Shown here: positions 1 to 53,946 of the stretch, one piece after another
How positions within the stretch are numbered: position 1 is the stretch's first letter
Layout of the letters: the number at the start of each line of letters is the position of its first letter
Source of the DNA: Vermamoeba vermiformis
Lineage: Eukaryota
Assembly (NCBI GenBank): GCA_045837725.1
Contig: JBEWZL010000261.1
Span: 62,001 to 115,946, forward strand
Direction: 5' to 3'
Length of the DNA: 53,946 nucleotides
Program-made: the position numbers and the translations under genes
Notes under the pieces: generated by a model
The model's database searches: none
Told to the model about the DNA's origin: nothing
What the model saw: the letters and a program-made list of their open reading frames with translations, nothing else

Positions 1-729
1 GGTGTCAGTTTGACTGGTCCTGGCGAGGGCTTGCCGTTCACGATGCCGACATTGCCTGCCTTGCCGCTGGTCTCCTTCGGAGCTCCTCCGACAGTAACGC
101 CTAACAACGCTAATCGCGGTGACAACGTGACCTTCACTTTCACTTTTACTGTTGGGGAACCTGGTTTGACCACTCCTGTAGTAGCAATGTACGTGCAAAG
201 ATGGATGAACGGTTCTGAATCGCCCATTTCTCGCAACACTAACTTGGACTCGTTGACTGTCGGTACTACACACACAGTGAGCTTTACTGCTACGATTCCT
301 GACTCAATGGAGGACGGTTATTACCGCGTCATTTTCGGTGTGTGGGACAACAATTGGAGTAAGAACGTTTTCTGGCAAGATTGTGTCGCTGAACTTGGTA
401 TCAATAGCATTGTTGGTGGTCGAGGTAAGCCAGGTCACCGATACCAGTGGCCGTCAGATTTTTCTTATTTCGAACTAACTTATTGTATTTTATTAGAAAT
501 GCAACAAGTTTCTCCTGTTGACGGAACCAGTCCAAATGGAAATTCCAACAATCCTATTGATGGATCTAGCCCTAGTGGTGGTTCTAATAATCCTGTTGAC
601 GGATATACTCCCAATGGTGGTTCTTCTAATCCTTCGAAATCTCCCTCTGTTCGTCCCAGTACGGCCAGTTTTGTTGGATTCGAATTCGTCGTCCAATTTT
701 CTATCGCTCTCATCGCGCTTATATTGTAA
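1..729 (+). CDS. 3' part of a secreted/GPI-anchored surface protein: Ig-like beta-sandwich, 13-aa repeats, hydrophobic C-terminus (5' end outside window)
   Basis: Open frame to TAA at 729. Likely in-frame intron 425-496 (GTAAGC...TTAG). Beta-rich domain ending GYYRVIFGVWDNNW, Pro/Gly/Asn repeats, terminal hydrophobic stretch FVVQFSIALIALIL. Confidence 0.65.
   Translation, partial: GVSLTGPGEGLPFTMPTLPALPLVSFGAPPTVTPNNANRGDNVTFTFTFTVGEPGLTTPVVAMYVQRWMNGSESPISRNTNLDSLTVGTTHTVSFTATIPDSMEDGYYRVIFGVWDNNWSKNVFWQDCVAELGINSIVGGRGKPGHRYQWPSDFSYFELTYCILLEMQQVSPVDGTSPNGNSNNPIDGSSPSGGSNNPVDGYTPNGGSSNPSKSPSVRPSTASFVGFEFVVQFSIALIALIL
514..630 (+). repeat. Three imperfect 39-nt coding repeats (PVDGTSPNGNSNN / PIDGSSPSGGSNN / PVDGYTPNGGSSN)
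   Basis: Direct reading of the sequence and its translation. Confidence 0.85.
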
Positions 730-1067
730 TGTATTACAATGCCGTTTTAATATCTTGTTGTCACTTTTAAATAAACAAGTGCATGTCGATGCAGCGTATT
801 TCTCTCAAAGATAGATAAATCGTGCTATATTGTCACCGTCCATTGCATTTGTTGCTATTGAAAGCATCGTTAAATTCTTAAGCCAGTAAATTCTTCATTG
901 ATAAACACCTCCTTCATTTTAAGTGGTCATCAATTCCAACAGCGATGAAATTCTCGCTAGCTGCAATGTACTTGACGGCATTGATGTACCATGCTTCTAT
1001 GCTATTAATATTCGTTTTGGTCGCACTGAAGTTGCTTGGTCGGAGTCTCGTTTGAGGGATCATGTCC

Positions 1068-3810
1068 TTATTTTTGTTTATCGCGATGCAATATTATCAT
1101 TAATATGAATGCTACAACGCGATATCCGACGCCTAAGCCAATCATAGCAGCCATGTCTATGCCAAATCGATTGAGATTATAGTCCCACGTGTTGCTGCCC
1201 AGATCCAAGTCGTAAATATTCGCAAACGGAGCAACTTCACCAGCATAATACGCCTCGCTACTCCAAAATGCATATGATATGGCTTTGAGTTCGTAAGGGA
1301 ATAGCGTGATGAATCCACTCATAATGGCAGCGACTAACGTGGCAATAACAGCAGTCAAAGGAGCGTCTTTGCGATCAAAAATCATCGAGATCAGTGAGCC
1401 CAAGCCATAAACTGCAAAGTAGATGCCAAGACAGATCAAATACATTCGGCCTAGTGACGCCATAGGCATGCCAACCACGTACAACATGATGACGAAGTGA
1501 AGTGCAGCCAATGCAATGCGATAAAGCACGGACAAAGTGACGCCCAAGAAGTAACTCGCTCTGTTGTGTCCTGATGCTGCTTCGCGCCAGTAAATCACTC
1601 GTTCATCACCGAATGTTCGTACGCCTGCTGCTGATGCGGCGAGGCCGACAGCTACGTTCATGAACAGACCTTTCTGCGGGATAATGAACTCGAGAGATGA
1701 CGCGGAGAAAAGGACATATGGCGCTTTCAAAATGCCTCTGTACGCGCCACTGGCGGCCAATCCGATCAATATGCCAGCAATCAACGACAATCCGAGTTCG
1801 ATCAAGAGTGAGAGGTATCCAACTGCTTGTTGTTTGACTGCTCGAACATGAGCCAAATAGAGTTGCGTGAAGAAATTTGCACCACGTCTTCGTGCTACTT
1901 TCTTGATGTTGAAGTCTTTGTACGTCTCCGAAATCTCCTCTTTGTCCTTGGATTTCGATATTTTCTCTGTTGCTGATTTTTCCTCGTCGCTTGTAGACGA
2001 GCTGTAGTCACTGCTATTCTTTGAACTTTTTTGGTTTTCTCGCAAATCATCTTCCTCGATGAGCTCCGTAAGAAGGTCAAAGCCGTCTTGTTTCCACTTA
2101 TCCGCAAAGCTGATTCCATATTTGGAAACAGCATCCATCAGCGTGTCTGCTGGATTCTCGTACGCTGCAAACTCGATGCCCAAATGACGAGTGAAGTACA
2201 CTTGCGCGAATCGTTGAGGACCCAAGAACACTGTCTTGCCTCCTGGTGCAAGAATGAGCAAGTTGTCGAGTGAGTTCCAGATCTCCACACGAGGTTGATG
2301 GATCACCACTGCCACATTGATTGCTGTCAGTTTTGCAATCTTGTTCAGCACTTCACACACTTCGAGTGCCGATGACGCATCGAGTCCTGTGGTTGGTTCG
2401 TCCAAGAAGAGAATGAGAGGGGCTGCTGCGAGTTCCATGGCAATGTTCACTCGTTTTCTTTGACCTCCACTGATGCCTCGTTTCTCTTCGTTGCCAATTC
2501 GTTGATGTTTGATGTGACGGAGATTCAGCACGTCCAAGATACTTGGGTAAATAAGGTGTTAGAACGATGTAAAAATGAAAGTGTCAAGGTGTCAAAGTGT
2601 CATTCGATGACATGTGAAAAGCGGTCGATGAATGAAGGATGACTTACCTCTCACAGTATTCTCTTCGTTCTTTTTTGGTCCATGATGAAGGAAGTCGCAC
2701 ATCAGCAGAGTAACAAATGTTCTGCCAAACTGTCAGTTCGCGATGCATCACATCTTCTTGTGGCACGTATCCCACTGACGACTTGATGTACGACAGCGAT
2801 GTCTCCACGCCATTCACGCGCAATGTGCCTGTTCGTTGCCAGCGCGAATCGATCTTGTCCATCAACGTGCTGATGAAGATTGTTTTGCCTGCTCCTGATG
2901 GTCCCATGATTGCTGTCACATTGCCTGCTGTCATCTTGCCACTCACACCTGCCAACAGTGTCTTGTTCTTCTTTGGCAGCACGAGTCGAAGATCTTCGAA
3001 CTGAATGTCGAGTGGTGGCGATGATTTTCTGCTGCGTTGAAATCCTTCAACGAGAACATCAACTGCTGGCTTGATAATTTGAATTTGTGACTCGCTGAAC
3101 TCTTTTGCGACTTCATTTGAGCCAGCTAACTCGATATACTTGAATTTCTTTGCGTGAGACTGCGCTTTTTTGGATCGGGATAGGAGGTACCAAAAAAGTA
3201 TTGCTGCAACTACCAGATCCGGACCAATTAAAAATACCAATGCGCCGTAGAATCGTTGCTGCGACGCGCCTGCATTACAGACGCTCCAAAATTGGCATTC
3301 TATTGGTTCAGTTGCTCCTCGAGGACAATAAAATCCTTCAGGGCACTGGATCCGCGTTCTAAAATCAGGACAGTACCAGCCAGGGTCGCACACTACTGGT
3401 TCATACGTTCCTTGAGCGCTGCAAAGAGTTCCTTTCAATCGTGAGACTACGCAAGGCGGTGTTGGAGGGCACACTGACGGCCATGTCGCGTTGTTCGTTT
3501 CGTCAATAAATGGGCAATAAAAGCCTGGCCCGCATGCAGGTCCCGTCCCGTCTAAGGAAATTAATATTAACAAAATGTGCGTATTATGCGTGATTCAAAA
3601 TACGGTCTGAAAGTTGCCAGATCTAGCAATTTTCTTTGTGCTCCAACATACGATGCATACAATTAATGTATGTGATATTATTATTTAATACGTACTTTCT
3701 CCCATCCATATTGGTATTGCTATTGTATAGGGTTGTAAGCAAGTCGAATTACCATACTTGGCGATCGAGAAAAATATGATTATGCAAATTAATCCCGAAA
3801 TTCGAACCAT
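1068..3810 (-). CDS. ABCG half-transporter with signal peptide and Cys-rich extracellular N-domain (copy A); exons 3810-3696, 3551-2648, 2541-1068
   Basis: Walker A GPSGAGKT, signature ISGGQRKRV, Walker B LFLDEPT, H-loop IHQP. NBD-then-TMD order. CPxGxYCP repeats and a TM helix before the NBD. Splice phases are consistent. Confidence 0.93.
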
Positions 3811-4118
3811 AGCGCCTGCCCTGTTTTATAATAAATCAATACGTTAATAGAATAAATAATTGTTAAACGACTTCACAGATTTGGTTTGGATTTGGCGTAC
3901 GTTACTTACTAATCAAGTAATTTATTCATGACATCTAGTTAGTACCTAGGTACGACTCCGAAGTGATTTGGTGCGCCGAACTAGTATATCAACGGTTGTG
4001 CTCATAGCCGTTTAGCCGAACGTAATTTAATCGAATCTTTTTGACTGCTTTCTGTGCAACACAACAACAACAGTGCACAATCAAGGTTAGTTTGATTGCA
4101 TTAATTAATTATTTAATT

Positions 4119-5935
4119 ATGCAGCGCCGCAATATCTCGGCAAAGGATGATAAGGTAAGATCGCCGCACGAATTTTGCAACTCGAAGTCAAATTCCAAAG
4201 CCTTTAGATTTATAGTTATTAATTAATCATGATTTATAACTATTATTATATTACGCCACTATTTGGTACCAAAATACGTTTGGATGTGACCGTTAAAGCT
4301 TGTCTAATTGTTCGCTATTAGTTCCAAGACGATCCTGTCGTTATAACAATAGCTTCATTACGAGAACTCTATAATGCAACCTTAAGACCGCCGTTTCGAT
4401 TGCTCGACAGCGTAAAAGATCCGATCACAATCCCCTACATGCTAGCAAACAGAGAGCACCTAATAGGATTGATACTAGCACTCAAATATAACACCAAAGT
4501 ACCAAAATTAATATTTGCGCCCTATACATGGCAACAAGATGAGCTACATCTGCTCGAGGAAACGTTGGCTCATAACCAAGGCGTACAAGAGATAGAATTT
4601 GAAAAGGTTGGATTTTGCTCGAATTTTACGGAGAGTATAGTACGCATATTGAAGCGAAATAAGAACATTAAGAAGGTTTTCTTTAACCTGTCTCGGCTCG
4701 GCGTGGATGCGTGGGCTCGTTTCTGCGATGGCTTGGAATACTACAATTTTACTGAACTCACCTTATGCGGTCTATACTTAAATGAAACTCAAATGGCAGC
4801 GTTTTGTGAAGGACTTTCAATTAACCAAACGATCAGATCGGTAACTTTTAATAGCGAACAATTTCCTGGAAGATCATTAGAGCTATTATGCACGATGCTA
4901 GAGACCAATAGAACAATAGAGAAGATAGAATTCGTTAGCAGCTTGAACAATACGACCGATTATCGAGAGTTCAATAGAGCACTGAACGCGAACTTTTTGA
5001 AGTCATTTGCGCTCAAATCGAGCTTCTGCACCCCGATAAATATTGGCTTAATATCAGAAGCGTTGCAAAACAACACGTCTATCACGGAGTTGACACTTCA
5101 AGATGGCTTTATTTTTAAGACGCTTGGCAAAATTCTGCAGATCAACAAAACAATCAAAAAATTTGATCTTGGCTATAATTATACGTCACTCAATGACGAT
5201 GCTTTTTCAGCTTTGAAGTTAAAGGAGAACAATACAGTCACCGAGCTGTCGTTACATTCTTGCCGAAATCTGGCCTTACAAAAAATTCTAGAAGAGTTAG
5301 AACAAAATACAACGCTGAAAATATTAAGAATAGGCGACAATAATATGCTCCAGCCATCATCGTTGGAACATTTCGTGCGGAATACAACATTACAAGAATT
5401 TTATATTACGAACACCGTTTACCTGCCTCAGTTGGAACAATACGCAATGGCATTAGCGAATGGGCTGAAAGTCAACAAAACTTTGCGCAAATTCGAAGTA
5501 AATTTTGAAAATTTGAACGGATCAGATCTGCAGCGATTTTTCGAAGCACTGAAATCAAATACAACATTAACGTCTTTGGGAATTGGACCACTTAATCAGC
5601 ACAGAGGATTTGATGCTAGTTCTGAGTTCACTACGGAACTGGATTTGATCGTGGATCTGCTCAAAAAGAACAAGACTTTGCGACGCATCGAAGGTGCAGA
5701 CCATTTGCCAGGACTCAAACGTAACAGAGAAGCGCAAGACACTATTATAACGAATATGTGCATGTGGATCAAGATGATCTTGATGAAACCAAACTCGTTC
5801 ATTTTGCCGATCGAAGTGTGGTCAAACATTTTCAAATACACTTCGTATTCGTTCGTGCCCTTCGATTTCGAAAAGTTCTTCAACGATTCAATGGCTAAAG
5901 GCTTACCGCTGTGCGGATTATGTGTACATTTGTAA
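4119..5935 (+). CDS. RI/NLRC3-like LRR protein with C-terminal F-box-like motif (LRR-1); exons 4119-4154, 4322-5935
   Basis: Repeated LxxNxTLxxLxL units; C-terminal LPIEVWSNIFKY; short first exon ending at GTAAGA; exon 2 is in frame with ORF 4400. Confidence 0.88.
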
Positions 5936-6073
5936 AATAAAAACTTTGCCTGAAGGTAATGTAATCCGTACTTGCGCTTCCGATGAAACGTAGCGAGCGC
6001 TAATATTAACAAATACGTATGTCTATAATTTTTTTAGGTAAAATTAGGCTCAACTCCCGGCACCCATTTTGCT

Positions 6074-6104
6074 AAAAAAAAAAAATTTTTTTTTTTTTTT
6101 TTTT
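6074..6104. repeat. A12-T19 homopolymer tract upstream of LRR-2
   Basis: Seen directly. Confidence 0.85.
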
Positions 6105-6152
6105 AATAAGTCAACGAACATAAAGACGCACTGCGCTCTAGGTTAGAAATAC

Positions 6153-7971
6153 ATGATGGAGAAAAATAAGAAGCCGAGCAAGGAAGCGAAGGTAAGATCA
6201 GTTGATTTTACCGTTGTATGAACGGACCAATAATTATTCTTATTAGCTTAGAAAATTTCATCGTAATTTATTGTTCAATATTTTTATATTTGATTTTGGG
6301 CAATGCGATATTTAATTTTCAAAAAAACGGATTTAATTGACAAAATTTAATTCCTCACTTTGTACGAGTCTAATTTACTTATTTAAGACTGAAAATGCAC
6401 CTACGCTAGTAATATCATTAACACAACTTGCCAATGGATCCTTGCGACGCCCGTTTGAATTGGCCGAAACTTTTACAAACCCGATCCAGCTTCCATTTGT
6501 TAAAGATAATGTATGGCACCTATACGCACTGATAGAAGCACTAAGAGACAACAAATCAGTACTCAAAAATAACTTTTATCCCCTACGATTGGCAAAAAGC
6601 CGAATTAGGAAAACTGGAAGAAGCGTTATCGCACAACACCGGAGTTAAAGAGCTGAAATTTGATAGATTTACATTTACTGCGGCATTTATGGAGACATTA
6701 GTGCGTATATTAAAGAGGAACAAGACTATCAAAACAATAACGTTGGATTCGTCAGCGATCACCTTAAATTCATGGGCTCGATTCTGCGATGGTTTAGAAT
6801 ACTATAATATTACATGAAATATCAATAGATTGTTCAGGAGGACTATCGGTAGACCATATGAAAGCTTTTTGTGAAGGAATGGTAGTTAATCAAACAATTA
6901 GATCCGTCAAGTTTGCCCACGAACAATTTCCTGGAAAGTCTTTGGAGATATTATGCAGAATGATAGCTCGTCAACCTTGGATAGAGAAGCTAGATATAGC
7001 ACAAACAAACAACATTGATTTTTCAGATCTCAACCGAGTTTTGCAAGCGAATCACTTAAAAGTCTTGGGACTTAGATTTTGTTACCTCAGCGAAACAAAT
7101 ATGCAAACGATGTCAAAAGCACTGCAAGAAAATACGTCAATTACGGAGTTAAATTTGCAAGCGAATTCGTTAAATTTTAATGAACTGGGAAATATTTTGC
7201 GGAAGAACAAAACGATCAAAAAATTGAACGTGAGCAGATCATTTTCACTGAACGAAGAGAGCTTGGGATATTTGGACCTGAAAAACAACAAAACACTCAC
7301 GGATTTGAATATTTTCGGATGCAATTCCTTGGCGTTGCCGAAACTCCTCACAGAATTGGAAGAAAATACAACGCTGAAAATTCTAAGAATTGGAAACAAT
7401 ACAAACGTACGAGCGGACGTCATAGAACAATTTTTCAGAAAGAACGAGACCTTGCAAGAGTTGTACATTGAAAATCTATACACTATCGAGGATTTACTTC
7501 AATGTGCATCGGCATTAACAAACGTACTGAAAGTCAACAAAAGTTTGCGAAAATTAGCGGTCCCATTCGCGGATCTACCAGCGGATGCAATGGTGTCGTC
7601 TGTTGAAGTCGTTAAAAAAAAATACATCCTTAACTGATTTAAAACTTGCTAGCTTATCCATTCGCAGAAAAACGGATAATATGGAGCCTAAACTAAGTGA
7701 AATGTTGCTAGATTTGATCGTGGATCTGCTCAAAAAGAACAAGACTTTGCGACACATCGAAGGGGCAGACCATTTGCCAGGACTCAAACGCAACAGAGAA
7801 ATGCAAGACACTATTATAACGAATATGTGCATGTGGATCAAGATGATCTTGATGAAACCAAACTCGTTCATTTTGCCGATCGAAGTGTGGTCAAACATTT
7901 TCAAACATGCATCGACCTCGTTTGTCCTGTTCAATTTTGAGGAGTATTTTAGAGGCAATGCATCCTCGTAG
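6153..7971 (+). CDS. LRR-2, paralog of LRR-1; three apparent +1 indels (~6565, ~6814, ~7590), so either sequencing errors or a pseudogene
   Basis: Exon 1 6153-6191, exon 2 from ~6388. Homology to LRR-1 (WARFCDGLEYYN, EQFPGKSLE, shared C-terminus) continues across the frame changes. Confidence 0.8.
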
Positions 7972-8054
7972 CGATGTATTTGTACAAAATAATGAAAAGA
8001 ATTTTATATCAAACGTATTACAATTAGCGAGAAGTGATGCGTGACGGTTTTAAA

Positions 8055-8080
8055 CGGATTCAGCTAACCAAAAGTGATTC
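8055..8080 (+). promoter_or_regulatory. Candidate promoter element CGGATTCAGCTAA-N6-GTGATTC upstream of LRR-3
   Basis: Same bipartite motif and spacing at 10026-10051 upstream of LRR-4, in otherwise diverged flanks. Confidence 0.45.
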
Positions 8081-8137
8081 TTTCGTCCTGCTTCGAATTT
8101 TAACAAGCAGCGAAGCGAATTTTAACCAATAGCTATC

Positions 8138-9780
8138 ATGGCAAACTTCAGAAGAAACAAAGTAAGCTGGATTTCGGTAAGTGTAACTTTTCAAAGTTGA
8201 TTATTAATTGTACAAAAAATTGCGAAAATCGTGCCATAGGGCAGACAGTATCGTATTATATGGCTAGCTAATTTCGTAATTTTCTGATGCATAATTGTGT
8301 AGGAGAAGAAAATACAAAAAAAGACCCGGAGTCCATCCGTTCTAGAGTTCGAGCGATGGAAGGAGGAAACTGAATTCAACGCTCATATGAAGATATTATC
8401 GTTCAGTTACCTTCCCAAGGAACCAGAATCAGCTTAACAAACTTGTGGAAGATCTGACCCGACCTGATCTTTGTGTCACGAGGATAATATTCGATGGAGC
8501 CAAATTTGAAGTACATATTATGGAAGCCTTTGTTAATATTTTCAAACGAAACTTGCAGATCAAGACCGTGAAATTTACAGCGTGCGATATTCCGGATGCG
8601 TGCTTTGCCCGATTTTGCGATGCCCTAGAATATTGTCATTTCGAGTCGTTAGAATTGAGTACATTTTTGGGGCCAAAAAAACAATTCAGAATGTTAGCAG
8701 AAGGATTGAAAAATAATCAGACCATTACAAAATTCAAACTCAAAAATCAAGATCTAAAAGACCCGGGAATGTTCAAGTATATTTGCAAAGTACTAAAATC
8801 AAGTCCATCAATAACGAGCTTTAAATTGTGGGCTGGAACCGATGCACCAAATTTCAAAGATCTTGCTCGACAGATCCATCAAAATCGGCTGAAGCATTTA
8901 ACAATACGAAGCGATAATATTCCATTAGAACAATTAAGCAAAGCCCTTGAAAATACGTCGCTTCAAAGTCTAGAATTTAGATCCAAATCCATGAATTACG
9001 TTCTGCTCGGCGAAATTCTCCGTGCGAATAATTCAATTAAGAAATTGAAGTTAAACGGATCAATAATGACAATCAATTCTATATCAGAGCTCAAGTTATC
9101 AACGAACACAAGTCTGAAAGAATTATCAATTGTTGGTTGCTCGCCTGAGACCGGCACAACTTTATTCGCAGAATTAAAATTAAATACAACGCTAAAATCA
9201 CTAAGATTTGCACCAAATATTCAAGATCCAAATGCAACTTTAGACGTTGAGGCGTTACAACAATTCCTCGAAGAAAACAAAACACTAACAGAATTGAACC
9301 TGCCAGCCACATCGCGACGCGCATTAATTTATATAACCAACGGATTGAAGATTTAACACAAATTTACGAAAGCTATCGTTTTGGTTGTTGAATGAAGACA
9401 ATGACGCAGTACTGAACTTTATTCGCGATTTGAAACTCAATAGAGGCTTGACTCATATAAATCTAGGGCCTATTTTCAAACAAAACAAAATAATTAGCAG
9501 TATAATGGAGAATGCTTTAGTTAATTTATTGGCAGAGAACAAGACTTTGCGGTACATTGAAAGTACTGAGCACGTTCAGAGCGTTGAAGATAAGTTGAAA
9601 GAGAACAGAATCGAACAAGATATTATTATTAAGAATATGTGCATGTGGATCAAGATGATCTTGATGAAACCAAACTCGTTCATTTTGCCGATCGAAGTGT
9701 GGTCAAACATTTTCAAATACACTTCGTATTCGTTCGTGCCCTTCGATTTCGAAAAGTTCTTCAACGATTCAATGGCTTAA
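8138..9780 (+). CDS. LRR-3; two apparent +1 indels (~8415, ~9353)
   Basis: Exon 1 from ATG 8138 to the GTAAGT donor at ~8177, exon 2 from ~8302. FARFCDALEY motif, LRR units, shared C-terminal module. Confidence 0.8.
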
Positions 9781-10025
9781 TACTTACCGCTATGCAATTA
9801 TTTGTACGATTTGTTGGTTTAATTGTCAAATTGTATTAGAAGAGCTCTAATAAATGGAATGCGGTCGGAAATTAAACAAACCGGTAGATCCCGCATTTTT
9901 ATCCAATTTAGTTTTTTTATTCGTCGCCCTAACGATCTCCAACAAGCAATCCAAAAAGTGACACATCGGCGACGTTAATGTAACCACGTGCTTAAAACTT
10001 TCGACTTGAAAGAAAAGCGTGCACG

Positions 10026-10051
10026 CGGATTCAGCTAAAACGCTGTGATTC
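10026..10051 (+). promoter_or_regulatory. Second copy of CGGATTCAGCTAA-N6-GTGATTC, upstream of LRR-4
   Basis: Matches 8055-8080; lies ~90 bp before the ATG. Confidence 0.45.
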
Positions 10052-10116
10052 ATTCCAGCATTACTCTGATTCCGTTCATTACTGCTGTTAATCTGACGAA
10101 TTATTGCAGTAGCACT

Positions 10117-11867
10117 ATGAAGAGAAAGAAAGAAGCCTCAATTATAGCGAGCAACACAGTAGATTCGGTAATTAATCGATCCAGCTTCAAAAATTCTCAA
10201 ATAATATATTATATTATTTTCAGCTTATAAAAATTAGTATCTGTTTTTATAATATAATTAATAAATGGTTAAATTAAATAATTTATTAGGAGCGCAAGAT
10301 CTTCATTGCAACTTCGGATGCGTCCCTGCATCAATACACATGGGACCAAAAGCTTCAATACGGTCCTAATATTAGAAGTATACGATGCCCATTTCAATTT
10401 TCATTGCCAACGAGTCAAGTTATTGAAGCCCTAAGAGAAAATTCAACGGTCACTTCAATTTCATTCATTAACCGCCCGTGGAACCAGAAAGAACTCAATG
10501 ACTTAGTCGAATGCTTAACTGAATACAATAGAGGAATTACGATTATAGAGTTTGAAGGGATGGCAGTCACATCAATCATCGCGGAAGCGTTTGTCAAGAT
10601 CTTCAAACGAAATCCGCGGATCAAAACAGTCAAATTTTCTCAGTACTTCAATGGAATACCAAACGAATTTTTTGCACGATTTTGCGATGGTTTGGAGTAC
10701 TACCATATTGAATCGTTAGAATTGGATATCGTAAAATCTCGAGAGCAATTTCGGATCTTGTCCGAAGGTTTAAAACACAACCAATCACTGACCGAATTAT
10801 CGATCAAACAACAAACATTAACTGATGCCAAGTTATTCACGGAAATTTGCAACGGATTGCAAGCGAGTCCAACGATTTCAAGTTTCAGATTCGCAACCAA
10901 CGGAAACGATCTGTCGCAAGAAGATTACCGCGCATTATCAGAAGTCATTTTAAATAAGAAACTAAAGCACTTAACTCTAAAGGCTAATAGAATAGAATTT
11001 GGATATTTCGCGGGTGCATTGAAAAGAAGCACATCAATCCAAAGTTTACAGTTCGCTTCGCAACAAGCAAATTATGGATTTATCGGAGAAATTCTAAGAA
11101 CAAATAGTCATATTAAGAAACTCCATATAGACAGGTCTTCGATGGACGAGAAGTCAGTTTTGGACTTGGGATTATCGACGAACACTAGCCTTGAAGAATT
11201 GTCCATTGACAGCAGTGCATTGACCGGTGAAACATTATTCCTCGAATTACAACAAAATTCAACGCTAAAATCATTGACATTTGCACATTCGCTGGTCTTT
11301 GATGTCGTTGGACTCCAAGAACTTCTCAAAATCAATACGTCATTGACGGAGTTGAATCTGCCTGTGGAAGTTTTTTCTGATAATCATGCGTGCAGATATT
11401 TAGCCAATGGGTTAATCAATAACACGACGTTGCGCAAATTGACCTGCAAATTGGGTTATCAAGATCATTCGGCAGTAATGAAATTTTTGCAAGACATGAA
11501 ACACAATACAAGTTTGACGCATTTAAGTATGGGCCCAGAGCCAATGAGACTAGGCATGTTGAATAGGTATGGCGCCGCTGAGTTTTCCCGACTGGATCTG
11601 GTCATTCTTGATCTCGTCAATACGAACAAATCTTTGCGGTTCATTGAAGGAGCAGATGAATTCCCACAAATAGCAGAAAAGTTGAAAGAGAACAGACTCG
11701 AACAAGATATTATAATTAAGAATATGTGCACGTGGATCAAGATGATCTTGATGAAACCAAACTCGTTCATTTTGCCGATCGAAGTGTGGTCAAACATTTT
11801 CAAATACACTTCGTATTCATCCGTGCCATTTGACTTCGAGAAGTTCTTCAAAGACTCTATGGCTTAA
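10117..11867 (+). CDS. LRR-4, intact; exons 10117-10167, 10290-11867
   Basis: Exon 2 is in frame with ORF 10404; LRR units; C-terminal LPIEVWSNIFKY. Confidence 0.88.
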
Positions 11868-11911
11868 TCGCCACCGGTGACGTGACACTTCAATAAACTT
11901 TCTTTTTTGGC

Positions 11912-13382
11912 TCACTTTGCGTTGTCATTATTGTTATTGTTTGCATTGTTATTATTACTGTTCGCGTTATCTTGATTTTCTTCCTCTTCATCGTCATCGT
12001 ACCACGATAACAAACCGAGTAATTTTTTGCCCAATGAAGTCAACTTTGGCGGCACGTATGCACCCTATAAATTATACGTTATTTCATCTGTACTATTAAT
12101 ATAGCGTGACGCTAAGTCTTACCTCTAATTCTGGGGTTGGTTTACTTGACGGAGCCGCTGTGCCAGTAGCAAACTTCGATATATTTTTACCACTCTTAAA
12201 TAGAATAGGGATTGATATAGGGATTATTATGATAATAGGTGCCGAACTAAAGTACTTTATAACTGTTAATTCTCTCGTTGACTAATTCTTGATCGTCATA
12301 TTTTGGTGCAAAGTACGTGATGTATACGAATGATCGCCACAACGGAGAAGTGTTTGCATAGCTGCCGTGAATCAAGCACGAGTTAAATATCAACATATCT
12401 CCCTTATTAAATGATAATTGTTTTGTTCTGCCTTTGATCGCGTCCAGATCTTTGAAAAAACAAAGAGTTTTGTTTTCTGGGTATGCCTAGAAGAACCATT
12501 AATTTTAGTATATCCATGTATGAATCGGGTACGTACTTGTTTAGGATTATTTTTAGCCCACTCTTCAATATCCCAATTCCATCCAGGGACGACATGAAGC
12601 GAGCCTTGATCCTCGTTCGTGTCCAACAACGAGATCAGACCTTGAACTTGCAGAGTTGACGGTAAAAACTAACAAGAGGATGGTAAATACGATACATTAG
12701 CGAATTTGGCGTAATCGGACTTACGTGAGGGTTTAGATCTGTGTGGTACCACGTGCCGCATTGCCAATCAGGTTTTTTGACACCGTTAACAATGCCAGGC
12801 CTTAAGAAACGATTAGTACGTATCCTTATTATTAAAATTAATAATAATGTTACCTTTTAAGGCTAACTCTATCAAGTGAAACCCACAATTGTTGTTCTTC
12901 GTGCAGATCCGCGAACATTTGATAGATTTTAGGGTTTTGACGCATCGCCCAAACAGTTGCTAAGTGATACACAGGGTACGTATTTATAAATCCCTAAATT
13001 CAACCGTTTAAAACTCAATTCATTTTGATTCAGTGTTAAATCTACCATTCGCTCGAACGGATTGCCATCCCAAGTCGACGAATCCTTTCGTTTGGCCTAT
13101 AAATAAATTAATCATAATATTTTACGGAATATCATCACTATTAATTACCAATGAGCATTTCTCTATCATTTCCCAAATTTCATCTAGACACCGATCGCAC
13201 TCTTCAGCAGAGATTACATTAGGAATAATTACGTATCCATGCTCGTTAAAATGATCGATTTGTTCTTTGGTTAATTGCTTCGGATCTTTGTTGAAACAGC
13301 CTTGATACGGATGTGTCAACACGTGCTCTTTATTCTGAAGCACCTTTTTGCCTCCCTTCGCTTTTGGTTTGTTTTTTTCCAT
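11912..13382 (-). CDS. Phytanoyl-CoA dioxygenase (PhyH)-family 2OG-Fe(II) oxygenase, multi-exon
   Basis: HFNEHGYVIIPNV start, WYHTD (HxD), GSLHVVPG, GDMLIFNSCLIHG (distal His), acidic/Asn-rich tail. Confidence 0.85.
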
Positions 13383-13765
13383 TGAAGTGTTATTAGTGAT
13401 CGATAGATAATGCGAAATAAGCTTAGAGCCCAAAAAGTACTGAACGAAGGCGGGAAAATTGACAGAATACCAAGTAGCGCATTTTTGCTACTAATCAGGA
13501 CAGTAGAAGCACATTCATAACTTTTCAATAATCATTTGGATTCGCATTGGTGTAAGCAAGTCCAGATTGAACTCAACATTGGGATAGATCTTTTTTGGGG
13601 ATTGACCGTTGCATCGAGTGGATTTTATTCCAAAAATTTCCTTTAATTGCTAGCTAGTTGAAAATATTATGAGCTAAATTGTGGAGCCAAAATAATGACC
13701 AGGTAAGATTTTTTTTATTAATAAATTTTGTTTTCCTTGATCAGAACTTAAATATTCGTTAAGAT

Positions 13766-14359
13766 CTAAATACAAGTATTAACAGTATTTCCTACGCATG
13801 TCCCGACTGGTTCTGTTCTGGATGTGCTTGCAGTTGAGCAATTGCTCGCTGATCCGTAGAACTGCCAATCAACAGCGTTTCCGCACTTCGCCAAATAAGA
13901 TACTTTTCCACCAGGTTCGGCAGCACAATAATTAACCTTCCATATCGTCTTTTTGAGGACAGATCCGGTGCACGGCAAAGTCGCATCTGAAAACTCGGTT
14001 TCAACCAAGTAATGAGGACCAGCATATATGGCGTAGTTTGGCTCGGAGTCAGAGCAATATACACCAAAGTTAGGAGGCGTATGGCAGCCTTGCAGTTTAC
14101 GAGAATAATTTAACGTGCAGTTGCTGCATCCGGAATCCGAGCAGCTGTACGAGAAATATTCGTTTGCCGAACACGTTAATTTTGTCCATACATTGACGTC
14201 TTCAGCCACACAGGCTCCGTTGTGAGATTTGGCCATGAAGAACTTGTATTGGCTTGAACAGCCCGACACTTCCAGGATCCACGGTTGAGCTTGAACGGCA
14301 ACAAAAAGACCAACGAGTGCCAATAAGGTAATACATTTTGATGCTATTGTGGTCGTCAT
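13766..14359 (-). CDS. Small secreted cysteine-rich protein, intronless
   Basis: Signal peptide (LLALVGLFVAVQA) and many Cys in CSDSGCSNC-type motifs. Confidence 0.8.
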   Translation of the reverse strand: MTTTIASKCITLLALVGLFVAVQAQPWILEVSGCSSQYKFFMAKSHNGACVAEDVNVWTKLTCSANEYFSYSCSDSGCSNCTLNYSRKLQGCHTPPNFGVYCSDSEPNYAIYAGPHYLVETEFSDATLPCTGSVLKKTIWKVNYCAAEPGGKVSYLAKCGNAVDWQFYGSASNCSTASTSRTEPVGTCVGNTVNTCI

Positions 14360-14585
14360 GGCTGTTCTCTTTATCCAAAATGATGATCGAATTTTCAAAC
14401 AATGTTTTAATAGTTTGTGATCCGGTTGCGTGCGGAGAGATTTGTTAATCTTTAGTTAGTTTTATGCATAAACTTAATTTTTTATTTGTTTCGTGGTCAC
14501 AGCAGATTTTGACACGCAATCTCGAGGCGAGATTATTCTTGGACTGGGCTATAAGCCTTGCGCCTGGCCGTTATGTTTATTTCAA

Positions 14586-15323
14586 TCAGTTAGTATCTTC
14601 TTCTTGCTGCTCACGCCTTATATTTAGCCATTCAGGCTTGATAATAAGAACTGCAACTGCTCCTGCAGCACCCGCGAGCGCAGAAAGAACTATCACCTTT
14701 AGACCAGGTAATTAATATTGATAGATTTGCACGATATAACTAGTTATATATATATTCTGCTACTTACACCAAATTTATTAGTAGGATAAACTTCGCCTCG
14801 AGTCAGTTTCTTGGCCGTTCTGAAGTATCGTACGGTTGATTTTAGCAATATAACCTGGCCTGAGACTATAACTGCCAGGCCTCCGACCTTCTCGACTTGC
14901 TGTAATATTGGGGCTTCCTCGTCTATCAATAGCGGTAAGTAAGATTGCTTCGATCCAAAAATATTGTTCGAAATTTCAACAAAGATCGTGGCGAAATTAA
15001 CGATCAATATAATAAATTAAATGTTGCTACAAGCTATCTTATTAATTCGGATAATTATGAGGAAAATTAATTTAATTTAAATTACCTTTTTTTTGCTTGG
15101 CTGATTTCGGAATGAAGTGTCGGTATTCTGACATGGCAACGCCTAAACTTAAACATAATAGTGATGTGCGTGCCCACGCTAAATATGTTCGTTCTAACGC
15201 CATCAAATCCCTAGCCAGACTTTCCGACTTTTTCGTTGCCGGAGTTGGAGTCGAAGATGTCGGAGTTGAATAAGCACGACGGAAGATTGAGTTATTTATT
15301 CGGGAATATAATCGTGTAAACAT
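14586..15323 (-). CDS. DUF202 (YidH-like) membrane protein with a mitochondrial-presequence-like N-terminus; multi-exon
   Basis: ARDLMALERTYLAWARTSL matches the DUF202 motif; three hydrophobic segments. Confidence 0.8.
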
Positions 15324-15477
15324 CGTTGTGGAGTAGTCTAATGACGTTTGTTCAAATAAAATCTTTTGAGACGAAATTTAATTGTAATCTTGCTCGATCG
15401 ATTGAACAATGAAACAAACATCAGTGAAGGACACCCTATTGTTTGCTAAATATTAACGCAGAGCTATACACGACAAA

Positions 15478-16782
15478 ATGGTCAAGTGGATTAATTTAGA
15501 GCAGAGATACAGCTGCAACATAAGTACTTTCCGCGATCTGTTTTGTCTATCTTCGTCATTCCACGAAGCCTTTCATGAAATACGGAAAGATCAAGGTATG
15601 CAATATTAATTTTGCTATATCATTATTATTTGAATTTTTCTAAGATTTTGAAAATTAGATGTCGTAGTGACAGACTGGATGCAGACTACTAAAACGACTC
15701 AACAGCGATTATGCTTCTTTAATATGCATATAGAAAAATTTGGTAATAATACCCGATCCGCAATACAAATAATATTGAAAAATTCATCTTAATTTTCCAG
15801 GCCTTATCAAATGCGTTGAAAAGCAGAATTATACGATAGAAAAGGTACAATATAGCATATTGATATGAGAACAATGCTAAATTTAGTTAAGGATAACCAT
15901 CATGCCATTGAATGGAGTTTGACTCCGGATGGGACATTTGCCGGTTTGTTCAACGTGGCTGGCCAGTGCACAATTGAAGACAAATCACCTCACACATTAG
16001 TAAAATTAAAAATAAAAGTAACTGCTGAGGGTGGAGGTGGCTGGGGACTTGGATCCATTGTCGAAAGTACTGCTGCAGAAGTCGTAAGTAATAAAATTGA
16101 TGAATTTTAATTTTCAGCTTACATATAACTAATATAATAATGAATTTAATATTAATCGTGATAATAGGTCAAAAAGTATTACGAAATGTGGATCCAGTTT
16201 GTGCTCGAAGCGCTAGAAAAACATAACATGGCAAAATTACACGAGAATAATCACACTAAAAATATTTCCGAGAATAATACGAATAATAATATGAATGATG
16301 GTGATATTAAGAGCAGATCTAAGAAGAACACTGATGGAAAATTTATCAACGTTAATTTGAACGAGAACAATGCTAGCGATAGTAGGAACATTAGGCCAAT
16401 GCTACATAATAATAACTGGCCTATTAGTTTTGATCTGCAAAATTCAAATTATCCGCCATCGTTATTGCCAAACGTAAACAAGTCACGTGAAAGTTTGATG
16501 AAAAAATACTCTGGCTCGCCGAGAATAGCCTTAAAAACGATTAATTATCCTTATGATATTGAAGGACAGGTGAGCATATTCAACGATGCCGTATAATCTT
16601 ACTTACAATGTTTCATACAGAAAAAATTCAAGCCGAAAGAACTCAGGAGTAGATCACAAAAAATTACGACAGTAATTACCATTGTTTCTGTTGTGTTAAT
16701 TAGCACTGTATTTATTTTTGTATTATTGTACTATAATCAGTTAGAATTTGAAGAAGAAACTCGCTTAAACGACGAGCAATAA
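15478..16782 (+). CDS. VASt/START-like lipid-transfer domain protein with C-terminal TM helix, multi-exon
   Basis: Spliced translation FHEAFHE...VTDW...CVEKQNY...WGLGSIVES...YYEMW resembles a VASt fold. Asn-rich linker; TM ITIVSVVLISTVFIFVLLYY. Confidence 0.6.
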
Positions 16783-17014
16783 ATTTCTTTCTTCGACCAG
16801 ATCAAGATCCCGCTTTGCGTCAATGCGACATGACTCTTTGACAATTTATTCATATAATTAATGCTATCGCGCTGTATCACGAGCGTAAAAACGATTCGGA
16901 GTGGTTCCGCTCCGTTCTGTGATTTAGAAAACTCACGCGACAAAGCGATATTTTTTCTCAAACTCAAAACAAACAACACACCTCGTTGTTATAACTTTAT
17001 TATAGTACTATAAA

Positions 17015-17654
17015 ATGGCTCAAGACGGTCTCGTTCACACTCCTTTGAAGTTTGAAGACAAGATCCACGTTAGAGATTTGCTTGTCCAAGCCGTTATTGG
17101 TGTAAACGACAATGAACGAGTTAAAAATCAAAATATGATTATTAACCTCACTCTTTGGGCTAATTTTGATGCCGTTTCTGAATCAGATCATATCAACGAC
17201 ACGTTGAATTACAGGTTTGACTTTCTATTTGCATAATTAATTACCCAATTATTTTCTATAATTATCCTAACAGTTTATATTAATTTTTAACGATTTTCTA
17301 ATTCTAGAACATTCCATCAGATTTTTTTGTTAATTTTTCAATTTTCATCAGCGGATTTCGGAGTCTAAAAGTCAAGTATGCAAACTTTACTAATTATCTT
17401 ACAGCTGGGTCGCCAAGTCCATCGAAAAGCTCGTTGTTGAGACTAAAGCCGGCACTCTCGAATACCTCGCAGTCAAGATCGCGAAGTTCCTCTTAGAAAA
17501 GACCGGCAACGTTCCTCGCGTTGCAGTTTCAATTGCTAAACCTACTGCTATTGGTCTTGCTAAGGCTGCCGAAGTACACATCGAACGATCAAAAGAAATC
17601 TCAGCTCCTTACCAACGCAAGGGCGCTCCGTACGTGCTTGACGAATCAAAATAA
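17015..17654 (+). CDS. folB: Dihydroneopterin aldolase, stand-alone, two exons
   Basis: DKIHVRDL...IGVNDNER...Q...INL...SDHINDTLNY | ...TLEYLA...KPTA matches FolB motifs. Confidence 0.88.
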
Positions 17655-17861
17655 TTCTTCAAGAATTTAGCAGAAAAAAAACAACAGCGTGGCTTAATCG
17701 TAACAGCAGTTAAGTCACGAAATGAAGCAAAACGATGTTTATTTACATAAATGGTTTTAAATTTACAATTTTGTTTTCGACCGGATCTCGATCCAAATTC
17801 TAGCCTTCGGATCGCTTGAATGCTCGAGCAAGACGATAGTACTGCATCTAAGTGACGTCTC

Positions 17862-18978
17862 TTAAGCATTGCTCTGTCCAGTAACGAATTTTTTGAACGG
17901 CTTTTGTTTCTGGATGTGCATTACTACGCAGCCAATCAAATAGATGAGCCACGGACTGACGAACAGATCTGAGCCAATAAACTGCTTTGCCGCGATCCAC
18001 TATAATAAAAATACCAATAAGTACTCATAGAGTTATATACGAGTCATTTTTAAAAGCGGAGGTAATTTGAATTTAGATCTCGCGAGTTTGAAATGCGTAC
18101 CTGCAATATGTTGATGATTAATAAGCCGAATAAGAACGGCAAAATAGTGAATAAGCTCCATGCGTCCGTATCATTCGTTCCTTGGCTCTGAACAGGCTTA
18201 TTGCCCGAGTCTGAATGAGGTGTTGAAGGCGACAATGGATCTGCTCGTAATCGAAATTTAATAATAATCCGTAATGATAGTATTAATTAATGATATTTCT
18301 TTATGCTTATAATTAGCACTAGTTGGCATAAATTATTAAATTTACCTTTTCGTTCGGATGAGTTTAAATTTGGATCTGATAAAGCCGACAAATCAAATTC
18401 GGAGGATTCCAATTTATTAACTGTATTATTCAGTCTTCTATATGATTTAATAATAACTTGACGAGGGGGAAGTGACTCATCTACCGCTGATACTGCAAGT
18501 TTGATTTTATCTTGCAAATAAGGCTCTTTTATCGGGTCTTTAACTTCAAATAATCTATGCAATATAATTATATTAATAATTTCGTAGTTAAGAATAATGA
18601 GTGAGAGTTTAGGAATTGCATCCAGATCAATTATTTTTTTGCGAAGGGACAAAAAAATAATTAAATTAATTCTTACACATCTAATTGCTTCTTAGGACTG
18701 ATAGTAGCCGTATCAGGTACTACTGTATATACATTTCGTACGCTAAGCGATATTTCGAATTTAATAGCTACGTCATTTGGATTGTAGATCGATAGAATTT
18801 GTTTTGAAGTCGCCTAATACGGAAAATTAGATATAATACAACGAGGATATATTAAATATTAAATATTAAATGGATGTTTTCTTACCCCATCTCCTTCACC
18901 AATAAAATCCAGAGATTTGGGCTTGATTTTGATGCTCAGCGGAGACGAAACGGATTTTAGCAGCACACTACTTTGCAT
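17862..18978 (-). CDS. MSP-domain (MOSPD1/3-like) membrane protein, multi-exon
   Basis: Exon reading QILSIYNPNDVAIKFEI...YTVVPDTATISPK is MSP-like; two C-terminal hydrophobic helices. Confidence 0.7.
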
Positions 18979-19547
18979 AATATATAATTGCTGCCAATGT
19001 GGTAGAAGTCGCCGTGAAAAGATTAAACTATGGCGCCAAAAAAAAGAACTAATTTTCACCCGTCCTCGCCTGAGCGAACACGATTGGCTGGCAATGATTA
19101 AAATCACCCATTTGGAGTCATTAAATAAAACGGCACGCAAAATGGATAATGGGAGCAAAGAGGACGAGGTTGTCGTTAGATTTAATTTGCCGATCGAGAT
19201 AATTAAGGTAATTTGACTATTTTATAAAATGAGACGAATATTAATAATTTTAAATGCATATTAATACGGTTTTACCGGCAGAATTTTCAGATGTGTGCTT
19301 TTCTTTGACTTAATTCAACGAAAACCAGTATCCAATGCCGCCGAAAGAAACTCTTCTGCAAAAAAACGCGGAATATTAGACAGCGCACGATAAAATCGGA
19401 TAATTTTACGTTTGGATTTTCGGCAGCAATGGAGCGGATCCAACAGTGCCCAGGTATCACAACTTTTATACCGCACCGAAATGACATTTATTATCAACAC
19501 TTTATCAAATATAAGAGTCATTATATCAGCGTTAATAGCTGTCCCAA

Positions 19548-22377
19548 ATGAAACTGCTCTTAATTGCCGTGTTTTTGATAATTTGCAGCAGCGCTCACAG
19601 TGCCAATTCGACTCGGATCTGCCTTCAGCCTGGAACAGTACCGATCCCTATATGGTCTGGTGAAAGTAAGCTTGCCACCTATAATAACATTTCACTGTTG
19701 AATCCGTTTTCTTACAATTACTGGATTCACTTTCGATGCTCAAACTGTGCGATGCGCATGACTTTATATCATCGTGCATTTCTTTAAGTATCATCAAAAT
19801 ACCTCGAAATCAGCATTACAGTTCATATCATGACTAATACAGGCAATTTTAACTTCATCTAACGTTGAGCTTTTTGTTTGACAGATGGCACGGGACCTGC
19901 GTGCGCTAAAGGGTTTTATTGCCCATTCATTGATCCTACGAACAATGCGACTTGGCCCTCAGTTTGCCCCGCTACGGCGCCGTGTGTCGTGAGCAGATTA
20001 CGTGGAAATCTATGCGATGCACAAGGACTGTACGAGCCGTTAGTTTGCGAAAGTGGATACTATCTGTCCTAACTTCAACAACAAGACGATTTGTCCGGAA
20101 GGATATTACTGCCCTGACGGATCGACACAGCCAAGAAGATGTCAATTTTGGAGCGTTTGTCCTGCAGGCTCGTCGCAACAACGATTCTATGGTGCTCTAG
20201 TCTTCTTAATTGTGCCGGATCTGGTCGTTGGCGCCGTCATGTTTTGGTACCTCTACACGCGCACGAAGAAAGCCCAAGCTCACGCCAATAAGTTCAAGAA
20301 TGCACAGGGCTCAAGTGAAACAAACCCTGAAATTTCCATTGAAACTATCGTGCAGGTCAAACCAGCAGTTGATGTTCTAGTTGCAGGATTTGAACGCAGC
20401 AGAAAATCATCGCCACCGCTCGACATTCAGTTCGAAGATCTACGACTCGTGCTGCCAAAGAAGAACAAGACACTTTTGGCAGGTGTGAGTGGCAAGATGA
20501 CAGCAGGCAATGTGACAGCAATCATGGGACCTTCAGGAGCAGGCAAAACAATCTTCATCAGCACTTTGATGGACAAGATTGACTCGCGCTGGCAGAGAAC
20601 AGGCACATTGCGCGTGAATGGCGTGGAGACATCGTTGTCGTACATCAAGTCGTCAGTGGGATACGTGCCACAAGAAGATGTGATGCATCGCGAACTGACA
20701 GTTTGGCAGAACATTTGTTACTCTGCTGATGTGCGACTGCCTTCATCTTGGACCAAAAAAGAACGAAGAGACTACTGCGAGAGGTAAGTCATCGCTCATT
20801 AGTTGATCACGTGTCATAATACATAGAACGACACTTTGACATGTGACACTTTTGACACTTGACATTGGTAAGAAACTGACGCTTTTACCCAAGTATTTTG
20901 GACGTGCTTAATCTTCGTTACATCAAACATCAACGAATTGGCAACGAAGAGAAACGAGGCATCAGTGGAGGTCAAAGAAAACGAGTGAACATTGCCATGG
21001 AACTCGCAGCAGCACCGCTCATTCTCTTCTTGGACGAACCAACCACAGGACTCGATGCATCATCAGCACTCGAAGTGTGTGAAGTGCTGAACAAGATTGC
21101 CAAACTGACAGCAATCAATGTGGCAGTGGTGATCCATCAACCTCGTGTGGAGATCTGGAACTCACTCGACAACTTGCTCATTCTTGCACCAGGAGGCAAG
21201 ACAGTGTTCTTGGGTCCTCAACGATTCGCACAATTGTACTTTACGCGTCATTTGGGCATCGAGTTTGCAGCGTATGAAAACCCAGCAGACACGTTGATGG
21301 ATGCAGTTTCCAAATATGGAATAAGTTTTGCGGATAAGTGGAAACAAGACGGACATAAGCTTCTTCTAGAGCTCATCGAGGAAGATATTGCCGAAGAAAA
21401 AAGTCGCGAATTATTGAAATTGAAAGGTGATGCCAGTTCAGCCAAAAGCAGTGAATACAAATCAGTTATCCCAAGCGAAAATTCCTCGAAAAATTCATCT
21501 AGCAGCAAAAACTCAACGAATTACAAAGATTTTGACATCAAGAAAGTAGCACGAAGACGTGGCGCAAATCTCTTCACTCAACTCTATTTGGCTCATGTTC
21601 GAGCAGTCAAACAACAAGCAGTTGGTTATCTCTCACTTTTGATCGAACTCGGATTGTCGTTGATTGCTGGTATATTGATTGGATTGGCCGCTAGTGGTGG
21701 ATACAAAGGCATTCTGAGAGCGCCGTATATTTTAATCTCCGCCGCACCTCGCGAGTTTATTATCCCGCAGAAAGGTCTGTTCATGAATATCGCGATTGGT
21801 CTTGCCGCAGCTACAGCAGGCGTGCGAACATTCGGCGATGAACGAGTGATTTACTGGCGCGAAGCAGCATCAGGACACAACAGAGCGAGTTACTTCTTGG
21901 GCGTCACTTTGTCCGTGCTTTATCGCATTGCATTGGCTGCACTTCACTTTGTCAATCATGTTGTATGTGGTTGGCATGCCTATGCAATCTTTAGGCCGGA
22001 TCTATTTGATTTGCTTTGGCATCTACTTTGCAGTCTATGGCTTGGGCTCACTGATCTCGATGATTTTCGATCGCAAAGACGCACCTTTGACTGCTGTTAT
22101 TGCCACGTTAATTGCTGCTATTATGAGTGGTTTCATCACGTTCTTCCCGTACCAACTCAAAGCCATATCATATGCATTTTGGAGTAGCGAGGCATATTAT
22201 GCTGGTGAAGTTGCGCCATTCAGATCCATTTACGACATTGATGCTTCAAGTGCTGCTTGGGACTACAATATCAATCGCTTTACTATGGATATAGGCCTCA
22301 TGATATGCTTAGGCGTTGGATATAGAATCATATCATTCATTTTAATGGTTCTTCTACGTAGAGACAAACAGAAGTAA
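19548..22377 (+). CDS. ABCG half-transporter with Cys-rich ectodomain (copy B); exons 19548-19665, 19885-20783, 20894-22377; +1 indels at ~20064 and ~21954
   Basis: Same exon structure and motifs as copy A; NBD nearly identical. Single extra bases break the frame at two places relative to copy A. Confidence 0.9.
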
Positions 22378-22476
22378 GATCTGATTCCGGATGTGGTAAC
22401 CAGATCAGTTCGTGCCTCTTCATTACAATAAAATCCGCAATTTATTTACAACTATTTTAATACAGCTAACTGAGCA

Positions 22477-24801
22477 TTAATTGCTCGAGGCGCCAGAACT
22501 ACTAGCGCTGTCGGCATTCGGTTCTGAGGAGCTTTCTTCCTCATGATTATTATCCTTAGAGCTCTCCTCGGAATATTCATCTTGACTTTCGCTATCACTA
22601 CCATCTTCATTATCTTGAGGATGAGATGTCCCTGCTTCTAGATCTCGGCTCGGACTTTCAATCGCATCTGAATTCGTCGAAGGAACGCTTCCTGCGGTTA
22701 ATGGGGAGGTATCTTGTCGCTGAACTTGAAGAGATACACCTTTGGAAGCTACAAACAATGCATTAGAATATTTTTGGAGTTGAAAATAAATTTGATAAAA
22801 TTTTGTACTGGCTCGATCCGAAGATTAAAAAAATGAATATTAATATAATATATTTATAGTTACCGCTCCTATTTTAACACCATTTTAGTGTTTAAGCGAT
22901 TATTAGTACGTACTTGATTTCGAAGAAGTGGATTTGAGCGAGATGTTAGGTGGAGCGAAAGCAGCAATTTGAATCATGCTGATAGTAATCAACAGGATCG
23001 CATTAATGAGATTTCCTGCGTAGAATCCCCACGGCAAGAATAAATACGGCGTAGCGGCGAAAGCCAAGAGCAGTACATAGACTAATGAAACGACTCCGCT
23101 GCCCATAAGCAGTTTAATTGCCTATTTAACGAACGATTAATATTAATTTTATTATTGATAATGGAATGAGTTTCTAATCTTTACCTTGAACTTGGATTCG
23201 GTTCGGTACGTTGCATTTCTTGCCTTCGCAAGCTTGATAAGCTTATCTCCGTAATAGAAGAACAATATAGACGTGAACAGTATGCATACGGCATAGATAA
23301 CAGCTGCAACTATGGTCAATGTAGGCAACAGGTCCCACACCGAATCCGCGGCAAAATGACGCAGAAAGTTCAGCACCCCAAAAGACGAATGCTGCGGCTA
23401 TGAAAGGCCATTTCATTCGGTTAATAAATGTTACGACCTTGAATTTCTTCGCTTCTAATAGCTCTTTCCTAAAAAGGAAAAAAATGTGTAAAGAAAAAAG
23501 AAATGGTCAATATTTTGGCTTACGTACCAATAGAATGTAATCAATAGCGTTGTAGTCGCGAATACAGGTACTGATAATGATAGTAATATATTGCCAGCAG
23601 CTTGAGGGAAAATCTGTCTCGACCACAACGGATCGATGCCATGATAAATCAATCGTTCTGTCAAGATCCGTTAAATTACCTTAGTAATGACTATCTATCT
23701 TTGTCAAATTACCTAAATTGGCTATAATTTCGATCCAAAAGCACGTTTGTGGAATGGAAAGTTCCGGTCCTTTAGTACGGATGTACAGCTGTGGATGTAA
23801 TTAGCAAAATTGATTATGTTCAGGCTCGTACCGTTAATTTTGTAGCGGCAAATATGACAGCAGCCAAGGCGTATAAACCGACGATAACGCTGTACGGATA
23901 GAAGGCTGCAGTAGCGTACATTTCGTCCCATTGGTTGCGATCTGCATCCCGTTACAAAATATTAGAGTTATTATAAATTAACTACCTAAGCATAATTAAC
24001 ATTACCATTAAATCCCATCTTGACCACTATTGTTATGTTTGCTTCGCCCGAGCGAAAATATTCCAAAATTGGTTTTATATCGACGTACGCCGTGTCCCAT
24101 GCCAAAATATTGATATCCGAAATATCTGATCCGTCACGCATTTGATTTAATACTCCAGGAATAGCTATATGAATTAAATCGTTTTAGTGTCAGCTCAGAT
24201 CTGTTTGTTCAGTGAAACGCGGAACATACTTGAAAATCGCGCGCAATTCATGTAGCCCATTGCACCCATATTCTGAAACTTCCTTATACTCAGCTCCATG
24301 CTATAATATTGATCAGTCGTCAGTCTCATATTTTTTCTAAATTAGGAAAAACGCCGAAATAATGATGTGTCATTCCGCTATACGAACTTGCATTATAGCA
24401 ATTTATTGATTATACTTGAGGAATTATCCCGTAAGTTACTCAATTTAATATTAAATTATGAATTTTTTTTCGTTAATTTAAAAGCGAATTCCACTTACGT
24501 CCGTTCGAATCCGGCTTCGCAGCCAAGCACAATATTACCCTCAACGGGTCCTGCGGCATCCGTAAAGCTGCTCACTAATCTTCCTATAACATACTCAGGC
24601 GGGCTAAAAATAATTTATCGTTATTTTTTGACGTTAGATGCAAAACTGAAACTCTTACTTTTCTGGCCCGTATCGTAACAACCAAGGACTATTGTAAAAT
24701 CCTTCTAAGTGTGGAGGATATAACACTTCAAATGCAAAACTGGAATGAATCATCAAGGCAAATAAGATCCAGCAACAGCATCTATTCGGATGTGTCAACA
24801 T
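22477..24801 (-). CDS. Multi-exon membrane protein: signal peptide, PA-like extracellular domain, ~7 TM helices, acidic Ser-rich tail
   Basis: MLTHPNRCCCWILFALMIHSSFA start; successive hydrophobic exons (GIDPLWSRQIFP...LLITFYW); acidic C-terminal ORF 22477-22758. Exon limits approximate. Confidence 0.6.
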
Positions 24802-25861
24802 GCTTGATCAAAGTAAAAAAAGTCGATAATCGATCTGTTGCTGTTGCCGTGTTTCGTCATGCAAAAAAAGAATCGATTACACAGAATGACTTGGCAAAAC
24901 AACGTTTTTTTTCTGTGCATTTTCAACCTCGATTGCGAGATCAACCCAAAACAAGCTTTTTTGTGCACAAAACTATTATTTGTTTCGTCTTTTCGTATAT
25001 GAGAGTATCGTATGAGTATATATCACGTTACTAAGTTAGTTAGTTATTGGCCGGTCTACGAATTAATTTACTTCGCTTGACAGATCTGTTGACACTTTTT
25101 TTAAAAATCTAAACAACAATTAATTAAACGACTAAAAACATGTCAACACATGTATGCAAATGAACTGACTAATTTTGACAGTCAATTCGAACGAAGGTTA
25201 AACTCCGGTTTTGCATTCGGATTTCGCAAACGCAACAAAGATTTTGCTGCAGTTACTCCGTTGGTAAGATTTTTTTTCGTTAAATATTTAACTAAATTTG
25301 TGATCAATTTGGCATGCTTATCGCTAGCAAGTGCGGCGGTGACGTGGATGAAGATCCCGCCAAAAATTTTACAGATGCCCTTGAAATTAATTTATGCCAA
25401 GGACCATATCAATAAAAATATCAACAATTAAAATATTAATATCTCTTACTTACATGCTTAATCAAGATAACAAAAACCAATTTAAATTTTCGTTTGTTCT
25501 AAGACTTTTCCTTCACCAACTTAGCACGTACCCAATCCCTATCGTAGTCCTAACAATGGAATATTATTACGCGTGGTTGTGGTTTGTTGAAATGATGGAA
25601 AAACCAATTGAATTATCAACGGCCAGCCGAGGTTGTTGTTTGCTGTGATCTTGGCTTCCTCTTTCTCAGTAATTTACCAATAACGCGTATGCTATACCAT
25701 TTATAGTATAATATATTAGTTGCGTGAACTCCTTGGGGCTCCATTAAAATCAACATGCAATTCAATTAAAAAATCTTCTACCCAGCCCCAAACCAAGCGA
25801 CTATTTAAAATCGAAATCAATCCTTATTTATTCATGGATTAATATAACAATACTTAACAAT

Positions 25862-26563
25862 ATGAAGCCCTTGGTTGCAGTTGTTATTTCGCTCTGCGGA
25901 TTTGCTCTCGTGGCCGGTCGCTACGGATCTGATATTTTGCCGCTATCAGCGTCAGCTTTTGTAGACAACTCACTGCCCAATACTGCCGTATCAGCCTCAA
26001 CAACCTACTCCAAGCTCTGTAAAGGTACGTTCACATCCACAATTTTTTTTCAGTACGAATCTGACGCGCGTTTGTAGGCGATGGAACTACTAGCTGTGGC
26101 TGCTATAATGCTGGTAAAACGCGCGCATACTTCAGATGGGACAATTTGAATACGCTAACGGACAATGCACTGTAGCGACACCGCTGCCTCCTGTAACTAC
26201 ACCTGTTGCACCACCAACAACTCCGCCTGTGGCCGAGCCTGTCAGTGCTCCCGTGGCTGCTCCAGTGAGTGTTCCAATTGCTAGTCCCCCCCCAATTGCA
26301 GTTCCAACAACACAAACCACACCACCTGTAGCCGAACCGAACAACAACGAGCCTGTATCAAACTCTCCAAGCGATGTTTCTGAACCACTGAGCGCTCCAA
26401 CATCGGTTGAAGGTACCTGTTGCTTCGCCAATAGCGTCGAATGTGCCCTCGAAGATCAACGTACCACAAGCTGTTGCTGGCATTGTTTCATCGGCAGCCA
26501 CTACTTGCGGCATGTTCCTCGATTGCAGCATCGATTTTAGTCGCGGGGCTGTTAATTAACTAA
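25862..26563 (+). CDS. Secreted/GPI-anchored Pro-Thr-rich (mucin-like) surface protein, with apparent indels
   Basis: Signal peptide, small Cys domain, PVxxP repeats; hydrophobic end IAASILVAGLLIN* in a shifted frame. Confidence 0.6.
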
Positions 26564-26698
26564 CAACAGCTCCTAAACATTACATTGTAAATAAATGGAC
26601 TTAACTTATTTTCTATCATTTGGTTGCTGTGTTTAGACAAAAAGTAAATTACTAAATTTGGAAAATTCGATTATTGTGTTTACCAGGTTGTAATGAAT

Positions 26699-27736
26699 TT
26701 ATATACAAAGTTGGGCAGCCAGTATTATCGGACAAAATATAATCGACCAATCTGCCATTTTGATATCAAACGCCATCGATATCGTTGCTTTTGGCGTAGT
26801 TGATGGATTTGCAACCGGTACAGCCATCGTTGGTTGAGCAAAAGGCCCCATCATCGGAACATCTCCGTTGATAGGCACATTAGTACTGATAGGACCATTA
26901 GTACTAATTGGAGCATTGATTGGAGCCTCAATAGGGGCAGAGATTGGTGAAGCTACCGGAGCAGATCCGGAAGGACTAACAGATGTGCCTAGACAAACTA
27001 TCTTATCATAAAACCCTCCTGGATCGCCAACGCATTCGGGCGTGGCTGGAAATCGATTCGTTCCGCAAGTAGTGGATCCACCGGCCACATCCGCAACAAG
27101 AGAAACGTTGTTTGTGCAATAAGTCATCGAATAAGCCGTTATCTGGCCACTGCGCGAAGGGTAGTTTATACATGTGTTTGGAGGGGCTATTGATTTTCAT
27201 TATAAGATATTTGTAGAGTAAAATCGGAGCTAAAATTGGCTGATCCAAAAAAGGAAAAATTTCGATATTGTTGCTCGTACTTACCGCCTTTAATAATCGC
27301 ATTTTGATCGGTAAGTTCATCGCAGCTACTAATTCCAGTGTTTTCGACGTTAACGCCAACTTGAGTGTACCACCACATCCAATCAGTTCTCCGATCTGCT
27401 AGCGTTTCTTCAGGAAGGTTCGGAGTAACAGTATAATATTGCCCGTTTGCAGCACTCGTGCAAGAAACAGCTACTAATTCCTAGGGACGATTATTTGATT
27501 AAATTTCAGATCTAACAAAAAAAAAAAAATCAAAAGCTCTTATAATTTCAAATAATAGCGCAGGCGATAATTTAGCTTACCGTAAATTTAGGAGCAGGGT
27601 ACCATACGTAGCCGATAAGATTTTCAGCTGAACAAGAAGATGAGTCGAAAACGCTCACTTTTGAAGCGCAGCTGGCAAAGCCGAGTAATGATAAACATAA
27701 TAATAAGGCGATCAATAATTTCGGAGTAATAACCAT
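26699..27736 (-). CDS. Secreted Cys-rich protein with Pro/Ser/Thr stalk and probable GPI signal, multi-exon
   Basis: MVITPKLLIALLLCLSLLGFASC signal; Cys-rich exons; APIxAPI repeats; hydrophobic end. Confidence 0.7.
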
Positions 27737-28306
27737 CTTAACTGCTTTATGGTCTTTGTCCGAATTAAAAAAAACTAATAAAAAATTGCCAGCGAAAAAC
27801 GGCTATAATAATTCACTAAATGTTACTGAAGGCAACAAATAGCCTCTATGCTTTATAACCAATCGTATTATATTAATTTTACACAATGCGTAGGACCGGT
27901 TGCGATAGATTTTATAAAAATTAAAAAAGAATTGTAAACAGAGGAAAATCCAGTCATAGACTTTAATTGTTCTTAACATTCAATGACATTGTAATAGATA
28001 TAAATATGAGTTACCAAAATGACTGGCGTATAATTGAGCAAAATGAATGTGAGTGCCTACGGCGGAAATCGAATCCGCTTCTCGGCCTTGGCAGCACCGC
28101 GTCATACCAGTAAACTACGTGGGCACCCAAATAATCTCTGAAGCGATAGTAATGTTATCAGTAGCATTATCAACTAAAAAAATCAAAGTTCGTTAGGAAA
28201 TTTAATTTTGGATCCAAAAGTAAAAATAATACTCACCTGAGGTACTTCATATTATTTTATGTCCTTTTGTAGTCTTGAGAAATTTTCAGTCATTGCCGCT
28301 CTTTTT

Positions 28307-30545
28307 TCATTTATCGCTATTATCGTTGAGTTTTTGTCGCTTCATCTCATTCATCTCGCGTTTCTTCAAGCTGGCTTTACGCTTCCAATGCGATTTCGAA
28401 GAATTATGCACATCCCACTCGTGTTGACCATTAAGCACTTTGTTGCATATAACGCATTCATATTTCTTCCATTCTTGTTTCTCTGACGCCTCATCCGAAC
28501 TCAAAACTTTGTTCCATTCAACCGCTGAATTCTCAAGGAACGCTAAAAAAGGAAATAAAGTAAGTCACGTGATTTTCTAAATAAGGAAATACCGTATGTC
28601 CGATCTTTTGGACAGGTTCGTTCTTCTCAGAGGCAACTTTTTGTTTCCAAATTAGGAAATAAAATAAACTTCGAGTGTCATGCACGATCGACGTACCTTT
28701 GCAAATATTTATGGCGGGAACGCAAACGTTCGCGTCCCAATTGGGCAGTTCAGTCGCATCTAAGCAATAAATCGGGGTTCGTGTGACACTCGCCAATCTG
28801 TTCTTGATCCACGTGGTTTGTTTTCGCGCGTAATGTCGCGTGTTAGATTTGAGTTGTTTGAGACACTCTGACAGCACTTCATTCAAACTTTCATCGCGTG
28901 CAATCTCGTCACTTGACACGTTTTTCGTCTTTTCCAAATATGGTGCGAACTCTTTGTACCCTACCCGCACAAGAAATTAGCAAATTTAATCAAAATATCA
29001 TAAAAACTAAAAAAGTACAAGTCGAAACGAATACTATTTTCGTAATTATTAAGTCCCTAAATAGATAGTATAGAAAGCACTCAATGCGTACCAATCGACT
29101 GAAACACTCCTTTCGTGAATTCAATTGGCACTCCTGTCTGCACGAACAAATCACGCAGTTGTAACACTTCTTGGACGAGTTCACGCTGATAAGCAAAAAA
29201 ACGTCAGAATTAGCTCACAATAATCATACCCAATTATAAGCCGTAAATTTCATAGTCCCCGTTTCTTTTCACCAGAGATCCGCTCGAAAAAAAAAGGTCG
29301 GGCAATTTTGAATGGTGGATAGTAATCAAATACAAAGAAAGTCCTTTAATTAAAGCTCAAAGTAGTTTTGCTCAATCGTGTTGAGCACTTACTTGCACCA
29401 TCTGATCAATGCGTTGGTCCAACCTTTCACCGAGCACTTCAAGCTTGGCTTTGGGCCACAAAATGCACGCGTCAAATGCGCGCACGTGTTCGTGTTTGAG
29501 CTGCTTGCTGTGCAACTCACCTGTGGTCAGTAACACCTACAAAAAATGCATGATTAATATTGGTATAATAATAGCAGCAATCCAATCGTATAAAATAAAA
29601 AAAATGTCACGAATAGTTAAATTCGTAGAAGGTAAAATTTTGACTGCACGAAATGCACGTAAGATAATTTTTGTTTTGAATAAAACTTTCACTAGATTTT
29701 TTGAAGTATTATTACAGTTAATACTTTGACCGTTGTAACTTACGTGCAAAGATCTAATAATTTTGCGGAAATCATTCGGATGAAGTTTTAATGCACGAGC
29801 TGGATCTATTCGCTCGAGTACTTTGAACAGCTGGTCACGTGGTATTTGTTCGAGCAATTGTTGCAAATGTTCTTCTTGTTCGTTTTTAACCCGTTTATAA
29901 ATATTATTGAGGTTCAGTGGCTCTTTGTTGATTATTTCAAGCAGATCTGATAGCGTGCAAGGTGGTACTTTGTCACCAATTTTTTGGTCTTCAGATGCAT
30001 GTTGCTGGTCTTGGGTCATATACAGGTTTGATACAAGCAGACCCTCTATATACTGATGGGTACCACCGACTAATATAGGCAATTTGCCTCGTGACAGAAT
30101 GTCATCAATAGCGGATCTTGCAGCAGCAATAAACTTCGATACATTGAACCAAGTATCTGTTGGCTCGACAATATCGATCATATGATGCGATATCTATTAA
30201 TAGTATTATATAAGCCTACAATTATGTTTAAAGATTGCTGCTGACTTACGCCATCTGCTTCATCGGGTGTCACTTTGTTTGTCGCTATGCTGACTTGCTA
30301 ATAATTTTAAATTTATTAATATATTAATAATCACACGTTTTTGTATTATTTTTGCAATGAAAATATGCAGTAGAAATTTTTAAAATTTTGTTTGGAATAT
30401 TTACCTTGTAGATCTGCATTGAATCGCACGAAACTACTTCACCATTGAATTTCTTTGCGAGAGCAACTCCTAATTTGGTTTTTCCGACCCCTGTTGAGCC
30501 AACAACGACGAGCATTTTTGGTTTTTGAAGATCTTTTGCCTCCAT
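28307..30545 (-). CDS. TRIT1: tRNA dimethylallyltransferase (TRIT1/MOD5-like) with C-terminal C2H2 zinc finger
   Basis: GSTGVGKT P-loop, [49 protein letters not shown]...HNSSKSH. Confidence 0.93.
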
Positions 30546-30949
30546 TACGAACTAATCTCCGTCTCCGAGCTCTAATTAATCAATTTCGCTATGTACATAC
30601 ATATAGTACGGTATTCAATTAATTTATGTCATGAGGTCCTGTTGCGGGTTGCAAAAAATATTAGTTCTGTTATTTTACAAAGAAAGAAGCACTATAAATA
30701 CGTAGGCCATACGTAGTTAGTACTGCAGATAATGTACTAATCTTGTTAGTGTTTTTTTCGTAATAATCTAATATTATTGAAGGACTTGTACAAATACTAC
30801 TGATGCCAAATCCGCTTCTCACCGGATAATTACGCACCACCTCACATTTAATGGAGAAAAATACATGAACTGCTTATATTTTATTAGCCATCGTCAATCA
30901 TAAATTATAATCTATAGGATTGGCTTGTAGTTCAAGGAAATCGGTCGAT

Positions 30950-31756
30950 CTAAGGACGAGGAGTTCCAGGAGGGCAAACGTTCTGTCCACAAATGTCATT
31001 CTCGCATACTCTGACGACAGTGTTCGCAGGAATGTCGTTGGCGCTCAATCCGGGGTTTAGCTCCTCAAATCTGGGACCATTAATGCTGAATCTGGCAAAC
31101 AAAGTCATAGTGGTCCAGTTGCGTCCGGTGGTAGTCAAGCATCGGTTAGTTCTAGGAGGAAGAGTGCATCCAGTGCAAATGCATGTTTGAGATCGAGCGT
31201 AGTGTTCTTTAACATCGCGAAGTTGGTTCAATCCGCCAGTAATAATACGAAGAGCTGAGCCAAGTTGTTCAGTATCAGCAAATCTGTTCAAATTGTTTCT
31301 AGTCCAGATCCAAGTGGCGGTTTTAATAGCCCAAGGCATTTCAGAAACAAGATCAGGATTGGAAACGAAATCCTGTCCCAAAGCTTGACTTGCGGCTTGA
31401 TAGTTAAACTTGTCCTGCATTCTGAAAGCACCTCGACCACGGAAAGCGCAGCCTCCATCGTAGTGTCTGCACATAGTAGTATTGGCTTCAGTCCACTGAA
31501 TAAATCTGCCTGTCAAACTTCCAGCAAGAGCCAAGAACATTCTAATGCGAGGCAATGTATCAATATTGGCCTCAGTCAATGCAGCATTCATATGAGGCAA
31601 GTAGCTGGAGATTCTCGCATCTCTTTCGTGCCAAGCTTCCAAAACTGGAGGATACAAACAGTTCATTTGGTCCAAAGTAATATTAACTCTGGCCTGAGCC
31701 TCGGTAATAAATACACCTAAGGCAACGAGCAAAGTTACAACAATAATCGCTCGCAT
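30950..31756 (-). CDS. Secreted GH19 chitinase/endolysin-like protein lacking the catalytic Glu, with C-terminal LysM-like domain; intronless
   Basis: Signal peptide; MFLA, FRGRG, NY, NPDLV, IITGGLN motifs of GH19; ELNPGLSANDIPANTVVRV resembles LysM. Confidence 0.8.
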   Translation of the reverse strand: MRAIIVVTLLVALGVFITEAQARVNITLDQMNCLYPPVLEAWHERDARISSYLPHMNAALTEANIDTLPRIRMFLALAGSLTGRFIQWTEANTTMCRHYDGGCAFRGRGAFRMQDKFNYQAASQALGQDFVSNPDLVSEMPWAIKTATWIWTRNNLNRFADTEQLGSALRIITGGLNQLRDVKEHYARSQTCICTGCTLPPRTNRCLTTTGRNWTTMTLFARFSINGPRFEELNPGLSANDIPANTVVRVCENDICGQNVCPPGTPRP

Positions 31757-32002
31757 GGTGTTCAACGCAGAAAAAATACGAAAATCATTATCGCAGCTCT
31801 AGAAACTTCCAACAAGAACACTTTGACAGCTGTGGGACATTTATCGCATGAAATCTAGGGTTAAGAGCATACGCATGCGTATATACGAAGAAGCAAAAGG
31901 GTATTCTTGATTTGATTCCAAACCGAAACGGGATCGAGATCACAAAATGGTATTTGCTTGTCGCATATCTTTAATTTAGTTACAATAGTGCTAAATATAC
32001 GA

Positions 32003-34716
32003 TTACTTCTTGAAATCAAAGACACCAGTTTGAATTTCAGTGTCCGAGACCTCACCAGTATCAATTCGTCTGAACGACTCTTGTACGAGGCCCTTCGAGA
32101 AGATGTACAAGCACCAGCGACGCATTTCATTAGGAGCACTATCAACTAAGCCAGCTGAGATCATCTTCTTGTAGTTATCGCCGCCAGGACGATCGACCAA
32201 GTAACCTAACCATAAGACAGGTCGATCTCCGTGAGCCAAGACGAGATCGCGTGTAGCATCAGCTTGCAATTGTCTGTCGAGTCTATCGCGGTCATTACCG
32301 AAGTGGACGGTGATCAAGCCAAGTTCTTTGCCGTTCACATCCAGAACAGCGTCGATCAGACACGCGATCTCACCTTCCGGTGAAGGCAAGTTATATCGAT
32401 GAGCACGCTCTAATAGGAGGTTAGTAAATATACTCTAGCTTCTATTGAGTAGGTCTACGTACTGATAGGGAAAGCAGATAATAAACCACAGCCCCAAGTG
32501 TTGTTCATTGTAGAAGATCCATAGTCCGAGTACACGTGCATCTTGTCTTCAAACCTGAACAATAACATTAGCATAAACAAGTACTAATGTATATAGCAAT
32601 ATAGCCGTACCATTCCATAAAGTCTCTGTTACCCATGTAAAGACGAGCTGCATCCGTTTCGACGAGAGCAATGATGTTAGCACCACTGTTGTGGATCATC
32701 TAATAGATACAATTAGCTTATTAAGTCATAAATGTATAGTAGCTGGGACTTACATCCAACATTTGATCGTTGCTAGGCCAGCCCAAGTTGTCATAGCCAA
32801 AGTGCGTGGCCCAAACCATGCCGCGGATCTTGGTCTTGTCGAGGTAAGTGTCGTAGTTCTGGTAGTTTTGGGCGCGTTTGTAAACTGCAGGGGCGATGAC
32901 AACAGCGGAGATGATGAGCAAGGAAATAATAACGCGAGAAGGAGGCAAAATTCCAGTACTGCGCTTTGGAGTAGTAGGTTGTCCGCGAGATCCGGAAGTA
33001 GCAAGACCCAAACCGACGAGGGCAATGAAGACCATTTCGTTGGTCATTTCTCGGACGTAAGGACCGCCAGGCACGAAGTTGTAAGCAACAGTCCAAACAA
33101 CAGCCAACAACTAAAAAATTATGGTATTAATTGCTGGGCTTTCGCTTGTGCATTAAAAGGAGAAGGTTGGATTAATGAATGATATGTTCGTAAATAAAAT
33201 ATTTGCACGAGCGACAAAAAAACAAGTTCAGATGACTTACGAAGAAAACATAAGTAAGACCAGCAATAAGAGTAGTGCTACCAGGACGAGAGTTCAACGA
33301 AACATCTTCGATGGTCGAAGGCCACAAAGCAAAGATGTAGAAGAGCATAAAGTACGCGAGTTCAATTCTCGGTGTGGGACCGACAACACTCAACACTGCT
33401 GTGACGAGAGTAGCGAGGTAGAACACCCAAGATCTATAGTTTTGATAGTAGCCGGTAAGTACTTGATAATGCACGATAGCATATTGATACAACGTACCTA
33501 ACAAGGCCACGAGCATTGGAGAAAAGTAGACCGAGGACCATAGTTCCAATGACTCCAAGACCGTAAGGGAATGGATGCACATCGTAGTTTCGAGGCAAAA
33601 CAGCGTGAGAGGTCAAGAAGAAGTTGGTCAAGAAGAACAATAAGCCAAAACCGACGCCAAAGCGCAAAGTTTTGCCGACGGATGTGGCGGGATCGGGGTA
33701 AGCAACATCTGTTAAATCGCTTAGTATCCGAATAATTACTCGTGCAAATAATATTACGAATATTAGTATAGTATTTTTTCAACTATTTGAACTTACCAGC
33801 GGCTTCATAAGCGGTGGAGTCCTTTGAAATGATAAATGAGCTCAACACGCCCAGAACCAAAGCGGCGATGTTAGTCTCCTTCAAATAATAGATAGGGTTG
33901 ATAGTGCAAAGAGCAAATCGACCAGAAATCAAGCAGAGCAGGCCGAGCATGTGCGCATAAACTTTGGCAATGATTAGATCGGATCAATTCTTTGCACAGA
34001 AGTTGTCGTTTGATACATACCAGCACGATTTCTTCTATGAAGAATTAGGGTTCCATAACATAGCCCATTGCACCATTAGACCAGTAGCAACACCCAAGCC
34101 CAAGATAATGGATCGAGCGTTCAACTCGTTTACCAGGTAGGCATTGATTCCGACTAAAGTGCTAGCATATGCAATACCTACGCATAGTTAGATGACAATG
34201 TCATACGTTAAGCATTGTAAGACATAATTATTCTAAGATCTGACGTCTATTTTTCAGATGAGTCTATCTGCCGTGCCGTACCTTGATGATTATAGATGAA
34301 TTTTCTGAATTTTTTAATGCCCAAGAAAACACCAAAGGCCATGAGTCCGAGCATGACTTCCTTGCCAGTGAGGCCCATCTCGACTAACGGGAAGAACCAT
34401 AGCGTGGCAGGAAATTCAAGGATAGTACTCCAAAAAATAAAGGCTATAATGTTAGATATTAATGCACGAATTATATAAACAACGTGTCGTTGCGACGCGC
34501 AAAAAAATTTTCATTAATTTCAAAAAAAAACCCAGCAGCTTGTTTGAGCGAACTATGAAAAGATTTGAAATAAGAGGCGATATTTTAATTGTTAATAAAG
34601 ACGTTATTATGTGAAATTACGGAGCGGATGGGATATTTTTGCTTACCCAAGAAAATCTCGCTGAAGAAGCCAGCGTAAGGATAGCTATTGAAGCCTGCTG
34701 TCTTCTTTGAGTTCAT
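32003..34716 (-). CDS. CWH43: PGAP2-interacting protein / CWH43-like GPI lipid-remodelling protein, multi-exon
   Basis: Many TM exons, then an EEP-type domain: WATHFGYDN, ETDAAR, NTWGCGLLS, LPSPEGEIA, VHFGN, DRQLQ. Confidence 0.88.
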
Positions 34717-34872
34717 TGTGGGGCTCTTATGAAAATTAATACAAAAAAAAGCTGGTCCGTGCATGCACAAATTAATTACTGGTCACTTTTTTTTCATGAA
34801 CGAGAGCTAGTTAGCACAAACTTATTAACGTAACTAAATGCAATAGCAAGACACCATTATTATTGGTATTTT

Positions 34873-35869
34873 ATGGATTTGCTGCCGACTGAATTGAAGG
34901 ATCTCATTCTTTCATATTGTGATGATAATTCGCTAGGTTTGACGCTTCCTTGCGTGGCAAAATTATATAAAAATATTACGGAAGATAATGGTGCGTTGTG
35001 GAAGAGTAAATGTTTCAACAAATATCGAGACGATCTAGATGTCGCTCCTAAGCCGCCAAATAAATCGTGGAAGCAATTCTATTTCTCAGGTACGTATTTT
35101 GGTGTGCGAATGTGGCAGCAATTTCGAGATTAGCACTTCTCTAACAGTTAATAACAGATCAAATAAAATTATTTCCGTTGTATGGGTTTACAATAGGCCA
35201 TGCGACATTCGAAGAGCTTTCTAAGGCACCAAATGCGACTGTGGGAACTTCAGCAGGGTCACCACTAACTTTGTTTGCATAAACGGCGTCAATTTCTGGT
35301 GTAGTAAGTTCCGGAACAATACTTTCTATCGAATGTATTTAGTGCAAGGCCTATATGTTATTCCTAAGTAAGTCAATTAATGTCGTGCTTTATCAATATA
35401 GAACGAGTTACTGGGTTTTACCGCATTCGTTAAAAGAAGTAGATTTGCTCGATTATTGATTTTTCTTATTGCAGGGAGTGGCAAGACTTCGGAATAGTTT
35501 GGAATAAATCGTGGAATGAGTATAAAAGGTTTTTCAAGAAATGGAACAAAAATTACAAAGTTGAAACAGCGCCACATTACAAGGACTTTTTGGATCGACG
35601 ATGCTTTTCTGCGTCTATTACTTCGATAGCCAAGGAAGAAAGCGACGTTACTTACCAAATACAGCTTGATTTTGGGTACACGGAAGGCAAGTAGCGAATG
35701 TCGGGTCATTGCAAGATCCACCTCTTCAAAGTTTTAGCACGAAATTAAACTGATTATTTACATAGGCAACGAGGATTCAAAAGACACATTGTATAGCATT
35801 ACAATAATGTCATATAGAGACGACGGAGAATACGAAAGACGATTTAACGAACAGCGGATCGACGAGTAA
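34873..35869 (+). CDS. F-box protein, multi-exon
   Basis: LLPTELKDLILSYC...VAK...LWKSKC...SWKQFY. Confidence 0.75.
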
Positions 35870-35931
35870 AAGATTTAAAATCGAAACAATTGGTTTATTT
35901 GTAAACAAAGCATGCTTAAGGATTATAGTTC

Positions 35932-37896
35932 TTAAACAAATTTAACTTGGAGGTCACTATGCGTTGGAACCCAAAACTTGACTTCATTCGAGTCAGATGC
36001 CGTCACAAGCAAGTCTACTTGCGGATGTATCGTCGCGAAGTTAACTAAGTATTCATTAGTACGTAATTCGTAATCGATCATTGAAGACTTACGTAATTTA
36101 TCGTGAGCTTTAAATTGATGCATAATATTCTCAGAGTGCTTGTGTACAAACGTTAATTTTCCATCACCAGATCCGCTACAAATAATTTGTTCGCCAAGTG
36201 CGAAAGAAGGATGGACTATAAACATATCCTTGACTCGTCCAACGACCCACGAACTAATCTTTGTCATTGTTTTCAAGTCCCATAAATGCGTTTCAATTTC
36301 GTCGACGACGGCATCATTGCTCTATTAAGAAAAATAATATTAATTAATTATCAGATATATTATTTAAGGCATGAAGTTGATTGTTTTATGGTACTTACGG
36401 GGTTAGTAAAGTTGCGGACGTTGATAAGCAACTGCTCTTCATTTTCTGAGAAACAAAAGCCGATAATGTGACCACTCTCTTGAATAACTTTACAATCCTT
36501 TCGGAGAGTTGGTTCAGGTTGAACTTTTTCCTTCTAAAATTTAATCATAAGTATGGATATAATGCGAAAATTGGATCCGATCCACGATTTTCTTTTGTTT
36601 ACTTACCTCATCATCGTCAGAGTCATAAATATACTCCCCAGTGTTTTCATCAATCACAGGTGGCTTAAAAGGAATAGAGCGCTTTTTTAATTGCTCCACT
36701 TCGACTAGCCACAATTCATCAAGCAGATCGATGTCCTGGCTGTTTGGAGAAGCAGTAGCTCCGGCCATATAGGTCTTTTTAGGACTTAATATATTAAAAT
36801 GAAGCGAGTTAGGGGAGCTTTGAATGATAGACCGCCAGACTTGGGTTTTCGTTGCCACATCCATCAACTGCATTGTCATGACCATTGTACCATCACTAGT
36901 TCTCTTATAATACACAGCTTCGATATTAAAATTAGTAAGCGTACTATCTAATACGAATAGAGATTATTTTTGGAACTTACAATGCAACATCTGCTCGTTG
37001 TTGAGCCATCCAGCGTAACAATCAAATAACGCGACTCTAACGTGGATTGAATCACTCCAATCTTTCATCGCCAGTCCTACCGCTGAATCACCGCTCATAG
37101 TGCAGATAAGGTGGTCTGAATTAGGGGACCATTCGTGTCTTGTGATTGAATCGAGGTAAGTGCGAGTGAAGACCTCTTCTACTGTGAGGACGCTATGAAA
37201 GAATCTCATTAATAATATTGTTCAAATTATAAACATAGTTCAGTCTTTGTAAAAATAGTTTGACGGAAGATCTTCTGAATCCAGAATAAGGGTATTGTAA
37301 ATTGGGAGATGGCATTAATATTTAAAATAAACTTAATTAAAGTGCACAATTTAAATCGCTTACGGGGTTGGTTCGTGTTGGATGTTCAACTTCCAAATTT
37401 TCAAGGCTCCAGCTTTGTCGGAACTGGCGAGGTATTGACCGTCAGGGCTGAAACTGATTTGCCACGCCTCGTCGTATGTTTTGTGCGTATGAAGAAGCTT
37501 CCAACTGCGATACAAGGCGCTTTTTTTGTAAAGTGTCGCGAAAGGTAGATTTGGTAAAGGTCCGTTCTCTTTCAATTCGATGAAATCTCGATGATACATG
37601 TGCTTCCATATATAGTCTTCCTTATGAAAGTGACTCCATGCTTTGCAAACGGTGTCTAAATGTCAGAAAAATATTTAGAATTTAATTTTTTCATATATTA
37701 TCTGCAAATTATAATAATAAATGAAATTGATTGCCAGTAGGAATAGTTTAATTTAAGATATAATGGAATTATTTAGTGCAAAATTGAACAGAATCTGGTA
37801 CGGACTTGCTCGCAAGAACGATCTCCAATCCAAGAAGTGAAACACTAACGCGAGTATTTCATTAGACATATGCTCTATTCCAACCACTTTCTCCAT
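35932..37896 (-). CDS. F-box/WD40 protein (FBXW5-like), multi-exon
   Basis: MSNEILALVFHFLD...VCKAW F-box; WD repeats ISFSPDGQYLASS...KIW, SGSGDG, TASDSNEVKFW. Confidence 0.82.
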
Positions 37897-37999
37897 TTTA
37901 ATGGTATTTGTTTGTGGAGCAGCTTGCGTGAAGTTTAGTAAACTCAACAAAGACGGGACGAGATTTTTTTTTTCACAAACCAATTTTATTTATAGCACA

Positions 38000-40962
38000 A
38001 TGGATTATCCTCAATTATATGAGGTTCTTCCATTTGAAATATTAGTTGAAATTTTATCGTTAGTGCCGCCTAGTGCCGTGGTTCATTTTGCAAGCGCATC
38101 CAAACGCCATCTGAAGGTTTTTAATCAAGAAAATGGCTTGTGGCAACATCTAACATGCAAAATACAACGTTGGAGTGCCAATGGTGCGTATGATAATTTG
38201 TGGAGCGGATCTACATTGTCAAATTTCCCGCCATCCAAATTTATTCATGACCATAAAATTCTAAAATTCCAATAAAGGCTAGAATTTCATTAACATATAT
38301 TATAGATGCGAAAGCACTACGAGAAGGAAAAAAATCGGTCGATTGGTCGAAGGAGTACCGCGTCGCAGCATTTTATCATGACAAGATCATCAATAATCAA
38401 CTCCAGCACGATAAAAGAGCTAATACGAATGAATATATGCCCGAGATATCAAAAAATCATTTTAAATTCACACCGAACCAAGATCCAGCCGTGCAAACTT
38501 CCGATCGAATTCTTCGTACGTTACTGTACGAATGATTCTCGATAATATTAATAGTATATTTATAGAGCCTTCAAAGTACAGTACCCTTATACCCGCTGCC
38601 ATTAGGAAACTTTTCTACAGCCTATTTCGAGGTCGCAATTCTAGCGATGGAAGAGTAAGACTTTTGAACATGATTGCACAATATGCATGAACTAATTTTA
38701 TTAGTGGTATATCTTCAATTCATATAGGTGCCGCCCTTGAAGGCTATGTAGCAATGCCAGGCATAGGACGTAATTCCTATGGGTATGACAGCGAAGGCAA
38801 CATACTGCTCGAGAGCGAACTTAGTCCTAACGATGTACCAACTTTTAATGCTGGAGATATTAGTAAGTCTATTTAATTACAATACAATACGATAACGAAT
38901 AGTATACAAATTTAATTGGGTTTGAGATCGAGATCCTGATAGAATTTTTTTGCGCAGTTGGATTTGGCATCAACTTCGTCAAAAATTCAGTTTTCTTCAC
39001 AAAGAATGGAGTTCTAATAGGAGATAAGACACATACTTACCTGCAATTTCCTGTGCTAAATTTAAAGACCCTCCATGCTTGCGTCGGATGTCTTCTTGGC
39101 TGTGAATTCCGCGCTAATTTTGGCTCATTGCCCTTCAAATTCGACCTATTGAAGTATCAGCATCAATATGGCCATACAGATACCTTAGAACTCTACTCGA
39201 CAAAAAGTTCGTACTGGATGCATCCGTTACAAATTCTATTTTGAAGTTACTTTACTTACCATTTGTTAAATATAGTGCTAGGTCATTTATTCCGAGTTTC
39301 AGACGATGAAACAATCCCAGAATATACCAAAGAAGGTGCTATCGCTAAAATTTCGACGATGGACTATAACCTGCCAGATCCGTCGATGAAATTGAACTTA
39401 TATTTATGGTTAACGCATTACCATCGAGACCCTCGACCTAACGGTTATGATTCTAATCAATTTATACAATTTTGGTTCAGTCAGTTGTTAATTAGCAGTC
39501 TGGATGCGCTGTTATCGTAAGTTGAAAGTGTACGGAAGATTGTTTTAAAAATTTATCAATTTTATTATGATAGATGGGAGCACAGTGAAAAGTTCAAGAT
39601 ATCTTTAGAACAAATGGCGCAATCTCTAAATTTGGTATGAGGGACTTTTTTGCTTCGATCCACTTGCAAGATCATTAATCGTATTGTATAGCCATATGAA
39701 GGCTTGCCTTATGAAGAATTGGTCATGACAATTTATCGAGATGCAAAAGGAATTTTTATCGATAACATTTTCGGCGTCATTTCGTTGGCATTAGAGGAGC
39801 TTACTCAAACAGCTTTTACCGTAATAAGTTTATTTAATTTTTAAATTAAATTTCGCGTAATAATTATATTATTTTTTAGGAAGACAATGGCCTATGGGCT
39901 CACCTTATTCTTGCATTTAACCATTTAAGTAAGATCCAATATTTTTTTTCAATTAAAAATTTGTTTGACGAGAACTAATGAATATATTATCATATAGATA
40001 GTGGAGTTCCATTGGAGCATTATACACAACAAGCTGCTGCAATGGTTTTAGTGAACACGTTCAATTATCAATTGCAAGGACCCACTTTCACGCAACAAGA
40101 TTTCTTTTCTATTATCGACAATTACTTCTGGTACTTGTTTTATCTGTAAGTCTACTCGGCTTCTAAAGATTCATATCAATATTAATTGTATTTAAATGCT
40201 TAGTACTCGTTCGCGTGCTCGCCAAGAGGTCATCTTGCAAAAAAATATCAAGTTGGCAGAGCCGTTTAAAAGTGGAAAACTGCGTAATGAAGTTCTTGTA
40301 AGTGCTATTTTATCATAATAATAAGAATAGGTACTAATAGATTTGATTAGAGGGTTTACGGAGATTCCTCACGCCTTGCTATAGACGAAATTTTGGAAAA
40401 TGCAGATCTGCCCGTTTGGAGCGAAGAACAAGTTGATCCCGAAAAATTCCCGTTTAGGCTTATTTATGGCATCAAAAACAAGACGTTATCAACGTACACA
40501 AAAGCATCGGCAATATTATACGGAATGTATTACCTGAAAATTCCCGTGGATGAGTTCCCAACAGAAGAACAGTTTCTGTCAGACGTTCTCAGAAAATGCG
40601 AAGAACTTGTGTCATTAGAGCGTAGAAAAGAATTATTGAAGAATTTGGCTTTAAACATTAGCGCGAACAGCAGCAACGGCAAAATTGAACACGAATTGGT
40701 AGCTGACATGTTTGGCATCGAGATGACAATTAGCAGTGCCGAAGACGAGTCAAAATTAGTGGTGCAGCCATTAATGATCAAAAAGGCGTTTGAACGAGTT
40801 GAAAATGAGATCGCGCAAATTGACAAGCAGATCCAATCTCGCAATCAAAGCGCCTCAACATCGACCCAATCAATATTATCAACAAAGAATATCATAATAG
40901 CTGCTAGTGTGTTGGCTGTTGCTATTGGCGGGTTTTTCTTGTACAAACGAAAGACAAAATAA
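38000..40962 (+). CDS. F-box + SPRY + helical domain protein with C-terminal tail anchor (copy 1), many exons
   Basis: LPFEILVEILSL F-box; SPRY motifs AYFEV, PGIGRNSYGY, GDIVGFGIN, FFTKNG, ANFG.PF.FD; terminal IIIAASVLAVAIGGFFLYKRKTK. Confidence 0.85.
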
Positions 40963-40963
40963 A

Positions 40964-40977
40964 TTGACACGTGTCAA
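40964..40977. repeat. Perfect 14-bp palindrome TTGACACGTGTCAA between convergent genes
   Basis: Seen directly, immediately after the stop of F-box/SPRY copy 1. Confidence 0.8.
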
Positions 40978-41014
40978 CTAAACTATTTTTCTTGACAATA
41001 TTTAATTGTTGGGT

Positions 41015-42229
41015 CTAATCTACATCTTCCATTGAAGTTGACGATGTTATTGGCGCTGAGCTAATGATGTTTTCATTATAAGTTTCATTATCGCCATTAG
41101 TTTCTTTTGCTTCGGTTGGATCCGCTTTCAGTTCAACTATACTTGACTCTTCTCTGGTACTTTTAACATTCGTGCTATTCGTACTATTCGCATTGTTATT
41201 ATTTTTCGTGGAATTTCCATTATTAGTATTTTTGTTGGTCTGGTCCTCGTCAAGATCTTCGTCGCTATCCGTCGTTGTAATTCCCAACTTCTTTTTAATC
41301 AATCGTTCAATTTTTCTGCGGTATTTTGGCATAACTTCTTGATTCTTTTTGTATTCTAAGCCAAATAAGACTATCAGTGGCAATGAATATTCCGGCAAAT
41401 CTTCATCAGTGACTGATTTCAACTCGGCCAATGTGAATTTCAAATATTCAACTTTCGCCTTATCCGTCAATAATTTATCCAATCTTTTGTGCATTTCAGC
41501 GACAAATCGTTGTTTTGTGTTGAATTTGTTGGGCATAATTTTCATCACGTGCAGGCCGTAGAGAATTGGCATCGTTGTGACAGTTCTTGCTAACAATGAT
41601 TTCATCACAAATGGCATAAATTTTTCGACTCTTCGTTCTTTATGCGGATAACTCTTCATCTCGCCGTAAAATTTTTGCAAAGCTTGATCTTCCTTTCCAA
41701 AAATTTTCTGCAAAGGCAAGATTTAGCTATTTGTTACTTTCACAGTAATTAATATACTCACGATAGCTTGTTCAAGGTCTTTTATCTTCAATGGCACCAT
41801 TACGTATTCCAATTTTTGGTCGACAATTTGTCGGATCCCGTCCAGCCTCATCCTGTCAAACATTCATTAATAAAAATTAATTATAATAACTATTATATAC
41901 TTACATTGGTATGCTGCAGTTAATGATAGAAAACGCTTCGGCGTAAGTTGGGTTTTCGAGTCCTGGAATCGGATCTCCAGCTTGAATGGCAGCGTCAACG
42001 ACGTAACAAAAAGAATTCAATTTTTCATCGCCTAATAAGAATATTAACGTTATTATTTAATAAATTATTATAATTAATCCAAACTTACCCAGCGTTAATA
42101 ATCGAACTAATTTAAAGGCCCATTGTTCCTCGTACTTAAATTTCAAGTCAATTAGATCATTATATATTAGCATTAATATTATATAACGTACTTCGAATGC
42201 ATGTTTCACAATAGTATCGCGCATTTCAA
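41015..42229 (-). pseudogene. 3' half of F-box/SPRY copy 2, separated from its 5' half (48787-50581) by an inversion
   Basis: Exons (LEMRDTIVKHAFE | YEEQWAFKLV... | ...PILYGLHVMKI) align with the later exons of copy 1. No start of its own; abuts the breakpoint. Confidence 0.8.
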
Positions 42230-43932
42230 GAGGTTCTTGATTGACTCTGGAATCGTTGACGCGATATAATTATTCTGCAGATCCAACGACACCAACTCCG
42301 TAAAGTTGCCAATGATTGAAGGAATCGTTGCTGCTCCAATCCTTTGACTAAAAGCAAGCGGTAAAAAGATGTGAATAACCCGGCCAGTCGTAGTGTTGCA
42401 CCTGATCCCATACCACGAGCAATGTGGCTCAGTAAAGTTCCATTGTGGTTTTGTACTGTTCGCCCATATTGCGTCGTAGAGTTCAAGCAGCATATTCCGT
42501 TCGTAATTTGCATGTGTTAGTTGTTTGAGTCCTGGTGCAGTACTCGGAGTGAGACTCGTGAGTGGAACTGTCGAGCCTCGATTTGGCGTTGGTGTAGTGA
42601 GAAGTGCGAAACCAATTACAATCGAGGCGATAATAGCTGAGAGTGCGACAGCACCAAGTGTCCAGCCAATCACTTTTCTTCTCTTGGTCGTCTTGTTCGT
42701 CTTGTTGTTCGTTGTCACGGGCTCTGTTTGTGCTTTCGGTTTTGCACCAGTAAATTGGTCGTAGAGAGAGTCCACAACGCGTTTGATTCGATCAACTTCA
42801 GAAGTGACGTTCTGAATGTCATTGTAGTTCTGTTTGATTGACTCACTCATGTATGGTATCAGTGACTCGTAGTCGACGTAGAGAATACCTGCGTAGATTA
42901 ACAATATTAGATCACTCCGGGTCCACTGGTTATCGCGTACCATCGATGAGTTGAACAGCTTCAGGCACCACACTTTCAATCTGTTGAGCAATGTACCCAA
43001 TGAACCTCTTGTTCGTTGCATGACTCACTCCTGGCTTGAACTTGTACGATATTCCGTTGATTTGAAGTAACGCCGCTCTGCTGTCTCGATCTGAATGAAT
43101 TAGATAAGCGAACACGATGTGCTCTTATTGGTAGGTACCTCCTTCCAACAAGCGAATGTCTTCTTTGATATTGATATCTGATGCTTTGTAGAAGTTGAGT
43201 GCTCGGAAGTTGCCCACGACTTCTGCATTGCCGTTGTACAGTACCATGTAGTTGTCGCTTTCTTTCGTCAGTGCCAGCGAGAGCTGGCTCTCCTCCACAA
43301 TGCTCTCAACGTTAAAGATTGCGTCCTCGAAGAGGTATTCTTGAATACTTGGCGAAGACTTGACCTCTTCCGGGTGTCAGCAAGATAGCCATCTTCGCCG
43401 ATCCAGTAGATCGGGACCACAGCTGTCATTATGATTTTAGTTCAGAAATAGGTTCGGAAACGATAAAAATAATCTACTTCTTTCGAATAGAGTGAGCATT
43501 CTTACTCTCGTTTTCTTCGTCATTGCTTTGAACGTGCCGCCTTTTTGGAAAAAGCTCCCAGATTCGAGAGGTGCCTGCTTTGACCAAATTTCCGTTTTCA
43601 AAATATTCAATTATCACCTGAAACAGTCTGTCTTTCGTTCTTCTGAAGTCAAATACGCCTTGGTTGATTTTTAAACGAATAAATAAACCACTGACTGAAT
43701 TTTCAGAGTCTTCAGAGTAGATCAACGGATTTCGTTTCGCCCAAGTGAAACAATTCTTCGGTTCATGCTTGATATTGCCAAAGTGGTCTGTTGCAACCAA
43801 TTTAATATTGAAACTACATCGAATGTCGACCATGTCGAATCCAAACGGTTCTGTTCTCGTGACCGCAGACCCAAGATTCTCGTTGAGCGGAACCAAGAGC
43901 CGGAACATATTTCTGATGTGTATTTTCTCCAT
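42230..43932 (-). CDS. MYRF-like membrane-tethered factor copy 1, 5' part (putative DNA-binding domain, peptidase S74, coiled coil, TM, first LRRs); exons 43932-43506, 43422-43139, 43090-42941, 42888-breakpoint; 1-nt deficit at ~43372
   Basis: ASDINIKEDI, GYIAQQIESVVPEAV, VDYESLIP (S74 motifs); TM VIGWTLGAVALSAIIASIVIGFALL; LRR N-cap CSWYGIRC. As assembled it runs into a stop at 42206. Confidence 0.85.
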
Positions 43933-43974
43933 CTTTGTTGCCTGTTGTAATTACTGAGCCATTGTTAGAATAAA

Positions 43975-45196
43975 TTGGGAAAAATTCAAACGTGCCAAAA
44001 ATATCTTTCGCTCGAAAGACAACTCGAAGATATTTTCAACAAACGAGTCAAAGTATTACAAGTCCAAGAAGAAGATTTAGTCGGCAGGTCTTTTGACTTA
44101 GAAGCAGATTGTATTGTGCAATTCCTGACTGGAACAAGTTCGTTTTTGATAGACCGAATTACAACATCACAAAAAATTACGGAGACTGAACCTAGTAAGC
44201 CAATCATATAGTTATATTAACTTACATAATCATCGATTAATTTTATGAGTGATTTAGTTCTAGCCCACCACTCGTTCTTCCACATTAACGGAGACTTTAT
44301 TTTGTACTTTACGCCCGCAAATCAATTAATGGTACGATTCTTTTTCGTTATACTTATTTTATTACACAGACTTGACTAATATTTAAAATAGATATTGAAC
44401 TGGAAGACTAATGATGTGTCGAGTTTGGAAGTGTTATCTGTCAGTGAATCTCGGCTGGCGCTAGCACTGCCGAAGAGGTTCTTTAATACCTGCGAATACA
44501 CAATATTTGCAGACTCAGAGAGGGTCATATTAATCAACCTGAACGAAGCAACAGGCACGTCAAGGCTAACTTGTTCTATCCAATGTTCGTTAATATTAAC
44601 CAGATCTTGCAGTCGTCAGAAGTTATGTCTCACCGACAAGGTTCAAACCATGTTTTTTGCAACTATGGCCTGGAGACAAATCAAAGTTTTTCTGCGTCGG
44701 AAGTATCATGCATGTACGTGAATATCGCGGTTTTGAAAACTCACGTGATCTGATTTTTTCATTGCAGATCTGGTCAGTATACGAGTCTCGAATATTGGAT
44801 TCTATATTAGTGCACCCAATTCATCCACTGAGCAACAACGAGGCTTTTCCGCTTAAAGTGAAATTTCACGACAACAAAGTATTTTTGCAATACCCAACAG
44901 TGATTCACGTAAGATTCTTATTATGACGCCTAAATTGTATCTGACGCCTATATTTATTATGGCAGATCTTGAGCAAGACTATAAATGGATCATATGAGCT
45001 GTTGAATAGCTTCAAAGAAGGTTGTTTTGACTTTGACGAGTGTCATTTATTTGATACCGAACCTTTTCTGCATACATCTCTCATTATTAGCGATTTTTCA
45101 CCAAAGACGTTGCCTGCAAATGAACAGAATAACAATACTAATCAGTCCAATCCGGCAAGATCTGCGGATGTTCAAACGTTCGAAGTTATCGATTAA
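43975..45196 (+). pseudogene. Multi-exon gene fragment (beta-propeller-like) with no identifiable start codon
   Basis: Several GT-AG-bounded open exons (ILNWKTNDV..., IWSVYESRIL..., FDFDECHL...IISDFS); the 5' end runs into the upstream region of MYRF-like copy 1. Confidence 0.45.
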
Positions 45197-45271
45197 GGCC
45201 CGGATGATAGTACTCAAGGTACCACTTTACCGAACAATGATAATATAGTATAACAAGGTTGTGATTTTATT

Positions 45272-46465
45272 TTACAATTTTTCAACGTCAAAAACGACTG
45301 GTGGATTGGTTGGCATGTACGAATATGTACAAGTCGATGCGTTAATAAAAATGGTCTCTTTGTCTTCATATACGCCATAGCTACGCAAGTACATAGTTAA
45401 TATAACAAGATAATCCAAACAAGGCAATTCTATATTTAACTTACGACTCGTGGATGTGCCCGAAGACGTGGACTAAAGGCTTGGCCTTACGAATAACTTT
45501 AATTAATTCTTCGCAGCCTGCATCGATTCCATTCTTACAAAGACCTCCAAAACCTAATATATATAACATAAAATAAGTTTCTGGAGCAAAAATTCGGTTG
45601 ATCCGATCCGGATTTGATCTTGCAACAAAAGAGCTCCTTTCTTAATAATTAATTTACCTTGAGGAGGTCCATGAGTAATTAATACGTCTATGCCATCGAG
45701 GGGAATTTTGTCCCATTTCTCGCGAATTGCAGGTCCTCGCTCTACGTTGAAGGCCCAATCGCAGAACTCTGGCTGCCAAGGACTACCATATATTCTAATC
45801 CCTTCTATTGTAGTCTCTTGGTCCTATTGCTACTATTAATACTTGAAATTTCAGCAGATCAGCCGCGTTACCTCTAAGTAGATGCAGTTCTTGAGCAGTT
45901 TTTTTGGCTCAGGGCCATATTGTCGATCTGGATTCATTTTTCTTTGTGCTCGCGTTTCTAAATAGCCGTCTTCAAAGGATAAATCGTGATTTCCTAATTT
46001 GCTGAATTGGTATTTATTTGAAAATTCAAAGTCTTCATGATCTTACCCGCAATAACTACTTTATGCTTAAAACCCGATTTTCCTAAGAATTCACTGAGAG
46101 ATATAATGTCTTTATCTTCTCCTACGTTTGAAAAATCGCCAGCTATTTAAAGAATTAAAATTGAATTTTTTGTTTAATTTACAAATTATTATTTACCATG
46201 TATCAATACGTCTCCTGCTGGTATATTCTTTATTTTATCATGCATTGAATGAGTATCCGATATACAAACGAATCGGACCGCGTTAGGTGATTTTGCAGGT
46301 AAATCCTCTTAACAAAATTAATTAGCGATCTTATGACGTATAATATATTACATTACCTTTTGGATCGTACACAGTTAATTTTGTTTTTTGCCTTGTAATG
46401 GTGAAGGAACCAAATCCAGGATCAGCCGGCAAGTTTATGTCGTCAGTACTTGCGTTATTGCCCAT
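45272..46465 (-). CDS. Metallophosphoesterase (MPPED1/2-like), multi-exon, possible N-myristoylation (MGNNAS)
   Basis: RFVCISDTH, DVLIHAGD, IAGNHD, YGSPWQP, LITHGPP, HVFGHIHE, FINAS. Confidence 0.92.
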
Positions 46466-46588
46466 TAATTAAGAATTTATTTATCCTCGGGTTGTTGCTA
46501 GCAATTTGAAAATATTAAAACAACCAAACACGAAAGTTTGTTACTTTTTCATTCTTGCGAAGGCAGGACAAACCGTCCCTGGTCTATA

Positions 46589-47476
46589 ATGGCCACAATA
46601 GAGCTCAACTTTTCTGAAGACGAAGCTATTAAAAGTTATCTCGAACAAAGTATTGCAGTAACCGGCCAAACACCAGATCTGATTGCCGTATCATTTGTTG
46701 AAAATGTCTCCGACGCAGGAATTAAGGCGATATTAGCACCAAAATTAGCAACAAAATTAAAGAGAATTTATGTTAATTTTTGCGAGAATATTAAAGAAGC
46801 AGAATCATTTTCAGATCTTCCATCTGCTACAAACCTTCAAGATCTGTCGTTTCTGTATTGCCCAGTGCTTGACGATCAGCTGCTACATTATGTATCAAAA
46901 TGTCGAACCGTAGAAAACCTATCAGTAATTGGATGCGTCTCGGCAGATCCGTGGACAACGAAAAATATCGTGGCGATGACAGATCTCAAAAAATTGACGC
47001 TAAACCACAACGAATACCTTACAACTGAAGATATTGCCTCCATTAGTACTTTATCAAATCTTACAGAGCTAGATATGGAAGATATTCACTTGAACAACGA
47101 AAGTTTGTTTTCGATCGTGGATGGATCTGGATCGAGCAATTTAAAGAGATTGAATATTGAAGAGAATCCCGACGTCACAAATATCGGATTCCACGAGTTA
47201 ACAAAATTAAGTAATTTAGAAGCATTACGAATCGGAGTCTGTCAAGCGACGGATGTGGGCTGGAGATCAATTGGCAAATTGACGCAATTAACAGCACTTC
47301 AAATATTAGGCAGCACTAATTTGACAAATAACGGATTCCAAGAAATTATCACGGAATTAACACGACTGAAGGAGCTACTAGTTTGTTTTTGCGATCAGCT
47401 TACCCAACAATCCGTCCGTGCCTCAATTAAGCAACTCACTAATCTCACCAAAATATCGATTACAGATATTGATTAG
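46589..47476 (+). CDS. Cys-containing LRR protein (FBXL/AMN1-like repeats, no evident F-box), intronless
   Basis: LxxLxLxxCxxLTD-type repeats throughout. Confidence 0.85.
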   Translation: MATIELNFSEDEAIKSYLEQSIAVTGQTPDLIAVSFVENVSDAGIKAILAPKLATKLKRIYVNFCENIKEAESFSDLPSATNLQDLSFLYCPVLDDQLLHYVSKCRTVENLSVIGCVSADPWTTKNIVAMTDLKKLTLNHNEYLTTEDIASISTLSNLTELDMEDIHLNNESLFSIVDGSGSSNLKRLNIEENPDVTNIGFHELTKLSNLEALRIGVCQATDVGWRSIGKLTQLTALQILGSTNLTNNGFQEIITELTRLKELLVCFCDQLTQQSVRASIKQLTNLTKISITDID

Positions 47477-47775
47477 AATATTTTTGCTCACCAGCCCAAC
47501 AATGAAGTGATCCACGTATTTACTCTCTGGATCTTTGAATCAGATTTGAAGATCGAACTTTTGTTTCGGAGCTTCACTCTTTGTTCTGCAGAAGTCAAAG
47601 TGCTCGTCTATAAGTCCACCTCAAGGGGCTTATAACGGGGCGGAGTTTGCTGGAGAAACTAATTTGCCCGTTTTTCCGAAGATAGTTTGTCCATTTCACC
47701 GAGCGCCGCACACTTAAATAGCGAACTTTCGTACATTCTGCATTCAAATTCCAACACAACAAACACAAACAAAGC

Positions 47776-48654
47776 ATGTCCTCGGCAACTCAAACATCCC
47801 GCGTCATTCTCATCACTGGCTGCTCAAGTGGCTTTGGCCGGTCATTTGCTCAACACTTCCTCGAGCAAGGCCAAAAAGTCGTAGTAACTGCCCGAAAACT
47901 CGATACCATTCAACATTTTGCTGCGAAATTCCCTTCACACGCCCTCGTGCTCTCATTGGATGTCAACAACCAAGATTCAGTGAACGCTGCTGTCGCGAAA
48001 ACTCTCGAGAAATTTGGTCGAATCGACGTTCTTATCAACAACGCTGGATACTGCTTGTATGGCTTGGTAGAGCACTATTCTGAAGCAGAATATCGCTTGC
48101 AAATGGAAACTAACTTCTTCGGGGCTGTTCGAATGACTCAAGCCGTCCTGCCTTCGATGCGCAAAAACAGATCCGGTCACGTGATTCAAATCAGCTCTGT
48201 TGGCGGTGTCGTTGCTAGTCCAATGGTCACACTCTACAATGCGAGTAAATTCGCTCTTGAAGGGTTCACTGAAGGATTAGCCAAAGAGACCGCAGCTTTC
48301 AACGTCCGTTTTACCATCGTTGAACCGGGAGGCTTCTTGACCGATATCACCAGCGATAAGAACTTAATTGCTGCAAATACAACAGATGAAGCCACTGACG
48401 CTGATTACGCTCCAGTCATACAGAATAATCAAAAGTTCTTGGAATATTTGAAGAACGCGCCTGGCGATACCAACAAGGCCTCAGCAGCTGTCTTGCAAAT
48501 CATTCAAGCACCGAACCCTCCTCTTCGCTTGCCTTTAGGCGCTGACTCAGTCGGACTCATCAAAGCCAAGCTCGATCAGCAACTGAAGGAGATCCAAGCG
48601 TGGGAACAACTAGCCGTCTCCACCACCTTTGACCACGTTAATGCTAGCCACTAA
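47776..48654 (+). CDS. Classical short-chain dehydrogenase/reductase, intronless
   Basis: TGCSSGFG, NNAG, catalytic YNASK. Confidence 0.95.
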   Translation: MSSATQTSRVILITGCSSGFGRSFAQHFLEQGQKVVVTARKLDTIQHFAAKFPSHALVLSLDVNNQDSVNAAVAKTLEKFGRIDVLINNAGYCLYGLVEHYSEAEYRLQMETNFFGAVRMTQAVLPSMRKNRSGHVIQISSVGGVVASPMVTLYNASKFALEGFTEGLAKETAAFNVRFTIVEPGGFLTDITSDKNLIAANTTDEATDADYAPVIQNNQKFLEYLKNAPGDTNKASAAVLQIIQAPNPPLRLPLGADSVGLIKAKLDQQLKEIQAWEQLAVSTTFDHVNASH

Positions 48655-48786
48655 AAGTAGCTCATTTATCTGTCACTCAAATAAAGGAAAATCTGCTTCC
48701 AAAAATAGACATATTTTTACCGTTACAAATTGTTGTTGAAAGCGAAATCATACTAGTACGAAACACAAAGCTGGATATTGGTAATA

Positions 48787-50581
48787 ATGGAAGAAGATAC
48801 AAGGTCAAGCGATTTTTTTGCGCTGCCACTGGATGTGCTGGTCGATCTTTTACGATCGACAGATCGAGCTACGATTGTTAACTTATCTAGCGTTTGCAAA
48901 TACCACAAAAATCAATTCGATAAAGAAGATGGTCTATGGAAGAGATTAACATTGAAAATATTTGGCTGGACTGCCCAAGGTAATTACGAAAATCACAAAA
49001 ATGAAAATATAATTTGCAGCCATTATTTAAAGCCTAAAAATGCTTTATTGTATTCGATTATAATTTTAGAAAATAATATTTGAGCTATACTTTACTTTTT
49101 GTTCTTGTCAAGTCTCGATCAGATCATGATCGAAAGGTCAGAAAGTACTAATCACAATATTTAGACTCAAAAACATATCTAAACGATAGAAAAAATATCG
49201 ACTGGCGAAAGGAATATCGCGTGGCTTCATTTTATGACCACAAGATCCGAAATAACAAATTAGTTGTACTGTCTAAAGGAGGCAAAAATCCCTATAACTT
49301 CGTGGTAAGTATATCTAATTTACATATATAATGTAGTATTTTATTAATTTTATTTCGATTAGACGCCAACGAGTGTTTTTGAGTTGTATCCGCTTCCGAT
49401 CGGCGACTTCAGCACCGCTTATTATGAATTTAAAATGCTGGGAAACGATAAGTAGGCATCTTATATTAAATAATATATAAATTGGATCCAACTAAGGCTC
49501 TTGGTATTTTTAGATTTGGTGTACTTTGTTATGGTGCCGCACTACACGGATTTGACAACGCATTGCCAGGAATGGGACGAAATTCCTATGGATATTGCAG
49601 CGATGGCATGATTCATCTCGAATGTGAGACTGCTCCCGAAGATGTGCCTATATATGGCAATGGAGATTTACGTAAGTTTTTTATTCGAATTTGTAACGAG
49701 ATCTGGCGATCGCAAGCGGACTGTCTAATCAATCCTTATTAATGATTATACTATAGTTGGGTTTGGTATCAATTTTGCAAAGAAATCAATCTTTTTTACC
49801 AAAAATGGAAAGTTGATCCAAGAAAACACGACCAATGCGCACGGCCACAAACTCAAAAATCTTAAGACCTTATTTGCAACTATTAGCAAGATGAAGACGA
49901 AAGCATTAGATGCTAATTTTGGTGCCAAGCCATTTGTGTTCGATCTGATCCAATACCAGCAACAACAAAATAACAGATCAGATCCGTCCAAACTTTTCTC
50001 AGAAATAAGTACGTAGTATATAACCTATTATCTTTGCAAGTATTTATTAATTTTGTTCTTTAGTTTGCGATCATTTAACGACGTTAAGTGAAAGTGAAAC
50101 ATTTTTGGATATGACGACATTCGAACAGCCCTATTTAACGCTAGAATTTTATCCGCCAAGATTCGATCGATTCAAACTCAATCCATTTTTGTACACATTA
50201 ACTTTCTTGAAATTACCGCCTGGATACGATTCGTCAATCACCGACGAAATTTTTGATCTATTTTTATCCGTTCACGGCATTATGGATGCAAGAAAAATGT
50301 TACCCTCGTAAGTAATATTAATATATATATATATGTATATATTAGTAATTTATTGCAATGAATTTTCGCTAGAATGCAAAATTCAGTACGGATCCAAGAA
50401 GGCATTAAAGATATTACACGATCCCTTGGAATAGTAAGCCAAAGATATATTTAATAAATAAGAACTAAAATAATGTTATTTTATTCTTAGAAAACGAAGG
50501 GCAAATCATGGAATCAGTTAGTCAAAGACGTGGATTCGGAGTGCTTCAAATTTTATTGCATGGTTGTATACCAAATAGCTC
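48787..50581 (+). pseudogene. 5' half of F-box/SPRY copy 2; cut at the inversion breakpoint, runs into a stop at 50635-50637 as assembled
   Basis: LPLDVLVDLL F-box; PGMGRNSYGY, VGFGINF, FFTKNG, ANFGAKPFVFD; exon structure parallels copy 1. Confidence 0.82.
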
Positions 50582-51229
50582 AAGAATCTGGTTTACTTAA
50601 CACTTTCGGACAACCCACTCGTCGGAACACTTCCTGACTTGAGTGGATTGGAGAAACTAAAACAACTGAATATTGGTTCGACGCTATTATCAATGAACGA
50701 GAGCTCACTTGCCACGCTAATGCAAATTCAGTCACTTGAAAGCTTGTGGCTCCAACAAGTAACTATTGAAGGAGAACTGCCGTCGAACATTTCGAACTCA
50801 CTCACGATAATTGACCTATCAAACTGTGGGCTACAAGGAACAATTCCGACGTCTTGGGTAAACAGCAGCATTCAGCATCTATATATCAGTAGGAATAATC
50901 TCACCGGCTCTATTCCGTGCTTTGGCAAGGAAGTCTTATCTCTCGACGCATCTCACAACAACTTTGACGGAGAATTCTGTGGCAGTGAGTTTCGACGTTT
51001 GCTCCAATTGACCCTCACAGATACAAAGCTGACTGGCGTATTTGACTTGCCAAACGTTGATGTTTATGGCATGACCGGGTTGTTTATTCAACGAAATCGT
51101 TTCACTTCATTCATGCCTTCAACGATGAACAATACTGACGGGCCTTTCTCTTGCCTTGTTCTCGATAATCCGTTTCAATGTCCCATACCCAAGTGGGCTC
51201 AAGTCGAATGTCATGCCACTTGTAATTAA
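50579..51229 (+). CDS. Orphaned 3' LRR ectodomain of MYRF-like copy 1
   Basis: Reads LKNLVYLTLSDNPLVGTLP...NPFQCPIPKWAQVECHATCN*, collinear with the C-terminal half of copy 2. Confidence 0.88.
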   Translation, partial: LKNLVYLTLSDNPLVGTLPDLSGLEKLKQLNIGSTLLSMNESSLATLMQIQSLESLWLQQVTIEGELPSNISNSLTIIDLSNCGLQGTIPTSWVNSSIQHLYISRNNLTGSIPCFGKEVLSLDASHNNFDGEFCGSEFRRLLQLTLTDTKLTGVFDLPNVDVYGMTGLFIQRNRFTSFMPSTMNNTDGPFSCLVLDNPFQCPIPKWAQVECHATCN

Positions 51230-51514
51230 AGAAACGCGTTCTTGACTCAATATTTAGCGTAAGTAATTATTTACGATAAGCAGTTAGTTTGAAACTAAGT
51301 CTAATCTCAGCAACAAGAACTCTGGACTAGCGTAGGAAGCGTGATTAAACATGACACAAGGGGCTATTTAAGGTAATTTGATCCATAGTATAGTTAAAGA
51401 TTTGTTTCGAAACGAAAGATTCTACATCGAGCCGTTAAAATTGATGCTTTTGACACGTTTAAATTATTCCATTTTATGCTAACAATGACTCAGTGATTAC
51501 AACAAGCAACAAAG

Positions 51515-53946
51515 ATGGAGAAAATACACATCAGAAATATGTTTCGGCTCTTGGTTCCGCTCAACGAGAATCTCGGATCTGCGGTCACGAGAACAGAACC
51601 GTTTGGATTCGACATGGTCGACTTTCGGTGCAGTTTCAATATCAAATTGGTTGCAACAGACCATTTTGGAAATATCAAGCATGAACCGAAGAATTGTTTC
51701 ACTTGGGCAAAACGAAATCCGTTGATCTACTCTGAAGACTCTGAAAATTCTGTCAATGGTTTATTTATTCGTCTAAAAATCAACCAAGGCGTATTCGACT
51801 TTCGAAGAACGAAGGACAGAATGTTTCAGCTCATAGTTGAATATTTTGAAAACGGAAATTTGGTCAAAACAGGCACGTCTCGAATCTGGGAGCTTTTTCC
51901 AAAAAGGCGGCATGTTCAGGGTAATGACGAAGAAAATGAGAGTAAGTAGATCACTTTTATCGTTTCCGAATCTATTTCTGAACTAAATCACAATATCAGC
52001 CGTTCTTCCGATCTACTGGATCGGCGAAGATGGCTATCTTGCGGACACCCCATCACGTGTATCGCCTGGCTATCTATCTGATACTCAGCCGCAAATATCA
52101 CCTGAAGATATGTCTGCTCATCAAATCAATGCTGCCTCTTCTGAAGAGGCCAAGTCTTCGCCGAGCATTCAAGAGTACCTCTTCGAGGACGCGATCTTTG
52201 ACGTTGAAAGCCTCGTGGAAGAAAGCCAACTGTCGATGGCACTGACGAAAGGAAGCGACAACTACATGGTGCTGTACAACGGCAATGCAGAAGTCGTGGG
52301 AAACTTTCGAGCACTCAACTTCTACAAAGCATCAGATATCAACATTAAAGAAGACATTCGCTTGTTGGAACAGGGTACGAGAACGTGTGCAATCTTTATT
52401 ATTTCGTTTAGCTTTGCTAACGTTCTGTATTCAGACCGAGACTGTCGAGCGTCACTCCTTCAAATCAACGGAGTGTCGTACAAGTTCAAACCAGGAGTGA
52501 GTCACGCAACGAACAAACGATTCATTGGATACATTGCTCAACAGATTGAAAGTGTGGTGCCTGAAGCTGTGCAACTCATCGATGGTACGTGCAAATGGAT
52601 AGTGTTATCGCTAAGAGTGAGCTAACGTTATTGACATAAATAGGTATTCTTCATGTGGATTACGAGTCACTGATACCATACATGAGTGAATCAATCAAAC
52701 AGAACTACAATGACATTCAGAACGTCACTTCCGAAGTTGATCGCATTCAACGAGTCATCGATGCTCTCTACGACCAATTCACTGGAACAACACAGAAGCT
52801 GCCAACAAAAAGAACCTCAAATAAGAATAGAACCAAGGTGATTGGCTGGACGATTGGCACTATTGGAGTATTGGCTCTCGTTATATCATTTGTCCTTGGT
52901 GCCGTGTTCTTCACAAACCAAAATGAAACACCAAGTGCAACAGTTCCAACAACAAATGTCAACCCAAGTACGAACAGGCCTAACCTTGCGCCTCTAATGC
53001 CTGCAAACTACGAGCGAGGCATGGTGTTAGAGTTGTATCATTCGTTGCAGCTCGTCAACAAAGCGCTTCAGAACTTGACGGGCCCGCACTGTGACTGGCC
53101 TGGAATATCATGCAACGCTACCACAGGTCGTGTCATCAGCATCAAAATTAATACGTTAATGGGTCACTTTCAACTAAGACCGGGCATGCCTGCAACTATT
53201 CCAGCGAGCATTGGAAATTTCACAGAGCTGCAATTCTTGGATCTGAGCTTCAGCAATCTCACGGCAACAATTCCTGCGTCAATCACCAACTTGAAACAGC
53301 TATTTCATTTGCGACTAACCAGCAATCCTCATCTGACTGGCACATTGCCTGAGTTTGCAGCGTTACCTACGTTGAAGGAGCTGTTTCTCTTTGGCACTTC
53401 CCTTTCAGTGAACGAAAGCTCTCTGACGATGTTGATGAACTTGCCGTCAATTGAAACGCTCAGTCTACGCGGACTTGCGATCCGCTCTCAGCTACCTACA
53501 ACAATGTCCAAGTCGTTAAAACAGTTACTTATCAGTGGCTGTAGGTTGCACGGAACAATTCCGAAGTCATGGGAAGACAGCAACGTTCAATACCTTGACA
53601 TCAGCGACAATAGGCTCAATGGTTCTATTCCGTGCTTAGGAAAGAATATTCATTCGTTGTACGCTGATCACAACCAATTTTCTGGAGAATTTTGTGGCGA
53701 CAATTACAGACAAATTGAAGCGATGTTCCTGATGAATATGAATTTGACGGGAGTGTTTGACTTGCCGAACGCAGATATCTCTCAGATGTCAGCTCTATTT
53801 GTCCATGATAATCAGTTCACGTCGTTCATGCCGTCCTCACAACCGGACGAAGATCAAGGGCCACTTCAATGTTCAGCGGTTAACAACCCTCTCAAATGCC
53901 CGATTCCTGATTGGACGAAGAAATTATGTAGTGCCAAGTGCACCTG
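51515..53946 (+). CDS. MYRF-like membrane-tethered factor copy 2, intact: putative DNA-binding domain, S74 autoprotease/chaperone, coiled coil, TM (52838-52912), LRR ectodomain; exons 51515-51941, 52000-52374, 52435-52584, 52644-end
   Basis: All three introns are phase 1 and give one open frame. Ser 52332-34 and Lys 52347-49 in ASDINIK. CDWPGISC N-cap and ~9-10 LRRs. The window ends at ...KCT-TG, where the paralog stops. Confidence 0.9.

Follow-up and report, generated by a model that had tools for sequence, protein, structure and literature searches.

Genes at the locus

The window, a stretch of 53,946 nt of Vermamoeba vermiformis DNA with no N anywhere, contains two split genes whose halves are rejoined once a segment of 8.35 kb is turned back. 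The first is a receptor-like gene that resembles MYRF and carries LRRs, present in two copies. The 5' part of copy 1 lies on the minus strand (42230..43932) and, from its open reading frames and a Pfam LRRNT_2 match, comprises an all-beta N-terminal domain, a Peptidase_S74-like region, a transmembrane stretch, an LRRNT cap, and the first LRRs; it reads ...SIKNL to 42230 and then LKCAILL and a stop, that is, 7 foreign codons plus the stop (42209-42229). Its orphaned 3' part lies on the plus strand (50579..51229) as an open reading frame of 216 codons encoding LRRs (Pfam LRR_1 5.4e-12, LRR_4, and LRR_8), a cysteine-rich tail, and a stop, with an in-frame stop codon immediately upstream. Copy 2 (51515..53946, plus strand) is whole as far as the window end, with open reading frames matching Pfam Peptidase_S74 (2.6e-09) and LRR families, and forms inverted repeats (83-93%) with copy 1. 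A sequence-only reading of this DNA had given the junction letters as ...SIKNL at 42230 on the minus strand and CTC AAG AAT CTG GTT from 50579 on the plus strand, which is what the letters say, and had matched the rejoined copy 1 to copy 2; the rejoined protein indeed aligns without gaps with copy 2 and with three database relatives. The coordinates also agree with its statement that re-inversion places the two MYRF-like genes in tandem, both on the plus strand and adjacent.

The receptor-like gene is like the membrane-tethered transcription factors MYRF and MrfA, as these are described in PMC3742443, PMC3742440, and PMC3828593, in that an N-terminal all-beta domain, Peptidase_S74, and a transmembrane stretch follow one another in order. 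The Peptidase_S74 (phage tailspike chaperone) match reaches 8.7e-11 in P0003 (Pfam), and the hydrophobic stretch after it was read by eye in the alignment; the two correspond to the intramolecular chaperone self-cleavage domain and succeeding transmembrane helix of MYRF. The N-terminal domain is of the p53/Rel/EBF-like fold class: its model (pLDDT 88.7) has the EBF1 DNA-binding domain as best fold match (Z 9.1) and scores lower against the MYRF DNA-binding domain (Z 5.3) and Ndt80 (Z 5.1); neither an NDT80 match in Pfam nor a profile-based sequence match in the PDB was found. Unlike MYRF, the protein has a plant-type LRR domain beyond the membrane; Pfam found LRRNT_2 and LRRs in the C-terminal part and no MYRF-type C-terminal region. 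It also differs from the Caenorhabditis elegans pair of MYRF and PAN-1, the latter being a separate LRR membrane protein that binds MYRF (PMC8099431), whereas here the LRR is fused in the receptor-like gene itself.

The second split gene encodes an F-box/SPRY protein (gene B). Its 5' part, on the plus strand (48787..50581), carries the F-box (Pfam F-box-like 5.9e-06), SPRY (1.7e-04), and further exons, with five exon matches to a neighboring paralog A, and is interrupted after the first 91 nt of an exon (129 nt, from 50491), the translation now continuing through 18 foreign codons to a stop. The 3' part lies on the minus strand in the left flank (41904..42229) and, from frames and AG/GT bounds, consists of the 38 nt that complete the broken exon (42192-42229, then GT) and the last exon; the latter lies inside the open reading frame 41904-42056 and resembles the last exon of paralog A at 39982-40146. 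Paralog A itself (37841..40146, plus strand, Pfam F-box-like) is intact and provides the yardstick for exon structure. The claim that rejoining restores an exon of paralogous length holds: the rejoined exon measures 129 nt (43 codons) with AG/GT bounds, and the paralog A exon at 39692-39820 is equal in size and bounds. By a hand count of the peptides, about 5 of the 43 residues are identical, and taken alone the exon match between gene B and paralog A would be a weak one. Passenger genes in the region 44000..48700 of the segment are unbroken and include a metallophosphoesterase-like gene (about 45441-46042, minus strand), named from recognized motifs and without a Pfam match, an LRR protein (46502-47476, plus strand, Pfam LRR families), and a short-chain dehydrogenase (47722-48654, plus strand, Pfam adh_short 1.8e-53).

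Breakpoints of the inverted segment

The inverted segment spans 42230..50581 (8,352 nt), and its terminal 3 nt, GAG on the left (42230-42232) and the reverse complement CTC on the right (50579-50581), are compatible with either side of each break. A scripted re-inversion yields one and the same product whether it is applied to 42230..50581 or to 42233..50578, with 0 nt lost or gained, in agreement with the earlier description of an exactly reciprocal, lossless inversion with a 3-nt overlap. As in balanced inversions, the order is reversed, both junctions are explained by it, the overlap is a few nt, and nothing is lost; as in those not formed by NAHR, the breakpoints lack long inverted repeats. 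They lie in unique sequence, the long repeats (copy 1 versus copy 2) being elsewhere, and when the flanks of the two breaks are compared in inverted register, 25.6% of 301 nt agree; no inverted word exceeds 10 nt, a length within the 7-10 nt range of 30 shuffles, and the 10-nt word lies away from the breaks. An ambiguous overlap of at least 3 nt arose in 6.0% of 200,000 random two-break inversions of the window, and because 3 nt is thus within chance, the term microhomology-mediated, which had been applied to the event, is not supported by it. The TCAAGA-GGT-TCTTGA hairpin reported at the left junction is present in the letters, where a stem search returns a near-palindrome at 42226..42240 with a stem of 6 bp (TCAAGA/TCTTGA) and a loop of 3 nt. 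Stems of at least 6 bp were found at either junction in 2.7% of 20,000 random inversions and at one given junction in 1.4%.

These features bear on the proposal, also made from the sequence, of a reversible on/off switch, in which a recombinase would flip the segment and toggle the receptor-like gene and the F-box gene. Programmed invertible DNA switches include Hin/Gin/Cin, the Fim switches, bacterial shufflons, and FLP/FRT of the yeast 2-micron plasmid, and they have matched inverted sites of tens of bases, a dedicated recombinase, and two functional orientations. The event described here is like them in being a conservative, reciprocal inversion of a defined segment, as in site-specific recombination, and the near-palindromic left junction and indirect signs that both forms may coexist in one sample (X1, see below) would also suit a switch. 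It is unlike them in that the GAG/CTC of 3 nt, an overlap that random inversions produce at the frequency given above, is the sole inverted repeat at the ends, with unrelated flanks and no matched inverted recombination sites; in that both junctions lie within coding exons, where the sequence is set by the protein; and in that the one inverted orientation destroys both genes without an exchange of promoters or gene ends. Furthermore, no Pfam family of recombinase, integrase, or transposase was found in the 38 longer reading frames (20 + 18) of the window, a scan that may miss spliced genes. With no inverted repeat beyond the 3-nt core, no recombinase family, and an inverted state that is off for both genes, the proposal is not borne out, and we regard a programmed, recombinase-driven inversion as very improbable. 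It is just as improbable that both orientations coexist and interconvert in clonal populations, toggling an LRR-bearing self-cleaving membrane transcription factor together with the F-box/SPRY gene; interconversion would then require the GAG/CTC core to be cut precisely time after time, as might be done by a nuclease, or an activity resembling a topoisomerase, that cuts with a 3-nt stagger.

The un-inverted order in other samples

The window was compared with contigs from three DNA runs, X1, X4, and X6, each belonging to a different study, the output listing departures from the window only. An un-inverted junction occurs in the contigs of all three runs, the LRR junction in X1 (42230->50582, depth 338.5, shorter side 57 letters) and X4 (42233->50579, depth 4.49, shorter side 153 letters) and the F-box junction in X6 (42229->50581, depth 7, shorter side 225 letters). 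Each joint connects opposite strands, and in each 3 letters fit both sides, as predicted. The database protein P0001 (422 aa) is likewise unbroken across the LRR junction with no indel, showing 100% identity to the 5' half of copy 1 over the shared part and 96% to the orphaned C-terminal half. The segment is therefore inverted relative to another order, as had been claimed, and because un-inverted junctions are found in independent contigs and P0001 is unbroken, the un-inverted order is, on these sequence comparisons, ancestral and the window is the derived form. The inversion also appears recent, as proposed, since reading frames have stayed open in the two halves of each gene and the protein encoded by the copy 1 LRR exon is, in its 5' half, 100% identical to that of an intact relative.

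The same comparisons would be expected if the organism carried the un-inverted order only and the 8.35-kb piece had been flipped during sequence building, as an assembly or data-handling artefact; an assembly artefact was the third possibility offered in the sequence-only reading. All informative external data (X1, X4, X6, and P0001) show un-inverted junctions, and, as in assembly inversion errors, the segment is oriented differently from its counterpart in other data sets for the species. No inverted junction was seen outside the window in the contig rows listed, which hold departures from the window only, and a database search with the 5' half of copy 1 gave 9 proteins (149-476 aa), none of which is the truncated form. 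Neither broken gene shows decay, as expected without a break in vivo. X1, with stretches identical to the window, is possibly the source sample or strain, but its contigs show the un-inverted LRR joint at depth 338.5, and the X4 pieces in the segment (251-524 nt) differ by 0-1 letters from the window, yet X4 also has the un-inverted LRR joint. The X1 joint contig, with 57 letters on its shorter side, counts against a real allele as well, since a 31-mer graph holding both forms, equally deep and with the same flanks, should interrupt this contig within 30. There is also extra X1 depth in the LRRNT region, so that the LRR-type joints in X1, X4, and P0001 could in principle come from a very close paralog elsewhere instead of an allele, and the asymmetry of P0001 across the junction (100% versus 96%) counts against the allele reading too.

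The form of the event argues against an artefact. Assemblers err at repeats, and assembly inversion errors normally fall between inverted repeats or at scaffold gaps; one chimera gives one junction and scaffolding gives gaps, and neither normally yields an exact reciprocal flip, which in unique sequence is hard to obtain as an artefact. Here the breakpoints lie outside repeats and gaps, in unique sequence with no N, and the flip is exactly reciprocal with the 3-nt overlap at both ends. A purely un-inverted X1 should also list a high-depth contig across the F-box junction, but no such high-depth joint occurs among the matches listed, and the left-flank piece instead ends at 42232 (our own arithmetic on the contig table), which fits a branch in the graph with two continuations. 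Of a depth of 844.6 at 39547 in X1, 435 carries a deletion, and at 39842 the share is 400.6 of 769.6; a window-identical piece at 51020-51393 has depth 396. On these depths X1 weakly resembles two haplotypes, each at about 400-450 and one of them like the window, although depth summed over contigs does not measure copy number. The depth of the ancestral LRR joint (338.5) is about the single-haplotype level. Because the inversion is exactly reciprocal at non-repeat sites and an X1 piece ends at the breakpoint, we favor a real, perhaps heterozygous, allele over an artefact, which we hold to be possible but doubtful. A real, recent, and simple two-break inversion allele is a fairly probable reading, and the sequenced organism would then carry the inverted form, probably on one haplotype of two.

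If real, the locus represents a base-exact, spontaneous, and lossless inversion that disabled two genes in a single event in a freshwater eukaryote about which little is known. It would provide a natural null allele for one member of a large family of genes that resemble transcription factors, bear LRRs, and encode self-cleaving, membrane-tethered products and, with the ancestral form in independent samples confirming both breakpoints, a usable haplotype or strain marker. If it is an artefact, the public assembly contains an error from which annotators would call four gene fragments instead of two genes. Either way, it is an ordinary kind of event and no new kind of biology.

Mechanism and comparison with known inversions

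A real inversion allele would have arisen from one double-strand break in the LRR exon of copy 1, the first gene of the MYRF-like/LRR tandem, and another, 8.35 kb away, in the second-last exon of the F-box/SPRY gene, the intervening piece then being re-ligated back to front at the 3-nt GAG/CTC overlap with 0 bases lost. This would be end joining of the NHEJ/MMEJ type, although sequence alone does not separate end joining from template switching. Both genes would be reduced to null or truncated alleles: the receptor-like one would break off past its first LRRs, its LRR tail being left with no promoter, and the F-box/SPRY gene would be without the last 38 nt of one exon and its final exon. Such losses may be tolerated through the intact adjacent paralogs and possibly an intact allele on the other haplotype. 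As a variant of this explanation, a replicative template switch (a fold-back of the FoSTeS/MMBIR type) could replace the two breaks and their joining. In favor of such a switch, the left junction has the hairpin of 6 bp, uncommon by chance at one given junction (1.4%), and in-register comparison shows an imperfect 8-nt likeness at the switch point (6/8, TTC..GAG); among the inversions resolved in PMC7702065, 5 of 13 are assigned to mechanisms of this kind. However, replicative events as described there usually have one junction marked by a templated insertion, a duplication, or a deletion, whereas both junctions here are exact and reciprocal, and template switching seems to us very unlikely.

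Two breaks with end joining would place the event among known balanced inversions of the NHEJ/MMEJ type. For example, human HsInv0379 is reported with clean breaks and no indels and disrupts a gene (PMC4591017), and the junction table of PMC7702065 includes several inversions with 0-bp loss and blunt ends or 1-3-bp microhomology. The inversion described here is like these, as far as those sources describe them, in having clean, lossless breaks in non-repeated sequence with an overlap in the 0-3 nt range, in cutting a gene, and in having an ancestral order known from relatives. It differs from known inversions in that the inverted form is seen in the assembled window alone, and from HsInv0379 in size, 8.35 kb as against 415 kb (PMC4591017). 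Unlike HsInv0379 and the inversions as presented in PMC7702065, it has both breaks in coding exons, affects two genes, and belongs to an uncharacterized microbial eukaryote.

Junctions of the inverted segment and the genes they divide

The segment 42230..50581 (8,352 nt) lies back to front relative to the un-inverted order. At its left end, flank is followed by GAG (42230-42232) and then by the segment, and at its right end the segment is followed by CTC (50579-50581) and then by flank; GAG and CTC are reverse complements, and inverting either 42230..50581 or 42233..50578 by script gave an identical product, which means that the event was reciprocal, that 0 nt were lost or gained, and that the breaks can be placed anywhere within the 3 nt. 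The exactly reciprocal inversion without base loss described in the sequence-only reading was thus confirmed, in a window that contains no N characters. One of the two genes divided is copy 1 of a MYRF-like/LRR family. Its 5' part (43932 down to 42230, minus strand) carries, according to reading frames and Pfam matches, an all-beta N-terminal domain, a Peptidase_S74-like region, a hydrophobic stretch, an LRRNT_2 cap, and the first LRRs, and at 42230 the frame exits the LRRs into 7 unrelated codons and a stop. The 3' part is an open frame of 216 codons (50579-51229, plus strand) that encodes LRRs and a cysteine-rich tail and has an in-frame stop immediately upstream. Copy 2 (51515-53946, plus strand, from open reading frames; Peptidase_S74 match, 2.6e-09) and copy 1 are at present inverted repeats (83-93%), and the frame and repeat coordinates bear out the earlier proposal that re-inversion places the two genes in tandem.

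The other divided gene is F-box/SPRY gene B, the 5' part of which (48787-50581, plus strand) ends after the first 91 nt of an exon and then runs into 18 foreign codons and a stop, whereas the last 38 nt of the cut exon, a GT donor, and the last exon are found, from frames and bounds, below 42229 on the minus strand. Re-joined, the exon is 129 nt long and AG/GT-bounded, and in both respects it equals an exon of the intact F-box/SPRY paralog A (37841-40146, plus strand; exon at 39692-39820), as had been claimed from length; only about 5/43 residues are shared, so the exon match is a weak argument when standing alone. Five upstream exon pieces of the two paralogs match at 42-58% identity. In the ancestral order, these paralogs stand tail to tail (37841-42229), with two more genes between them (40351-40962, plus strand, and 41015-41722, minus strand) that are distantly alike in appearance, and an old segmental duplication in inverted orientation may account for the entire region 37841-42229.

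The event is of an ordinary kind, documented here at unusual precision. Natural inversions ascribed to end joining are described, in passages of PMC4591017 and PMC7702065, as having clean junctions, no loss, and overlaps of 0-3 nt; an excerpt of the former reports an inversion with clean breaks, without indels, that disrupts one gene, and a table in the latter includes several inversions with 0-bp loss. The 3-nt overlap noted earlier is present, but when 200,000 two-break inversions of the window were drawn at random, 6.0% had an overlap of this length, so that a microhomology-mediated origin is possible, not demonstrated. Replicative template switching, a variant of the real-allele reading, usually leaves insertions or copy-number changes according to part of PMC7702065; neither is seen at these junctions, and this route seems very improbable. 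The repeats shared by copies 1 and 2 were rejected as a cause of the event through homologous recombination, since the breaks lie outside them and they are direct, not inverted, in the ancestral order. The hairpin reported at the left junction is there, as a 6-bp stem with a 3-nt loop. Among 20,000 random inversions, 2.7% had such a stem at one junction or the other. The source of the stem is the word TCAAGA, which lies near both ancestral breakpoints and in the LRR gene belongs to a repeated codon pattern. In inverted register, the two breakpoint regions are 25.6% identical over 301 nt, and the longest inverted word between them (10 nt versus 7-10 in shuffles) sits away from the breaks. The idea that the segment acts as a reversible on/off switch found no support and is unlikely: there are no matched inverted sites at the segment ends and no recombinase or transposase family among the 38 reading frames scanned, and the inverted state truncates both genes, with no exchange of working parts.

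The un-inverted order in independent data

Positions 37500-53946 of the window were compared with contigs of the DNA runs X1, X4, and X6, each from a different study, and with one RNA run (X21). The comparison reports departures from the window, so that a contig running straight through 42230 or 50580, in agreement with the window, would not stand out in it. In each of the three DNA runs, an opposite-strand joint coincides exactly with a predicted position, and 3 letters at the joint are compatible with either side. In X6, the contigs of which are about 95% like the window, 42229 is joined to 50581, the F-box junction (depth 7; shorter side 225 letters). The LRR junction, which re-joins copy 1, was recovered in X1 (42230 to 50582; depth 338.5; shorter side 57 letters) and also in X4 (42233 to 50579; depth 4.49; shorter side 153 letters). 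In addition, a 2,785-nt contig yields the database protein P0001 (422 aa), whose LRR frame is uninterrupted and aligns without a gap at the junction. Taken together, these data establish that the un-inverted order exists and is ancestral, with both genes whole, and that the window order is derived.

P0001 is 100% identical to the window over the 5' half (42230-43024, minus strand, about 207 aa, inside the segment) and 96% identical over the 3' half (50579-51229, plus strand, outside the segment; 9/216 residues differ), so that its divergence from the window shifts at or near the breakpoint; this could reflect a mosaic of haplotypes, another allele, or a closely related paralog. Because the LRRNT region shows excess depth in X1, the LRR-type joints and P0001 could stem from a very close paralog elsewhere, a caution that does not extend to the X6 F-box joint. 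No relatives of P0001 were found in the JGI metagenome contigs or the prokaryote genome collection, and a metagenome scan gave no exact match to the 25-nt word right of the junction. Run X21 placed only 204 reads on the stretch, of which 188 were 90-95% alike and fell on conserved family parts, and from so few reads none lay in the two junction bins. In copy 1, neither half has lost its open frame, and one half shows no difference from the intact relative; this suggests that the event is recent or never occurred in vivo.

Inverted allele or assembly artefact

A recent inversion, as first proposed, is a reasonable interpretation of the ancestral order and the exact junctions, although it is unproven against misassembly, and we consider that the inverted form is probably a real allele. 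The breaks fall in unique sequence, and an exact reciprocal flip in unique sequence is not a normal product of assemblers, chimeric reads, or scaffolders. Moreover, X1 resembles a pair of haplotypes, each at a depth of about 400-450 and one of them window-like: the deletion-carrying depth at 39547 is 435 of 844.6, a window-identical piece over 51020-51393 has depth 396, and the depth of the un-inverted joint is about that of one haplotype. By our own arithmetic on end distances, the X1 left-flank piece terminates at 42232, and no high-depth X1 joint crosses the F-box junction among the rows listed, as expected from a branch with two continuations. The X1 joint contig, on the other hand, extends 57 letters beyond the joint, more than a 31-mer graph should permit if both forms had identical flanks, which favors a misassembled order. 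So do the observations that no inverted junctions were seen outside the window, that X4, although within the segment it hardly differs from the window, has the LRR junction in un-inverted form, and that the truncated protein form appeared in 0/9 matches in a 5.8-billion-protein collection, a test limited by length range and gene calling. We regard misassembly as the less probable explanation and a real allele as the preferred one.

Neighboring genes and the MYRF-like/LRR family

Among the other genes of the window, an intronless short-chain dehydrogenase (47722-48654, plus strand; adh_short 1.8e-53) retrieved bacterial clusters only in an Atlas search, the nearest being 97-100% bacterial, and horizontal acquisition is therefore a possibility suggested by sequence comparison. 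Two ABCG-type transporter paralogs (ABC_tran and ABC2_membrane_7; 1068-3594, minus strand, and 20044-22187, plus strand) are oppositely oriented and separated by about 17 kb, and the best named relatives of the ABCG-type frame are from chytrid fungi (about 40% identity), a sign that named databases cover this organism sparsely. Frames with Glyco_hydro_19 (class I chitinase; 30950-31798, minus strand) and IPP transferase (29537-30193, minus strand) matches are ordinary neighbors.

The MYRF-like/LRR family may merit a finding of its own. X1 depth reaches 17,689 in bin 42990-43538 versus about 500 nearby, which indicates a highly multi-copy family in this run. An X4 contig passes from copy 1 (43424) to the homologous position of copy 2 (51949), through either cross-paralog alignment or gene conversion, and in the X6 lineage 1,316 other letters replace 765 nt (43256-44022) upstream of the copy 1 Peptidase_S74 region. 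A search of 1.84 billion representatives gave 46 relatives of the N-terminal domain (about 145 aa), which is confidently predicted to fold as a beta sandwich (pLDDT 88.7). Its best VIA-align match was the EBF1 DNA-binding domain (Z 9.1, rmsd 3.0, 119 aligned; next match Z 6.9), with lower scores for Velvet (5.8), p53 (5.7), the MYRF DNA-binding domain (5.3), and Ndt80 (5.1); Foldseek against the PDB returned nothing at E <=0.001, and a PDB profile search gave 0 matches. Members in the window (51515-53946, plus strand; 42230-43932, minus strand) and the database relative P0003 combine an EBF1/p53-like N terminus, a self-cleavage-type Peptidase_S74 domain, a membrane stretch, and, on the outside, LRRs of plant type. 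The order of N-terminal domain, Peptidase_S74 domain, and membrane stretch is the layout of MYRF/MrfA; here, however, an LRR domain makes up the outside part, and the N-terminal domain, which has no Pfam match, is at most a candidate member of the NDT80 family. We therefore describe the family, from sequence and structure prediction, as a putative MYRF-like layout with a fused LRR "sensor," which may be compared with Caenorhabditis elegans, where, according to part of PMC8099431, MYRF has as its partner PAN-1, an LRR membrane protein in its own right.

Follow-up and report, generated by a model that had tools for sequence, protein, structure and literature searches.

A predicted self-cleaving Peptidase_S74 and leucine-rich repeat membrane protein family in Vermamoeba vermiformis, represented by one intact and one broken neighbouring gene

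The window, a stretch of 53,946 nucleotides of Vermamoeba vermiformis DNA, holds two members, here called copy A and copy B, of a multigene family of type II membrane proteins (Table 1). From the N- to the C-terminus, the family architecture comprises an orphan all-beta Ig-like domain (N-domain), a variable linker, a Peptidase_S74 domain, a single membrane helix and 11 plant-type leucine-rich repeats (LRRs). Copy B (51515-53944, plus strand) is intact and reads without stops through four exons into a product of 751 amino acids; the gene model is supported by exon joints that agree with the intron-free relatives P0255, P0171 and P0187. Copy A is dead in this strain: its LRR exon is interrupted by a probable 8.3-kb inversion, and exon 2 is thrown out of frame by a deletion. 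The initial annotation described two paralogs at 50579..53946. Both are indeed family members, and the interval contains B together with the 3' piece of A, but only B is intact, A being a pseudogene here with a split exon 4 and a frameshifted exon 2, and the motif LVSLDLQNN quoted for A lies 8.3 kb off, on the other strand and beyond that interval.

Table 1 Coordinates of copies A and B and of the segment between the two pieces of copy A, given as positions in the window.
Feature	Position	Strand	Description
Copy A exon 1 (N-domain)	43506..43932	-	7/142 residues differ from B; dS 0.29, dN/dS 0.07
Copy A exon 2	43139..43422	-	91 nt missing relative to B (B 52050-52140), near 43372; frame shifted
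Copy A exon 3 (S74 core)	42941..43090	-	Against B: dS 0.46, dN/dS 0.09
Copy A exon 4, 5' fragment	42230..42888	-	S74 end, membrane helix, stalk, LRR N-cap, first LRRs
Copy A exon 4, 3' fragment	50579..51229	+	LRR 3 to C-cap and stop codon
Inverted segment	42230..50578	.	About 8.3 kb, includes the 5' part of copy A
Copy B exon 1	51515..51941	+	142 codons and 1 base; ORF; joint to exon 2 as in P0255; orphan Ig-like N-domain with basic FPKRRH motif at its end
Copy B exon 2	52000..52374	+	VLPIYW motif, Ser/Pro/acidic linker, beta-helix stalk, S74 cleavage site ASDINIK
Copy B exon 3	52435..52584	+	Peptidase_S74 core; joints as in P0255, P0171, P0187
Copy B exon 4	52644..53944	+	ORF and Pfam LRR families; S74 end, long helix, basic juxtamembrane stretch, membrane helix, Thr/Pro/Asn stalk, LRR N-cap, 11 LRRs, Cys-rich C-cap; reaches the window end, stop codon just beyond

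Clustering at 90% identity gave 39 family-like clusters, and 46 representatives of the N-domain were obtained at 50% identity; the hosts are probably amoebozoan. A literature search found no description of the N-domain/S74/LRR architecture. RNA runs gave almost no reads over the window, and one transcript-derived family member is labelled Vermamoeba vermiformis.

The S74 domain of copy B was recognized by PF13884 (window positions 51987-52625, 37.7 bits with a cut-off of 22), with scores of 43.2 and 44.2 bits for the relatives P0017 and P0041. A Ser-Lys dyad (S-x4-K) is present as ASDINIK in both A and B, and the corresponding Ser and Lys of P0041 align with SSDRRIK of the T5 tail fibre (6f45) and with the matching site of MYRF (7dc3). 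The two copies share 94.2% identity over the 138 residues of the S74 core, bearing out the near identity initially reported. A hydrophobic run of 26-27 residues follows the domain, flanked by six Lys/Arg among the 15 preceding residues and by 0-1 on the far side (none in B), and in the AF2 model residues 69-89 of the exon-4 ORF form a helix. The ectodomain side carries 8-9 N-glycosylation sequons and nine Cys. Judged from these sequence features, the predicted topology is type II, with a cytosolic N-terminus and the LRRs outside.

For the N-domain encoded by exon 1, Pfam gave no family. Searches with E up to 1 returned no NDT80/PhoG match in exon 1, in 16 N-domain relatives or in full-length P0017 and P0041, and no COE match for the N-domain; comparison with solved DNA-binding domains likewise gave no sequence match. 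The AF2 model of the domain (pLDDT 91) was closest to the EBF1 DNA-binding domain (Z 9.1, rmsd 3.0, 119 residues), a score only modestly higher than the Z of 7-8 that is typical of the tool for unmatched models, followed by a second EBF1 structure (Z 8.9) and the next entry at 7.0. The likeness to EBF/COE is one of fold only, the sequence identity being 13%, and the zinc-knuckle pattern of EBF proteins is not visible in the 142 N-domain residues. At least 15 of the 50 fold matches listed are Ig-fold DNA-binding domains, among them CP2c, velvet, p53, Rel, MYRF, Ndt80, STAT, CSL, TonEBP and Runx, with Z 5.4 for the MYRF domain (5zhu) against 9.1 for EBF1, and 5.0 for Ndt80. Foldseek returned weak Ig matches only, and the language-model neighbours, which include LAG1-DNAbind and Velvet, serve as leads only. 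We consider it unlikely that the family comprises surface recognition or adhesion receptors whose released N-terminal fragment is no transcription factor but, for example, a cytosolic adaptor for phagocytosis or the cytoskeleton, or in which S74 merely folds or trimerises the protein. Such a role would agree with an N-domain that has no sequence relation to known DNA-binding families and that also matches non-nuclear Ig-like sandwiches (transglutaminase N-domain Z 6.6-7.0, ZP-C 6.1). The clearly top fold match is nevertheless a DNA-binding domain, with many more of the same fold class behind it, a basic PK(K/R)R motif conserved in the family follows the domain, R132 is nearly invariant, and, going by two published accounts, transcription factors are the only proteins characterised in eukaryotes that have S74 in the cytosol ahead of a membrane helix (PMC3828593, PMC3742443). 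On the strength of the modelled fold, the N-domain is probably a DNA-binding head.

According to the same two accounts, MYRF in animals and MrfA in Dictyostelium are membrane-tethered transcription factors released by their S74/ICA domain (PMC3828593, PMC3742443). As far as these accounts describe them, they share with the family here a cytosolic S74 domain with a Ser-Lys dyad directly before a single membrane helix, a C-terminus outside, and an Ig-fold domain N-terminal to S74 that is followed by a basic motif. The label MYRF-like given by the initial annotation is apt only as regards S74 and the way the protein spans the membrane; the N-domain lacks an NDT80/PhoG sequence match and is closest in fold to EBF1. 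In contrast to MYRF, whose C-terminal domains Pfam did not find here, the family has an LRR ectodomain, and it has many paralogs where MYRF and MrfA are encoded by one or two genes.

The constant half of the proteins was compared between A and B at silent as well as coding sites. The seven exon-1 substitutions, a count that agreed with the earlier one, are I37F, S81N, L103M, V106L, I108V, A118T and S135G. At the nucleotide level, the 5' parts align over 1229 nt with 89.2% identity, while the 3' part aligns over only 159 nt with 73%, a contrast far larger than chance would give; the copies of intron 1 share 88-93% identity. Going from exon 1 into the first part of exon 4, dS rises through 0.29, 0.34, 0.45, 0.46 and 0.71, with dN/dS of 0.06-0.09 in the 5' half; beyond the exon-4 start, dS reaches 1.4 in the membrane and stalk part and is saturated in the LRRs. 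The two halves also differ in their relationships. A three-taxon count with P0255 gave A=B 66, A=P 4 and B=P 9 in the 5' half versus A=B 22, A=P 44 and B=P 26 in the LRR part (Fisher p 2e-15), and in the ectodomain tree A clusters with P0004, P0002 and P0255 (support 99/94), separate from B. Since silent sites and intron 1 are alike and the trees of the halves conflict, constraint alone cannot account for the constant half. The sequences indicate that gene conversion, for which a test was proposed at the outset, or recombination between the neighbours has kept this half alike, together with strong purifying selection. The exchanged tract would span 1.3 kb, beginning 67 nt ahead of the ATG and ending in the last codons before the membrane helix, and the exchange would have taken place long after the LRR halves of A and B parted. 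For very recent conversion, exon 1 contained no significantly long identical tract (permutation p 0.77).

Eleven units, each about 24 residues long and following the pattern LxxLxLxxNxLxGxIP, build the ectodomain. In the C-terminal part Pfam gives LRR families and no others, and copy A has an LRRNT_2 cap (PF08263, 24.2 bits with a cut-off of 20.7). In the AF2 model of exon 4, 256 residues have pLDDT of at least 90 and 11 strands lie in register at x3-L4-x5; PGIP (TM-score 0.77 normalised to target, rmsd 3.2), FLS2, PXY and HAESA are its closest structural matches, and the ectodomain sequence matches plant LRR kinases. The family resembles plant LRR receptor-like proteins and kinases and PGIP in its LRRNT_2 cap, unit length, Cys-rich C-cap and concave-face variability, but differs in having no kinase, a cytosolic part made of S74 and an Ig-like domain, a reversed membrane orientation with the ectodomain C-terminal, and a protist source.

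All six LRR motif pairs quoted initially were found, and the accompanying claim of a kept scaffold with changed exposed positions was confirmed, as A and B differ at 43/55 exposed x positions of xxLxLxx, 17/44 scaffold positions and 63/150 positions in the remaining LRR domain. Across 15 family members, variation is concentrated on the concave face rather than evenly spread (2.32 vs 1.24 bits elsewhere, Mann-Whitney p 8e-12), peaking at x2, x3, x5, x7, x8 and x10 (2.2-2.5 bits) over a scaffold at 0.9-1.2 bits, and the median odds ratio for exposed-site enrichment was 4.9 over 105 pairs. Concave-face concentration of variation is thus a family-wide property. As judged from the sequences, it fits a separate ligand for each paralog, and it is shared with the plant RLP/NLR and VLR repertoires, which are likewise multigene families.

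Whether this amounts to a diversifying immune-type repertoire, with two functional receptors in A and B, new ligand specificities arising by positive selection on the concave face and a signalling half held constant by selection alone, was weighed against the same data. The concave-face concentration and its odds ratio speak for it, as do the many members of the family and the moderately diverged pair of A and P0002, where 21/55 exposed sites changed versus 8/51 in the juxtamembrane and stalk linkers (p 0.016), hinting that exposed sites may change faster than linkers. Four observations nonetheless make it improbable. Copy A is damaged twice in the window; the silent sites and intron 1 of the 5' half are alike and the trees of the halves disagree; the exposed-site dN of 1.08 for A and B is set against saturated LRR silent sites (pS 0.74-0.98), so that no ratio above 1 can be claimed; and the closest pairs have no exposed-site excess (4/55 vs 11/156 for B and P0001, 2/55 vs 7/150 for A and P0004). 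Of the receptor repertoire first proposed, the conserved cytosolic module and the divergent LRR ectodomains stand at the level of the family, but A is broken here and the close pairs lack the excess.

The LRR exon of copy A was located in two pieces by tblastn with exon 4 of B as the query: residues 1-216 matched 42886-42230 on the minus strand and residues 216-432 matched 50579-51223 on the plus strand. The 5' fragment ends in IPESIKNL followed by seven foreign codons and a stop, and the 3' fragment begins immediately after an in-frame TAG. A is intact in a related strain, where P0004 reads through the junction without a break (IPESIKNLKNLVYLTLSDN), and the 3' fragment resumes P0004 precisely where the minus-strand piece stops. 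This arrangement agrees with an inversion of the intervening 8.3 kb, in which further genes lie: one with phosphoesterase-like motifs, one for a cytosolic-type LRR protein, one for a short-chain dehydrogenase and one of F-box/SPRY type. CTC (GAG on the other strand) is found at both junctions; with the inversion undone, two CTC stand against a single Leu in P0004, and the junction may thus carry a 3-bp duplication. The two pieces differ from P0004 to unequal degrees, at 0/219 residues in the 5' fragment and 9/215 in the 3' fragment (p 0.0016), which a single recent inversion does not explain. The exon-2 frameshift is a separate mark of decay, independent of the exon-4 split: past the deletion, the exon-1 frame runs through 34 out-of-frame residues to a stop, while the ortholog exon 2 in P0195 stays in frame through the linker that is damaged in A. 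In the independent metagenome X4, depth was zero across 49800-51459. An assembly error, with an intact tandem of A and B in the real genome, would suit the unbroken exon 4 of P0004, two pieces unequally like P0004 as joined haplotypes might be, and contigs of the best-covering run X1 that depart from the window at many places, but it is very unlikely, as the junction lies within unique LRR sequence (A/B protein identity about 50%) and not at the border of the 1.3-kb inverted repeat, the kind of place that defeats assemblers, CTC is present at both junctions, neither 42230 nor 50579 has a joint or loose end among the rows listed for X1, and the exon-2 deletion marks A as decaying in its own right.

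As a whole, the data are best explained by a split A beside an intact B in a family of putative self-cleaving LRR receptors shaped by 5' exchange and purifying selection, a reading in which we have moderate confidence. By analogy with MYRF and MrfA, the protein would trimerise through its S74 region and cleave itself at the Ser of ASDINIK, and the freed trimeric N-terminal fragment would enter the nucleus and bind DNA; we infer a transcriptional output for the family on this basis. The LRR ectodomain would determine which ligand is recognised, and trafficking, oligomerisation or cleavage may be gated by it. Gating of cleavage is not a necessity, since the cleavage of MrfA is constitutive according to the cited account (PMC3828593). 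A fuller scheme is conceivable but doubtful: a one-polypeptide sensing pathway in which ligand binding by the LRRs would control trimerisation and phage-type self-cleavage, an EBF/Rel-like head would be released to the nucleus, and concerted evolution of clustered paralogs would keep the output uniform while the concave faces diversify under selection.

In C. elegans, PAN-1 and MYRF are described as binding through their extracellular regions, PAN-1 being required if MYRF is to reach the cell membrane (PMC8099431). Compared by architecture, and within what that account covers, both systems link, at the cell surface, an LRR ectodomain with a self-cleaving factor of the S74 type, in trans between two proteins in the nematode but within one polypeptide here. 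A single-chain LRR-S74 fusion is what a 'Rosetta stone' argument would lead one to expect from PAN-1 and MYRF.

Under the fuller scheme, the family would amount to a natural fusion of the nematode PAN-1/MYRF partnership and to an innate-immune-like repertoire independent of kinases, TIR domains and NLRs. To our knowledge, MYRF-type factors are the only eukaryotic transcription factors freed by a phage-derived self-cutting domain, and a family whose extracellular part is a classical ligand-binding LRR solenoid with many divergent forms would offer a direct way to ask whether S74 cleavage can be gated by an ectodomain. It would also extend what is known of pattern recognition in bacteria-grazing protists, for which few systems are described, by a new receptor architecture. 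The protein could offer a one-protein route from sensing to gene control. The A/B pair would also illustrate how such a family evolves, with the output half swapped between neighbours, sensor halves that are old and separate, and members quickly lost by rearrangement.

In phages, the S74 domain is C-terminal and is discarded once the fibre is folded. The family shares its S74 sequence family and dyad position with these tail-fibre and tailspike chaperones, such as that of the T5 long tail fibre (6f45), but its domain precedes a membrane helix and a receptor domain. Relatives in viral contigs covered the S74 part only (residues 251-358), at five loci with 33-39% identity.

Gene B is intact, its four exons encoding an Ig-like N-domain, a linker, an S74 autoprocessing domain, a membrane helix and 11 plant-type LRRs, in DNA of eukaryotic nuclear character with short introns. 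All three exon joins are matched by unbroken reading in the intron-free relatives P0255 (781 aa), P0171 (731 aa) and P0187 (773 aa), and the conceptual product of 751 aa is stop-free, with a stop codon just past the window end. The initial annotation had listed two paralogs here; this holds for B, but copy A is split over two strands about 8 kb apart and has a frameshifted exon 2.

Features of the window (window positions; proposed inverted segment 42230–50578)
Feature	Position	Strand	Basis or remark
ABC transporter genes (ABC_tran + ABC2_membrane_7)	1068–3594; 20044–22187	minus; plus	opposite orientation
Ordinary neighbours: IPP transferase, GH19 chitinase-like gene, PGAP2IP-like nuclease-fold gene	28533–33182		
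Further F-box gene	37841–38275		
Gene with GNHD- and GHIH-like motifs	~45441–46042	minus	inside segment
Cytosolic-type LRR protein gene	46502–47476		inside segment
Short-chain dehydrogenase gene	47722–48654		inside segment
F-box/SPRY gene	48757 to ~50600		inside segment, crossing right junction
A 3' fragment	50579–51229	plus	open frame directly after TAG, just upstream of B
B exon 1	51515–51941		ORF and exon-join comparison
B exon 2	52000–52374		exon-join comparison
B exon 3	52435–52584		exon-join comparison
B exon 4	52644–53944		exon-join comparison; B intact up to window end

The contrast originally drawn between the two copies, a near-constant 5' half and an altered LRR face on a retained scaffold, was borne out. 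The copies have 7 residue differences among the 142 of exon 1 and share 94.2% identity in the S74 core, and every quoted LRR motif pair was found. Counting the five x positions per xxLxLxx motif, 43/55 sites differ, compared to 17/44 in the scaffold and 63/150 in the remaining LRR domain. In an AF2 model of B exon 4 (256 residues with pLDDT ≥ 90), a strand falls on x3-L4-x5 in 11 of 11 LRR units, which indicates that the xxLxLxx register is right. Across 15 sequences (A, B and the related proteins P0001–P0013), entropy was 2.32 bits at exposed LRR positions versus 1.24 at other LRR positions (Mann–Whitney p 8e-12) and 0.99 in the scaffold, with maxima at x2, x3, x5, x7, x8 and x10 (2.2–2.5 bits) and a median odds ratio of 4.9 over 105 pairs. 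The concentration of variation on the concave LRR face, as opposed to an even spread, is thus real. Pseudogene decay was ruled out as the cause of the LRR divergence of A, as P0004, the ortholog that is intact, shares 97% identity with A.

Between A and the moderately diverged P0002, changes were found at 21/55 exposed sites, 26/150 sites of the remaining LRR domain and 8/51 sites of the juxtamembrane and stalk linkers (p 0.016 for exposed sites against linkers), a hint that exposed sites change faster than linkers. The closest pairs showed no excess at exposed sites, neither B and P0001 (4/55 vs 11/156) nor A and P0004 (2/55 vs 7/150). For A and B themselves, dN at exposed sites is 1.08, and the corresponding dN/dS ratio is untrustworthy because silent sites are saturated. 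Scans for further relatives returned one weak 2.1-kb metagenome locus (L001; 46% over 104 residues) and one bacterial LRR gene from genomes (L002), both unusable for codon analysis.

Silent divergence between the copies follows a gradient along the gene, and intron 1 and the 67 nt preceding the ATG share 86–93% identity, from which it follows that the 5' and 3' halves differ in age.

Divergence of A and B by gene part (Nei–Gojobori estimates)
Part	dS	dN/dS
Exon 1	0.29	0.07
Exon 2 start	0.34	about 0.08
Exon 2 end	0.45	0.09
Exon 3	0.46	0.09
Exon 4, first 47 codons	0.71	0.06
Juxtamembrane, membrane helix and stalk	1.4	0.37
LRRs	saturated (pS 0.74 or more)	not measurable

Three-taxon count of A, B and the full-length relative P0255
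Part	A=B	A=P0255	B=P0255
5' half	66	4	9
Membrane and stalk part	7	18	5
LRR part	22	44	26

In the LRR part A pairs with P0255 and not with B (binomial p 0.009), and the counts there depart from those of the 5' half (Fisher p 2e-15). Similarly, when 22 ectodomains were placed in a maximum-likelihood tree, B fell with P0001, and A joined P0004, P0002 and P0255 (support 99/94). In the N-domain, on the other hand, A and B share 95% identity, compared to only 71–72% for either against P0255. Since this likeness contradicts the LRR grouping, the 5' 1.3 kb was exchanged between A and B by gene conversion or recombination, with a boundary just before the membrane helix and a date long after the LRR lineages had separated. 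Gene conversion in the 5' half had been raised in the initial annotation, and both tree groupings and silent divergence proved discordant between the halves. A very recent conversion in exon 1 did not find support: the 33 differences over 475 nt are spread evenly and the longest identical run, 45, is not significant (p 0.77), so that the exchange is not very recent.

The DNA sequencing run X1 gave a summed contig depth, which is not a copy number, of 5,200–14,000 over the S74 core against roughly 400–900, with a ceiling of about 1,100, in other bins, the core-coding stretches 42745–43574 and 51875–52704 reaching ~9–28 times their flanking bins. Many X1 contigs match the S74 core alone and then diverge into unlike sequence, which suggests that near-identical S74 DNA is common to many paralogs. 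One contig at 51566–51643 has 7 differences to B exon 1, with the base of A at 3 and a new base at 4, and represents either a third, mosaic sequence or another allele.

The plus-strand part of A retains just eight and a half C-terminal LRRs together with the C-cap and stop codon; the 5' part of A lies on the opposite strand, 8 kb away. Inverted repeats of 44–489 nt (83–93% identity) link 42735–43989 to 51458–52797, and in tblastn residues 1–216 of B exon 4 match 42886–42230 (minus) and residues 216–432 match 50579–51223 (plus). The minus-strand piece ends with IPESIKNL, followed by seven unrelated codons and a stop, and the plus-strand piece begins with LKNLVYLTLSDN; P0004 (422 aa, NCBI record) is unbroken across the split point, reading IPESIKNLKNLVYLTLSDN. 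Because of this continuity, the simplest account would be one inversion of 42230–50578. When the inversion was undone in silico, CTC occurred twice against a single Leu in P0004, which is a 3-bp duplication at the junction or else a coincidence with a 1-in-64 chance, and no inverted repeats longer than 8 nt were found at the junctions 42230 and 50579. A furthermore lacks 91 nt present in B at 52050–52140, a deletion that shifts the frame and leads to a stop after 34 residues; unlike A, P0195 (exon 2 of its ortholog) has the linker in frame. We conclude that in this strain A is a pseudogene of recent origin.

That the split is instead an assembly error seems improbable to us. X1, which contains 74% of sampled window words, had no joint or loose end at 42230 or 50579 among the rows listed (25 loose-end rows lay outside these), and its contigs depart from the window sequence in numerous places. 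Depth in X4, an independent water metagenome, is zero over 49800–51459, and the right junction is uncovered there. Residue differences from P0004 number 0/219 over the minus-strand piece of A at 42230–42886 and 9/215 over the plus-strand piece at 50579–51226 (p 0.0016). One recent inversion by itself leaves this unequal likeness unexplained; it could stem from mixed haplotypes, from local gene conversion or from an assembly join. For comparison, B and its close relative P0001 differ at 16 residues upstream of the corresponding point and at 11 downstream.

The S74 match exceeds the Pfam cut-off, and ASDINIK supplies a Ser and a Lys that align with the dyad residues of a phage tail-fibre chaperone domain and of MYRF. 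Six K/R residues precede the hydrophobic helix of 26 residues and none follow it, with eight sequons and nine Cys beyond; on these grounds the N-terminus including S74 is predicted to be cytosolic and the LRRs outside, the same membrane orientation as in MYRF. The ectodomain is plant-type, with an LRRNT_2 cap and best sequence and structure matches to GSO1, FLS2, PEPR1 and PGIP.

The N-domain (exon 1) matched no Pfam family and had only 46 relatives among 1.84 billion representatives. Its profile gave chance matches only against PDB sequences (Med11, E 0.49), and Foldseek against the PDB weak Ig-domain matches only, none at E 0.001 or better. When a confident AF2 model (pLDDT 91, twelve strands) was searched against 48,161 chains, the top match was to the DNA-binding domain of EBF1, with Z 9.1 and rmsd 3.0 over 119 residues; the best non-EBF1 entry had Z 7.0, and many lower rows were Ig-fold DNA-binding domains, including those of MYRF (5.4) and Ndt80 (5.0). 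A conserved PK(K/R)R motif follows the domain. Based on these fold matches and the motif, we infer that the N-domain may be a DNA-binding head. Its nearest ESM Atlas clusters carry DG1062_N (PF28397) at 0.88, under the tool's reliability level; this family was absent from the Pfam scan of the domain, and in the searchable literature DG1062 occurred in instrument names only.

In two reports, MYRF and MrfA are described as releasing their N-terminal part, a transcription factor, from the membrane by autoproteolysis (PMC3742443, PMC3828593), and MrfA cleavage is reportedly constitutive (PMC3828593). By analogy, trimerisation of the S74 region would lead to cutting of the chain at the Ser and the freed N-fragment would move to the nucleus, while the LRR ectodomain would define the stimulus of each paralog. 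The C. elegans LRR membrane protein PAN-1 is described as binding the extracellular part of MYRF and as needed for MYRF at the cell surface (PMC8099431); these are two partner proteins, whereas the A/B family looks like that partnership in one chain.

Family-like clusters made up 39 of the best 41 matches, 15 of the 39 coming from NCBI records, and the stalk and cleavage-site block is common to 59 further exon-level proteins, nearly all at 65–97% identity. Vermamoeba vermiformis is the EukProt label of one member, which derives from a transcript. Two bacterial-labelled rows were set aside: P0032, from a Microscillaceae MAG, and P0034, labelled Brasilonema sp. CT11, which has S74 and LRR and is 32% identical across 77% of the query. 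These may be protist DNA inside bacterial assemblies or true bacterial homologs. Viral contigs yielded five loci with the S74 part only and no family member. Two RNA runs gave 16 and 22 reads, almost all of them partial and confined to the conserved S74 core, which says nothing about expression. A preprint on membrane-bound transcription regulators mentions amoebozoan proteins that combine NDT80 with S74 and, in the passages covered, no LRR (bioRxiv 10.64898/2025.12.20.695554). Neither S74 fused to an LRR ectodomain nor the N-domain was found in the searchable literature, and within it the S74–LRR fusion with an orphan N-domain is apparently an undescribed architecture, absence not being proof.

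Among the neighbouring genes, exon-level ORFs of the one with GNHD- and GHIH-like motifs gave no Pfam match; we take such motifs to be typical of calcineurin-like phosphoesterases. The final exon of the F-box/SPRY gene extends into the right junction, and its pre-inversion frame would stop six codons sooner. The two ABC transporter genes form a second inverted gene pair of the window.
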